From the NCBI GenBank assembly GCA_043228905.1, contig JBHGNT010000005.1:14694001-14758000 (forward strand): a DNA stretch of 64,000 nucleotides, read 5' to 3'. The position numbers were made by a program, and so were the translations under genes. Of the stretch, positions 1 to 64,000 are shown in pieces; position 1 is the first letter of the stretch, and each line of letters opens with the position of its first letter. This stretch comes from Azolla caroliniana (lineage: Eukaryota; Plantae; Polypodiophyta). The notes under the pieces were generated by a model, which did not search any database, was not told where the DNA came from, and was given only the letters and a program-made list of their open reading frames with translations.

Positions 1-288
1 GGCCTCGAGTGGTGTTACCTTCAAAACCAAAAGAAGATAAAGTACCAAACGTTCCTCGGTTTCTCTAGCAATTTCCAGAAAGCAAATGAAAATTGCATAG
101 AATATGTCAAAATAATATAATAGAAAGCCTCAGAAAATTCATTAAAATTAGCACGATCGATTTCGGTTCTAGAAGTGGAAAAAACAGTCACTTTTGGGGG
201 CTAATCTTGACAACATTCTCAAGGAGAAAGGATATGAGGATGCACATCATTTTGATCCAAACATGTCTAGTCATTATGTACCCTCGAA

Positions 289-3200
289 CTATGCTTGTCT
301 TTTATCATTTACCATTCCTTGGAATTCTCTCAAAGCTTCTATAGCTCTACAATACTCCTCTTCTGGAAGTGAGAATCCAAATTGAATGTGTCCAGGAATG
401 CTGCTGCTTCTGCTTAAGTGAAGATTTGTACAATCAGAAATAACTTTTATGATATTGTCATTATCCAGCTCTAACATTTTCGTTGAGCCCAGAGTAGTTT
501 TGTAAGTTATTTGTTTTCCTTCATATGCTTTTGGACTTGCTAACAAAGATACTCCGCCCAAAGGTTTTAAGGGCACCCAACCAAAGTTTCCAAGCATCTG
601 CCAAAATAAAAGTGAGTATGTTTCATGATTCATTGTCACGTCAAATGCTTGTAAGTAAGAAAGGAAAAACTCCAAAAAACCCAAAAAATTATTTCCCCAA
701 ATGTTCTTGTTCAACCCATCAAGCAATTATATGATCAGTTTATCCCCTTTTCCTCACTTTCAGGGGTTGACCACAGCATTTAGGGAAATAATGCACATGT
801 AGGGGCATTTGAGTCAATAGCAAATGAAGTCTTCTTCTTTATTTCAACAAATGCCCTAAATAAAATCTAATCATCAAACGTGCATTTTACCTCACAGAAT
901 GAGTCAGCTCTGTGAAGTAACCAGTTCCTTTGTTGCATCAAATCTTGATGACAAATTCCACCCTCATTGTAGAGCTTCAAAAGCTTCTTCATGGCATACT
1001 TCAGCGTGCCATGGGGCCTGACCATATTCAAATTATCCTTGAAACCTTTCGAAAAGGAATCCTGCACCAAAGCATAACATAGCTCTAACCCCCCTGTTAA
1101 TAATTGCAACGAGAAGTTCCCAAACACTGTTACATTTGAGCAATCAACACCTTTGAGGTTCCAAATTGCATGCTCTTGCAACCCAAACTCTAATCCAGAA
1201 AACGATGTGTCCACAAACAAATGAGCACCAAATTTTGAGCAACAAGATATCAAATCTTCAATCTCAGATTTTGAGTACACCATCCCCGTAGGATAGATTG
1301 TGGGTCCAGTAACATATAGAAAAGGCTTGTCAGATGATCCAAATGCTTCCATTACGACTTTCTCTGTAAGCTTAAAAGAATCGTCTGCCTTAGTATGAAT
1401 GATCTCTACACATGCCCCCAGAAGCTTAGCAGCGTATATATATGCTTCATTAGATCCAGCAACAAAAAACAAAGTCCCACAGACATCTCTACATTGAATT
1501 ACTAATTTCGAAAAGATTGCTTTGGTACTGTCACTAAGAATGATCTCTGATGAAGAATTTACTGGGATTCCAAATTTGATATCGATAAACTTGTAAATCT
1601 CAGGTATTAGATCAGTTTCAACATCGGTAATGTTTTGTCGTGCAAAGCTTTCAAAGATGGCCATTTTCACAGATGTAGGTGTTGGAAGAAGATTTTCAAT
1701 TGAATTCATATATAATTCATCTCCATTTTGTTGTTTATTCAAAACTTTGACTTCCCGAAGACATTCTAGCATATTTTTCGGAACCTCAATCAGATTCGTT
1801 TTTGTCTCTGCAACCGGAGATCTCTGTGGCAAACCAGATAATGACACTCAGTAAGCATTACATAAAATATGCAAGTGTATGCACAACGACAACAGAAGAT
1901 AATACCTGTGGCATGGGATGACGTCCTGGAAGCTGAAAAGTAAGCAATTCTTGAAATAGGCAACCATAATAAAATTGATTGGATACTGCGGTTCCTCCAT
2001 TTAAAAGTTCCCCCATTTTTTCCATGAGGTAAAGAACATCTTCGTTCTCAGAGATGATAAATGCAACTTCCAAATCACAATAAACCTGGCAAGCCATAAA
2101 CACTTTTCAATTCTGAAATAACACTAAAACTCTAATTTCAAATGCTATTATGATCTTACCCTTACAAGAAGTCTATGGCATTTTGGCTCAAGCAGGTAAG
2201 CATTCACAACATTATTTTATACAATTAAGATTTGGCTAAGAAAGAAAGAAAGATATTAACGTTTTTAAGAGGCCATAATGGCATATAAGAACAAACAAGA
2301 GATTACATCTTAAGTCTATGGCATTTTGGCTTAAGCAGGTGAGCATTCACAACATTATTTTATACAGATAATATTTGGCTAAGAAATAAAGATATATTAA
2401 CGTTTTTAGGAGGCTATAATGGCATATAAGAACAAACAAGAGATTACATCTAAGTGTTGTCTCGTCTTTGAGAACAACCAAAATAAAAAATGTTACTAAG
2501 TTTTAAAAAAAAGATCAATAAGATAAAAAGAGACTAAAGAATCTTGTTATCGGCACATGTAAGATTCTCAAGTCAAATATATTGTAATCTTTGTCTTTGA
2601 AAGATCTCTCATATAGGTCGATCCAAAATGGAGAGGTCTTCGAAGCGAGGGAATCACCTAAGATGGCGGGAGATAATGAACTTTATTTGTCGATGACAAG
2701 GGTAATGAGATCGTGATCCATGGAGAAGTTCCAAGCATCGTTGGTCCTCATATTCTATTACCTTCCATAGTGGGCCAAAGCAATGGCATCACCCTCTTAC
2801 TTCAGAAAAGACACCACAGTGACAAACGTAGTGTTCTTCGGATTCCACTCCTTATTTCTTCTAGAGGTACTCGTGCATATCTGCCTACCTCAAACTCAAC
2901 TAATATGATGAAGTTCACAGCTGCCTTATAACACTGGGCAGCACATAGGATAGATGTATGTTCATATACACGATGGCCTGATGATGAATCCATCCTCCAA
3001 TATGTGTCAAAAGTGAGTCTTATAGTGGGCCATCTTCATACCAAGTGATATTTTGGAGCTGATCCATGTTATCTTCTTTTCGAAGTTTAAAATACCCATT
3101 CAGATCACTCTATCTACTATTTTCCACTTTGGTCATGTTTAGATGGGGATAGTCCAAGCTATATTGAAAAGAGGTAGTGCATTTATGCTTATGCATTTCA

Positions 3201-6200
3201 GCATACCAACAATGGGCGTCTCCATGTTCAGCAAGTTGTCTTGATAGCATGAGTGCCAACCTTGAGTACCTTCCTTTAGGAATCTCCCAAAGATGTTGGA
3301 TGCAGGTCGCTGATCAGAATAATGCCTTGATGATTATAGGGCTCCCATCTTTATCCAGATTACGTCATCGAGCGTTGATGCTTTGCTCCTCAGCATGCGG
3401 GCAATCATTGACACTAAAGGTCTTTTTAAATCTTTCCAGTTATTTTCCTTGTTAAGACTTAGTCCCCACGTTTACTCCATAGAGAAGAGCTGGTGTTTAA
3501 TTTCAAATGTGCTTGCAATGTTTTGGCATTCCAACTCAACCCAGTGAACATTCACATATCATATCATACAATAAGTTTCTGATAAGATTCTAACTACATT
3601 ATATTATACACACTTTTTTCAAGACACAGCTAGACTTACTTTATTTTTTAGAAGCCCACATACAATTGTTGCATGATTCGGTAAAGCACGAGCTGCAAGA
3701 TATTGCAGTACTCCATTCGTTCCAGGCATACTAGAAAGCTCTATATGATCAGAAATATCAAGTAGTAAACGTGAACCAACTCTAGCACATGCATCAAGAA
3801 GCCGTTCAAAAGCTGTGCACGATTTCATCTCAAAATCAGCTAGGGTTGAAACAACAACTTGAGGCTTGAGCCGATCAAGAAGCTGTAGGACAAGATCAAC
3901 ACGCTTAGGTGCTTCAATCACCGTGATATTGTTTCCAAATACCTGCTTCACTGGGCAGATTCCGAATTGCTGCATAGAACAAGCTATATTATTAATTTAG
4001 ATCATTATCTTAGAAAATGAAAAAATAGTTGATTTTGTGTTATATAATTTAGGTAATCATCTTAGAATAGTGAAGTCTGTGTAAAAAGTGAGAACAGCAA
4101 TAAGGTACAAACGCACCTTTGCTGAAATAGTAGTCAGCCACTTGTGAGGTAGCAGCATCGTAAGACTTCCATCAACCAAGGCAAGTTCTGGTGAGAAGAG
4201 AGACAAGAAGTACTCAATTGCATGTGCTCTTGAAGGAAAGACGAGAATGTTCTGCCAAAGTTATAAATCCATGTTATCTATAATCACAATGAACGCTTCA
4301 TAAATGGAACAGACAGTTGTGTCTAACAAATAGTTATCTGTTGAAGTAAGACGAAAATTCTTTGAGCACAAGGATGTACAAGGCCATCAGGAAAAAACAA
4401 TATAGAAGATAAAAAGAATTCCCTGCCTACAGATATAGTCCACTCTCTTGAATTCAAATACTTTTAGATGAAGTACCATTCCTTTTACTTGAGGAGCATT
4501 TATCACTACGCATTCATTGTCAGAACTAATTTGCAGAAAGAGAGACAGCGGATGCCTGAAAACAAGGATATATTTTCGAGCAAGAAAATAAAAAGATACA
4601 AGATGCGTAGAAATGCTATGATCCCTTTCTCTTCTACTGTTAGACTTGTAAGTGGGACCACACAAATAATAGGATGGCAAACAAAATAACAATTCATCAG
4701 AGTTGATAGCAATGAAAATTAAATAGGACAAACCCAGAAGGTGACACTTATACTCTGCATAATATGCATGACAGGCAAGGAAAATGACCAATATGCAGAA
4801 CAGGAAAGAAAAAAAATATATATTAACGTCTTTTCAGAAACCAAAATGGCCGATAAGACCAAACAAGAGATTACATCTGAAGTGTTGCCTCATCGTTGAG
4901 AACAACAAATCAAAATAAAATAAATATTACTCAGTAAATTTAAAAGTAAATAAGATAAAAAGAGATGACAGAATCTGGTTTTCGGCACATGTGAGATTAA
5001 CTTTTGTCTTCGAAAGATCTCCAAAGTGAAATTCCCCATCTTTTTCTTAAGATAACGTTTAGAACTTTGATAATGGACAGCAAGGTTCACTGATCTATTG
5101 TATTTTCATACAGCAAGGTTCATTTGTCGCACAACTTTTAACTTAGCCAGAAAAAATTCAAGATTCTACCCACCTGCACACATGGTTTCTAGGAACATAT
5201 AAAAACTAGAAACATAAATTCGCTAGGAAATAGTAAATATTCATGCAAAGAGACTTACCTTTGGGCTTAAGGGTATGCTGTGATATAGACGCAGAAAATC
5301 AGAAATAAGGTTCTTGAATCTTGTTGATCCCACCTGCAGCTCGTAAGGAAGGTGTGATGTTGTTTCAAGTGCACCTGCAAGATGTGCTAGAAAAGGAATC
5401 TTTTCTTCCGCAACTGAATCATCCTCGAAAGAAAGATCCAATGCACCTTTAGTCTCATGGAGACTGTTACTTAAAAACTTGAAGATAGTTTTCACCTGGA
5501 ACATTTTAAGCAAGAAAAACTAGTATCATTTTATGTTAATGATAATTACACTCATATTCTGCACAAGATTTATTGCAGAAAGTTCCCATTTACCTGATTT
5601 GGTTGTCTAAGTTGACAACTATAAACTGAAAGCCCATGTGAAATTTCACCACCAGATTTAGCATGTGCCCATGCAGTCCGTGCACTGATAGGTTCCTCAC
5701 TGACACGACCCATAAAAAACTCAAACCGATGTGGACTGTTATTCTCAATCTCAACCAGTGCTAGAATGTCAGTGTCAGAGGCCTGCAAAAGAAGAATTTG
5801 AAACTTCTAAACACTATCTCACTCTTCTCCATTTACATTGCCATGCACGAATTTAAAAACTACATCAGCTTGGCTCAATCACTAGTGCTTTACTCTTAAA
5901 TAAACCTAGAGCTGAAACCAAGTTTAAGGAAATTTGCATTCTCCGTTCTCTAGATTGGCAAATTTATGCTAAATTCTTAGCGCATATTTACATCTTTGAC
6001 ATATTCTCTCTCTTCAAGTGTCACAACATATTTAACAATCAGCAACGGTTCAGTTCGGTTCAAGAGGGTCCAAACCAAACCGTTTAAATTTTTTTAAACC
6101 TGAACCAAACCGAACCGAACCATGATACCGTTAAACCTAAGCATTAAAAAAATTTCAAACCATTAAGCCATTAAACAGGTAAAACCACAGTTTTGTGGTT

Positions 6201-9200
6201 CTGTTTCGGTTTTCAGCTTAGGTCAAATTTAAATTTTAAAATTTTAAAAATTTAAAAGATTTCATTATTTAAATTTTTAAAATTTTAAAGATTTTCCTAA
6301 AATGTGAAGATAAGGCATGAAAATGAAAAGATTGTTCAAAACCAATTTTTTATAATTTTTTTTATAATTTTTAAAAAAATAAAAAAATAAAAACCATTAA
6401 AACCGCGGTTGAAACCGCGGTTGAAACCGCGGTTGAAACCGCGGTTGAAACCGAACCAAACCGTTAAAAAAATCCAAATCTGAACTGAACCGAACCGTTT
6501 AAACCATTAAGCCATGATTTCGCGGTTTGGTTCGGTTCAAACCGAACAGTTGCCGATTGTTAAGCATATTTTCTTTGCTTTTGGCAAGGTCTTTTCCTAA
6601 GGAGACTTAAACTTTACAAGCCAAATAATTTAGACCTATTTGAGAAATAAAAATGATATATCAACATATTTTACGAGGCCAAAATGGCCTATAAGAACAA
6701 ACAAGAGATTATATATTAAAATGTTGTCATGTGTTTGAGAACAATATACTAAAATAAATATAACAAAGTAAAGAAGTAAATAGAGATAGAACTAAAGAAT
6801 CACATTATCTATATGCAAGATACATAAGTCAAATGGACTATAATTTTTTTCTTCAAAAGAACTCTGGCATAGGTCAATCCAAAATGGAGATATCCCCAAA
6901 GCAAGGTAAGCATCTGCAATACTGGGAGATAATGGCCTTTATCTGTTTTCAACAATTTTTCCCTATGTTTCCTGAGTTCTAGCAAGAACAAACCCAAACA
7001 ATGGTGGTCCTCATAATGCATTGCCTTGAGTTGGGTGCCAAAGCCTTGGTTAAAGAGGTAATGGCATCTCCCTCTTATTTCATAAAAAAACAGTATAGTG
7101 GCAAAATTAGTGTTCTTTAGAATCCACTCCTTGATGACACAATTGGAAATTTATTTCTTGCAGAGGTATGTGTGCATGGCTGACTGGTTCAATCTCTAGC
7201 AGATGTGAAGAGATCCACTGCCACCCTATCACACTACACAGTGAATGTGACAGATTTATATCCATATAAGCTGACCCATTCTATTTGCTTATCCAATTCG
7301 ATAATATGGATTAAGATCATTCTATTGTTTTCCACTTTGTTCGTGTTGAGATGGAGACAATCCAAGCTATCTTAAGACGGTAATGCATTTATGCTTAGGT
7401 CATGGACTTGAACCATTGTTGTGTCTCAGCATACCAACAATCATTATCTCCATGTTCAATACATTGCTTTGATGACATGACAGCCAACCCTGAGTACCTT
7501 TGTTTATGGAGCTCCACAAATCATTGGATATTGTTCATTGATCAGAATAATGGCACAGTGATTATTGGGGCTACTTCCATCTCCCTTTGACTTATATCAT
7601 GGAGCACCAATGCTTTGCTCCTAATCATGTGACAATCATCGAAACTAAAGTTCTCTCCAAATCGATTCAACTATATGCCTTGTGAAGCTAGGTTCTCAGA
7701 TTTCTACTATATAGACAAAAGTCAGTCCGACAATATATCAAATGCCCACAATTTAGTTAATGGTTCTTGGAATTGTATATGTGCACATTGTCTTTATTGG
7801 GCACCAATGCCTGATATGCACAAGAAAGATGAGCACAAGCAACCTCATGTAAGGAGAACCGAGGCCCAATGAATGTTATTCCTAAGTACATGTAGGAATG
7901 TGTATATGCCACCTTTTTCTCTACTTTTATATTTACGGAGTATTACTTATTTTTTTGATTTGTTGTTCTCAAAGACGAGATAATAAGATGTAATCTCTTG
8001 TTTGGTCTTATAGGCCATTTTGGCCTCTTAAAAGACGTTAATATATCTTTCTTTCTTCTTTCTTTCTACTAAGAAGAGTTCTATTTCTGATCTCATTACC
8101 ATGCTTCAATGGTGTTAAACAAAATCACTAGTTTTACCTAGGTTTTTAGACAAACCTTTCTTGCACAAAATGATTTTAAATCATTTAGATGTCTTTGAAG
8201 TCCCTCTAGAAAGTCAAAGTTAAGCACAATGTCCCCAGCATACAGTAATACCTATATAGCTAGACCCACAAATCATACTCATGAACCACCAAATCTTCCT
8301 ATGCAATGTGATACCTCATCGATCTAGATGCCTGAAAAGAGTGGATGATAATAGGCATCCTTGTTTTACGCCAATTGTGCTAGCCACAAACTCCAATCAC
8401 CACTGGGAGATTACACTTTTCCTTTCGCAGATTCAAACAAAGTGTAAAAGAATACGTGCGGAAGCTTAACAGACACAAGCGGGTAACAATAGATAAAAGA
8501 CAAGAGACAAAGAAGATAAGGAAGGTTTGATGGAAAGCTTAATCAACACAGTATAATGGGAGAGACTGAGAGGGCAGAACACAGAAAACTCTATTTCAAA
8601 ACAATACTCTAAAACTTTGTACATAGGATGTGCTCAAAGAGCACTTGTATACAAGTCCATACAGATTGACAGAAGTACTGACTCATACTTCAATGCTCAT
8701 CAATGAGCCCCTACACTAACTCTCAAAATATATTCCTCCGTGGAATATCTATCCAACGGCCTCCCCGTTTACACACCGCTACGGCCTCTCGTTGCGCACC
8801 CAGTTTTCCTGCTCCCTTTCCTGGTCTTTTCTGCCCCTCAAGGTTGGCACGTCGACGTGCCGCAAACCAAGCGCACCCGAGAATTGTCGCAACTTGGCGA
8901 GACCAAGGGGCTTGGTGAAGATGTCGGCAGTCTGCCGATATGTCGGAACATACACTAGTTCAACTTCACCGGAGAGGAGACGCTCGCGAACAAAATGGTA
9001 GAATCTGCCATCCCGAACTTGAAGAGCATACTTAGCACATAATGTCGTTGGCTGATTAGTATGCCTTCGGGGGCACGGATCACTTCGATCCCGAGGAAGT
9101 AATGAAGGTCCCTTAGGTCCTTCATGTCGAATGATGCCGCGAGTTGGGACTTTACGCGGCCGGCACCGATGATGACTAAATCATCAACATAAAGTAAAAT

Positions 9201-12200
9201 ACTAACTGGTCCATGTCGACCTTGCCGAACAAACAATGAAGAGTCCAATTTGAACGTCGCAAACCCCATCCGACGCAGGCGCTGCGTGATCTTCGCGCTC
9301 CACGCGCGCTGGGCTTGTTTTAGTCCATAGAGGGACTTCTTCAGTTGGCATACCGCCGAAGTGTTCTTTTCGGACTAAAATCTGGGGGGGTTGTACCATG
9401 TACACCTATTCCTCAAGTTCTCCTTGCAGGAACGCATTCTTTACATCCATCTGATGTAAATGCCACCCCTTTACCGCGGCTACCGCAAGCAGGGCACGGA
9501 CGGTTGGCATCTTCGCGACCAGCGCAAAGGTCTCATTGTAGTCGATGTCGTGTTGTGCGTATCCCTTCGCCACTAACCGGCACGCCAATTTGCATCCTTC
9601 GCTTCTACGTAGCTCTCCGGCTCACGCACTTCCGCCATTCGCGTCATATACGCATAATGAATGTACTCGTATCCGAACCGCACCACGGGGTTCTTCTGGC
9701 GGGTAGATTGGCGTAATTGCTCATTAGCCGATTTTGAGGCCCTCTTGGCCAATGCAAACTTCGTTTCCGAAGGTCCGTCTTCGTTCTTCTCGGAGTTGGA
9801 TTCGCTTCGATCCGACTCGTCTTTGTCAGTGCCGTACTCCGGCATCTTCTTCTTTCCCTTCTCTTTGCACGTAAACCGTCTCCTCGGCTTCCTACGCGGG
9901 GAATGCACGGCCGAGTCTCTACTACTCGCCGGCTCTGCGTCTGACTGGTCATGCCAACTCAGTTGCTCATTCAGACCACTTAGCCTAAATGAGATCGGAC
10001 TCTCTTCATCGCCTTTCCTCACACAACAGCCAATACCCCCAAACTTGGTAGAGTAATACAAAATAGTTGGTATGATGAGGAATATTGTGATACAAGGAGA
10101 TGCTTGCAACATGATGTAACTCGGGGCATTCATGTGTGAAGGTTTCCCTACTAGATGGACTCAACATACCATTATGCCAATCCTCAAGAGTGGAGACCCC
10201 ATGATGCCAAGCAACTCTAGGACAATGATGATTGGTCATTACTATGCTAAACTATATCGCTCGATTCTAAAGACATATGGGCAGAGCACAATGGCTGCCG
10301 TTCAGCTGGACATGCAGGCTTTCGGAAGGGGTTCACAAATATGGATCACATATTGACCCTTCGAGCCCTTATTGAGAAGGGCAGAGTCCATAATAAGAGG
10401 AGTTTTGTTGCTTTCTGGATTTCCAAAAAGCCTTTGGCATTGTGGCACGTGCTTGGCTTATGCAACAGCCAAAAGCCCTTGGTGTTCCTACATATATGCA
10501 ATGGCGAATCTATGCACTCTCTAAAACTGTGTCAAGCAAAGTGCGGTCTTCCAAGGGCTTGTCATATTCGCGTACGTCCAATTTGATGGACGTACGCGAA
10601 CGTTTGCATACGTTCGCGTATGATACGCGACATTCGTTTGGATTTTTTTTTTCCTTTTGGTTTTTTTTAGTTTTCTTTTTTTATATTAATACTTCGTTAC
10701 GAACAAAAGTGACGTCTAACACACACACACACACCCTCTCTCTCTCACACGAGAACTGACAGATCTTATCTCTCTACAGAATCCAATACACACACTCAAG
10801 GACTGACAGAGCTTCTCTCTCCCTCACGCAGACAAAACCCTTAGCTCCTCTCTCTCTCTCTCTCTCTCTCTAGACATACACTCAACCACTGTCTCCTCAC
10901 ACATGCAAAACAGGGCTTCTCTCTCTAGACCTCTCTCTCTCTCTCTCTCTCTCTCTCAAACACACACACACACTATGTAGTATGTTCATTGTATGTATAT
11001 ATGATTATATCTATGTACCGCGTATGGATTTCAATCATACTCGGAGCCTTTTCACGTATGAGTATGATACGAATATTGGTGTATGAGTATGGCTAGAACT
11101 ATGGTGGAACACACGCTCCTACACATACCTAGTGTAAAGAATCTAAGTCTAGTAGAGTTTAGAATTCAGAAGCGTAGTGTATGTGTGAGAGAGAGAGTGA
11201 ATGTATAAACAAGAGAAGGAATTACAGAGAATAACCAGAAAAATAAGAAAACACACAGTAGGGGGATGACAGCTTATGCACTTAGAGAGCTATATTAATT
11301 ATCTAAAGATCATCAACTAAACTGAATGGCCAAAGGGGGTTTTATATACAAGTCCTCAAGGGACTGCCCTATTAAATGTGTTGGTGGAATCTAACCAAGA
11401 TATCCACTTGAGGACGATTTTGTCATAAGAATATCTAATATTCTTTGACCACACTAACACTCGACAACTACACGAATTACAATAAAGTGTGTTGTCACAC
11501 ACTCGACAACTACACAGATTACAATAAAGTGTGCTCACACACTTTTTCATACATCGTCCTTTTGTTCACACAAGTTGAGCTTGATTCTCAACACGCCCCC
11601 TCAAGGTCAATTGTGTGTCCTCTTAAGCTTGGTTGTCTTGGTGTAGTTGAAGACCCAACTGCAATTGGTCGGACTACTAGACTGTGGTTTTCCCATTGTT
11701 CCTATGTACTCGATCTTGATCTAGCAATGTCGATCTTGCCAATCCAAAATTCCGGGCTTTGGAATGTCTTCCTCTAACTTGCCGGGTCAAGTTGGATTAT
11801 ATGTGCTAGCCTTACTTTGCCAATGCCGGTCTCACTCTTCCTCTTGTATGGTGCTGATTCTCCATGTTTTCCTTCGTCTTTGTACTTTTACTCTCCCCCA
11901 AGCTCAGCATATCGAGTGGCCTAAGGCCTAGATCCACTGAGAATTGTCATAGCTTGTCGAGACATAGCGCCTTAGTGAAAATATCAACCACTTGCATGTT
12001 GGTGCCAACTTATTGGAGGTCAATGTCACCGGCCAATATGCGCTCACGGATGTAATGATAGTGCACCTCGATGTGGTTAGTCCGGGCGTGAAACACTGGA
12101 TTCTTTGCAAGCTGGATGCTGCTGAGATTATCACAGTGGATTAGTATTGGCTTGTTCACCAATTCGTTGAAGTCTTTCAGCAGTCTTTTAAGCCATACAG

Positions 12201-15200
12201 CTTCGCAAGCAGCTACAGTTGCGGCCCTATACTCCACCTCAGTGCTCGATAGAGCAACTGTTGGTTGTTTCTTGCTGCTCCAAGAGACTGCTCCACTACC
12301 GAGTGAAAACATAAATCCCGAAGTGGATCGCCTATAAGATGCATTGCCTACCCAATCAACATCCGTGAAGCCTTCGAGTCGAAGTGGTGCTCCACGCTTA
12401 TAGAAGATACCATAATTAAGTGTTCCACTACTATAACGTAACACTCGCTTAGCACAATCCATGTGAGTGTCGCGGGGGGTTGCCATGAACTGGCTAAGAA
12501 CCCGACCGGATAGCTGAGGTCTGGTCGGGTGATAGTTAGGTAGATAAGACTCCCAATTATTTGGCGATACTGTTTTGGCTCGCAAAATTTTCCAAAATCT
12601 GCAGTTAGCTATACTCCACCTCAGTGCTCGATAGAGCAACTGTTGGTTGTTTCTTGCTGCTCCAAGAGACTGCTCCACTACCGAGTGAAAACATAAATCC
12701 CGAAGTGGATCGCCTATAAGATGCATTGCCTACCCAATCAACATCCGTGAAGCCTTCGAGTCGAAGTGGTGCTCCACGCTTATAGAAGATACCATAATTA
12801 AGTGTTCCACTACTATAACGTAACACTCGCTTAGCACAATCCATGTGAGTGTCGCGGGGGGTTGCCATGAACTGGCTAAGAACCCGACCGGATAGCTGAG
12901 GTCTGGTCGGGTGATAGTTAGGTAGATAAGACTCCCAATTATTTGGCGATACTGTTTCGGCTCGCAAAATTTTCCAAAATCTGCAGTTAGCTTCATATTT
13001 CGATCAAGGGGTGTCGAGATGGACTTACACTCGGTCATTCCGAACTTGTAGAGCAAGTTCAACACATAGTGTCGTTGTGAGAGTAGGAACCCTTCTAGAG
13101 TGTAAGCTTAGCACAATCCATGTGAGTGTCGCGGGGGGTTGCCATGAACTAGCTAAGAACCCCGACCGGATACTTGAGGTCTGGTCGGGTGATCGTTAGG
13201 TAGATAAGACTCCCAATTATTTGGCGATACTGTTTCGGCTCGCAAAATTTTCCAAAATCTGCAGTTAGCTTCATATTTCGATCAAGGGGTGTCGAGATGG
13301 ACTTACACTCGGTCATTCCGAACTTGTAGAGCAAGTTCAACACATAGTGTCGTTGTGAGAGTAGGAACCCTTCTAGAGTGTAAGCTTAGCACAATCCATG
13401 TGAGTGTCGGGGGGGGTTGCCATGAACTAGCTAAGAACCCCGACCGGATAGCTGAGGTCTGGCTGGGTGATAGTTAGGTAGATAAGACTCCCAATTATTT
13501 GGCGATACTGTTTCGGCTCGCAGAATTTTCCAAAATCTGCAGTTAGCTTCATATTTCGATCAAGGGGTGTCGAGATGGACTTACACTCGGTCATTCCGAA
13601 CTTGTAGAGCAAGTTCAACACATAGTGTCGTTGTGAGAGTAGGAACCCTTCTAGAGTTTGAATGACCTCGATGCCGAGTAAATAATGTAAGTCATTCAGA
13701 TCCTTCATCTCGAACTTTTGTAAAAGCAGCTTTTTAATCTTTTGTATCTCGGTGAGACTTTCTCCACCGATGACAAGGTCATCGACATACAAGATTAAGA
13801 AGATGGGGCTTTTGGGATTGTTCTGAACATACAATGAGTTATCAGATTTTGACATCCGGAAGCCAATGTCGTGAAGATATGATGTGATCTTTGAATGCCA
13901 TGCTCTTGGGGCTTGCTTCAGTCCATAGGGCGGCTTCTTCAATCGGCAAACTGCATGTGGATGTTTGTTTGATTCGAAGCCAGGTGGTTGCATCATGTAA
14001 ACTTCCTCCTCGAGCTCACCTTGGAGGAATGCATTCTTCACATCCATTTGATGCAAGTGCCATCCTTTTGCTGCTGCCAGAGCAAAATTACTGTCCTCAC
14101 AAGGTCATTTTTGCCACCGGGGCAAATGTCTCCTCATAGTCTATGCCATGGGTTTGAGCATACTCTTTGGCGACTAGACGAGCCTTGAACCGATTGACCG
14201 TGCCATCCGTATTATGCTTTATCTTGAACACCCAGCGGCAACCAATTGGCTTTTTCTTGATTTCAGAGGATGGGACTAAATCCCAAGTATCGTTGTCAAA
14301 CAACACGCGCATCTCCTCCCTCATTGCCTCAATCCACCGGGGAACTTGGGCAGCTTCTTTGTAAGTCTCAGGTTCTTGGTCTGCTGCGACCTTCATCATG
14401 AATGCATAGTGGTGGGCCATGTACTCATTGTACCCGAACCTAACTATCGGGCTCTTTTGTCTGTTCGATTGATGGAGTTTTCCTTTGGTCATTTCCGGGG
14501 CCTTCTTCATTTCATACTTGTTGTGGACCGATCGGGATGGATGATCTAAGTCTTCACTGGATGTCATGTCCTTGGCCTCTTGCTCAGGCATCTTGCCCTT
14601 TTCTTTCTTTCTACGGGTGTAGCACAAAGGTGACAGCACATCAGAGGTTTCTTCATGCTGTGCAAGACTCTGATTGCTGGATGACACCTCAGGTCCAATC
14701 AGCTAGAGTGTGGGCAGACTCTCTGCTGGTTCTCCACCCATAATGGTCGTTAGCATCTCTTCTTCTTCACTCTGAGAATCTGCTCCAGATCTGCTTGTTT
14801 CGAGCACGGTGGGGGTCACTAATGTTGGGCCATACCATGGTGTCACCTCATCAAATACCACATCTCGGCTTACTCGTGACTGTCGAGTGATGGGGTTAAA
14901 ACACTTGTAACCCTTTTGCTCAAGTGAGTAACCAACGAGGATCATCTTCTCTGATTTTGGGTCAAGCTTTCTCCGCTTCTCATCGGGGACATGCACAAAT
15001 GCAATGCTGCCAAAAACCTTCAAGTGCGAAAGGTCTGGCTTTGTCCCAAAATACTTTTCGTGAGGGGTGATGTCATGGACACCCTCGGTTGTGCACCTAT
15101 TGATGAGATACACAGCCGTAACTGCTGCCTCTGCCCAATAGATCTTGGGCAAGTTCTTCTCATGCAGCATGGCGCGGGCCATCTCAAGAATTGTACGATT

Positions 15201-18200
15201 ATTCCGCTCAGCAACACCATTTTGTTGTGGTGTGTATGGGCAAGAGAATTCCCGGCGAATCCCCTTCTCTTCTAAAAAGGCCTTGAACTCGGTTGAGAAG
15301 TATTCTTGGCCACCATCAGACCGTAAGCATCGAATCTTGCGATTCATCTCATTTTCCACACAATTCTTTAACTTGACAAAGTGGGAGAAGACTCACTTTT
15401 CGACTTCATCGGGCATATCCAGGTATGCCGCGAATAGTCGTCAATGAAGGTAACGAAGTACCTACACCCACCGATTGTCGTTGTTTGAGTTGGGCCCCAT
15501 ACATCTGAGTGGATGACGTCCAGCAAGCCTTTACTCACATTTCTTTCGCTTAGGAATGGATGCCTATGTTGCTTGCCTAGTTGGCACACCTCACATACAT
15601 TATCAGGATGTTTCGAAGTAAATTGTGGCAATCCGTGCACAGCCCCTTTTGTTTGCATTGATCGGAGTTTACCGAGGTTTACATGGCCAACCCTTTTGTG
15701 CCACAACTCAATATCAGACTCCGCCTTGAGTCCCTTTGCATACATTGTTGTGTTCACCTCCGTCGCATCAAGAATAAACATGCGACCTTCTCTTCTTGCA
15801 TGAGCGATAAGTTGGCCTTTATCCTCGATGAAGCAACCTTCTTGGTTGAATCGCACTTGCATTCCTTGTTCAACAATTTGGCCAACCGAGACCAAATTCT
15901 TTGTGATTGTCGGGACATGCAATACATCCTCCATGTAGCCCTTGTTGTCGTGATTGTTAAGGGCCACATCTCCAATGTGCTCAATCATGTGTGTGGAGTC
16001 ATTACCGGTCTCCACCACGCCAGGTCTCTCAGGTTCCCTCAAATTCATGAACCATTCTTGATGACTTGTCATGTGATTTGAGGCACCTGGGTCCATGAAC
16101 CATACATCATCAGGTTGGGAAACACTTGTTATCATGTTATTCGCCCGGTGTCGCATAACAAACATTGGCACTTTATTTTCTAGGTCAGCCATCACAGCAT
16201 AGTTTGTTTGCTGCCGGGGTGAGGCAGCTGAGTCATTCTTCTTCTTCCGACACTCTGCTTCAAAGTGGCTAGGCTTTCCACAATACCAACACTCGGTTTG
16301 CTGGTTCTGCCTGGTTTATGCAGGCTGGTGGAAGCTCCCCTTTCTACCGGAATTCTCCTCAACCATTAGCATGGATTGCAAGTCGAAAAAGCTTGGGGGG
16401 TTCTCCCTTGTTATGGCAGTTCAAAATGAGCCATATTTTTGTGCAAGGCCGCCAAGACAGATATGCACCATCTCGTCATCATCAACTGCGACATTGATGG
16501 AGCCAAGTGAATCGCATAAGTCTTTGATCCGGACGGTATAGTCCATCACAGACATATCCCCTTGCCGAATATTGTTCAACTCCTGCCGGAGTTGAAGTTT
16601 TCTCGTTGTGGTTGAAGCCGCAAAAATCTTCTTCAAGTTTTTCCACGCTTCTGTTGGGGCTTTCGCATCTAGAATATAGCTTAACATGTGATCTTGCACA
16701 CATGTTGCCAAACAATACATTACCCTATTGGCGCCTTGCTGCCATGTGGGGTAGTTGGGACTTGTAATATCGGGGGCTGTTTCCTGAGCTCCCTCGATAT
16801 AAATCCAATACCCTTGCCCAACTAAGTACTGTTGCATCTTATATTCCCAAGATGCGTAGTTGTGCCTGTCCAACTTCTCTGTTGGAAGTGCACTACCCAT
16901 CTGTGCATTCATTTTTCTGATTTAGCTTGACTCGTATGATCCTATTAAGGTGAGCCTCTTGCTGTGCAAAACTGCAGCGACGATAGCAGGTTTTAAAACA
17001 GCATCTAGCTGCTCACACAGTTTCAATGGTAGAGCTCAGTGAAGGATCTCTAACCCTCACGCTCTGATACCATGTAAAGAATCTAACTCTAGTAGAGTTT
17101 AGTATTCAGAAGCGTAGTGTGTGTGTGTGTGTGTGTGAGAGAGAGTGAATGTATAAGCAAGAGAAGGAATTACAGAGAATAACCAAACAAATAAGAAAAC
17201 ACACAGTAGGGGGATGACAGCTTATGCACTTAGAGAGCTATATTAATTATCTAAAGATCATCAACTAAACTGAATGGCCAAAGGGGGTTTTATATACAAG
17301 TCCTCAAGGGACTGCCCTATTAAATGTGTTGGTGGAATCTAACCAAGATATCCACTTGAGGACAATTTTGTCATAAGAATATCTAATATTCTTTGACCAT
17401 ACTAACACTCGACAACTACACAAATTACAATAAAGTGTGCTCTCACACACTCGACAACTACACGGATTATAATAAAGTGTGCTCACACACTTTTTCATAC
17501 ATCGTTATTTTGTTCACACAAGTTGAGCTTGATTCTCAACACCTAGGAATAACATTTACAGAGCCTAGATGGTTATTTATACTCTTGTCCCTCCCTCCCT
17601 CCCTCCCTCCATCTCTATCTCTCTCTCAAGTTTGTAACTAATTTCTAACTTTCAAGTTTTTCTCTAACCTAACTAGTAAACCACATAAACGGCTTAACCG
17701 GTTTGAGACGGTTTGGCAAGGCTCAAGCCAAGCCGAACCAAGCTCAAACCGTTTAGTCAAGCTTAAGCCTAAGCCTAGCCAAGCCGCTAAGCCGTTTTAA
17801 ACCGGTTTAGCCAAACGGTTTAGGCTTGACCCGAGCCATTGCCGATCCCTAGTAATATGTCCCCCATAGTAGCAAATCTTATGATATCATCATATAATGG
17901 GTTTAGGCTGTAGGGTTTTAGGAATTAAAATCCTCTAAAATCCTAGAGAGGTTTAAAATCCTCTAACTTTTCCTATAATAAAAATCCTTTAACAACTTGC
18001 CTGATTTACTCTTGTTTGCCACAACTTGGAAATGCGAAAGCCTCTTCGTTCAAAAAGCCTTTCACAAACAGCTTGCCCTGGCCGTCCTCCAATGTTAAAA
18101 ATCATCATACCTGATGGTTTGATAACTGAGATTCCTTCTTCTACTGCCTTTGCAATTAATCCCAAACCAAATTGATCTTCCACAAAACCCTAGCAACAAC

Positions 18201-20497
18201 ATATGGGAGTAAATGAGTGTAGTTTTAGTGTCTAGATATTGGAATGTAAATAGACGGATAATAGAAACAGACCATTCATGCACAAAACTACTGCTTTAAA
18301 GATGTTTAAAAGAGAACTAGTAGATGGATTCATGACCCAGAATCCAGATGCACATGAATTGCATTAACTGAGCGATAGGACTAAAATCTTCCAAAGGGCT
18401 AATACCTGAAGTGCACAGTAGTTGCTAAGAGAATACAAAAATTCTTCACTTGCATTCTCAGAAACAATCTTTTGCATTGCTTGAGGGTCTGGATTCAATA
18501 TCTGCAAGAAACATCTCATGTTCATACAGATATATATCTTGATGATTGAAAACTAGGTAAAACAAAGAAAATTGAAAATAATAATTATTTGATACAGATA
18601 TTGACCTGGGGAATGCATCCAACAACACGATCCAGTGACATCTCATGTGTTCTGCAATATTGAAGCAGATCTGATTCATGAAATTCTACTCTATCAAGCA
18701 AAGTTTTACCTTCATGATCATATACAGGAGAACCATCTTCATTTAAAGCATTTAAGTACAAGTTGATCCATGAGGCCTTGATTGCTCGAGGATTTATATC
18801 AAGCCCATATACCTGTGTTATACATAAGCTACCACCTAAGATTGGGTAAAAAGGAGCAAATAATTGATACTCAAACAGTTAATGTTTCCACCTTTCTTGG
18901 AGACCATTTCTCCGCAATAGCAATAGAAATCCAGCCATTTCCACATCCCAACTCTGCGAGATCTCGGTCCCTGAAAACACTGTCTGGTAACCTATTGATG
19001 CCCTCAAAGAAAGTAAAAGACCAATCTTCAGGAGTAAATATGCTAGGAAGCTCTAATAGAGTAAGAGTTTGCCTCTCTTCCCGAAATCCTGCAAAAGTAT
19101 GAAGACTAATATAAATCATATGAGATTTGGGAAGTAAAACATGAGATCAAGTACCTAAAAAGTGAACTTTTAGTGGATATAGAACATTGGTACTAATAGA
19201 TACGTATCCACTGGAAAAAAAAAATCTTATCTCCATCACAGAATATTGCTTGTGTTTTCAATGCATGATCACGAGTTCTCTCTCTCTCAGAATTGCAACT
19301 TTTTTAAATGATCAATACCAAACCATGAAATCATGGTGGAGTTCCAGAAAGATTTCTCCAAGGTTACCATCTTGCGTTCAATTTGAGAGAAACTGAGATG
19401 AATGCCTTGTTGCAAGGATAGGTATGTGAAATGAAGTTTGCATATCAACGAATGGGAAGTCATAGAGACTGCATTCTTGGTTTTTTTTGAGTTTTCTTGT
19501 AAACTTCCTATAAATTTCTGCATTCTCATATATTCCTATTACTTCATGCATGAAAAGAAAATTCTTCAAAGAATTAATTTATTCTTCTCTGAACAGTAGC
19601 TCATTAGGGAGGCATAAAACATCACGAATGTGTTTCTGAAAGGTGCTTCCTCACATATGCTTATATCCAATGCGAGAAGGGTTACAGCAGCTAATGATTG
19701 TCCATCCCAAAACAATTTCAAATAAAAATATGGAAGTTTTCTAACATCCTATTAATTTATCCTTTTTCTCATAATGCATGAAAAGGGTAACTAACTTTTT
19801 GCCCCAAAACATCTAATCACTCAAAACAATATCAGCCATTCCATCTAACATTGCAGAAAAATTATATAAACAAAATCATTTTCTTTTCTTCTCCTACCTT
19901 CACACCCAGTTACAGAAAGATCCTGATTCAGTAACGTCATAAGTTTATACGGCAAACACTTTATATAAATTCTCTGTAGTCATGTGCAACAAGGAAATCG
20001 AATAATTCCTAAAGAGAATGTTCTCAAACAGTGTTAAAAGGAGACCATGCGTCCACAAAACTTCAAAAGTTGTGGATTATTCAAAAATTGGAAATGTTTT
20101 TAAAAGAGAGCGGTGTCGTCTAGACATAGGCAGTGTTCCTGCATTTTCTGATACTCTCCTTTTACTTCATGCATGAAAAGGAAACTACTCAATGATTCTT
20201 TAGTTATTTACGGAACCTTAAAGTAAAGATAAATAGTTTTCCTTTCTTTCTGATTGTACCTTCATATCCGGTGAGAGAGAGGTTATGGATTCGAAAGTGG
20301 AATACAGAGAGACTGTTCTCAGAATAATCAGGATGGCTGTCGATGAACTTCTGAACAGAAGATAAGAAAACGCGAGCCTGAGCGCGAGAAGTAGGGTTTT
20401 GCAGGTTTTCTAGGACGGACTTAAGGGACTGATAGGCCTTATCGCTGGAGAGAGAACAGTCATTGAGGAAGGTTTGGACCTCCAGTTGATCTTCCAT
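289..20497 (-). CDS. MMT: Methionine S-methyltransferase (S-methylmethionine synthesis), 12 exons, about 1079 aa
   Basis: Exons deduced from splice sites: 20260-20497, 18892-19088, 18606-18812, 18406-18501, 18001-18189, 5594-5782, 5259-5495, 4117-4251, 3640-3969 (alternative acceptor at 3942 possible), 1906-2085, 891-1823, 289-597. Total 3240 nt, in frame. Motifs match plant MMT: [20 protein letters not shown]-binding [49 protein letters not shown], plus a C-terminal PLP-aminotransferase-like domain. Confidence 0.95.
891..1823 (-). CDS. MMT: MMT exon 11 (aminotransferase-like domain)
   Basis: Lies within ORF 867..1847; AG acceptor at 1824-1825, GT donor at 889-890; motifs [12 protein letters not shown] and [11 protein letters not shown]. 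Confidence 0.9.
2170..2451. repeat. Tandem duplication of about 142 bp at a LINE 3' end junction
   Basis: aagtctatggcattttggct...agattacatct occurs at about 2170-2311 and again at about 2312-2451. Confidence 0.8.
2250..3550 (-). mobile_element. Degenerate 5'-truncated LINE (3' part) in MMT intron 9
   Basis: The minus strand shows a decayed C-terminal motif ([11 protein letters not shown]-like). The 3' UTR (aagatgtaatctcttgttt...ggccatt.tggcctc) and (CTTT)n tail are shared with other copies. Confidence 0.7.
4810..5085 (-). mobile_element. Short LINE 3' end fragment, same family
   Basis: Same 3' UTR block (aaatggcc.ataag.acaaacaagagattacatct...gtgttg.ctc.tc.ttgagaacaac). Confidence 0.7.
6033..6562. 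mobile_element. hAT-type MITE / non-autonomous DNA transposon
   Basis: TIRs TAACAATCAGCAACGGTT ... AACAGTTGCCGATTGTTA; 8-bp TSD AACATATT/AGCATATT (7/8 match); many AACCG subterminal motifs; internal (aaaccgcggttg)x4. Confidence 0.75.
6655..7860 (-). mobile_element. Degenerate LINE 3' part, same family as 2250-3550
   Basis: Colinear similarity with 2250-3550 (tccaaaatggaga, gtgttctt..gattccactc, tttccacttt, cagcataccaacaat). Confidence 0.7.
7960..8070 (+). mobile_element. LINE 3' end, opposite orientation
   Basis: aagatgtaatctcttgtttggtcttataggccattttggcctcttaaaagacgttaa followed by a (CTTT)n tail. Confidence 0.65.
8443..10020 (-). mobile_element. Truncated, internally deleted Ty1/copia remnant (one LTR about 8443-8757 plus RT/RNase H fragments)
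   Basis: ORFs contain [21 protein letters not shown] and LLYVDDLVI. The LTR resembles those at 49304 and 60417. Confidence 0.8.
10090..10560 (+). mobile_element. LINE reverse transcriptase fragment
   Basis: [26 protein letters not shown] and [12 protein letters not shown], frameshifted. A second RT piece (TIGVKQGC) lies on the minus strand at about 8300-8410. Confidence 0.75.
11133..17541 (-). mobile_element. Full-length but degenerate Ty1/copia LTR retrotransposon (element A) in MMT intron 5
   Basis: LTRs 11133-11593 and 17073-17541 (TG...CA); TSD CCTAG on both sides; Met-i PBS TGGTATCAGAGC at 17061-17072; PPT at 11594-11606; gag-PR-IN-RT-RH fragments with frameshifts. Confidence 0.95.
12228..13660. 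repeat. Nested tandem duplications inside the RT/RNase H of element A (2 x about 381 bp, 3 x about 278 bp)
   Basis: The segment starting ctatactccacctcagtgc occurs at about 12228 and 12609. The segment starting gcttagcacaatccatgtg occurs at about 12828, 13106 and 13384. The ORF track shows the repeated peptides. Confidence 0.9.
17670..17852. mobile_element. hAT-like MITE remnant (one end)
   Basis: AACCG/AAGCC-rich, ending ...cattgccgatccctag (TAGGGATCGGCAATG TIR-like). A related AACCG-rich remnant lies at about 24660-24958. Confidence 0.5.
17995..18003 (-). other. Non-canonical GC 5' splice donor of MMT intron 5 (CAG/GCAAGT)
   Basis: Only this donor joins ...TRVNQ in phase to [13 protein letters not shown] (exon starting at 5782). 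The sequence is otherwise a perfect donor consensus. Confidence 0.85.
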
Positions 20498-20589
20498 TAC
20501 TCTGCTTGCGGAGAGAGAGAGAAGATGAAGAAGGCGACGACGAAGAAGAATGAAGAAGAAAATGGACCACCTTCTTCCGTCTTTCGTTT

Positions 20590-20613
20590 ACGAAACAATT
20601 TTGAATATATATA

Positions 20614-20649
<36 letters not shown>

Positions 20650-20746
20650 TGTATGTATGTACGTACGTACGTATGTATGTATGTATGTGTATGTACATGC
20701 TCGTGACTAACTAGTACCAAAAATTAACGAAACAATTTTGAATATA

Positions 20747-20782
<36 letters not shown>

Positions 20783-20909
20783 TGTATGTATGTATGTACG
20801 TACATATGTATGTATGTATGTATGTACGTACATATGTATGTATGTATGTGTATGTACATGCTCGTGACTAACTACTACCAAAAATTAACGAAATAATTTT
20901 GAATATATA

Positions 20910-20945
<36 letters not shown>

Positions 20946-21047
20946 CGTATGTATGTATGTATGTACGTACGTATGTATGTATGTATGTATGTATGTATGT
21001 ATGTATGTGTATGTACATGCTCGTGACTAACTACTACCAAAAATTAA
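20590..21047. repeat. Tandem triplication of a 140-160-bp unit containing (TA)n(TATG)n, immediately upstream of MMT
   Basis: acgaaa.aattttgaa(ta)n(tatg)n...tacatgctcgtgactaacta.taccaaaaatta at about 20590, 20727 and 20888. Confidence 0.9.
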
Positions 21048-24000
21048 AGAGGGCAAGTGAGGGAATCGCAGGCGCGGACGGTGCAGGTCGCTCAACTGAT
21101 GGCGCGTGCGATCTCCACTGTCCAATCTGGATAAAAAGCTGACAACATCTGTCACCAAGAGCCCGACTCTGACACAAGGAGCCCGACTCTGTCAAAAGGA
21201 GCCCCGTTGTCTGATAGCCTCTGTCACCAGGAGCCCGACTTTGTCAAAAGGAGCCTGACCAATTGTGGGTAGGAGCCCAACTCTCAAAAAACTATAGTAA
21301 TAAAGAATAATATAGCTATATAATAAAATGAAAATGAATAGGGTATTGGTTAGAGTTATCCCTAAGTTTTGCTAGGTTTATGGTTCAAATCCTTCTTCTT
21401 TTTAATTCTTTCTCTTTGGTTTTTTTTTCTTCTTCGATTACTTTCTTTATTAGGGTTTCAACATTTGGTTAGTAGTGGTATTGAAGGGTTCATTTACACT
21501 TCATTTACATTTAAGGGTCGTAATAGTGGTATTGAATTCTCGTCTTTACAAGTTATAACGTGATGAATTCTTGTCTTTTGCAATTGTAGATCTTTTACCC
21601 TATGATCCTTCTAATCTGCACCTTGCCCTTAACACTTTTGTTTAAGTAAAATTAGCTCTTATCATTTGGGCTATGTTGATTGTCACTTTAATATGCAACT
21701 CACTCATGTTCCAAGTTAAGTTAACTCTCGTAATTTGGGCTTTTTCTTGATTCTTTGACTTTATACCATGGAATACTCTACCTATGGATCATGAGCCAAA
21801 ACAAGAAGAAATGACACATTCACATTTTCAAACTCACTCATTCACTCTATTCACAATAGTATGCAACTCACTCATGTTCCATGTAAAGTTAGCTTTCATA
21901 ATTTGGGCATTTTCTTGGTTCTTTGACTTTCTACCATGGAATACTACTACCTATGGATCATCAATCAACTCAAGAAGAAATGACACAATAACACAATCAC
22001 ATTTTCAAACTTGTTGGAAGCATTGGACACCACTTGGAATTTCCAAGGTTAAATAGACATAGCAAACAACTACTAAAGAGTACAAAAAACAGTGGCACTT
22101 ATAACATTTCAATTCCACATGAAAGATTCCCTATTAGGGTGTAAAAATAAATTTCCATACATACATCCCTCTAGAGTACCAGTATCAATATAATACTACC
22201 CAATTTTGAATATATACAAGGTATGCATAGAAAACCTTGTGGATGGTGAATATCATTCTCACATGCTCATCGGATGCAATAAGTATGATGCCGTACTAGA
22301 GAAGCATGATACTCAAATCCCACCAAGAAGGATGAGCATATAAGCACATTAATTACCTTCACACAATTTTTAACTACAAAATAGCAAACCCCCTTCACAA
22401 GGGATCACATATATGATGACGTGTTTAATTGCTAAATGGAAAATAAGAATAGATTCTATTATACTCCATTCTCAACTACAATATCTCATGATAATAGGAC
22501 AAGTTTAGCATGTATTGAACTCATATATTAGTATTCTTGTAGGATTGTCTATAAGATTGAATTGTGACCCTTTTTGAGCATTGAACAAAAAATCCTTGGT
22601 TTAACACACCCAAGATCCATACATTAAATCAATGGGTATTCATATAAGAACATTGAGATATTACCATGATGGCCTTTTCAGTGCAGCTACATGTATAACA
22701 TAACAAAGTTGTGATTTATGTTCACTTCACAAAGAAATATAACAATGTGAGAAAAAATGAGCAAAAAGGTGTCATATAAAGATGCCCCAATATGTAGTTT
22801 TAGTTCATAGATACAAACTTGTGTAAAAAACATATACACAAAACATAATGATTTTTGAGGATTTCAAATAGAATTTTCAACATTAACCCTAATTTGAAAC
22901 TTGAAACTTAATGTCATTGGAGATCTAGTGACATTTTTTATCCATAGAGATTGATAACTTGTGAGACTATATTAACAATATGTATCATGGACTAAGTATA
23001 ATAAATTGATAATCAAATAGAAGGCTTAATCCGACATCTCAAACTCCTCAAGATCTTACTCAATTTAATGTTTAATAAAGGCAAATATATGAAGGCACAA
23101 GTTATTGGACTTTCCTATCAAAGAACACCAAACAGAGAACTATAAAACAGATCTGACTCCACATTGAGTCAGATACAACCAAAATGAGATTCAAATATTG
23201 ATTTTGATATTACAAAATCCATATAAATCATCATCAGTTTTGGTTATACAAAAGTAGATCATCACCCTCAGAGTATCATAAGTAAATCCATTGGCATAAG
23301 AGTGTATCATAAGTAAATCCATTGCATTACTCATGTTGTCAATTAATCATATCCTCTAAACAAAATCCATTGCATACAAAAACCGAAAAATCAAAACTTC
23401 ATCCTCTGAACAGAATCAAAACTCATCAGCATGTATACAAACAATTTCATATAAACAAGCTTTACATCCATGTTACAAATAAGAGGCAAGAAGAAAATAC
23501 ACAAGACGTATAGATGCCATATTACAAAATCAACCATTTACAACATGCCACGATCATTCAAGTTGCCTTGGTTACAATATGCAAAAAAGGTTGGCACCCT
23601 TGGTTCCAACGTACTAAAAAGATTTACAACATTGTTACAAAAATTTGATACAAAAAAGCTTGATAATACACTGATATCATATATTTTATGTTACGAAGTA
23701 TAACACTTCCTCCGGTTAATATATGGGAAAGCCCAAAATCCGGCGTGCCCATTTTGCCAACGTTTTCGAAGGAGCTCCACATCTTCGAATCCGAACCATT
23801 GCTCCTTACCCTACACCAATGCACACATTTGTTGCAGCTCTTACAATAACAAATGCCATTATTCAATACTTGGGCCATACTTACAAAATCTATTGAATCG
23901 GATCCAAATCACCCAATGTCTTCAAGCTGATCGTCTGTGGATTATTCAACGGGTCACAATAGACTATTGGGCTCCCCCTCAACATTTCTTCATATTGATG

Positions 24001-24625
24001 CTGAAATTATAACAATGCATTTATATGATACATTTGAAAAATGGAACAACTAAGTCTCTCATCATGTTAGAATATGGAACCATGTGATCAAATGTAAATG
24101 AAAAGAAACCCTAAACGATGTAAAACATAAAAGTAACCATGAAAATACATACCTATTATTGCCTTCATTTTGCAGATTGAATGTAGGTGGTTGGGAAGTG
24201 CTCGCTGGCGGAAAGTGGTGCTCCTCTCGGATTTTGGCGGAAAGTGTTGTGCATCTCTAATTTTGGTGGAAAGTGGTGCTCCTCTCTGATTCTTCCCTCT
24301 AAATACCCTAAAACTCTCTTTTCAAAATAGGTTCAAAATGAGTGATTCAGGGTTTTTATAATTAGTGGTCATTAATAATTAGCGGGGTTCCTTTTGACAA
24401 AGTCGGGCTCCTAGTTACAAAGGTTGTCAGACAATGGGGCTCCTAGTCGGGCTCTTGATTGGTAAGCGGGGCTCCTAGTCGGGCTCCCCAATAAGTGACG
24501 ATTTCTTCGTGCATTTTTTTTTCCCACATCAGACGGTGCAAATCACATGTGCCCTCGGCTGAGCGACCTGCACCGTTCCTCTCCGTGATTCCCTCACTTG
24601 CCCTCTTCAATTTTTTGTGGTATTT
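21030..24625. mobile_element. Non-autonomous TIR DNA transposon with long imperfect TIRs (superfamily uncertain: CACTA-like or Mutator-like)
   Basis: Left end aagagggcaagtgagggaatcgcaggcgcggacggtgcaggtcgctca is inverted at 24535-24620. Subterminal gagcccgact repeats occur at both ends. No intact transposase; a LINE remnant lies at about 22000-22450. Confidence 0.7.
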
Positions 24626-25233
24626 AGACACCACGCTACATAATGCATATAAAATTTAATAAGTTAGAGCCTAGAGGTTTTAAATTAAAAGTTGAAAGTT
24701 AGAGCCTAGAGATGAAAATTTAAGAATATTTTTTAACCTATAAACCTTTAAACCTTTAAACTTATAAACCTTTAAACTGAACCACATAAACCGAAACCGA
24801 TATACCATGAAATTCAAAACCAAACTGAACCGAAACCAAATTGGATCATAACATTTAAAACCAAACCAAACGGTTTATTTATATTTGAACCAATAAACCG
24901 TTAAGCCATAGTTTAACGGTTCGGTTCGGTTTGAGCCAAAACCGGGCCCATTGCTAATGGGAAGTTGAGTTCAATTCTCAACACGCCCCTTCGAACACAA
25001 CTTCCAGATGTCGAAAAGTTGGTTCGGTTCGATCCTCGAAAAACTTCAATTAGGCCGAATCGGCTTTCGGAAGGCGGAAGGTTAGTCGACATGGCTTTGA
25101 TTGTTCGGGTGCTTCGTGTTGTTCATGTGCTTCATGCTCCTTGTTCGACTCAATTATCATTGTACTTCGACTCTGCTGGTTTGCATCTATAATGTTCATT
25201 GGTTTAGACGTGCTTAGTTTGGGGCTATCATAC

Positions 25234-25598
25234 TGTAATATCTGAGTCGTCGGCTTTATTGGACTGACCTAATGTGTGTCATTGGGTACCCCACACATGA
25301 TTGGTCAAGTAGATGTCATTACATGGCCTAGGTCCTATAAATAGGGGATACTCTCCTTAGTCAGGGGGGAGCCCTGTGAGTGGTTTTGACGAAGCTCTCT
25401 TTGATGTGGACTAGTCATCTACCAAGGTCCTGGCGTGGAGATCATGGCTGGTATGGGACAGATCATGATTCCTCGTCTGTGTTGTCGACTTTGGCGCGGG
25501 GGCGGATGGGTGATAACGCGTATTTTCAGTATGATTGTGTCACTTATGTCTTTATTTTAGGATTAATGATCTTGGTTATTACATATGGTATCTGAGCG
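25234..25598 (+). mobile_element. LTR with Met-i PBS of a decayed LTR element
   Basis: TGTAAT...TTACA, TATA box (tataaatagggg at about 25336), then TGGTATCTGAGC at about 25586. A copia LTR-end/PPT fragment precedes it at about 24963-25200. Confidence 0.55.
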
Positions 25599-26354
25599 GT
25601 TTTAATCCTAAAAAAATAATGTTTGATTGGATTCGTGTTGTGTGATATAGTACGGGAAAATATGACTTTTTTTACGGATGAATCTATGTTAGACAATGGA
25701 TTGGGTGGGGGAGTGGCGAAAATGCCACAATTTGCGATGATGTATTGATGTGCGATGTATTGTATGCCGTTATGTATAATAAAAATATTGAGGGTTTGAC
25801 ATCAAGATTTGTGTGATGGGTTGGTTAGTATATTCATGTCATATCCTTGAGAAAGGCTTTGAGTTCAAACGACTGATGGACCAAAAAGCAAGGGGTTAAG
25901 TAAAAGAGTAAAAAAGAGTTCTATAAAATTATTGTAATTATTACTATTATATGTGTTTATATGTTTAGATATTCAATATATATTTATTAAAATAAAAGCA
26001 CCATAAATATTCTTTTATTTATTTTTCGTATACGCCTCTTGATCAAGATGGCCATGCCCATGAGGCGGCCTTACATGTGGAGATCGCATCTCAAGAGGTC
26101 GGCCACCTAATATACTATAGGTGATGCTTGATCATCTAATTTTCGATGAAATAATTGATGATGATCATATATATGGATAATGATCATTGGTAATCAATGT
26201 TATCAAAATTGGTCGATAGAATTAGGGTGATGATTGTTGAATGTCAATAATCAATTGATCATCGACCCTATGATTATATCAAAGGGTCACAATCATCCAT
26301 CACTACAAGTGCGTTTGAATTATATGGATGATTATATAGTTGATTATAAGGATG

Positions 26355-29038
26355 TGTTGAGCGGCAAGCTCAACCGGATCCAGATCTGTGAGCTGGATAG
26401 CCAGATCAGAGCGGTAACCGGAAGCCTAGTAGTAGCCTAGACTACTAGGTAATCATTGTCTCGTAGTTAGTGTCAGTCGCATGTAGGAATATTGAAGGAC
26501 CTGTTAGTACTTCTGTCAGTCCTTTATGGACTTGAATATATAGTGTTGTTTAGCACGTTGTATGTACAAAGTGTTTTTAGAGTGATTTTTTAATAGAGTT
26601 TAGGTTATGCTCTCTCTCTCTCTCTCTGTGTGTCTCTCCCGCGTATACTCTTTGTGTGTTAAGCTTCATCATTAAACCTTCATCTTGTTCTCTGTTGCTA
26701 TCCGACTGAACCGGTTTTGTCTAACGCTTCCGCACGTTAACATTGATATGGTATCAAGAGCGTGAGGGTTGAGAACCTCTGCAACTGACACTTGCTTCCG
26801 TAGACGAACCCTAGAACCCGGTAACAATAGACAGAGAGAAGATATGGACAGAGGAATGACAAGTTCACTTCCAATAGAGAAGCTCGACCGGAGCAACTAC
26901 GCATCCTGGTCATACAAGATGCACCAGTACCTGTTGGGGCATGGATATTGGAGCTTCGTGGAACGAACGAACGAGGTAGCGCGGAGCCGGCACACAATGA
27001 CTTCCCGGTATGGGAGCAAGGAGCGAGCCGAGTATTGTACTGCCTTGTGTCCTGTGTGCACGATCAGATGCTCGGCTACATCAAGGATGCAAAGACGCCG
27101 AAGGAGGCTTGGGGAAATCTGAGGAAGATTTTCGCCCCGAGTACCATAGCCCATAAGTTGCAGCTCCGACAAGAGCTGAACAACATCTAAGAGACATGTT
27201 GGTTACAGATTACACCACCAAGATAAAGGAGATTTGTGATGCACTCGAGTCCATCAACGTGACGGTGGACGAAGAAGAGATGGGACAAATCTGCTTCGGT
27301 GGTCTAGGGCAAAGGTACGGGCCAATCCAGACAACGATATGCACCAGGGAGAAACCACCGTCTTTCTTCGACTTGCAATCGATGTTGACGGTTGAAGAAA
27401 ACCACACGAGTGGGTCAAGGACCACTCAATCAGATGGCCGGATGCTGTACACAGAGAAGGATCAGCCCCATGGATGTGGTGGACGAGGTGGGTCGGCACG
27501 CAATGGAGGCGGCCGACAAGAGCAGGACCGGAGGCACAAAGGTGGTGCTGACAGCAGTTCCGGACCTTCCACAAGCAGGGTGAGTCAAAATGGCGTCGGG
27601 AACCGGGAAGGAAAGGCTGACACGGAATGCTGGTACTGTGGCAAAAAGGGCCACAAGGAAAGTGAGTGCTGGAAGAAGCATGCCGATTCGTACAAATTCG
27701 GATCCGGCAAACCTCGCACTACGCGGAAGGATCGGAAGGATCCGGAATCGGGAAGACCGATAAAGGGCCAACCTTCGTGATGAAGCACAAGGCTAACTCG
27801 ATGAAGAAGACTACTTCCGGATCGGAGGAAGTATGGTACGTTGATTTCGAAGCGTCCAACCACATGAAGAGTGGTTCTCATTTTTGGAGAAACCGGAACA
27901 ACCGGGAATCGTCGAAACCGGTGATGACACCCCATATCCGATTGTGCATACCGGAGAAGTCCCTTTAAGCCATGTCGAACAAAAGGGGAAGCTGATGAAC
28001 GTACTAATGACTATCACAAAGAACCTGGTGTCGGTTGGACAAATCGTCAACCAGGGGATGCAAGTGCGGTTTACGCACCTCGGGTGCTTCATCGAGGAAG
28101 AAGGCCGGATAATCACATTTGCGCACAGAAGGGAGGATGTTCATCCTCAACACTAATGACGTCGGCACCGCCATGTTTGCCAAAGGACAAAAGATTGAAT
28201 CCGACATCGATCTCTGGCACAAGCGGATCGGCCACGTCAACTACCAGAGGCTTCAGGACCTGCAATCGAAACAGGTTGTTTTCGGTTTGCCGAAATTTAA
28301 CACTCGGAAGGTCGAAATTTGTGAAGCCTGCCAACTCAGGAAGCAACACAGGCTTCCATGCCCCACCGAACGAAACTGGAGCCGTAACATTGTTTAGACC
28401 CAGACATGGTCGGATATGGTGAAGGGCATGAAACCGGAAGACAAGTTGGAGAACATCGACTCGGACAAGAGCCGGAACAAATCGGGAGCGATCGATTCAA
28501 ATAAGAGCTGGAAGGAATCGAAGGAAACCGATTCAGTTCAAGATTCGGAGACGCCGGATCAACTAAAGGCCAAACGGACACAGACTCAGCAGAAGTCGAT
28601 GCCAACACGAATGAACCTATGGGTCAACAAACGCTGGAGTCGCAACAACGAGGGAGCTGAAATGGGCATGTTGAGCAGACAAGCCGATCGAGGAGGTCGA
28701 GGTGCGCAGAACCAGAAAGATCGCGGCAAACAAGACCGGACCGGACGAGGAGTGCAAGCAAGGCGGAGCAACGCCAGAAGGAGCCGCGTAGAAGAACCGG
28801 CTGCCACAGACACTAACACCACGATCCGACCTCAAGTTGAGCTTGAGGGGGGAGTGTTGAGCGGCAAGCTCAACCGGATTCGGATTGGCTGAATAAGTCT
28901 GAGCCGGATCGGTGAGCTGGTGAGCGAGACAGATCGGTGAGCCGGTGAGCCGGGTAGCTGGATTACAGTGGTAACCGGAAGCCTAGTAGTAGCCTAGACT
29001 ACTAGGTAATCATTGTCTCATAGTTAGTGTCAATCGCG
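26355..29038 (+). mobile_element. Internally deleted Ty1/copia element (K): gag, PR and pre-integrase fused to the 3' region; IN, RT and RH missing
   Basis: 5' LTR 26355-26748; PBS tggtatcaagagc; gag MTSSLPIEKLDRSNYASW; CCHC knuckle CWYCGKKGHKESEC; deletion junction at about 28390; PPT gcttgaggggggag; truncated 3' LTR from 28855. Confidence 0.88.
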
Positions 29039-29411
29039 AATATGAATTTAGATTGAAACAGAAGAATATAGAAACCTTGGTATTTTAGAAACATATCCAA
29101 TTTCCAAAGATTTCCCCCCCTATTACATTGGGCTCCCCATCCTTATATAGTGATGAGAGAGTCTTACAATCCATGCTTTTTCTCTAACTATGAACTTCAT
29201 GCTTTTTCTACCAGTAGACTATATGCTTTCTCTAACGTGCTTTTCCTGAAAGTGATCATGCGTTTTTTATGAACTATAGTGTTCATGCACGCTAGACGTG
29301 CATGTGTAGCTTTTTCTTTTATCATGTGTTTTCTTCTAACTAAAGCTTTTTTATCTAGAAAATATACGTGAAATAACGTTTCTATGTGGGATATCTATTT
29401 TTTAACATTTA

Positions 29412-29486
29412 TGATGTGTTAGTATAATGGTAAGGCTTTACATTATAAACATGGAGGTATAAGGTTCAAATCTTGCCCTATGCAGG
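29412..29486 (+). other. Degenerate tRNA-derived (SINE-head-like) sequence with Pol III A and B boxes
   Basis: A-box TAGTATAATGG at 29420 and B-box GGTTCAAATC at 29463, with tRNA-like spacing; no intact cloverleaf. Confidence 0.4.
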
Positions 29487-31243
29487 TAATATATATTTTA
29501 ATATTTCTTTCTTTTTCTTCATATTTATTCAATCAGTTGTTTTATATGTTTTTCACGTAGTGTACGAATTACACTATGACAATGCCGCCAACAGAGCAAA
29601 GGTCGATGCAACGAGGATTTTTTATTTCAACTCCTGTTCCGGATGTTGAAGCCATATTCTTGACCCTCCTTGACTCCCTGGTCTGAGACCCCTGTTCTGC
29701 TCGAGTAGCACACACACACATGTACACGCAATAGTGTGGCGGTAGAAGATCATGTTGTATCTTTACAACATAAACTTTTGGATGACAAAATCTAACAACT
29801 TGTTATATATCTAGAACAATCCCGATACCTTAATTTTCACTATCCTAAATGTTTATGAGCTTGTCATCAATGGAGAATGGATAAGCCACCAAGTGAGGGG
29901 GAGTCAGGTACGAGATTAGGTACCAAGTGGTCACCAAGCCTCATAGTGGACCCATGGAAATTAAAACGTTTTATGTTAGGTTGTTCAATGTTCTTTCTAT
30001 ATTGGATTGTTGGGGTTAGGTTCCTTGATGGGGATTTATTGGTTTGGGATCCCATTATTATTGGATGTATTAGAGAACTTAAAGTTTGGCCTAGTCTATA
30101 AACATAGGTAAAGATATTCAGCATTCAAAAGCCTTCAATATTTCCACATTTAATATCTCTATCTATATTGCATGCTATTGTAGAAACTTGTGCACTCTCC
30201 TAGGACAATTGGATCTCCTCTAGCATATCATCAAAGCACTTGCCATTCACAAGTTGATCTAACTAAAAATCAACCTTTGAGTTCAAGGAATGTATCTTTC
30301 TTCCAGCACATGAGGTCATCTAAGGTCTACTCAAGACAACCCTTCCATGAGAAGCAAATATTAACATCTTTATGAAAACAACCTTGCAAAAGATGTGCTC
30401 TTGGGTAGCAGCCTTCGAATTTGAATCGAAACCCATAGTAGAATGGTTGATTTTTCAGCCAAAAGAATGTGCAACCATCTAAACATAGCAACAACAGTTT
30501 TGAGTTTGTAATTAGCACTTGGAGAAAATGCAATACAATTTTCATAAATCTATCTCAACGGAAGTTTAATCAATCCATCTCATAGATTTGTTTCCATCCA
30601 TTCAATTTACTTATTTGATGAAAGTTTCATGCCTAATTCCACTTTAGAGAATTGAAGGCTAAACCCTAAATGCTAACCTTGCTATCCCCCAAACAATATC
30701 ATAGTTAGTTAGGTCAGATGGTCAAACAATATCATGTTCTCATACATTACTTGATCTCTACAATCCACATGCACACTAATGCATTTATGCTTAATCCTAG
30801 TGGCAAAGATGACCAACTCCAAAATGCAGTTATATGGGCACGGAAAACATGTCTTTGTTGTTGAATATATTCTACCAGCAAAATGCGAAATGCTTTGAGT
30901 GAGTGAAATAAGAAAGTACTTCTCATCATAGAACTTGCTTCTTGCAATTACTTTTTTTTAAATGATTTGAACTCAAATTTGAGCTTTCCTTAAATTCTTC
31001 GGATATTTTACAAATGCTCGGTCCCCTTGGATAAATATACTCTTGACTGTACCTGCTAAGATCTCTTTGATGAGGCATCTTGTGCAAACCATCATATTCG
31101 GAACCAAGTAAATTTCTTTGACAAAAGAGAATGGCATCAAGCCGTAAACTTAGATATGGCTAAGCTTCCTAATACATTTCAATATCTCCTCTTTTCCCAT
31201 CAAGGAGCCTGGTGTCAATTCTTGTAATACAATCCTTCCATTT

Positions 31244-34200
31244 TCACGAAGGTGTGAAACGAGAAAGCAAAATACTTCTTGGCATGGTCCTAGGAGCACC
31301 AAGCATGGACAGTGAACGGCCAACAGAAAGACCACTTTGGTTGCTAGAAAGCCTAAGCATGTGTTGATGAGCATCATCTACCATCAACTCCAAAGAATTT
31401 TCCTTACCAATGTTCCGATTAGAGGGAATAAGTCTCAACGGACCTTCCAGCAGAGATGGCTCCACATTAACTGATGAAATAATAGGACTTTTGCCCAAGG
31501 AGGATCCATTTTGCCCTCCACCCACTGTCAACAAGCCTTGACCACATGCTTGATGACCAGGAACTTTCTTTACAGGGAGAGCTGAAAGCACATTGCCTGA
31601 GGGATGAGTAGAGACCTTTAATGTTCGTCTCATGTCAGGTAACAATCGGAATTGACCAGCAGCACGATCCCAGTAGACTGTTCCACTACCATTAGTTGCT
31701 GGATTGATCAGTCCACCCTTTTGGAGACCAAGAGAAGTTTCATTATCTCTGGCGACTTTGCATTCCTCATGTACTGGAGTGGTGCAAATCCAAGTTCGAT
31801 GCTCCATACTCGGAAGTATCGTTGCATGACATACAGGTAATCCATCCGTAGCTGTCTTGAAGCCATCCTTCTCGCCTGGTGATTTCCCTATGGTTTTCTC
31901 AATTATTGTCTTGTCTACATGAGAATCTTCCATTGCTTTTGGCTTTTCTGATGACATTGAACCAAGACGATAAGGGATGTTCATGATATTGTTTACATCT
32001 TTACTCATTTGATCTACAGATGGGGAAGGAATGAATGATTCCGAGCGTATTCCATCTTGCTCACTTGATTCGAATTGTATCCTCACATGCTCAGTTGATC
32101 CCTCACTCGATTCAGATTGTATTATAAAATGCTCACTTGCTTCCTCACTTGCTTCCATGATGCCCATTGATCTATCAGCACTTGCATTACTAATACTTGA
32201 ATGAAAATCACTCTGACTAGCTTCCAAATCCTGAAACTTCAGAGGAAGTAATACAGATGACTTTTCACGAGCATGCTTTGCTGCTTCGGTGGCATCACTT
32301 GGGTTTAACTTTGCGAGTTTCAATGCACTAATCTTGATTGCTGTCTTACTACTTTCTTTCTCAACAATAATTTTGGGCTTCCTGTCTGTTGTAATCAGGA
32401 CTTCCCCCTATTATAAAACAGTGAATGATCAGTTAGAAGAGTATTTGTTGTCAAAAATCGAAGTCCATGTTTATGTTATGCATTGGCATGCAGGTATACC
32501 TGCTGTTTCGATATTTTCTTTTCTGAATTACATCCATTAATTGTCTGTGGTATAGATTGCGCTCGCATAGCAACTACATACTCATAGGTAGTTAAACCCT
32601 GGAAAAACTCAAACCCTTTGTTTTTAACATTCCCATCTTCCATTCAACCCCAAACAAGAAATAATTCAGGACTATTATCTGACCAACCTTTTGCATTAAT
32701 ATCAGGTGAAAAAAGAAAAGTTCTCCTAATGGAATAGAGGCTATCAATGGAATAAGTGTGAACACCGCCTGCATGTGCAAATTTGTGACTATATCAGATG
32801 TGTATATTTCCGTTAGCAAATATTATGGAATAAGGTAGAATGACCACTTACAACAATTGCAGAAAATGATGGCATTGAGAAATGTCTGTTAAAGTTAATT
32901 GCAATGTGGCTTTCGATAGCAGTCTTATTGAGAAAACTTCGCCCCAGCACCACCAGACCAATAACAGAATCCAGAAGCAACTGTAATAGAAAAAGTAAAT
33001 GGTTCATGGTTGTTACTGGAACCCAGATAGATCGAAAAAAGGAAAATAATTGTCCTTGCAACAAACTTATTCCTATGAAAGAATGGATTGCATGTGTTTC
33101 TCAAGTAACTTCCATCTGAAATTGAATCGAAGATATTGATAATATATTCATGTACTTCACGAGATCCCGAGTGCCAAATAAGATTATAAGACCTGCTTGT
33201 ATGCCATTGAATTGTTTGTTTTCTACAAGAGCTGATATTCGTAAATATTTTGCAAGATTCCAGCCCCTCTTGATAGGAGGAAAGTGACTGTGTTTGATTT
33301 CTCAGATGGACCTCTTCTTTACTTCTATTTCCAAAGACAATTATGCTGTATTGGTACACACAAAAGAGGCAGTAAAGTCTAACTGCAGATAGTTAGTTGA
33401 TTCAGGCAAGACAGGTTGGTAGTGGTTTGTTATGAATACTTAATCCTCCCAATAAAATATGTAGTAAAGTAGAGGACTTGCCATAGCAAGGCACGTTGCC
33501 ATAAGCCATACAAAGGTAATATAATTTTTCCTTCCAACGCAATTGTTCAGCCACTGCAATAAAGCCAAATACAACAAAATTGCAGGTAAACCTACGGCTA
33601 GAAAGATATTGAAAACACCAGAATCACAACGATATGCATAGAAAGCAGGACATGCAAGAGTTATACATACCCAACAATGGTGATCAAATCCCTCAACACA
33701 TTTGTTGCAACTTCTGCAATGTTTGCTGAATTGCTTTACCTGCATTCACAATTCGTGTTACATGTTACTTGTGTAAACTTTTGAACATGAATCAAGCCTT
33801 ACAGGCATAATTTGATGGATTGTGAAATGTGAGCAACTGTAATTAAATCACTGATTAAGATCCCATCTCCATTCTTATGGGATATTCAAGTACGAATTTC
33901 ACCTCTGCGTTACATAATGTGCAAAAGAGGGTGTTTCCTTCTGCAGTTAATTGATTTTCAATGTGATTCCTCTGACATATGTCGTCTTCAACAAGCCACA
34001 GTAATGTGCACCATTGGTTTTCCTTCTTTGGGATTTGGTTTACAGTTAACATTGGACTCTCAACATCGTGAACCTTATTTGAAGATACGGCTTGTTTCTC
34101 TGGCACATTTGTCTCAACAAAAGCAGAGTTTTTTGTCTTTGAAGCAACTTGTTTTCCTATTCTCTGAGAACCACTAACTAAAATTCCAGGATCTGAAGGA

Positions 34201-36899
34201 TCAATAGCTGCACATCGAATATACAAGACAAACACTACAAAGGCCTGAAATAGAGCTAGGATTAGATTATAGACACTATTTAAAATACTAAAATATTGAT
34301 TAGGCTCCAAGTAGCTTACCACTGCTGAGTATAGTCCAATTATCACGTTTTTTAATGTTATAGTTCCCACAAATGGCAGAAGGAACATATAGAACATTGA
34401 CAATGCAAAAAATATAGCAATTGCAACCACCTGTTAAATTTGACAATTAGGGAATATGTTAGGTGATATGGATTTGAAAGTTAAGAGTGCCTAACTGAAG
34501 CTAGCTGTGTTTGGGCATATGCTAATCAATTCATAAAATGAGAAACTCTAAAATTAACAAGAGTTATCATGTAATACATAGTAGTTGTGATTCCAGACTT
34601 GATGCAACAGCTATAAGCATGAATTTTTTTCCTAATAGAAAAAGTTAGTGAATGTTAGCAGGTTAAAAGGATTACAAGAGACAACATCTTATGTATGAGT
34701 AAAATATCTTCTATATTCGACTCAAGTGCCCAATATGCAATCTCGGGATTCATCACATAATCATCCCATTTCTTATGGAACACTTCCTTGCCACTTACGG
34801 CTTTGCAACTATTTGTGTCCTTTTCTAGTGCATTACAGATGCCTTAGAGAAAAACATTCATTCTGTGTTTTCGAAACATAAATAGTATTGTCCAGCTATG
34901 CACAATTGTGTTGTCATATTCCACAGTTATTATTGAGGAGAGGTATCAACATAAGGAAGTCGCCTGAGAGAGGACAGCATTGTTTGTTATCTTCAAGGTT
35001 GAGGTGCTAAGTGTTCCTAAGACTACAATCTTCAGTTTAGAGTAAACTAGAAAAGTTTGTTAGGTGTGCATCTCAGATTGAAAGCCTCATAGTCTCCTCT
35101 TGCCAAAATATACTACTGTTTCTATCATGTGCTGTGTATTATTATGTGTAATACCATGTCTCTATTTTTTTCTTGCCATGCTCATATGTTTCTGGTTTAG
35201 TGCAACAATACCAGATGCTTAGCAAAGTCCTTACTTTCCATTTGACTAGGCATTCTCAAGTAGTAGAGCAAGGAAAATAAAGCCCAAATTCTCCAACCTG
35301 CCATGTTTCTCAGAGTTATTATAATTTTCTACATCAGAACAAAGATGTTGAACTACCTAAATTGTGTATGGCTCAATAATCCAGAAAATGGAGACTCGAG
35401 TTTCAGGAAGGAGAGCAATAAGTAAAGACATTTTAAACCTACACCTATGTGAGGATAGTTATATGCCAAATTAATATAAAACAGAATGCTCCCTAGTTTT
35501 CTGGCGTGATCCTAGGGTATTATATTGATCTTGCCCCATAGGATAACTGTGGTTGTTCAAAAACTTTGTGAGATTTTGTAACATTTTTGGAATGTGCACA
35601 TGTGCCACAGTACAACTTCAAAGTGGATTGTAATGTTTCCAATCTACCTTCATGGATTTATTATCTTCCTACCATAGATTTATTGTCAATAATATTATTC
35701 CATCTCAACAGAATGCTTTCAGCAGACAATTACCCAACTTAGCACATGAAAACAGTACTTTTACTCTGGGTAAAGAACAACATGAAAATACTGTACAAAA
35801 GTATGTATCAAAGAGCTGACTGTTTCTCATATACCAATCAAGATCATTTGTAAAATACGATAGAACAAAACACTGCCAATGTCAGTAGCTATAACTAAAT
35901 CATTAGCCGATGATGGAGCAGAAACAAACAGTACAGTATCTTCCACATTACATGGAGAAAAAGAAAAATGTCGAAATTTCCTGTTCCGAGACAGCATTTT
36001 CTCAGAGCGTGATTGCTCAAAATAAATCACATCATGGACGATTTGCAATATGTTTGCTCAAATAAAACCACATCATGTATGATGTAATGTTAGGCAGTTT
36101 TTATTCTTAACCACTATATGTGTGTGGATGTGTATGTGTGTATAGATGCATGCATGTGTGTATGTATTTGAAGAAGTGAAGTTTCTTCTTCAAGATATAG
36201 CATTTGCAAACAAAAAAAAGCCTCATGGACGATTTAGATTTAGCCCCTTGGGCGGACTGAGTTCACGTATGTGCCAAAATGTAGAGATGACTCGTGGCTA
36301 GGTCTGTTTCAGAGATTTGATAGCTGTATTTATGATAATTGGAGGTATATGATCCACCTTCATAGATCAACCTATTCGAAGATCACATGTGTGCAGCAGG
36401 TGTGCACTATGTATGTATGCATGCATGCATGTATGTAACGATGTATGTACGCATGTATGTATGCATGCATGCAAGGATGTATATATAGATGCATGCATGA
36501 TTTAAGGATGCATGCGTGTATGCATGTATGTATGTGCATGTGTGTGTGCATGGATGGATATCTAGATGCATTCATGCATGTACGTATGTATGTATTTGAA
36601 GAAGTGAAGTTTCTTCCTCAAGACATAGCAGCATAACAAAAAACAGCCTCGTGGAGGATTTAGCCCTCGGGCAGTTCTTTTTTAATCTCTCGACTCATAG
36701 AAGGTTTCTTTCATTCATTTTATGGCGAAGAGAACATAAATGAGGGTTCGGGTTATTAATTAATTTCTATGGAAAGAAGGGTAAAACAAACTTCACAGAC
36801 ATAAAGGTTAGGGTTATGACTTCCTGTGGAAAGAAGGAAAGGTGAACCAACCTGATAAGCGTGAGCAGGATATTGCCAGCCATGGCGCCGCACCAACAT
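31244..36899 (-). CDS. DHHC protein S-acyltransferase (palmitoyltransferase), PAT19-22 type, 9 exons, about 704 aa
   Basis: Exons 36852-36899, 34320-34430, 33903-34244, 33671-33739, 33482-33553, 32852-32980, 32688-32768, 32500-32598, 31244-32407 (2115 nt, in frame). Motifs: [93 protein letters not shown]. Confidence 0.93.
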
Positions 36900-37324
36900 G
36901 GCGACGATGAAAGGGATATTAAATTAGGATTCTTCACATTTTCTCAGCCTTAGGCGTTGGTCACGCTTGTGGCGGCGACATCGCAGCAGCAGCCGAGATT
37001 CCTTCCTTTCCTTTTCCTGCTCGTGGCGTGGCGTGGCGTGGCGTGGGCACGGATTGGAGAGAGAGAGAAAGAGAGAGAGAGAGAGCGAGAGATATGTATA
37101 GGCAGGCATCGTAGTACGTACGTATGTATGTATGTATGTTATGTACATACAAATATACATACATGTAACATACATAGTCATCATCAACATGAACGAACGC
37201 CTCTCGGCTCTTTCCCCTTCCCAATCGAATGCCCACCTGATATAGATAGTAGTGCTTCTTTCCAAACATATAATAAAATGAGATAAGATAACCAACCAAA
37301 AGATTTGTTTTGAATCAACCACAA

Positions 37325-37528
37325 AGTGCCAACTACTACAATCCATGCACATTGTTAGACCCATTTCAAAATGATGGATGGTAGTAAATGAACACAAAAG
37401 TTTCAAAATGATGGATGAGAAGACAAACAAAACATACATAAAAGCAAGTGCCAACTACTACAATCCATGCACGTTGTTAGACCCATTTCAAAATGATGGA
37501 TGGTAGTAAATGAACACAAAAGTTTCAA
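37325..37528. repeat. Direct duplication (about 83-bp core) upstream of the PAT gene
   Basis: aagtgccaactactacaatccatgcac...aaaagtttcaa at about 37325 and 37446. Confidence 0.8.
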
Positions 37529-39622
37529 CACAAAGTATTTGGTCATATGTAGATCTTTATATCTTTATATTAAGGACTTCCACAATGTATTTTCCTATTG
37601 TGATGCATTTACACGAGAAATCGATGAGATTTACAAATATCAATAATTAGTGGAGCCCTTTATACTATAGATAGAAGGTAGCAAGGCCCAACAAAAAGTA
37701 CATAATTGCCGATTCTATTACAGTTTTCTCTATATTTGTTATTTTCATTCTTAAAGTGATAATAAATTTAGTTCATCCTTAACCAACAGTCACATTTCTT
37801 GATGCTTAAAATAATGCTTTCCATGCACACCATACACCATCACGTGAGATGAAAAGGGTGGATATTCATACATGCCAATCAATATGGTGGAAAATAAACT
37901 ATAATGCTTCATAAAATTCTCTCTTGTGGCAATCCCCTTTGTGAGACACGTAAATTGTTTGCACATGTTTAAACTCTTTATCAAAGTAGATTTTCATATT
38001 AACGGAGACATGGGAATTTGCAATGCATTCATCATCAAAGTTTATATTCACCTAGTCCTCAAGTACTCTTTATTTGGGTTGATTCGAGTGAAAACCATGT
38101 TAGCAACCTAGACTAATGAACTTCAAAGCAAGGGCTCTCAAGGTCTAATCTTTATCACACCTTCTGGAAAGCTAAAGAAAAACAAGATAGGAGGATACAA
38201 TTATTTAAGAGGAGGACAATGAGACCAACACCACCTAATTTGGACTTTCCTTCAATAGATAACCATCTACTTCATCACCATATCATCATTGGCATTCAAT
38301 TTGTCAATTGGATGTTGTCCAATGTTAAACTAAAATCACAAACACACATATCATGATCTTCCATTATGTCGAATACAATCCCTTAGCTTATTTAACCCCC
38401 ATTCAACCCTTCCAAGTGGTGGGGTTGAAGCACTTGTGCCCCTTCTCTCAGGTGAAAATCCCACAAGAATGTAGTTTTTTACTTGGGTTTCAGCTTTTGC
38501 TACTTCTCATTAGGAATGTTCACGTATGCAATAATGCCAAACACCTTCACATGTAATACGACCCTAGATTCTACCCAATTGTTCTCATGAAGAGTTATGT
38601 TATGAGCTTCGTCGATGGTGCATCAACTTGTTGGCCTAGGAGTATGTTCCGGAGTAGTATGAACGGGGACGAGTCAGAGCATAATTATTAGTTAAGTAAT
38701 ATTAGAGGAACGGACAAATCTGGATAGTTGTACCGATCCGGATCCGCACCGATTGATAGCCGGTAGCCGGTAAGGCACCGTTTTGTAAACTCTACCGGAC
38801 GCTTATAAAAGGGTTCGGATTGATGTATAAAGTTAATGGAAGTAATACAAGATTAGTGTGTTGATCTTAATGTTATTGTGTACCTGCCTGCTGTTCTGTG
38901 CTTTAATTATTAATCTTACTCGTGTTATAATTAATCAGAGACGTATTGAGTAATTCAGATTAGAATCGGATAAACACCGGATAACATCCATATCCTAACC
39001 ACCCCTTTGGAGACGTGTTCTGGAATGGACAGCCTGTGTTTGTGGCTAAGTCTAGCACACAACACGGAACCTACCGACAATGGTTGGAGTAGTTAGGCAA
39101 GCAGGTTGCCAATGTGGCTGACCGAATGGACGAACAACAGAGACGGGATCCAGAGCAGGCGGAATGGTTGTTGGCAGCAATCGCAGAGTTAGAAAAGGCC
39201 CAAAATCAGATTCGAAGGGTTAGAGGAGGAGTTGGCCAGTGTCAGAACCAAGGATAAAAGATAGAGTGATGGAAGAAGGATAGAGAAGAATGGATGTATA
39301 AGATAGAGAAAGAAAGAGAATGGATACAAGATATGAAATGAGAGCTAAAGACTGGTGTTGATTCGAATTGATTTGAGAATACATGTATGCGCTTATTTAT
39401 AGGTTCCTATAGAATAGCTTAGAGATTTCTAGAATGTTCTAGAATGTTCTAGACCTAGAATGCTCTAGGACATTCTAGAATAATCTAGAGTTTTTACAAT
39501 AATCAATGTAATACAAGAAGTAGCTTTTATTGTTTCATATAACAATAAGCTATCTTAATGGTTGAGGTTTTCAAGTATGAATTACAAGGTTCGAGGTTCA
39601 AGTCCGGGTGACGCCATAATGG

Positions 39623-42600
39623 TCACGTGTTCATGACACTATCCCTCCTTCGAGAACGCCGAGTGGAAGTCGGCGTTAACATTGTTGGGCCAGGCTTGTT
39701 TGGATAGTGACGATGGAAGTCGTTGACTAGAGCTTTAGCATTACAAACGTTATCGATGGGTTCCCAAGTGCGATCACTCGGAGGATAACCAAGCCAATCA
39801 ACTAGATAATAAAGCTTATTGCGCACAATCTTAGAATCGAGAATAGCAGCTACCTCGTATTCGGGGCCGTCCACAAGTTGTACAGAAGGCGGTGGTGGCA
39901 CGACACGATCAGGAATTAAAGAGGTGTGGCAAGGTTCCAAAAGAGAGCTATGAAAGACAGGGTGAAGCCGCATAGGTGCAGGAAGGTTAAGACGAAATGT
40001 TGCATCATTAATCTGCGCCGTGATGACAAAAGGACCTAAGCGTTGATAGTCAAGCTTAGCACACGGTCGGGTAGTCTTGATGTGACGACGAAGCAACCAT
40101 ACACGGTCACCAACCTTAAACAGAGACTTAAGACGATGTCGATCGGCATTGGTCTTATGGTGTGCTTGCGCTTTCTGAAGATGTGACGATAACTCGAACT
40201 GGATTTGTTGTAGTCGGTGGAGGTGATGCGCCGCACTAGGGTTTCGTGACACCTCGGGAAGATCCAGTATACACCATCGAGGGTGGTTGCCGGTGTAGGC
40301 AAACAAAGGTGTAACTTTGGTAGAAGAGTGGACTGTGTTGTTGTATGCAAACTCAGCAAGATGTAAAATTTTACTCCAATCATCTTGTTGATAACTAATG
40401 AAACATCGAAGATATTGCTCGAGCGTTTGATTTGTGCGCTCTGTTTGTCCGTCAGTTTGTGGATGATAAGCCGAAGAGAGTTTGCAAGAGATGTTGAGGC
40501 CTGCCCATAGGTGCTTCCAAAAGTGTGAGATAAATTGAGGACCTCGATCGCTAATAATATCATTCGGGAGACCATGATGGCGAAACACTTCACGCATAAT
40601 GAGATCTGCAGTTTCTTCACTATTGATGGTCTTTACACATGGTACAAAATGTGCCATCTTGGTGAACCGATCCACTACTATTAAAATAGTATCAAAGCCT
40701 TTGGAAGGTGGCAGATCCGTAATGAAATCCATAGAAATAGACTGCCATGGCTTGTTGGGAGGGGGTAATGGTTGTAGTAAGCCATAAGGGTGATGCCGGG
40801 GTATTTTGGCGCGACAGCAGGTGTCACAAGTGCGAACATAATCTTCGACAAATTTTTGCAAGTGAGGCCACCAAAACGAACGTTTCACCAACTCAATGGT
40901 CTTGGAAATACCAAAATGTCCAGCCATGGGGGCATCATGACAATGTTCCAACACTTGAAGTCGGGGTGATCCGTCGGGGACGTAAAGGAGATTCTTGTAG
41001 AAGAGTAAACCATCTTGCCACTTGAAGTCCTGATAATGTTGAGATGACCCTGGCAATGTGGAGCAAGATGGACGACTTGAACCACAGTGGGCTAAGACAT
41101 CCTTAGCAAAATCATCCGAATGAAGTTGTTGCCGAATAGTGTCAAGAAGGGTAGAATCAAGTGATGTGGCATAAATTGTTGTTACCTGTAGCTTTGATGG
41201 CCCGAGGAGAGTTTGCTTTTGATTGTCAAAGGCCGGATCTCCAGGTCGAAGTGCTAGATACGAACGCCGAGACAGAGCATCTGCTTTCCCTTGTTTTCCG
41301 GGGCGAAAAATGATCTTGAAATCGAAACGCGTTAGAAATTGGGCCCACCGAGCTTGTCGTCTATTTAATACTTGAGCTGTTTGAAAATATGTGAGATTTT
41401 TGTGATCACTATAAATGATAATCTGATGAGGTGATCCTTCTAGAAAATGACGCCATTGCTCGAATGAGTCGACCACAGCTAGTAACTCCTTGTCATGCAC
41501 CTCATAGTTTATCTCCGAAACAGTAAACTTTCTCGAGTGAAACGCGACTGGATGTATCTGCCCGTCCTCGCCTGGTTGCGATAGGATACTCCCCAATGCA
41601 AAGTCTGATGCATCCGCCTCAATAGTAAATGGCTTTTCAGGATCAATATGTGCTAGGATGGGTGCTGATGTGAATGCCTCTTTAAGTTGCGTAAAAGCCT
41701 TGTCCACTTCGATACTCCAAAAAAATGCTTGATTTTTCTTGGTGAGTTGAGTAAGGGGCAACACAATGCTTGAATAATTATGTATGAATTTGCGATAGAA
41801 GTTCGCAAATCCGAGGAAACACTGGACATCCCGAATTGAGCATGGGGGTTTCCATTCCAATATTGTTTGGACTTTTGCCGGGTCCATGAAAACACCCTGG
41901 GATGAAATGGTGTATCCCAAAAATTTGACTTGTTTGCAATCAAAACTACATTTCTCAAGTTTGGCGTAAAGACCATACTTCCTTAGGCGTTCAAGTACTT
42001 GCCGCACATGTATATCATGCTCCCCCTGTGTTTTAGAGTAAATCAATAGATCATCTAGGTAGATGATTAGAAAAATATACAAGAAATCCCGGAAGATGTC
42101 ATTTGCCATATGTTGGAATACAGCAGGTGCATTTGTGAGCCCGAAAGGCATGACTGTATACTCGAAATGACCATACCGAGTACGAAATTCTGTTTTCCAC
42201 TCATCTCCCGGCCGAATTCGAACAAGATTATATGCACCCCTTAGATCAATTTTGGTAAAATGCTTTGCCCCACCAATGCGTTCTAAGAGATTGGAGATTA
42301 AAGGTAAAGCATACCTATTCCTTATGGTGACTTTATTTAAGCCTCGATAGTCCACGACCAAACGAAGGGAGCCGTCCTTTTTCTTCACAAAAAAGATAGG
42401 AGCACCAGCTGGAGACTTTGAATGTCGAATAAACCCATGTGCAAGATTTTCCTCGATGTATTCTCGAAGAACCTCAAGCTCAGTGGGTGATAAATTGTAA
42501 ATCGGACCCCACGGAGGCTCTTTTCCTGGTTGGAGATCAATAGGACAGTCGTACGACCGATGCTTTGGAAGAACACTAGCTTTGACTTTGTCGAAAACAT

Positions 42601-43249
42601 CATCATAGTCTTGATATTTTTTGGGAATTTGGATGTCTGAATTCCCTTGAGTGACACTAGAAGGTGTCACTGATACTGCAAATAAGAAAAGGTCCTCCTT
42701 GCCTCCCACTTGGTGCAATTGTTGCAATGTGATGGCTGAAATTTGATGAGAAGGATATGGTGCATCGGTAGAACTATATACTTTGGGAGGATAATCCCGA
42801 GTTCGATCCTTGACAATGATATTTTCTGCTAAAGGGCACCTAATTTCTCGCTTCCTCCAATCGATTCTAGGGTTATGTAGCTCGAACCATGGCAAACCGA
42901 GGACAATTGGATGCTCAGGACTACGGATTATGTTAAAGGAAACTACACATCCTAAATCACCCAAGAGTATGTGTATTGGCTCAGACTCTTCAAATATCTT
43001 CCCGGAAGCTATGGGGCGTCCATCAATCACTACTACGGAAACTGGACAAGGAAGTGTATGCAAGGATATTTGGTGTTTTTGGGCAAAATCTCTATCCATG
43101 AAACAAGAATTGGCTCCAGTATCTAAGAGGGCTTGGACTTGAAGTTGACAACTGGGTGTCCTAACTTGTACTAGGGCTGAGAAGACTCTACTAACATGCT
43201 TGGAAGAAATGGAACCCACACTAGGTTGTACATATCTAGGGTTGTCCAA
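39623..43249 (-). CDS. pol: Pol polyprotein of H (protease, RT, RNase H, integrase, chromodomain)
   Basis: Uninterrupted 1208-aa ORF: ALLDTGA, YLDDLLIYS, EADASDFALG, HDAPMAGH...CDTC, SMDFITDLP, ISDRGPQF, YHPQTDGQTER, chromodomain EYEVAAILDS...YLVDWLGY...TWEP. The frame is open upstream to about 43311. Confidence 0.95.
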   Translation of the reverse strand: MDNPRYVQPSVGSISSKHVSRVFSALVQVRTPSCQLQVQALLDTGANSCFMDRDFAQKHQISLHTLPCPVSVVVIDGRPIASGKIFEESEPIHILLGDLGCVVSFNIIRSPEHPIVLGLPWFELHNPRIDWRKREIRCPLAENIIVKDRTRDYPPKVYSSTDAPYPSHQISAITLQQLHQVGGKEDLFLFAVSVTPSSVTQGNSDIQIPKKYQDYDDVFDKVKASVLPKHRSYDCPIDLQPGKEPPWGPIYNLSPTELEVLREYIEENLAHGFIRHSKSPAGAPIFFVKKKDGSLRLVVDYRGLNKVTIRNRYALPLISNLLERIGGAKHFTKIDLRGAYNLVRIRPGDEWKTEFRTRYGHFEYTVMPFGLTNAPAVFQHMANDIFRDFLYIFLIIYLDDLLIYSKTQGEHDIHVRQVLERLRKYGLYAKLEKCSFDCKQVKFLGYTISSQGVFMDPAKVQTILEWKPPCSIRDVQCFLGFANFYRKFIHNYSSIVLPLTQLTKKNQAFFWSIEVDKAFTQLKEAFTSAPILAHIDPEKPFTIEADASDFALGSILSQPGEDGQIHPVAFHSRKFTVSEINYEVHDKELLAVVDSFEQWRHFLEGSPHQIIIYSDHKNLTYFQTAQVLNRRQARWAQFLTRFDFKIIFRPGKQGKADALSRRSYLALRPGDPAFDNQKQTLLGPSKLQVTTIYATSLDSTLLDTIRQQLHSDDFAKDVLAHCGSSRPSCSTLPGSSQHYQDFKWQDGLLFYKNLLYVPDGSPRLQVLEHCHDAPMAGHFGISKTIELVKRSFWWPHLQKFVEDYVRTCDTCCRAKIPRHHPYGLLQPLPPPNKPWQSISMDFITDLPPSKGFDTILIVVDRFTKMAHFVPCVKTINSEETADLIMREVFRHHGLPNDIISDRGPQFISHFWKHLWAGLNISCKLSSAYHPQTDGQTERTNQTLEQYLRCFISYQQDDWSKILHLAEFAYNNTVHSSTKVTPLFAYTGNHPRWCILDLPEVSRNPSAAHHLHRLQQIQFELSSHLQKAQAHHKTNADRHRLKSLFKVGDRVWLLRRHIKTTRPCAKLDYQRLGPFVITAQINDATFRLNLPAPMRLHPVFHSSLLEPCHTSLIPDRVVPPPPSVQLVDGPEYEVAAILDSKIVRNKLYYLVDWLGYPPSDRTWEPIDNVCNAKALVNDFHRHYPNKPGPTMLTPTSTRRSRRRDSVMNT

Positions 43250-43275
43250 CCAAATGGCTCCTATTTTGGCCGGAC

Positions 43276-44439
43276 TTATTCGTTTGACTCCTCTTCTAAT
43301 TGGCTTAGGACTTCAAATTTATTGGACAAGGGTGGATTATTCATAATATTAGATTCACTAACTACTTCTAAAATGTTGGACTCATTTTTATTGTCATAGT
43401 GAATTTGATTTACCTGACGTCTCGGCCTACGGGAGCAATGAATGACTATATGTCCTGGACCTCCACAATATAAGGACAGATGGTTTGCTCGACGACGTTG
43501 CTTCTCTTCGTCTGACAACGGTCCTCGTCATTGAGTCATATCGATCTCCATGGGTGTAGGACTATCCATTGGAATTGGACTACGTGTTTGCCTTGGAGTT
43601 GGAGCAGGGCTATACATTTGCCTTGGGGATGATTGCGATGTTACTAATGCATAAGTTGGTGTGAATCTTGATCTTGTTATTTGTTGTTGTCGCTCACATC
43701 GACACTCAAAAAGGCGATTATCACACCGTATTGCTCGACTAATAGCTTCTATAAGTGACCTTGGATCCTCGGGGAAGGTAAGAAGTAAGTCTTTGACATC
43801 ACTACGAAGGCCTGAACGGAATTGCTCCATTAGGGCTTGTTCATCCCAAGGAATATCGCTTGTGATGAGACGGAAATTGGCAGCATATGTTGAAGCTGGT
43901 TGATCACCTTGACGAAGTGTACGAATCTTATTGATAGCTGTTCTCGCCCCATCAGTATCTCCGAAACAAGCCTTAAATTCCTTGATAAATTCCTCGAAAT
44001 TATTCAGTAGAGGAGAATTGGTCTCTAGCAATGGAGCAAACCACGACAACGCTATGCCAGTCAATAAAGTGCCCACTAGCCCGACTTGTGATGCATCTGT
44101 TGGATAACGTGCGGGATGCATTTGAATCACCAACCGTACTTGATTAAAAAAACCTCGGAAATGCGCCCTCGACCCATCAAATTTAGCTGGGAGGCTAATT
44201 TTGGGCTCCTTGATAAGTCCCTGACCTTCAACCCTTTGTTGTTGTAACACGATGATTGTCGACTCTAACTGTTGCACTCGTCGCGTGAACTCCTCTTGTT
44301 GTTGTTGCTTCTCTATAGTAACCTTTTGTAGATCCCCAAGTAGACGTTGATTCTCTACTTCAAGAGATGCGAACTTGGATTTAAGGTTCTCCATTTCTGC
44401 AACAAGGGTGAGATATTCTTCCGAGTTAATGGCAGCCAT
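43276..44439 (-). CDS. gag: Gag of H with one in-frame premature stop (43528-43530)
   Basis: Coiled-coil N-terminus, EPKISLPAKFDGSR, LRQGDQPASTYAANF, PMEID, degenerate zinc knuckle SLYCGGPGHIVIHC. ORFs 43528..44646 and 43276..43518 are in the same frame. Confidence 0.88.
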
Positions 44440-44487
44440 GGTTTCAAGATGGTTACAAAGGAGGATAAGAGAGAGAGAGAGAGAGAG

Positions 44488-44499
44488 AATTCGAATCAA
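44488..44499 (-). promoter_or_regulatory. Self-priming primer-binding site of H (TTGATTCGAATT)
   Basis: Lies 2 nt inside the 5' LTR and does not start with TGG. It is the exact reverse complement of LTR positions 44620-44631, about 32 nt downstream of the TATA box. Confidence 0.8.
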
Positions 44500-44688
44500 A
44501 CTGTCAGAACCAAGGATAAAAGATAGAGTGATGGAAGAAGGATAGAGAAGAATGGATGTATAAGATAGAGAAAGAAAGAGAATGGATACAAGATATGAAA
44601 TGAGAGCTAAAGACTGGTGTTGATTCGAATTGATTTGAGAATACATGTATGCGCTTATTTATAGGTTCCTATAGAATAGCTTAGAGAT

Positions 44689-44711
44689 TTCTAGAATGTT
44701 CTAGAATGTTC
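44689..44711. promoter_or_regulatory. Perfect heat-shock element in the U3 of H (copy at 39427-39449)
   Basis: TTCtaGAAtgTTCtaGAAtgTTC: five alternating nGAAn units about 25 bp upstream of TATAAATAA (44655-44663, minus strand). Confidence 0.8.
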
Positions 44712-47278
44712 TAGACCTAGAATGCTCTAGGACATTCTAGAATAATCTAGAGTTTTTACAATAATCAATGTAATACAAGAAGTAGCTTTTATTGTTTCAT
44801 ATAACAATAAGCTATCTTAATGGTTGAGGTTTTCAAGTATGAATTACAAGGTTCGAGGTTCAAGTCCGGGTGACGCCATAATGGTCATGTGTTCATGACA
44901 GCCAGGGCCAAGGAATTAGCGGCCATTATGGCAAACATGGGCCACAACACCAGCTCAGAAAGAAATCTGGCAGAACTAGAAGGAACAAAAGAAAAGGATC
45001 TGACAAAGGAGACAGAACAAGTGCCTAGAGCAACACTAATAAATGAGCGTGAGTGGGAGAAGGAAATACAAGCGCTCAAGGAAGAATTGGTCTCACAAGC
45101 GGCTTTACGAGAAAGAGAAAGAGACTTGAGAAAGACAACCGAGGAGGAACAACAGGGAATCGAGGAAAGTCTCTAGAAGACACAGAGCAACACGGACCGA
45201 CTGAAGGAGAAAAAAGAAAGTTTGCTGCAAGAAAAAGACAAGCTCTGGCGAATGATAGAGACAGAGATAGAGTGATTAAAGGAAGAAATCTAGCAACAAA
45301 AGAACTGGGATGATTGGTTGCGATCACAAACCAACTGGTGCCTAAAGCAGAAAATAGAGGACTTCGAAAAGTTGTACCGGGATCATAAGCAGTTGGAGAC
45401 GGACCACAAGAAGTTGGGGTCGGACTATGACTGGCTGTTGAGACAACGACAAAGGTGTTGGAGGAAGCGGCAAAGGAGCGCATGGAGCTCGTGTCGCAAC
45501 ACTATCAAGAGTTAGAATGGGCAAAGATGGTGTTGGATAGGGTGCAAACAACCTACCAAGCCAAGTTGATGGAATATGAAATACACGCAACAACAACGAT
45601 GAATCTCATCAAACAACTAAAGAACGAAAAGAAGGCCACGGAAAACAAAGTAAAAATGGGCATTCAGAGAATCCGAATGATTGTCGGACCATGGAGGGAC
45701 TAGACGAAAACAAGGATAGATGATTGTTTGACGACGGTATGGAATAAATGGTCGAAACAAGCGGCGGAACTCCAACTGCGCCAAGTGGATGCGAGAAACC
45801 AGAAGAAGGCCAATGAGAATTTTTATAAGATGGATGAGGAAAGCATTGTCACCATCCAAGAGGGATTGTCAGTCAAATTTTTTGCCCTGGCCGAAACTCA
45901 AATAGAGGCTATCCGGAAGCTCATCGACAAGAAGATGATCAACTCGACGTGCAACTACAATTTGAGGGCTATGAGTGGTAACAACGGAGGAAGGAAGCTG
46001 AACAACGAGTAGAACAAATCAATATCATTGATGAGGAGCAATCGACGGAGCCAAAGACCTCTACACCACAACAGTCGGGAATGGAGACAGATATACTGAT
46101 GGAAACAGAGCTGGACCCATAATGAGAGGAGGAGACAGAGAGGGCTGAACCGAAGCAACAACAATGCCCTCAGCAGCCAGAACAACAACAACCACCGAAG
46201 CAACAACAACAGATGATGGAAGAAGAACCACTCGAACCCTTGGACCAGAGTATTTTGGACATACTCGATGAACATTAAAGCAACTAACCCGTGGGTTCGA
46301 CGTGCAAGGCACTATCCCACGGGTGTGCCATGTGTTCGGCTAGGAGTATGTTCCGGAGTAGTATGAACGGGGACGAGTCGGAGCATAATTATTAGTATAA
46401 TTAATAGTCAAGTAATATTAGAAGAAGGACGGATCCACACTGATTGATAGCCGGTAGCCGGTAGCCGGTAAGGCACTGTTTTTGTAAACTCTACCGAACA
46501 CCTATAAAAGGGTCCGTATTGATGTTTAAAGTTAACGGAAGTAATACAAGATTAGTGACATGTTGATCTTAATGCTATTGTTTACCTGTCGTTCTGTGCT
46601 TTAATTATTAATCTTACGTGTGTTATAATTAATCGGAGATGTATTGAGTAATTCGGATCGGAATCGGATAAACACCGGATAACATCCATATCCTAACCAC
46701 CCCTTTGGAGAAGTGTTCCGGAATAGACACCTTGTGTTTGTGGCTAAGTCTTGCCCAAGATAAACACGACTCATTAGGTAGACAGTTGTGTATATTACTT
46801 CTGCCCAATATGACTTTGACATGTTCTTTTACTATAACATAGTTTGTGTGACCACGAATAATGAGATTCTTTCATTCACCAACTCTATTTTGTTGGGATG
46901 TGTGGTGACAAGTGAATTCCCGAAGGCATTGGCTAAAAACACCTTTGAGAAGTATCTTTTGCCATCATTTAAATGTAATCATTGAACCTTTTGACTTGTC
47001 TCTTTCTCCATTTGGAATATTCAATCTTTAGAAGTGAGTGAACACTTCACTCTTCTTTTGCATTAGGCATATCCATGCATGTTGGGCAAAATAGTCAATG
47101 AAGGTAACAAACTACCTACATCCATTGTATATTTCATTTTAAGTTGATCCCCATACATCTAATGGATGTCACCTAACAACCCTTTGATCACATTCTTTTT
47201 GTTAGGGAATGGATGCTTATATTGTTTGTTGACAAGCATTGCATAGTCAGTCGATTTCAAACTTACCAACAATCTAGT

Positions 47279-47945
47279 TGTTGAGCGAACAAGCTCAACA
47301 TGATTTGGATCGTAATCCGGAACAAGGAGCCGGATCGACATCCGGAACCAAGAGCCGGATTGGTATTCGAAACAGTGTATAACCGGTAGGCCGTTAGAGG
47401 GCTACGATCCTAGCCTAGTAGATAGGCATATTTTTAGGAGTTAGTGTCAGAGCTCACTCAGTTATGAGCATTGAAGTACTTGTCAGTACTTCTATCAATC
47501 CTTTTCAGGACTTTTATAAAAGTGCTCTCTGAGCACATTCGATGTGCAGAGTGTTTTGTAGAGTATTTTTGAATAGAGTTATCTGTGTTTTGTTGTGTGT
47601 GTGTGTGTGTGTGTGTGTTATGAAGTTTTCCATTAAACCTTCATTGTATTTCTGTTGCTATCCGGCTGAGCCGGTTGTGTCTACGAGCTCCTGCATGTAA
47701 CTCTTCACATGGTATTAGAGCGTGAGGGTTGAGAATCCTGTGTTGCGACACAAAGTGCTTAGACAGACCAAAACCTAGCTTCCGGTAAAGAATAGAAAGA
47801 AAGAAGTAGGACATGGACAAAAGCATGACAAGCTCTCTTCCTACAGAAAAGCTCCACCGGAGCAACTACACATCTTGGTCATACAAGATGCTCCAGTATC
47901 TATTGGGACACGACTACTGGAGTTACGTAGAAGGAGCAAACGAAG
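47279..47945 (+). mobile_element. 5' end of Ty1/copia element (I): LTR, PBS and start of gag; interrupted by J
   Basis: LTR TGTTGAGCG...TTCACA 47279-47709; PBS TGGTATTAGAGC; gag MDKSMTSSLPTEKLHRSNY. Confidence 0.85.
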
Positions 47946-49164
47946 TGTCACAGATGAACAATTGGAAGATAAAGAGATGGGGAAGTTGATGACAATGAGT
48001 AAGAATATCTATTCCATGACTGGCGTTGATTTCCTTGATGTTAACAAGGGAGATCAACCCTTTTTATAATATCAAGCCAAGTCTTCATACTATAATATCA
48101 AGCATACTAATTCTTGCATGCAAAGTCTTACATACTGAGTCTTATATACCACTCTTTATACAAAGGTTTAAAAACTAAAGTTTGTCTGGGAGAAATATAT
48201 ATATATACAAGAACCTAAGGCTAAAATTCGAGTCGATGTTCATGACATTATCCTCCCCTTAAACGCCAACTTCAAGAAGGTGCAGGTTTGTGAGGATATC
48301 GGAGATGAAAATCATGAACCACTTCCGAGGCATTGAGTAAATTTCTAGCGGGCTCCCATGTGGCCTTAGAGATGGGATATCCTTTCCACAAGACCAAATA
48401 CTAGAGCTTCCGTCGGCTCTTGTGCAAGTCTAGAATGGTCTCAACTTCATACTCATCCCCAGGGGGGGTGGCTCGATGCTTCTTCCTGGAATTGAGGATG
48501 GATGATAGAGCTCAAGAAGTGATGCATGGAAGACATTGTGAATTCGGTGGTGTAATGGAAGAGCAAGACGGAAAGCCACAAGGTTGACTTTGTCAATGAT
48601 GTGGAACAGACCCAACTTTTTGTAATCGAGTTTGTTGCATGGGTGAGTTGTCGGAATATGCCGACGTAATAGCCCGAACATGTCACCAACTTTAAAACTA
48701 GGTGCAGCCCGCCAATGTCGATCAACCTTCTCTTTGTGTCATTCTTGAGCAATGGAGAGTTCTAGGGATAGATCATGATGCACTTCTTTCATCAGACGAG
48801 CTCGGTCTTCAGTAGATGGATTCACAGAACCAACAGGGATAGCTATGCTAAAGCGTGGGTGGAGCCCATAATTTACGAAGAAGGGTGTTACGGTAGTTGA
48901 TGTGTTGAGAGTATTGTTGTAGGCGAACTCGGCCATTGGAAGAAATTTGATCCAATCGTCTTGTTGATAACTTATCATACATCAGAGATATTGCTCTAGG
49001 ATCTGATTCACTTGTTCCGTTTGGACATTTGTCTCAAGATGGAAGGCTGTTGAAAATTTTGTGGAAGTTCCAAGAGTCTAGAAGAGGCGTTTCCAGAAAT
49101 GAGACATAAATTGGGGACCGGAATAAAAAATAATGTCATCCAGTAAACCGTGAAGGCACACGAT
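47946..49164 (-). mobile_element. 3' end of a second, degenerate chromovirus (J): LTR, PPT, chromodomain and integrase
   Basis: LTR 47946-48247 ends gttcatgaca, as in H; PPT aaggggaggataa; peptides QQDDWIKFLPMAEFAYNN, KLDYKKLG, IHNVFHASLLE and LHGL.DDII..GPQF. Confidence 0.85.
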
Positions 49165-49343
49165 TGTTGTCTGTCGGAATAGTAACCGACGGACAGAAGT
49201 GAAGAAGTATTATAATATAGTAAAAGCGTAAGAAACGTATGTAACGGTTCACGTGGGAGGTGTGAACGGCTAAAAGACCTTGTCCTGTGTATATAAAGGG
49301 AAGTGTAAACGTAAGTGTTTGCGGAAGCGTAAAACAGAGAACA

Positions 49344-49382
<39 letters not shown>

Positions 49383-51713
49383 AGAACACAATTTCAAAAT
49401 TATCTCAAGACTGTGTATACACACTATGCTAAGTAGCACTATTTATACAAGTCCTCTTGGGACTGACAGAAGTACCATGTACTTCAATGCTCACACGAGC
49501 ATCTGACACTTACTACGAGACTATAGCTACCTAGTAGTCTATCCTATATTAGGCTTCCGATTGGACTTCCGGTTACGGATTGCACCCGACCTCCACTGCT
49601 TGCCGGTTCGGTTGCTCACCGGTATACCGATCCGTTTCGCCCGATCCGTCTCGCTTACCGGCTCTGGCTTATTCAACCGATCCAGCTCCGGTTGAGATTG
49701 CCGCTCAACACTCCCCCTCAAGCTCAACCTGAGGTGGGGTCGTAGTGTCGACCTCTGTGGCAGTCGACTCTTCCAACCGACTTCTCCTGGCGTCACTCCG
49801 CCTTGCTCACGCTCCTCGTCCGGTCCGGTCCCATTTGCCGTGACCCCTTTAGTTTTGCGCGCCTCGACCCTCTCGGTCGACATGTCTGCTCAATAGGCCC
49901 ATCTCAACACTCACGTTGTTGTGACTCCGGCGCTTGCCGATCCGTCGGTTCTCCCACGATGGAATCAACTTCTGCTGTGTCCGTGTCCCCTTGGCCTTCA
50001 GTCGATCCGACTCATCCGGATCCATATGTTGATCCGAGTCAGCTGTCTCCGACTCGTTCCAGCTCTTGTCCGAATTGGTACACTCCGATTCGACTTCCGA
50101 CTTCAGGCCTCTCACCACATCGGACCACTTCCGAGTCTTGGCCTTCTCCCTGCTTCCCTCGGCTTCTTCAGCCGGTGAACCGAAATCGAATTCTTAATTC
50201 GACTCCGCATCATTGTCAGTATCGTCGTGATGAACTCCGCACAACATGCACTTCTCTTCCTGAGTGCACAACTCTTCTTCACAGCCGCTTGCTCCGACCT
50301 GTTCGGATGTATCGACTTCCTTCGTCGACTCGGCTTCCTTCATCTTCTTGTCTCCTCTTCTTCTGGCTCTCCTCTTACCGACGGGTTCAACAGTTTTTTG
50401 GCCTTTGCCCGTTTCGGTAGAGACTTTGCCCTTGCTTCTCCCCCTCAAGTGCGGCACGTCGAGATGTTGAATACCAAGCATGTCGGTAAAGTGTTGCAAC
50501 TTGTCCGATCCGAGCGGCTTGGTGAAGATGTCGGCAACTTGCCGATCCGTATGAACATACCGTAGGTCAACTTCACTGCTCAGGACCCGCTCACGCACGA
50601 AGTGGTAGTGCACCTCGATGTGCTTTGTGCGAGCATGGAACACAGGGTTCCTAGCGAGCTGCAGGCTGCTCATGTTATCGCAGTAAATCGGGATCGGGGT
50701 CGGTGCCTCGATCTGCAAGTCTCGCAGAAGTCGCCGAAGCTAGATGGCTTCACAAGTGGCAACGGTAGCGGCCCGGTACTCAGCCTCAGTGCTTGACAAA
50801 GCCACTGTGGGCTGCTTCTTGCTGCTCCACGCAACGGCCGCGCTACCTATGGAGAACATGTATTCGGAAGTGGAGCGGCGATCAGACGCATCGCCGGCCC
50901 AGTCCGCATCTGTGTAACCGACAAGCTCTTCGGGTATACCTCGCCAGTATAGCAGTCCCCGGTCCTTAGTGCCGCTGAAATACCATTGACGGGAACCTAA
51001 CGTTCCTTATGTCCAACGCTCGGCCACAACCGAGATTCTTTACTTACACAGAAAACAGGAAACGGAAAAACACGCGACACAAAAGGAGAGAAGAGGTACA
51101 CAGGAGGTTTACGTGGAAAACCCCAAGCTAGGGGAAAAAACCACGGCAACCCACAGGCTGCAAACTGTCACTATGTATGAATGTACAAAACAGTGAGTTC
51201 ACTGAGGCACCGACCTCGTGCTCACAAATCTTCGCCATAGGCGGCGGTTACAACAGAGGCAACGACCTCGTCTCTCTCTCTCCCTCTCTGTACAGTTACG
51301 CACTCTCTCCTTTTTCTTGCACCAACAAGAAAAATGACAACAACTACAACAGTTACTAAAAGTTTGCCCTAAGTCATATTTATACTAATATGACTTTTCG
51401 GCTATTTACAAATGTAGCCTCGATGGGCTCTCAGAAACATATTTACGAATATGTCTCTTCCTCTGGTTCGTACCGGGGCCTGCACCATCGGGTTCTCCGT
51501 AGCCGGGTACTCCTCATCCGGTTCATACCGGGCCTGCACCATCCGGCTCTCCGTAGCCGGGTACTCCTCATTCGGTCTTCACCGGGTCTGTATCATCCGG
51601 CTCTCCGTAGCCGGGTTCTCCTCATACCGTTTTGGCCTCGGCCGAGTTTGTTCGCCGGCACTGTTCTTCTTCCTTCCCATCCGGAGGGACCTGTCTCCCA
51701 ACAAACTCCCCCT

Positions 51714-54700
51714 TCACTCCGGCATGGGGTGTCTTACCAGTCCGATCCTCTTCCGGCATGCATCCAGCTTGTCGGGTGTCAGCACTTTGGTCAACATATT
51801 TGACCCGCTCTCGGCCGTGTGGATCTTCGTTAGTGCGAACTCCTGGTCATCTACTCTTTCTCGGATCCAGTGATACCTTCGCTGGATATGCTTCGTCGGG
51901 GAATGGTAGGCCGCATTCTTAGCAAGGTGGATGGCACTTTGACTGTCACAGTAGAGTCGGTATTCCTCTTGCCGGATGCCGAGCTCTCCGATGAAGTCCT
52001 TCATCCATAATATTTCCTTGCCGGCTTCCACAGCCGCCATGTACTCCGCCTCCGTGGTTAACAATGCAACCGTCTTCTGCAGCCTCGACTGCCATGAAAC
52101 AGCTCCCCCTGCATATGTCATTACATACCCGGATGTAGACCGGCTGGTATCCACATCAGCCGACATGTCCGAATCGGTGAAACCGTCCAGTTGAGGTTTT
52201 CCGGAGCCGAATCGGAGACACATATTTGAAGTGCCCTTCAAATACCGGAGTATCCATTTGACTGCGTTCCAGTGCTCCTTGCCGGGATTACTCATGAACC
52301 GGCTCACCACTCCGACTGCGTATCCTATATCCGGTCGGGTACACACCATAGCGTACATCAAGCTCCCGACGGCAGAGGCATATGGAATCTTCATCATATC
52401 CGCCTTCTCTGCTTTCGTCTTCGGGCTTTGCTTGCCGGATAGTCTGCAGTTTGCCGGAAGTGTCGATCCGGCCGGTTTCGCTTCTGACATATTGAACCGG
52501 TGAAGCACCTTTGTCACATACTTCTCCTGTGACAGCCATAGTTGCTTCTTTAACCGGTCCTGAATGATGTACATCCCCAACATCTGTCTTGCCGGACCCA
52601 AGTCTTTCATTGAGAAGGTCCGGTTGAGAGCCTTCTTCAGCATCCGTATTTTGACTTAGTCTCGTCCGATGATCAACATGTCATCCACGTACAGGAGGAG
52701 TATCAGGAAGTCCCCTCCTTCAAACTTCTTCACAAACACGCAGTGATCGGCCTGCGTCTTGTGGTACCCTTGATCGGTCATGAAGGAGTCGAACTTCCGG
52801 TACCATTGCTGTGGAGCTTGATTCAGTCCGTACAGACTCTTCTTCAACCGGCATACTAGGTGCTCCTTCCCTTTCTCCACAAATCCTTTCGGTTGCTGCA
52901 TGTAGATCTCCTCTTCGAGGTCGCCGTGAAGGAATGCCGTCTTCACGTCCAGCTGCTCTACCTCGAGGTCCATGCTTGCTGCTATACTCAGCACCGTCCG
53001 GATGGAGGTCATCTTTACTACCGGGGCAAATATCTCATCGAAGTCCACGCCCTTCTTCTGCTGGAACCCCTTGACCACGATCCTGGCTTTGTATCTCGGG
53101 GGGTTGCCGGCATCTCCCGGTTTCAACTTGTACACCCACTTGTTTCGGAGTGCCCGCTTTCCTTTCGGCAACTCCACCAATTCATACGTATGGTTCTCAT
53201 GCAGGGAATCCATCTCATCCTGCATGTCACTTAACCATTTTCTGCTGTGGGTGTCTTCCTTTGCTTCTTCGAAGCTTTCCGGCTCCCCCTCATCGGTTAA
53301 CAAAACATGCTCTGCATCCGGAAATCTCCGGGGCGCCCTTCTCTCTCTGAGAGGATATCTCCGTCTTCGGGCTTCGGTAACCGACTCCTCCATTTGCTCT
53401 TCATCCGAATCCGATTCGGGGTCTGGGCCGGTTCCGGTCTCAGCTTCCTCTACTTCTTCTTCTACCGGTTCGGTATCCTCACCGTAACCGGCTGGTTCCT
53501 CGAGTGCTAACCGGTCTCTTGCCGGTTGGGTCTGCTCATCGTAGAGTCTATCCTTACCGGTCGACTCGGAGTTCATTATCTTCTTCTCCGACTCCCAGTC
53601 GGCGAGCGTCTTGTCCTCCATGAAGATAATATCTCGACTCCGGAATACCTTCTTGTCAACCGGGTCCCACACTCGGTAGCTGAACTCATCGTCACCGTAA
53701 CCGAGGAATATGCATGGCCGGGTCTTTGGATCTAATTTTCCTCTCCAGTCCTTTGCAACATGCACGTACGCGAGACACCCGAACACCCTCAGATGCTGGT
53801 AGGACACTTCCTTACCGGTCCATACTCTCTGTGGCGTGTCTCCGTCCAACGGTACTGAGGGTGATCTGTTTATCACATATGTCGCCGTCGACAGTGCCTC
53901 AGCCCAAAACTTCTTGAGTAGTTTTACATGCGCTAGCGTACTCCGGACCCTCTCCATTATGGTCCGGTTCATCCTCTCGGCCAGTCCGTTTAGTTTCGGC
54001 GTCTTCGGCACGGTAAATTCGAGCCAGATTCCCTTCGAGCGGCAGTACTCCTCGAACTGCCCCCGGTATTCTCCTCCGTTGTCTGCTCGAACCGCCTTCA
54101 GCTTCCGGCCGGTTTCTCTTTCCACTCTCACGTGGAGCTCTTTGAAGACGGATAGCACCTGATCCTTCGTCTTCAGTGGTGTGGCCCACAGCTTCCCGCT
54201 GTGGTCATCTATGAACGTCACGAAGTACTGCGCTCCGGCATGTGACTTCGTGTCTACTTGACACACATCCGTATGCACCAACTCTAGTGGTGCATTACGT
54301 CTCATCGGTGGCCTTGGTCGGAAGGAGGTCCGGTTCTGCTTACCGGCCAGACAATTAGTGCACTTCTCTAAGTGCACGTTCTTCATTGGAATGAGGTTGT
54401 CGTCTGCAAGCCTCTTCATCCCCTTCTCGCTCATATGACACAGCCTCTTGTGCCACAGCTCACCGGCAGTGTCGGATGCCACGTTCACTTCTTCCGGACA
54501 TAACCGGGCATTCATCAAGTACAGTGTGTTTACCTTCTGAGCCCGAGCCACAGTCAGGCTCCCTTTGCTGAACTTCATGACACCGTTCCGGATGCTACCT
54601 GTGTAGCCTTCATCATCTAGCCGATCGGCTGATATCAAGTTCAGATGAACTTCCGGAACGTGTTGGACATCCTTCAGCTGCAACTTGCATCCGGTTGGTG

Positions 54701-55745
54701 TTGACAGCCACACGTCTCCTATGCCGATAATCCGGCATGTACCTTCATTCCCCATCCGGACACAGCCGTGGTCACCAGCTGAGTAGCATGAGAAGCATTT
54801 CCGGTCCGGGGTAAGGTGGAACGATGCTCCGGAGTCTACCACCCAGGTCATCTCGTCGCCGGCAAGGTTTATCTCATACTCCTCGGTGATGAGCATCAAC
54901 TCTTCTTCACTTGCCGCGATTGCCGTCGTTCCCTTCCGGTCTTTACCGTTCCGGTCCGGGGTTTGCTTCGAATCGGTACCGTCGGTTTCCTTGTCTTTAC
55001 GGAAATGCCGACAGTTCTTTTGGAAGTGTCCCGGCTTGCCGCAATAGAAGCAAGTAGGCCTCCCCCTTGACTTTGACCGTGTCCCCGACTTCTCCTGGTT
55101 TTGGGGACTATGGTTTCTATGTCTTCCGCGTTCTGATTCGGTAAGGAGCGCTTTGGAGTCGGAGCTCGTATCTTTATCCTTCCGACGCGCCTCCTCATCT
55201 AGCAAGCTCGACTTTACTCTTCCTAGGGATAACCGTTTTCCTTCCGGCCCGGCGTTGCCCAAAGTGACAACCAACGTCTCCCAGCTATCCGGGAGGGAAC
55301 CGAGTAGGAGTAACGCTAATACCTCATCGGCAAGGGGTACTTCCAATGACGTTGCCTGGTGTATCAGCCCCTGGAAGGCATTCATATGCTCCGCCATGCT
55401 GGAGCCATCTTGGTACCGGAGTCTTACTAGCTTCCGGAATACCGAAACCTGATTAACAACATTTTTGTTTTGAAACATTATGCTGATCTTCTCCCAGAGC
55501 TCATGAGCCTTGCTCTCTTCATTGAAGTTGTTGTACAGGCTCATGTCGATGAAGCACCGTATGTATGCCGTTGTCTTCATGTGCATCACCTCCCATATCG
55601 CGGCATCGATTTTGTTCGGTCTCTTGTCCCCGAACTGAACCGGTAGCCAGAGGTCTTTAACAACGAGCATGTCCCTCATCTTCGACTTCCACACTGAATA
55701 GTTGGAGCCGGTGAGCTTGAACATGCCGCCAAACGATTCGTCCAT
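51714..55745 (-). CDS. Gag-Pol polyprotein of C with a single in-frame TAA at 52656-52658
   Basis: CFYCGKPGHFQKNC, WVVDSGASFH, WHKRLCH, DNGGEY, LDVKTAFLHG, LLYVDDML, YCDSQSAIHLA. ORFs 52656..55805 and 51714..52643 are in the same frame. Confidence 0.92.
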
Positions 55746-56252
55746 TTTTTGTGTCGATTTCGCTCTGATACCACTTGACGGGAACCTAACGTTCCTTATG
55801 TCCAATGCTCGGCCGCAACCGAGATTCTTTACTTACACAGAAAACAGGAAACGGAAAAACACGCGACACAAAAGGAGAGAAGAGGTACACAGGAGGTTTA
55901 CGTGGAAAACCCCAAGCTAGGGGGAAAAACCACGGTAGCCCACAGGTTGCAAACTGTCACTATGTATGAATGTACAAAACAGTGAGTTCACTGAGGCACC
56001 GACCTCGTGCTCACAAATCTTCGCCATAGGCGACGGTTACAACAGAGGCAACGACCTCGTCTCTCTCTCTCCCTCTCTGTACAGTTACGCACTCTCTCCT
56101 TTTTCTTGCACCAACAAGAAAAATGACAACAACTACAACAGTTACTAAAAGTTTGCCCTAAGTCATATTTATACTAATATGACTTTTCGGCTATTTACAA
56201 ATGTAGCCTCGATGGGCTCTCAGAAACATATTTACGAATATGTCTCTTCCTC

Positions 56253-56470
56253 CGGTTCGTACCGGGGCCTGCACCATCGGGTTCTCCGTAGCCGGGTACT
56301 CCTCATCCGGTTCATACTGGGCCTGCACCATCCGGCTCTCCGTAGCCGGGTACTCCTCATCCGGTTCATACCGGGCCTGCACCATCCGGCTCTCCGTAGC
56401 CGGGTACTCCTCATCCGGTCTTCACCGGGTCTGTATCATCCGGCTCTCTGTAGCCGGGTTGTCCTCATAC
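56253..56470. repeat. 54-bp tandem repeat in the LTRs of C (4 units here, 3 units at about 51463-51630)
   Basis: Unit cggttcataccgggcctgcaccatccggctctccgtagccgggtactcctcatc. Confidence 0.85.
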
Positions 56471-59400
56471 CGTTTCGGCCTCGGCCGAGTTTGTTCGCCG
56501 GCACTGTTCTTCTTCCTTCCCATCCGGAGTCCCCGGTCCTTAGTGCCGCTGACATACCGTAATATTCGTTGGGCGCACTGAAGGTGCTCCATGGTCGGCT
56601 TCTGCATGAACTGACTTACCATGCCGACCGGATAGCTGATGTCGGGTCGGGTGATGGTTAAGTAGATCAGGCTTCCGACAACCTGTCGGAACTGTTTCTC
56701 ATTGCAGGCCGGTCCGGAGTTGGGACGGAGCTTCTGGTTCCGGTCCAGGGGTGTGGAGACAGGTCGACAATCCGTCATGCCGAACTTATACAACATATTA
56801 AACACGTAATGTCGTTGTGAGAGCAATATGCCGTCGGGGGTCCGGAGCACTTCGATCCCAAGAAAATAATGGAGGTCCCCCAGGTCCTTCATTTCGAATG
56901 CGTCCGACAACTGGGACTTGATGCGGTTGATTTCGGGAAGACCCGGTCCGGTGATGACTAAATCATCCACATACAAGAGTATACATACCGGACCGTCAGA
57001 GCCTTGCCGGATGAACAACGAAGAGTCCGACTTAGAGACAGCAAACCCCAGCTTACGCAACCGGTGCATGATCTTCGCGTTCCAAGCTCGGGGGGCTTGC
57101 TTCAAGCCGTAAAGCGACTTCTTCAGTCGGCATACCGCCGACTTGTTCATCTCCGATTGAAATCCGGGGGGCTGAGTCATAAAGACTTCTTCTTCAAGCT
57201 CTCCTTGAAGGAAGGCGTTCTTCACATCCATCTGGTGAAGATGCCACCCCCTTGCCGCAACAACCGCCAGTACCACACGAACCGTCGTAATCTTCACCAC
57301 AGGAGCGAAGGTCTCGTCGTAGTCGATTCCGTGGGTTTGCGCGTATGCCTTCGCCACTAACCGGGCTTTGTACCGGTTAACAAAACTGTCGGCGTTGTAC
57401 TTGACCTTGTACACCCACTTGCATCCGATCGATTTACAGTCACGGGGAGGATCAACTAGGTCCCAAGTTTCGTTGGCATCGAGTGCCCGCATTTCTTCGT
57501 CCATAGCGGCACGCCAATTTGCGTCCTTTGCCACTTCTACGTAGCTCTCCGGCTCACGCACTTCTGTCACCTTAGTCATGTACGCATAATGATGCGCCAT
57601 GTATTCATTGTACCCGTACCGCATGACGGGATCCTTCTGGCGGGTTGATCGGCGCAACGCACCGTCACCTGATTTGAGGCCCTTCTTGGCCAGTTCGGTC
57701 TTCGTTGCCGAAGATCCGCCTTTCTCCTTTCCGGAGTCGGATACGCACCGATCCGACTCATCGTTGCCGGTTTCGAATTCCGGCATCTTCCTCTTCCCCT
57801 TCTCTTTGCGCGTGAACCGTTTCCTTGGTTGCTTGCGTGGGGAGAGCACGACAGAGTCTCCACCACTTGTCGTCTCTTCATCCAACTGGTCCAACCGACT
57901 CAGTCGCTCGTTCGGTCCACTCAACCGTAACGATTCTGGACTCTCATCTTGAGTCCCGGCTTCATCATCCTCTGCTAGGGTTGATTCCGGCTCACTGGCC
58001 TGATCTTCCGGCATTGGGTCGGGATCGGAAGTCGGAGTCGGTACGGAGTACCAGGATGCCGATTCATCGAACTCGACATCCCGGCTTACTAGGACTTCCT
58101 TCGTCCGGGGGTTAAAGCACTTATACCCCTTTTGCTCTTGAGTATACCCAACTAAGATGCATTTTTCCGATTTTGCATCCAGCTTTCTCCGCTTCTGATC
58201 CGGCACATGCACATACGCTATGCTGTCGAATATCCGAAGGTGTCTTAAGTTCGGTTTGCGCCCGAAATACAGCTCATGAGTTGACATCTTGTCACCAATG
58301 CGGTTTTGTATGTAGACGGCCGTCCGGACCGTCTCCGCCTAGTAGAACCGGGGCATGCTCTTCTCCTCCAGCATTGCCCTTGCCGCTTCGACGAGTGTCC
58401 GGTTCTTCCTTTCGGCCACACCGTTTTGCTCCGGTGTGTATCTGCAGCTGAACTCTCGCCGAATTCCCTTCTGCTGCAGATAACTAGTGAATTGGCCGGA
58501 AAAATATTCCTTTCCGCCATCCGACCGAAGGCATTTGATCTTCTTCTCTGATTCCCGTTCCACCATCTTCTGAAGGCTCCGGAAACAGTCGAAGACTTCG
58601 CTCTTCCGCTGAATGAGGTAGATCCAAGTATGTCGAGTATAGTCGTCGATGAAGGAGACGAAGTATCGGCTCCCACCAAGGCTTACACTTTGTGCCGGTC
58701 CCCACACATCCGAATGGATGAGATCGAGCTTGTTATGGCTCTAGTTCCGTTCGGTGGGGAATGGAAGCCGGTGTTTCTTCCCAAGTTGGCAGGCTTCACA
58801 AATGTCGGCTCTCCGGCCGCTGAACTTTGGCAAACCGAAAACGACTTGTTTCGTTTGCAGGTCTTGAAGCCTCTGGTAGTTGACGTGGCCTATCCGCTTG
58901 TGCCACAGGTCGATGGCCCACTCGACCTTCTGTCGTTTCGCGAACAGAGCGGTGCCAAAGTCATTGGTGTTGAGGATAAACATCCTCCCGTCTGTGCGCC
59001 CTTGCGCAATGACTTCGCCCTCATCCTCAATGAAGCACCCGAGGTGCGTAAACTGCACCTGCATCCCCTGGTCGACAATCTGACCGACGGACACCAGGTT
59101 CTTCGTGATTGTCGGAACGTGTAATACGTTCATCAGCTTCCCTTTCTGTCTGACGTGGCTTAGAGGGACTTCTCCGACGTGCACGATTGGGTGAGGAGTG
59201 TCGTCTCCGGTTTCGACTATTCCTGGTTGATCCGGTTTCTCCAGAAAGGAGAACCACTCTTTGTGGCTCGTCATGTGGTTTGACGCGCCGGAATCAACAT
59301 ACCACACTTCCTCCATTTTGGAAGTGGTCGTCTTCATTGAGTTTGCCTTGTGATTCATCACCAAGGCTGGCCCCTTACCGGCCTTTCCGGTTCCGGATCC

Positions 59401-60456
59401 TCCTGATCCGTTTGCATAGTGCGAGTTTTGCCGGCCATCCCTACCGGTCTTGCCGGATCCAGATTTGTCCGAATCGGCACGCTTTCTCCAGCACTCGCTT
59501 TCCCTGTGGCCTTTTTTGCCACAGTACCAACATTCCGTAGCGGATTTGTCTGGCCGGCCTCTGGCACCGCCTTGACTCCCCCTGCTTGTGGAAATCCTGG
59601 AACTGCTGTCGGCACGCTCATAGTGCCTCCGTTCTTGCTCTTGCCGGCCGCCTCCATTGCGTGCCGACCCACCTCTTCCACCACGCCCACGGAGCCGATC
59701 CGTTCCCGTGTACAACATTCGGCTATCCGGGGATGCACCGGTAGATGCACCGGCGTGGTTCTCCTCTACAAGGATCATCGACTGTAAGTCGAAGAATGAG
59801 GGGGTATTCTCCCTTGTACACACCGCAGTCCGGAACGCTCCGAACTTGGACGCCAGGCCTCCGAGACATACCTGCACCATCTCGTCTTCCTCTACGGTAA
59901 CATTGATAGAGGCGAGCGAGTCGCAGATCTCCTTTATCCGGCCCGTGTAGTTTGCCATGGACATGTTCTTCTGTCGAATATTGTTCAACTCCTGTCTGAG
60001 TTGTAGCTTCAGGGCAGTGGTGCTTGCGGTGAAAACCTTTTTCAGGTTCCCCCAAGCATCCTTCGGTGTCTTGGCGTCACGGATGTGGTTGAGCAGCTGA
60101 TCGCCGACACTGGACGCGAAGCAGTACATCACCCTGCTTGCCGCCTGTTCCCATACTGGGAAGTCCTTGTGTGTGCTGAGTCGGGTGCCGCATCATTTGC
60201 TACTTCGCATAACTCCATTACCCGTGTCCAAGTAGGTACTGGTGCATCTTGTAAGACCAGGATGCGTAGTTACTCCTGTCGAGCTTCTCCACCGGGAGCG
60301 ATGTAGCCATGCCTCTATCCATGTCTTCTACTGTGTCTGTTTTCGCCCTGTTAGGGTTTTCTTCTCAAGAGTAAATGTCTGTAGCAGAGGTTCTCAACCC
60401 TCGCGCTCTGATACCATGTAAACGTAAGTGTTTGCGGAAGCGTAAAACAGAGAACA

Positions 60457-60515
<59 letters not shown>

Positions 60516-61436
60516 GAGAGAGAGCAGAACACAATTTCAAAATTATCTCAAGACTGTGTATACACACTATGCTAAGTAGCACTATTTATACAAGTCCTCT
60601 TGGGACTGACAGAAGTACCATGTACTTCAATGCTCACACGAGCATCTGACACTTACTACGAGACTATAGCTACCTAGTAGTCTATCCTATACTAGGCTTT
60701 CGATTGGACTTCCGGTTACGAATTGCACCCAGCCTCCACTGCTTGCCGGTTCGGTTGCTCACCGTCATACCGATCCGTTTCGCCCGATCCGTCTCGCTTA
60801 CTGGCTCCGGCTTATTCAGCCGATCCGGCTCCGATTGAGCTTGCCGCTCAACAGGAAGAAATCCTCTGTAAGATGTAGCGTGTAATTTTGGTGCATAGAG
60901 CATTATTCTAATAGAGTATTATCTTCTCTGATTTCTGTGCATATCTTTGGTTGATCTACTGTGTTCTTTGATTCTCTATGGCGTATTGTAATCGTAAGGG
61001 CGTAGGTGTAACTGCGGTTACTAGTGCATTGTCTAAGGAGTTCGGTTGTAGCCGTCTCCCTTATACGCTACTAGGATACGGGGAAGTATCCCATTATGTA
61101 TTACCGTACGACGGTACCATTCTTTGCAACGCAGTCACCTTGAGGTCTAGGTCAAAGGACTGACTGTAGACAGTGTTCCTAATTGGTAACACGTTTGGCA
61201 GGTTTGGTGATCTGTGTCTTCTCACAGACGAACAACGACGAATGGATGTTTAGCCGTAGACGTCCTAGAGAACCAACACGACAAGACCGACCAATCACAA
61301 GGTCCATCACACGCTAGGTAGAGGAACATGCAAGGCAAAAACCTCGCCTCAGTGACACTCAGTGATATCTGTCGGGACCACAAAGTCGATTTCCCGCTCA
61401 CCAAATACCCCGGTGACAAGCAAGAAGTTCGCTCAC

Positions 61437-64000
61437 TGTTGGCCGATCAGAAGAGCAAGGACAAGTGGGAAGGCGGAGTCGGATCGGATAATAGGAAGTA
61501 AATAATAGTAGAATTATTATTTGGAGGGACGGATCCGGTACAGTTGTACCGATCCGGATCCGGACCGATTCGGATGTCGGTTGCCTAAGCGCACCGATTG
61601 TAACCTTGCCGGATGCCTATAAAAGGATCCAATGATTTGTAAAGGGTTTAAAAAAAACGGAAGTAATACAATAGTAATTATTGCGTGTTTATCTGTATCT
61701 CGTATTGTTTACCGTCTGTGCTTAATGGTAATCATCTTACGCGTGTAACCTAGCATCCAATCCTTACCACCCCTTTGGAGAAGTGTCGGATAGACACCTG
61801 TGTTGAGGCTAGTCCGGCCAGACAAACAACACTATTTTGGCGACCACGACCACGATTCCTGCAAAGTGCAGAGGACAACCGGGGGATGGATGTCTAGACC
61901 AAACGACGACCACATAACCGAACGAGGGAGACGATACACCGAATGCGAGCAACGACGGGAAGCCCTGTAGCAAGCCGTCGACGAGATCCGACGGGATCGG
62001 TCATTCTCCAAAACTCTTCGGAGAGTCGCAGAAGAAGCACTGCAGTTCCGGGTTCTGCAAATCCCCGACAAAGGCAGTAGCATAACAAGCCTGCAAGAGG
62101 CGGAAACGATACTGCAGACGCTCGCCGGGGGCAACGGGGACTCGGAAGCATTCGCAACACTTGAGGCGGAGTCGGAAAGCGACGGAAGCGTTGCGTCCCG
62201 GTATAAAAGCAGCCACGACACACCAAACGATCGGGAGGACGAGGGGTCGGAAGACTCAGTAACACCGGCGCCAGAGGAAGAAATAACCCTGCAATTCGGT
62301 GACCGGCAATCGCCGAGGGAGGCTGACCGGATACCGACAACAACCGCGAAGGAACCGAAGGAGCGGATACTGACAACACCCGCGGAGGAACCAAAGGACC
62401 GGACACCGGCAACACCCGCGGAGGAACCAAAGGTTCTCACACCAACGCCAGCAGCGGACAGAGAGCGGAGGAAACAGGAGAGTCAGTTGGACGACACGAT
62501 GCCGTACCCATACCCAAAGTACCGGGATGAGGCCGACGCGGAGGCACACGTGTACGCATTCCTCCAAACATGGGAAGCCAACCATGTCTCCCAAAGACTG
62601 ACGGAGCCCGAAGCCGAACGATCCAAAGTCGCCGAATTCGGCATAACCTTAGAAGGACCGGCGGCCCGATGGCACGCAAAGCACTTACCGGGCAGCTTTG
62701 CCACATTCGATGCCTTGAAGGCCAGATTCCTCAGGCTTTTTCACAGACAATTTGAGCAAAGGGAATTGGTCGGGCAGTTCTACACCACCCGGCAGGAAGT
62801 GAACGAGACTGTGCCACAATTCATCATTCGGTTTCAGACCCTGCACAGCCAACTGACAAGAGCACCACCCGAAGACGAAGCCAAAGCAGTCTTTTTGGCC
62901 GCACTGAAAGAGCCACTTCGAACAATGTGCGGAGTCCTTGATTTCCAAACCAGCACAATGGACCAAGTTATTGATCGGGTTTTAGAAATGGACAAGACTA
63001 GCCCCTTCTTGTCGATGGGGATGTTACACCGGGCACTCCCAAAGGAGGAAGACCTGAGGTTCCGACAGGCCTTACACTGTACAACATGCCTAAATTCGGG
63101 GCACTCAACAGTAGACTGCACCCTGCGGACACAATGTATGATCTGCAACTCTCGAGCCCATACAACGGACCGATGCGAATATAACCTGTTAAATCGGCAG
63201 GCAGCACCGGTTCGACACATAGAACCGCGCAATCAGAACCCGGACGAGGATCGATTCCGGAGAGACGACCGCTACCAACGCGAACGCGGTAACAGATACG
63301 CTGATAGAAGACGCGACAACTATGACCGAGAGGAGAGACGCAGAGATAGCTACCCCCGGGACCGGTACGACCGAGACGAATCCCCGGAATACGACCGACG
63401 CAGAGAAGAGAGGCGACAAGGGAACCGAAATTTCCGACGGAATCAGAAGCGTGGATTTTTCTGAAGAGAGGAACGTCGGGGGGCAGCGAGGTATGACAAC
63501 CCGGTATCGGTACCGGATAACCGAAAAACCGAAGACGACCGCCGGAGCATACCCACCCTCCAAACCGGGGACAAAGGAGAAACGAGCAACAGTCACAAGG
63601 TGTACTGTTATTACTGCCGTAAGGAAGGCCACTATAGTAACCAATGCCCAAGCAAAACCAATGACAAGCAGCCGGAAGTCAACATGGTTACAACCGAAAT
63701 AACAGAAGTACAGCAGGTCACAACCCGATCAAAGGGAAAGACCGCCGAGTGGGAAGCCCAGGAGGCAATCAGAAAACAAGCGGCACAATGGATCAAGGAG
63801 GCCAATGAACAGAATGCGGCAGAAGTAAGAGACCAAAATATGCCAAAAGACGAAGAAATCATACAGCCAGGAGAAAACCCGACGTGGCAAGCGCTACAGG
63901 ACTGTCAAATCGTACTGCCGTTAGCACGACTACTACAGTTAGTGCCACGGTTTACGGCAGACCTACAGGCATCCGTCATCAAACTGAAGCCGACGCCAGC
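61437..64000 (+). mobile_element. 5' part of a non-chromo Ty3/gypsy element (E): LTR, tRNA-Arg-type PBS and degenerate gag; runs off the window
   Basis: LTR 61437-61831 is related to the F LTRs; PBS TGGCGACCAC. Gag starts at about 61890 and has stops; it includes a retrotransposon-gag core (AARWHAK...FLRLF...FIIRFQTL) and CCHC knuckles CTTCLNSGHSTVDC, CMICNSRAHTTDRC and CYYCRKEGHYSNQC. Confidence 0.85.

What the first reader, a model, noticed from the sequence alone, without database searches (positions are those of the whole stretch)
44488..44663. tRNA-independent, Tf1-style self-priming signature in a young plant chromovirus
Seen in sequence: element H has no TGG-starting tRNA PBS. Two nt inside the 5' LTR it reads TTGATTCGAATT (44499-44488, minus strand). 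This is the exact complement of AATTCGAATCAA (44631-44620), which begins about 32 nt after the first T of TATAAATAA, where transcription should start. Established knowledge: fission-yeast Tf1 primes cDNA with the first 11 nt of its own RNA after RNase H cleavage, and Tcn1-like chromoviruses of fungal affinity occur in seed-free plants. Inference: this is a recently active (1/399 LTR difference, intact pol) self-priming retrotransposon in a land plant.
Basis: partly seen in the sequence, partly recalled or inferred. Interest (0 to 1): 0.85.

Follow-up and report, generated by a model that had tools for sequence, protein, structure and literature searches.

The report
Self-priming retrotransposon lineage in a fern
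A young jumping gene in a fern carries a 12-base site that pairs with the predicted start of its own RNA, and related families change both halves together, so it likely primes its own copying without a host tRNA, as already predicted for moss relatives; its end-repeats also keep a backwards tRNA-type promoter motif whose function is untested.

Summary
A 5,661-bp Ty3/gypsy chromovirus (LTRs 1/399 different, 5-bp TSD) has no tRNA primer site. The 12 nt after its 5' LTR are the exact complement of 12 nt lying 32 nt past the TATA box (chance about 3 in 10,000). Across 12 elements the two halves co-vary: six different primers each have a perfect partner, and 7 of 12 pairs change on both sides. Tf1-type self-priming is likely; the start site and RNase H cut are untested. 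The idea is in print: Neumann 2019 predicted self-priming for 83% of 1,500 moss and club-moss Tcn1 elements, and this scan noted it before in two peat-moss windows. Three things are added here. The host is a fern, where a 2010 PCR survey found no Tcn1. The covariation was not found in my paper searches. And 18 of 23 LTRs keep a tRNA-type A-box/B-box pair, 32-33 nt apart and antisense in U3; the scan has notes of similar motifs in fungal-like genomes. This copy has an in-frame stop in gag, so it is likely non-autonomous. Tcn1 membership is likely, but no named Tcn1 reference was in the tree.

The parts
39240..44900 (-). Whole LTR retrotransposon (5,661 bp), Ty3/gypsy chromovirus of fungal (Tcn1-like, Tf1/sushi) affinity; TSD CTGGC at 44901-44905 and 39235-39239
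44502..44900 (-). 5' LTR, 399 bp, TG..CA
39240..39638 (-). 3' LTR, 399 bp, one difference from the 5' LTR
44813..44823 (+). tRNA-type A-box-like motif TATCTTAATGG in U3, antisense to the element (3' LTR copy 39551-39561)
   Evidence: the consensus used for the scan is recalled
44857..44867 (+). tRNA-type B-box motif GGTTCAAGTCC, 33 nt after the A-box and preceded by a conserved AGGT (3' LTR copy 39595-39605)
44685..44752 (.). Palindromic TCTAGA-rich repeat block in U3; forms a hairpin either way; variable among copies
44655..44663 (-). TATA box TATAAATAA
   Evidence: no listed variant at 44656-44663
44620..44631 (-). Predicted self-primer, the predicted first 12 nt of the RNA (AATTCGAATCAA)
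44612..44618 (-). Short extension of the primer helix (2 bp with the GT before the PBS, 3 bp with GAC at the LTR end); conserved but weak
   Evidence: beats shuffles (15 of 500) in only 1 of 12 elements
44488..44499 (-). Primer-binding site TTGATTCGAATT, two nt after the LTR, not of the tRNA 3'-end (TGG) type
43276..44439 (-). gag frame, interrupted by an in-frame stop at 43530-43528 before the zinc-knuckle region; its end overlaps the pol frame
39623..43312 (-). pol, open: protease, RT (YLDD), RNase H, integrase, chromodomain with aromatic Y/W/Y residues; in the -1 frame relative to gag
39639..39651 (-). Polypurine tract GAAGGAGGGATAG

Best explanation
This is a recently inserted copy of a fern-borne chromovirus lineage of fungal, likely Tcn1, affinity whose members likely prime reverse transcription with the first 12 nt of their own RNA, as yeast Tf1 does with 11 nt. 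Shown: the element anatomy; the 12-nt complement; its preservation through compensatory changes across families 71-95% identical to this one in RT-RH; the fixed TATA spacing; the fern host; the fungal-side placement. Inferred: Pol II starts at or within 1-2 nt of 44631; the 5' 12 nt fold onto the PBS across a 120-nt loop; the element's RNase H cuts after nt 12, leaving the 3'-OH primer. Also inferred, from recalled LTR replication: copying of the primer into the new PBS would keep the two halves matched. This copy likely needs Gag and Gag-Pol from intact relatives because of its gag stop. The antisense A-box/B-box pair in U3 is shown to be conserved. It most likely descends from one captured tRNA or tRNA-SINE head and is likely kept as a TFIIIC site or outward-facing Pol III promoter; that function is untested and the confidence figure does not cover it.
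For: Chance about 3e-4. In 12 aligned elements with primer and PBS in one continuous stretch, 98% of 204 cells pair, 7 pairs change on both sides, and the covariation score is 0.398 against 0.161 for shuffles (0 of 500) and at most 0.114 when slid. 11 of 12 have a perfect 12/12 match, across six distinct primer sequences. Two more distant elements show the same layout with other primers (L046, 11 nt; L080, 12 nt). First TATA-like hexamer to primer is 32-34 nt in 12 of 12 although the pattern allowed 21-38; the -1/+1 step is CA in 12 of 12. The predicted fold from 44631 holds the helix; mean pairing probability is 0.88-0.97 in 11 of 12 and 0.68 in L056. Among contigs of three DNA runs and one guessed RNA run, 36 variant sites in 286 nt include none in primer, TATA, A-box or B-box (42 nt; P = 0.002). 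The RT-RH tree joins the family with Powellomyces and Ustilago elements (98/99), and holding it with the Lolium and Closterium rows is rejected (p-AU 0.006). Neumann 2019 lists self-priming, a 5-bp TSD, overlapping gag/pol frames and a chromodomain for Tcn1.
Against: No start-site, cleavage or strong-stop cDNA data: all runs laid were contigs. The 12 rows are related and come from collapsed metagenome contigs with unrecorded hosts, so they stand for six or seven independent primer states, not 12. L056 has one mismatch and one wobble. The whole-fragment fold is no more stable than shuffles (z -1.29, 16 of 200). Tf1's three-duplex 'pretzel' is not reproduced: the 3'-side duplex beats shuffles in 0 of 12 and the 5'-side duplex clearly in 1 of 12. 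No named Tcn1, Tf1, Tekay, CRM, Reina or Galadriel sequence was in the trees, and the AU group was named after the first tree was seen. Host tRNAs were not scanned.
Confidence: 0.88

Rival explanations
1. The R/PBS helix is a conserved RNA stem with another job (packaging, dimerisation, translation control), and priming uses something else.
For: Covariation shows pairing, not priming. The flanking duplexes that Tf1 needs are weak or absent.
Against: The 3' arm sits exactly where a PBS sits (2 nt after the LTR) in every element, and there is no other PBS. The 5' arm starts at a fixed TATA distance on a C|A step. The same layout is the demonstrated primer in Tf1 (PMC7175516 passage).
Confidence: 0.07
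2. A host tRNA fragment (T-loop region) or the LTR's own tRNA-like RNA primes at this site.
For: Several primers contain T-loop-like words (TTCGAATC, GGTTCAA; the motif is recalled). The LTR holds a tRNA-like motif. Host tRNAs could not be scanned.
Against: The T-loop-like words fall in different registers in different families, and L033, L046 and L080 lack them. The PBS changes track R, not a fixed host RNA. The tRNA-like motif of this copy does not match its PBS. Rfam and ARAGORN find no tRNA in the LTRs.
Confidence: 0.03
3. The U3 A-box/B-box pair is a passenger: one old tRNA-SINE insertion inherited by descent, with no present function.
For: No Rfam tRNA match at E up to 10. 5 of 23 LTR 5' ends fail the 3-mismatch cut-off. 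The A+B variant depletion alone is marginal (P = 0.046). Two similar box pairs with at most 2 mismatches lie elsewhere in the window (21339-21392, 29420-29473), so such relics may be common in this genome. An earlier scan note (e1-9852194, untested here) read a similar fungal motif as a passenger.
Against: Both boxes, the AGGT word and the 32-33 nt spacing persist in 18 LTRs, most of which blastn cannot align to this LTR in that region. Column conservation is 0.76 (A) and 0.83 (B) against 0.52 and 0.51 in the flanks, and it is concentrated on the consensus positions. Block-shuffled loci give 5 pairs with at most 2 mismatches in 2.1 Mb. The boxes were chosen by match to the consensus, which inflates these figures.
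Confidence: 0.35

Closest known systems
Plant Tcn1-clade chromoviruses (REXdb chromovirus|Tcn1; Neumann et al. 2019, PMC6317226: passages and Additional file 5 read; Additional files 1 and 3 too large to read)
   Same: No tRNA PBS, a self-primer complement of at least 10 nt starting 0-5 nt after the LTR, 5-bp TSD, size within 5.5-9.4 kb, overlapping gag/pol frames, aromatic-cage chromodomain, grouping with fungal elements.
   Different: Reported from moss and club-moss only, while this host is a fern. Self-priming there was predicted by blastn element by element; the passages read show no covariation test. The passages read mention no Pol III boxes.
SM-Tcn1, PpatensLTR and the fern PCR survey (Novikova et al. 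2010, PMC2864245: passages and section 7 read)
   Same: Two ORFs, about 5.7 kb, LTRs of about 400-440 bp. That paper gives about 50-52% RT-INT identity to fungal Tcn1-like elements; this pol is 51-54% identical to named fungal proteins.
   Different: That paper found neither tRNA- nor self-priming in SM-Tcn1, and no Tcn1 clone in its fern and horsetail survey, concluding that the clade is more likely absent from them.
Tf1 of Schizosaccharomyces pombe and the Tf1/sushi group (passages of PMC7175516, PMC4600332 and bioRxiv 10.1101/2022.12.06.519325; the original Levin papers were not held)
   Same: A 5'-end RNA segment complementary to a PBS just inside the LTR; chromodomain integrase; RNase H present.
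   Different: 12 nt rather than 11. The three-duplex pretzel is reduced to the central duplex plus a short 5'-side extension, with no 3'-side duplex found. Cleavage is shown for Tf1 and untested here.
Helenus, Cassandra and Ajax TRIMs with Pol III promoters in their LTRs (Kojima 2024, PMC10886601: passages and section 3.5 read)
   Same: tRNA-derived A and B boxes conserved inside LTRs while the rest of the tRNA shape decays.
   Different: Those are short non-autonomous elements thought to use the Pol III promoter to make their own RNA. Here the boxes sit in a protein-coding lineage with its own TATA promoter, face away from the element's transcript, and lie 10-39 nt from the LTR's outer end in the LTRs measured.

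Membership tests
Ty3/gypsy chromovirus | LTRs, TSD, PR-RT-RH-INT order, C-terminal chromodomain | tested here: met
Tcn1 clade | RT-RH-INT groups with Cryptococcus Tcn1, PpatensLTR and SM-Tcn1 | tested here: inconclusive
   Groups with Powellomyces and Ustilago elements, away from Lolium and Closterium, but no named Tcn1 sequence was obtainable
Tcn1 clade | Group I chromodomain with aromatic cage | tested here: met
   Pfam Chromo E 4e-13; Y, W and Y at the cage positions read by eye (positions recalled). Also found in Chlamyvir and some Galadriel, so not diagnostic alone.
Tcn1 clade | No tRNA PBS; self-primer of at least 10 nt starting 0-5 nt after the LTR | tested here: met
   12 nt at +2
Tcn1 clade | 5-bp TSD; gag and pol in overlapping frames (prevailing form) | tested here: met
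Tf1-type self-priming | R/PBS pairing conserved across the family | tested here: met
Tf1-type self-priming | Primer is the 5' end of the transcript | not testable with these tools
   Only contigs were available; indirect support from TATA spacing and the C|A step
Tf1-type self-priming | RNase H cleavage at the end of the duplex gives the primer | not testable with these tools
   RNase H domain present; no biochemical data
Tf1-type self-priming | Three-duplex pretzel structure | tested here: not met
   3'-side duplex no better than shuffles in 12 of 12; 5'-side duplex short, clearly above shuffles only in L033. Coarse test.
TRIMp3 (Helenus, Cassandra, Ajax) | Short, non-coding, non-autonomous element | tested here: not met
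   5.7-kb coding element
Pol III type-2 promoter | A-box and B-box at tRNA-like spacing | tested here: met
   18 of 23 LTR 5' ends within 3 mismatches, gap 32-33 nt; consensus recalled
Pol III type-2 promoter | TFIIIC binding or Pol III transcription | not testable with these tools
   no data

The most novel reading that the evidence does not exclude
An autonomous, self-priming Tcn1-type lineage has radiated in a fern group where the clade was reported absent, pointing to a further fungus-to-plant or moss-to-fern transfer or to overlooked persistence. Across the lineage it keeps a working, outward-facing tRNA-type Pol III promoter or TFIIIC site at the edge of each LTR. That site would insulate the element's Pol II promoter, or send short RNAs into the flank and antisense into the integrase and chromodomain end, and would spread TFIIIC sites through the host genome.
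Probability: 0.3. Interest if true: 0.7.

Novelty: new variant of a known kind. Interest (0 to 1): 0.42.

Why it matters
Self-priming in plant Tcn1 elements is a blastn-level prediction in the papers read. Six perfectly compensated primer/PBS states in one lineage turn it into a comparative result and give ready-made natural swap controls. A fern host would revise the stated moss and club-moss range of the clade and bears on the question of fungus-to-plant transfer. A conserved antisense tRNA-type promoter in the LTR of a coding element, if functional, would extend the Cassandra/Helenus idea to autonomous elements with a different role. The self-priming claim alone is not new.

Tried and rejected
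No whole genome is held, so host tRNAs and genomic copies could not be scanned. No RNA holder was listed. One contig of a guessed RNA run (X18) spans 44600-44885, but it may be DNA and cannot show a start site. The PBS lies beside a CT repeat that the read-laying tool skipped, so PBS variants were not seen. Viral contigs gave nothing for gag and one distant element for pol. Named Tcn1 or moss references were sought through without success; the PDB gave only Ty3 as nearest. Rfam (window 44400-45000; 12 loci) and ARAGORN (26 loci) call no tRNA at the U3 motif, so it is not a tRNA gene; the miRNA hits are the palindromic block, far below the gathering scores. The third occurrence of the 12-mer (32065) lies inside an unrelated open frame and looks like chance. 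No other copy or solo LTR of the family is in the window. In distant loci L059, L060, L066 and L069 no self-primer was found upstream of a PBS-like site (their LTRs may be missing); L071 and L078 give 9-10 nt. The full pretzel structure was tested and not supported. Paper searches that found no report of Tcn1 in ferns, of covariation evidence, or of Pol III boxes in coding chromovirus LTRs. Subscription papers and fern-genome supplements are not covered, and Neumann's Additional files 1 and 3 could not be read.

Full report
Observation. The element lies on the minus strand from 44900 to 39240 (5,661 bp). It has two 399-bp LTRs differing at one site, TG..CA ends, a CTGGC target duplication and a purine tract. 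After the 5' LTR come GT and then TTGATTCGAATT (44499-44488), the exact complement of LTR bases 44631-44620. These begin 32 nt after the first T of TATAAATAA. A match this long arose in 6 of 20,000 shuffled LTRs and 5 of 18,180 random 30-mers.

Coding. pol is one open frame with protease, RT, RNase H, integrase and a chromodomain. gag stops in frame after 303 codons, before the zinc-knuckle region and before the gag/pol overlap; ten of ten relatives checked run 374-396 codons. The copy is young, but as written it could not make full Gag or Gag-Pol. It likely depends on intact relatives (inference).

Host. The gene at 891-1823 (minus) is the C-terminal part of methionine S-methyltransferase. 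Its best named hits are Adiantum (56%) and Ceratopteris (54%); all other named plants among the 120 listed are at 45% or less. In a 24-row tree it falls in a 100/100 clade with those ferns but outside the Adiantum/Ceratopteris group. The host is a fern; the genus was not determined. Runs labelled organisms A to D hold many variant contigs of the LTR, so the family is abundant and not confined to one label.

Covariation. A metagenome scan returned 78 loci. They are collapsed contigs with unrecorded hosts. Primer and PBS were located by flanking motifs, not by pairing. Twelve loci held both in one stretch (13 units). Two units identical to L001 were dropped, leaving 11 plus the window. On these 12 rows, 98% of cells pair and 7 pairs change on both sides; the covariation score of 0.398 exceeds all 500 shuffles and all slid controls. 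Eleven rows are perfect 12/12, with six distinct primers (AATTCGAATCAA, AAATCGGTTCAA, AAATTGGTTCAA, ATTCCGGTTCAA, AGTTCGAGTCAA, ACTCTTGATCAA); L056 has one mismatch and one wobble. L017 (perfect) and L007 (one wobble) have the two halves at opposite contig ends and were left out. Loci with only one half were also left out. The more distant L046 and L080 show the same layout with other primers. The rows are related, so the evidence is six or seven states, not twelve. The TATA-like box is 32-34 nt upstream and the -1/+1 step is CA in 12 of 12; that this fits a plant start site is recalled knowledge. Among copies in public contigs, 36 variant sites in 286 nt avoid primer, TATA and both boxes (P = 0.002; no single motif is significant alone).

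Against a full match to Tf1. Tf1 needs three duplexes (bioRxiv 10.1101/2022.12.06.519325, passages). Here the helix extends by only 2 + 3 conserved pairs on the 5' side, clearly above shuffles only in L033, and no 3'-side duplex beats shuffles. No start-site or cleavage data were available.

Placement. RT-RH trees (71 of 166 candidate rows, chosen by me to thin near-duplicates; 16 rows) put the family with Powellomyces and Ustilago elements (98/99), apart from Lolium and Closterium. Forcing it with those two is rejected (p-AU 0.006; group named after the first tree was seen). The Atlas neighbours of a 90% homologue are mostly basidiomycete and chordate clusters (a lead only). No named Tcn1 was available, so membership is likely but not shown.

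Read on the opposite strand, U3 holds an A-box-like word at 44813-44823 and a B-box at 44857-44867, 33 nt apart. The same pair, at 32-33 nt and within 3 mismatches of the recalled consensus, occurs in 18 of 23 distinct LTR 5' ends. L009, L018, L020, L023 and L032 fail the cut-off, three of them with a visible degenerate version. L056 lacks the LTR end and was not counted, and near-identical duplicates were counted once. An AGGT word 5-8 nt before the B-box, as in the tRNA variable loop (recalled), is 89-100% conserved, while flanks sit near 0.5. Rfam and ARAGORN do not call it a tRNA. It points out of the element at the 5' LTR and antisense into the chromodomain end at the 3' LTR. The likeliest reading is a captured tRNA or SINE head kept as a TFIIIC site or Pol III promoter. 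A passenger relic is a real rival, since two similar pairs occur elsewhere in the window.

Mechanism. Pol II likely starts at 44631; the first 12 nt pair with the PBS across a 120-nt loop; RNase H would cut after nt 12; RT would extend the freed 3'-OH into U5-R. By recalled LTR replication, the primer is later copied into the new PBS, which would keep the halves matched. The pairing and its conservation are shown; the start, the cut and the copying are inferred from Tf1 (PMC7175516 and PMC4600332, passages).

What is known. Novikova et al. 2010 found no Tcn1 in its PCR survey of ferns and horsetails (section 7). Novikov et al. 2012 (PMC3350952, passages) likewise names only moss and Selaginella. 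PMC8282616 and PMC13469084 (passages) add nothing on ferns, and PMC3601003 (passages) only mentions hairpin priming. My searches found no fern Tcn1 and no covariation test; some searches found Pol III boxes in LTRs only for non-autonomous TRIMs (PMC10886601; other papers seen as listings only). Fern-genome supplements and subscription papers were not covered. Earlier scan notes report the self-priming layout in two peat-moss windows and tRNA-like LTR boxes in fungal-like genomes; these are unchecked leads.

Verdict. The signature is real and well supported; the mechanism is a published prediction for this kind of element. The fern host, the covariation and the conserved antisense boxes make it a modest new variant. 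Interest 0.42.

Noticed in passing
L006:4858-4880, L025:4294-4316, L042:1327-1349: An inverted repeat overlaps the primer start. Transcripts assumed to start 10 nt upstream lose the primer:PBS helix (pairing falls from 0.91-0.97 to 0.04-0.18) in 3 of 12 elements, but not in the window copy. Start-site choice could act as a switch.
   Followed up: partly
L002:2953-3005, L001:1010-1062, L003:7305-7357, L035, L043, L075: A second antisense A-box/B-box pair (gap 31; 1 mismatch in L002 and L003) lies inside pol, in the protease-RT linker of the closest subfamily; it may be a by-product of the codons.
   Followed up: no
window 29420-29473 (+) and 21339-21392 (+): Two more A-box/B-box pairs outside the element. 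The first lies about 300 nt from a TATA-like word on the opposite strand, a layout like the U3 motif, perhaps in another repeat.
   Followed up: partly
window ~290-1950 (-): 3' exons of a fern methionine S-methyltransferase gene.
   Followed up: yes
window 48275-49224 (-): Integrase fragment of another Ty3/gypsy element, about 50% identical to this pol.
   Followed up: no
window ~11100-17550, 26400-29050, 49300-60850: Several Ty1/copia elements, some nested and some broken; LTR-like pairs at 11133/17073, 49304/60417 and 50980/55768.
   Followed up: no
window 39623-39638: The pol frame runs through the polypurine tract and ends 16 nt inside the 3' LTR.
   Followed up: no
L080, L087, L097 and others: Eukaryotic chromovirus contigs sit inside prokaryote genome records, likely as contamination; L080 has its own 12-nt primer/PBS pair.
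   Followed up: partly

Follow-up and report, generated by a model that had tools for sequence, protein, structure and literature searches.

A perfect heat-shock element in a likely exchangeable LTR promoter slot of a Tcn1-like chromovirus from the fern Azolla caroliniana

Structure and genomic context of the element

The window, i.e., the whole 64-kb stretch of Azolla caroliniana DNA that was analyzed, carries on its reverse strand a young LTR retrotransposon composed of the following parts:

39240..44900, minus strand: whole Tcn1-like chromovirus, 5661 bp, with TG...CA ends
39235-39239 and 44901-44905: 5-bp target duplication GCCAG
44502..44900, minus strand: 5' LTR, 399 bp, with 1 mismatch to the 3' LTR
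39240..39638, minus strand: 3' LTR, with the same heat-shock element (HSE), TATA box and tRNA-type boxes as the 5' LTR
43528..44439, minus strand: gag, which begins at its ATG and is cut short by an in-frame stop at 43528-43530
39623..43312, minus strand: pol, uninterrupted over 1229 aa and encoding protease, RT, RNase H, integrase, SH3 and chromodomain
39639..39651, minus strand: polypurine tract

The divergence between the LTRs is 1/399, or 0.25% (95% interval 0.006–1.4%), and the insertion is nested inside an older LTR-like pair (38629-39059 and 46333-46757, 84% alike). The domain order of Pol (PR-RT-RH-INT-chromo) is that of Gypsy elements, with a C-terminal chromodomain (PF00385) at 1152-1202 whose aromatic cage residues Y, W and Y were read by eye in EYEV...VDWLGY. 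This protein domain content and order upheld the initial, sequence-only reading of the element as a Gypsy chromovirus, as well as its separation from ONSEN/COPIA78, which has the Copia order PR-INT-RT-RH. The best named relatives of Pol were fungal, fish, frog and algal proteins (39–53% identity).

Relatives of the element were collected by a metagenome scan, which yielded 75 loci on collapsed contigs, some of them possibly chimeric and with the host not stated. The TATA box and a conserved R motif served to anchor U3 at 28 of these loci, and the other 47 were left out. The stop in gag precedes the zinc knuckle, and the zinc-knuckle region past the stop also lacks its first cysteine; at the 20 related loci examined, the stop position is a sense codon in all 15 where the motif was located. 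Owing to this in-frame stop the copy in the window is unlikely to move by itself and is probably a passenger without mobility of its own, which, encoding neither a full Gag nor Gag-Pol, would need an intact sibling for mobilization.

Several other features lie around the element:

36850-36900 and 31244-34433, minus strand: host gene in the orientation of the element, whose start is about 2.5 kb downstream of the promoter in the 3' LTR
47948-49224, minus strand: remnant of an older, second Tcn1-like element (integrase-chromodomain, 50% identity)
12227-13657: internal tandem duplications, two copies of 382 bp and three of 278 bp, within the part of a Copia element (LTRs at 11133-11594 and 17073-17542) that encodes RT and RNase H
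49304-60853: Copia element with a second Copia nested inside, whose LTRs start near 50980 and 55768 with adjoining 54-bp tandem repeats
867-1847, minus strand: methionine S-methyltransferase exon (aminotransferase-like C-terminal part)

The N-terminus of the host gene seems similar to that of plant DHHC palmitoyltransferases, and a Pfam search of two exons returned no family. As the gene lies downstream of the 3' LTR in the same orientation, heat-driven read-out into it is possible. The older Tcn1-like remnant has a 300-bp LTR with the same TGTCATGAAC end, and carries neither an HSE nor an A/B-box cassette. For the methionine S-methyltransferase exon, the best named matches came from Adiantum (56%) and Ceratopteris (54%), with seed plants at 42% or less, which points to a fern as the host.

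Promoter architecture of the LTR

The LTR is modular: from the outer edge inward, an A/B-box cassette is followed by an AT-rich spacer, then by the enhancer slot and the TATA box, and 32 nt past the TATA box lies a self-primer. The slot and the TATA box are occupied as follows:

44689..44711, minus strand: perfect 5-unit HSE of the 4P class (motif match)
44712..44751, minus strand: degenerate distal part of the TCTAGA array (sequence and comparison of copies)
44656..44663, minus strand: TATA box, TATAAATA, whose distance to the conserved R motif is 39-41 nt in all anchored LTRs
39394-39401, minus strand: TATA box of the 3' LTR

On the plus strand the perfect array reads TTC-ta-GAA-tg-TTC-ta-GAA-tg-TTC at 44689-44711 in the 5' LTR and at 39427-39449 in the 3' LTR, flanked on both sides by one imperfect unit, while more TCTAGA units reach 44751 and 39489, respectively. 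The 4P class is defined by at least four adjacent alternating nGAAn units and is described as the strongest class, with two HSFA2 trimers bound (PMC5059998, passages cited); here there are five perfect units. They lie 26-48 bp upstream of the TATA box (26-88 bp for the full repeat zone), i.e., at about -58 to -80 relative to the predicted start, which is the promoter-proximal position of strong 4P HSEs. The sequence-only reading had placed a perfect 5-unit HSE in both LTRs, about 25-80 bp upstream of the TATA box, and this was confirmed, as was its proposal that the array was built from a 10-bp microrepeat: TRF found a 10-bp period, and the indels among relatives are multiples of 10 bp.

Chance matches to the motif were rare. 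The 64-kb window contains six three-unit HSE matches, all within the two LTRs, against 1.0 expected, and none of 100 shuffles gave as many; when the U3 of the window copy was shuffled by mononucleotides (n = 200,000), five units were never obtained and four units 10 times. Elsewhere in the window, nine more stretches of LTR-like repeats were examined, and none exceeds two HSE units. There are 0 CG and 0 CHG sites in the last 130 bp of the window-copy U3, and 3 CG and 1 CHG in the entire U3, which is thus not wholly CG/CHG-free, in contrast to the ONSEN promoter. The segment 44690-44751 forms a long, if imperfect, inverted repeat, with weak matches to miRNA precursors (29.9 bits, cut-off 90); a miRNA precursor was rejected, as these matches are far under the cut-off and due to the palindrome. 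In a sequencing run guessed to be RNA, one contig with unlike flanks spans the LTR, but the run is unlabelled for treatment and uninformative on expression.

Downstream of the TATA box, two further parts were recognized:

44620..44631, minus strand: self-primer of 12 nt, with which the RNA is predicted to begin (start at about 44631)
44488..44499, minus strand: primer-binding site, complementary to the self-primer, with which it co-varies across families

The 12 bases that follow the 5' LTR are complementary to the 12 that begin 32 nt past the TATA box, a pairing also present in the predicted fold, and 10 of 11 elements have 12/12 such pairs, with compensatory sequence changes and a start 32-33 nt past TATA. 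No complementarity to a tRNA 3' end was found at the primer-binding site, and no tRNA primer site in the element, which is therefore likely self-priming. As an RNA with Tf1-type priming uses its own 5' end as the primer, the constant position of the self-primer supports both the predicted start near 44631 and the TATA assignment.

Self-priming and a group I chromodomain are given as the marks of the Tcn1 clade (PMC6317226, PMC3350952, passages cited). The sequence combines the Gypsy order, a C-terminal group I chromodomain with its aromatic cage and predicted self-priming with no primer-binding site for a tRNA, and "Tcn1-like", a label drawn from features and not from a tree, is the limit of the placement; the fern clades Galahad and Mordred are also possible. 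An earlier survey by PCR did not detect Tcn1 in ferns (PMC2864245), and the cited part of PMC13469084 holds nothing further on ferns.

Toward the outer edge, the LTR carries boxes of tRNA type on the opposite strand:

44803..44880 (approximate bounds), plus strand: tRNA-derived cassette, outward-facing and antisense to the element
44818-44825, 44849-44853 and 44857-44867, plus strand: A-box core, variable-loop motif and B box of the 5' LTR cassette
39541-39618, plus strand: cassette of the 3' LTR (A box about 39556-39563, B box 39595-39605)

The A-box core and B box stand at exact tRNA-numbering spacing, and the variable-loop motif is nearly invariant. The cassette was found in 16 of 24 LTRs (16/20 in the main clade, 0/4 among distant LTRs) with a pattern widened after the first one had missed 45-nt spacings (11/24), both patterns having been composed after viewing the alignment; shuffles gave 0.12 expected matches for the first pattern, which differs slightly from the final one. 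The tRNA stems are lost (anticodon stem 42% paired, acceptor stem 46%). ARAGORN found no tRNA in 22 related loci at default settings and none in 26 segments at a 90% threshold, and Rfam gave no tRNA match in three stretches, the window LTR included; together with the unpaired stems, this ruled out a functional tRNA gene. The cassette may serve as a TFIIIC chromatin barrier, as the source of an antisense Pol III transcript, for pairing between genomic RNA and host tRNA, or as a landing pad. At one related locus (L012, about 4445-4550) the 3' LTR gives way to unrelated sequence some 100 bp from the outer edge, close to where a degenerate tRNA-type cassette has its upstream side; this one case bears on the landing-pad idea.

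Distribution of the heat-shock element and contents of the slot

Four to six perfect HSE units were present within 150 bp of the TATA box at 13 of the 28 anchored loci and 0–2 units at the other 15, none having exactly three. Many of the 13 carriers are near-duplicates and reduce to about seven families, which cover 72–91% Pol identity. The distant ones (72–76% Pol identity) hold the array in the same slot, at a U3 identity of 48–65%. A scan of viral contigs returned one distant locus, without an HSE. Most sister families without an HSE have RY repeats (CATGCA) and G/E-box-like motifs in this slot instead, as follows:

L020-L022, L024, L025, L028, L030-L033 and L050: RY and G/E-box motifs in the last 150 bp of U3

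The absence of an HSE is weak evidence at L028, for which just 51 nt of U3 are available. Two perfect ACGTGGC boxes are found in L025, and a tandem repeat of about 26 bp fills the slot in L019. RY and G/E-box motifs mark ABA/desiccation promoters. With the HSE kept in distant families and these predicted drought-hormone-type motifs in sister families, the lineage likely swaps stress switches.

The sequence-only reading had the HSE gained by the window's own family. This did not hold, as the HSE is shared with families at 72–76% Pol identity, in two Pol clades; the gain predates the window's family, which inherited it. A Pol tree was built from 20 rows, namely the loci of known U3 without near-duplicates, with L040 and L043 as outgroup. 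In it the HSE carriers form two clades, which requires at least two changes, and a constraint uniting them was borderline rejected (p-AU 0.0497), so that a single and a double origin are both possible. A gain within the lineage is likely, since the outgroups lack the HSE.

U3 similarity is uncoupled from Pol similarity. L021 and L022 are 80% identical in Pol and 82% in U3, and L019 and L022 95% and 60%; the corresponding values are 72% and 65% for the window copy and L016, and 78% and 51% for L021 and L016. The L021 arrangement was seen in three separate assemblies (L021, L024, L032), which argues against one mis-assembly. LTR exchange between families is the simplest reading of this uncoupling.

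Function of the array

The HSE is real and probably functional. We regard it as quite probable that the perfect 5-unit HSE in the U3 enhancer slot is a site for host HSF trimers which would switch on the Pol II transcript under heat or related protein stress. In this mechanism, slippage of the palindromic 10-mer would keep adding units, selection would keep at least one perfect run of at least four units near the TATA box, and two HSF trimers would bind and activate transcription from the TATA promoter, an extrapolation from ONSEN and from the elements of the flatworm. In addition, as the 130 bp ahead of the TATA box contain neither CG nor CHG, maintenance methylation may be weakened. In this region of U3, the seven HSE families have 0–1 CG; of seven families without an HSE, five have 4–10 and the remaining two have 1 and 0. 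The difference is partly automatic, as HSE arrays are AT-rich by nature; three CHG sites lie near the TATA box in L008, L009 and L010, unlike in ONSEN.

The same site could be bound by an HSF and yet answer to another cue. Some plant HSFs function in seed maturation or as repressors, and the signal could be developmental, desiccation or oxidative, or a class-B HSF could repress the element, the HSE and the RY/G-box motifs then being two routes to one expression window (e.g., spore or gametophyte drying). The RY and G/E-box motifs of sister families in the very same slot are consistent with this, as is the moss Gypsy element RLG2, described as responsive to heat and ABA alike (PMC7466625); against it, perfect 4P arrays beside a TATA box are the class of strong heat induction in Brassicaceae Copia elements (PMC5059998) and in flatworm Ty3 elements (PMC12801592), and we consider a cue other than heat or protein stress unlikely.

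If the array were a neutral palindromic microsatellite, grown by slippage of the reverse transcriptase and matching the HSE by accident, a clear 10-bp periodicity, copy-number variation and many decayed units (e.g., in L016 and L034) would be expected, and all of these were observed. Such an origin is nevertheless hard to reconcile with an array kept in one slot across the divergences in Pol and U3 given above, with a perfect run of at least four units in 13/13 carriers, or with L010, which is in phase though its inner spacers differ. The length changes are of whole 10-bp units and therefore keep the GAA/TTC phase. One such unit more than in the window copy, found in L003 and in one contig each of X1, X2 and X3, creates a second perfect 4-unit HSE. 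The offset of the perfect run differs from family to family, which indicates that the site turns over while its class is kept.

Cores also vary less than spacers. A first spacer test (35% vs. 16%) was inflated by the array ends, and a test restricted to internal junctions was used in its place. Across the seven dereplicated families, 17/192 core positions and 15/64 spacer positions were changed (2.6 times more in spacers, p = 0.004), with deamination-type changes at 3/64 core positions vs. 9/32 in spacers (p = 0.002), although these p-values overstate certainty, since tandem copying and common descent make the units dependent on one another; duplication may also have spread the TA spacers. Altogether, the comparative pattern favours selection for HSF binding over drift of a neutral microsatellite, which we judge very improbable.

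Least credible of all is a role of the palindromes at the RNA level, where a hairpin formed by the genomic RNA in its 3' U3 would serve packaging, termination or small-RNA production, or the binding of a factor other than an HSF. The long inverted repeat and its weak precursor matches point that way, but HSEs are palindromic in any case, L007, L008 and L009 have a single 4-unit site without a two-armed layout, and 15 loci replicate without the array.

Comparison with known systems

The capture of HSEs by LTR elements, including HSE-dependent Gypsy LTRs of a flatworm, is already known (PMC12801592). The contrast implied in the sequence-only reading, with heat-activated elements being Copia, was too strong, as HSE-dependent Ty3/Gypsy LTRs have been validated in that flatworm, where mutation of the HSE abolished the heat response (PMC12801592), and heat-induced plant Gypsy families have been reported (PMC7466625, PMC9780303). 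As a point against the heat activation predicted here, two of the six HSE-bearing flatworm families, with one HSE each, were not induced (PMC12801592).

ONSEN/COPIA78, TERESTRA and COPIA37 of Brassicaceae resemble the window element in having a 4P-class HSE in U3 and an AT-rich, CG/CHG-poor promoter (PMC3907296, PMC5059998); activation via HSFA2 was shown for ONSEN (PMC3907296), and HSF hijacking was proposed for Brassicaceae Copia, in which recurrent HSE gain is known (PMC5059998). They are, however, Copia elements of seed plants, whereas the window element is a fern Gypsy chromovirus, likely self-priming, for which heat induction is a prediction. The HSE-bearing Ty3/Gypsy families of Macrostomum lignano (Mag/CsRN1/Gmr1) have canonical HSEs upstream of the start, gained repeatedly, but they are animal elements of other Gypsy clades with validated function, and the cited passages mention neither an RY/G-box module nor a tRNA cassette (PMC12801592). 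Among plants, RLG2 of Physcomitrium patens and the Ty3/Gypsy elements of Cryptomeria are heat-induced, as is predicted here; they are likened to the window element by description, not clade, and the cited passages identify no cis-element (PMC7466625, PMC9780303).

The Tcn1 chromoviruses of mosses and Selaginella and the Tf1/Sushi group have in common with the window element a group I chromodomain with aromatic cage and self-priming, but the Tcn1 reports concern mosses and club-mosses, and their cited passages mention no HSE or tRNA cassette (PMC6317226, PMC2864245, PMC3350952). Named relatives in fungi and fish are likewise common to the window element and this group, as far as the cited accounts go. 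Cryptococcus is the genus that gave the Tcn1 clade its name, and its elements TCN3 and TCN12 are of Gypsy type. Both are LTR elements with putative HSEs, mobilized at 37 °C; they are fungal, HSF binding is not demonstrated in the cited passages, and the comparison with the window element is by description only (PMC12810828).

Helenus/TRIMp3 has tRNA-derived A and B boxes in the LTR without a functional tRNA, but Helenus is non-autonomous and non-coding, and the Pol III promoter was proposed to serve its own RNA (PMC10886601). The window element, by contrast, is 5.7 kb long, with gag and pol, a Pol II TATA box, and boxes facing away from the element transcript.

Implications

In the literature consulted, neither a defined HSE in a plant chromovirus nor one in a seed-free vascular plant was found, though supplementary LTR motif tables could hold prior notice, and an LTR of three parts (tRNA cassette, stress slot and TATA/self-primer) was not found described. 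The swappable slot and the tRNA cassette are more surprising than the HSE itself. One tentative reading, which we think possible but would not yet favour, is a plug-in LTR promoter, shared by protein-coding chromoviruses of ferns, in which a fixed, outward tRNA-derived TFIIIC cassette would shield or open the promoter in heterochromatin and the TATA box and self-primer would likewise be fixed; between them, a stress cassette (HSE or ABA/desiccation-type RY + G-box) would be traded by LTR recombination, so that families divide the host stress responses among them.

With an HSE that is old and phased, and sister promoters that differ naturally in one slot, two questions become testable, i.e., whether the stress motifs of transposon promoters are there through selection on the element, and whether families partition stress niches through U3 swaps. 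The tRNA-type cassette, described as a feature of TRIMs that are non-autonomous, is here extended to coding elements. Finally, with its 3' LTR pointing at a host gene, the element may confer heat responsiveness on its neighbour.
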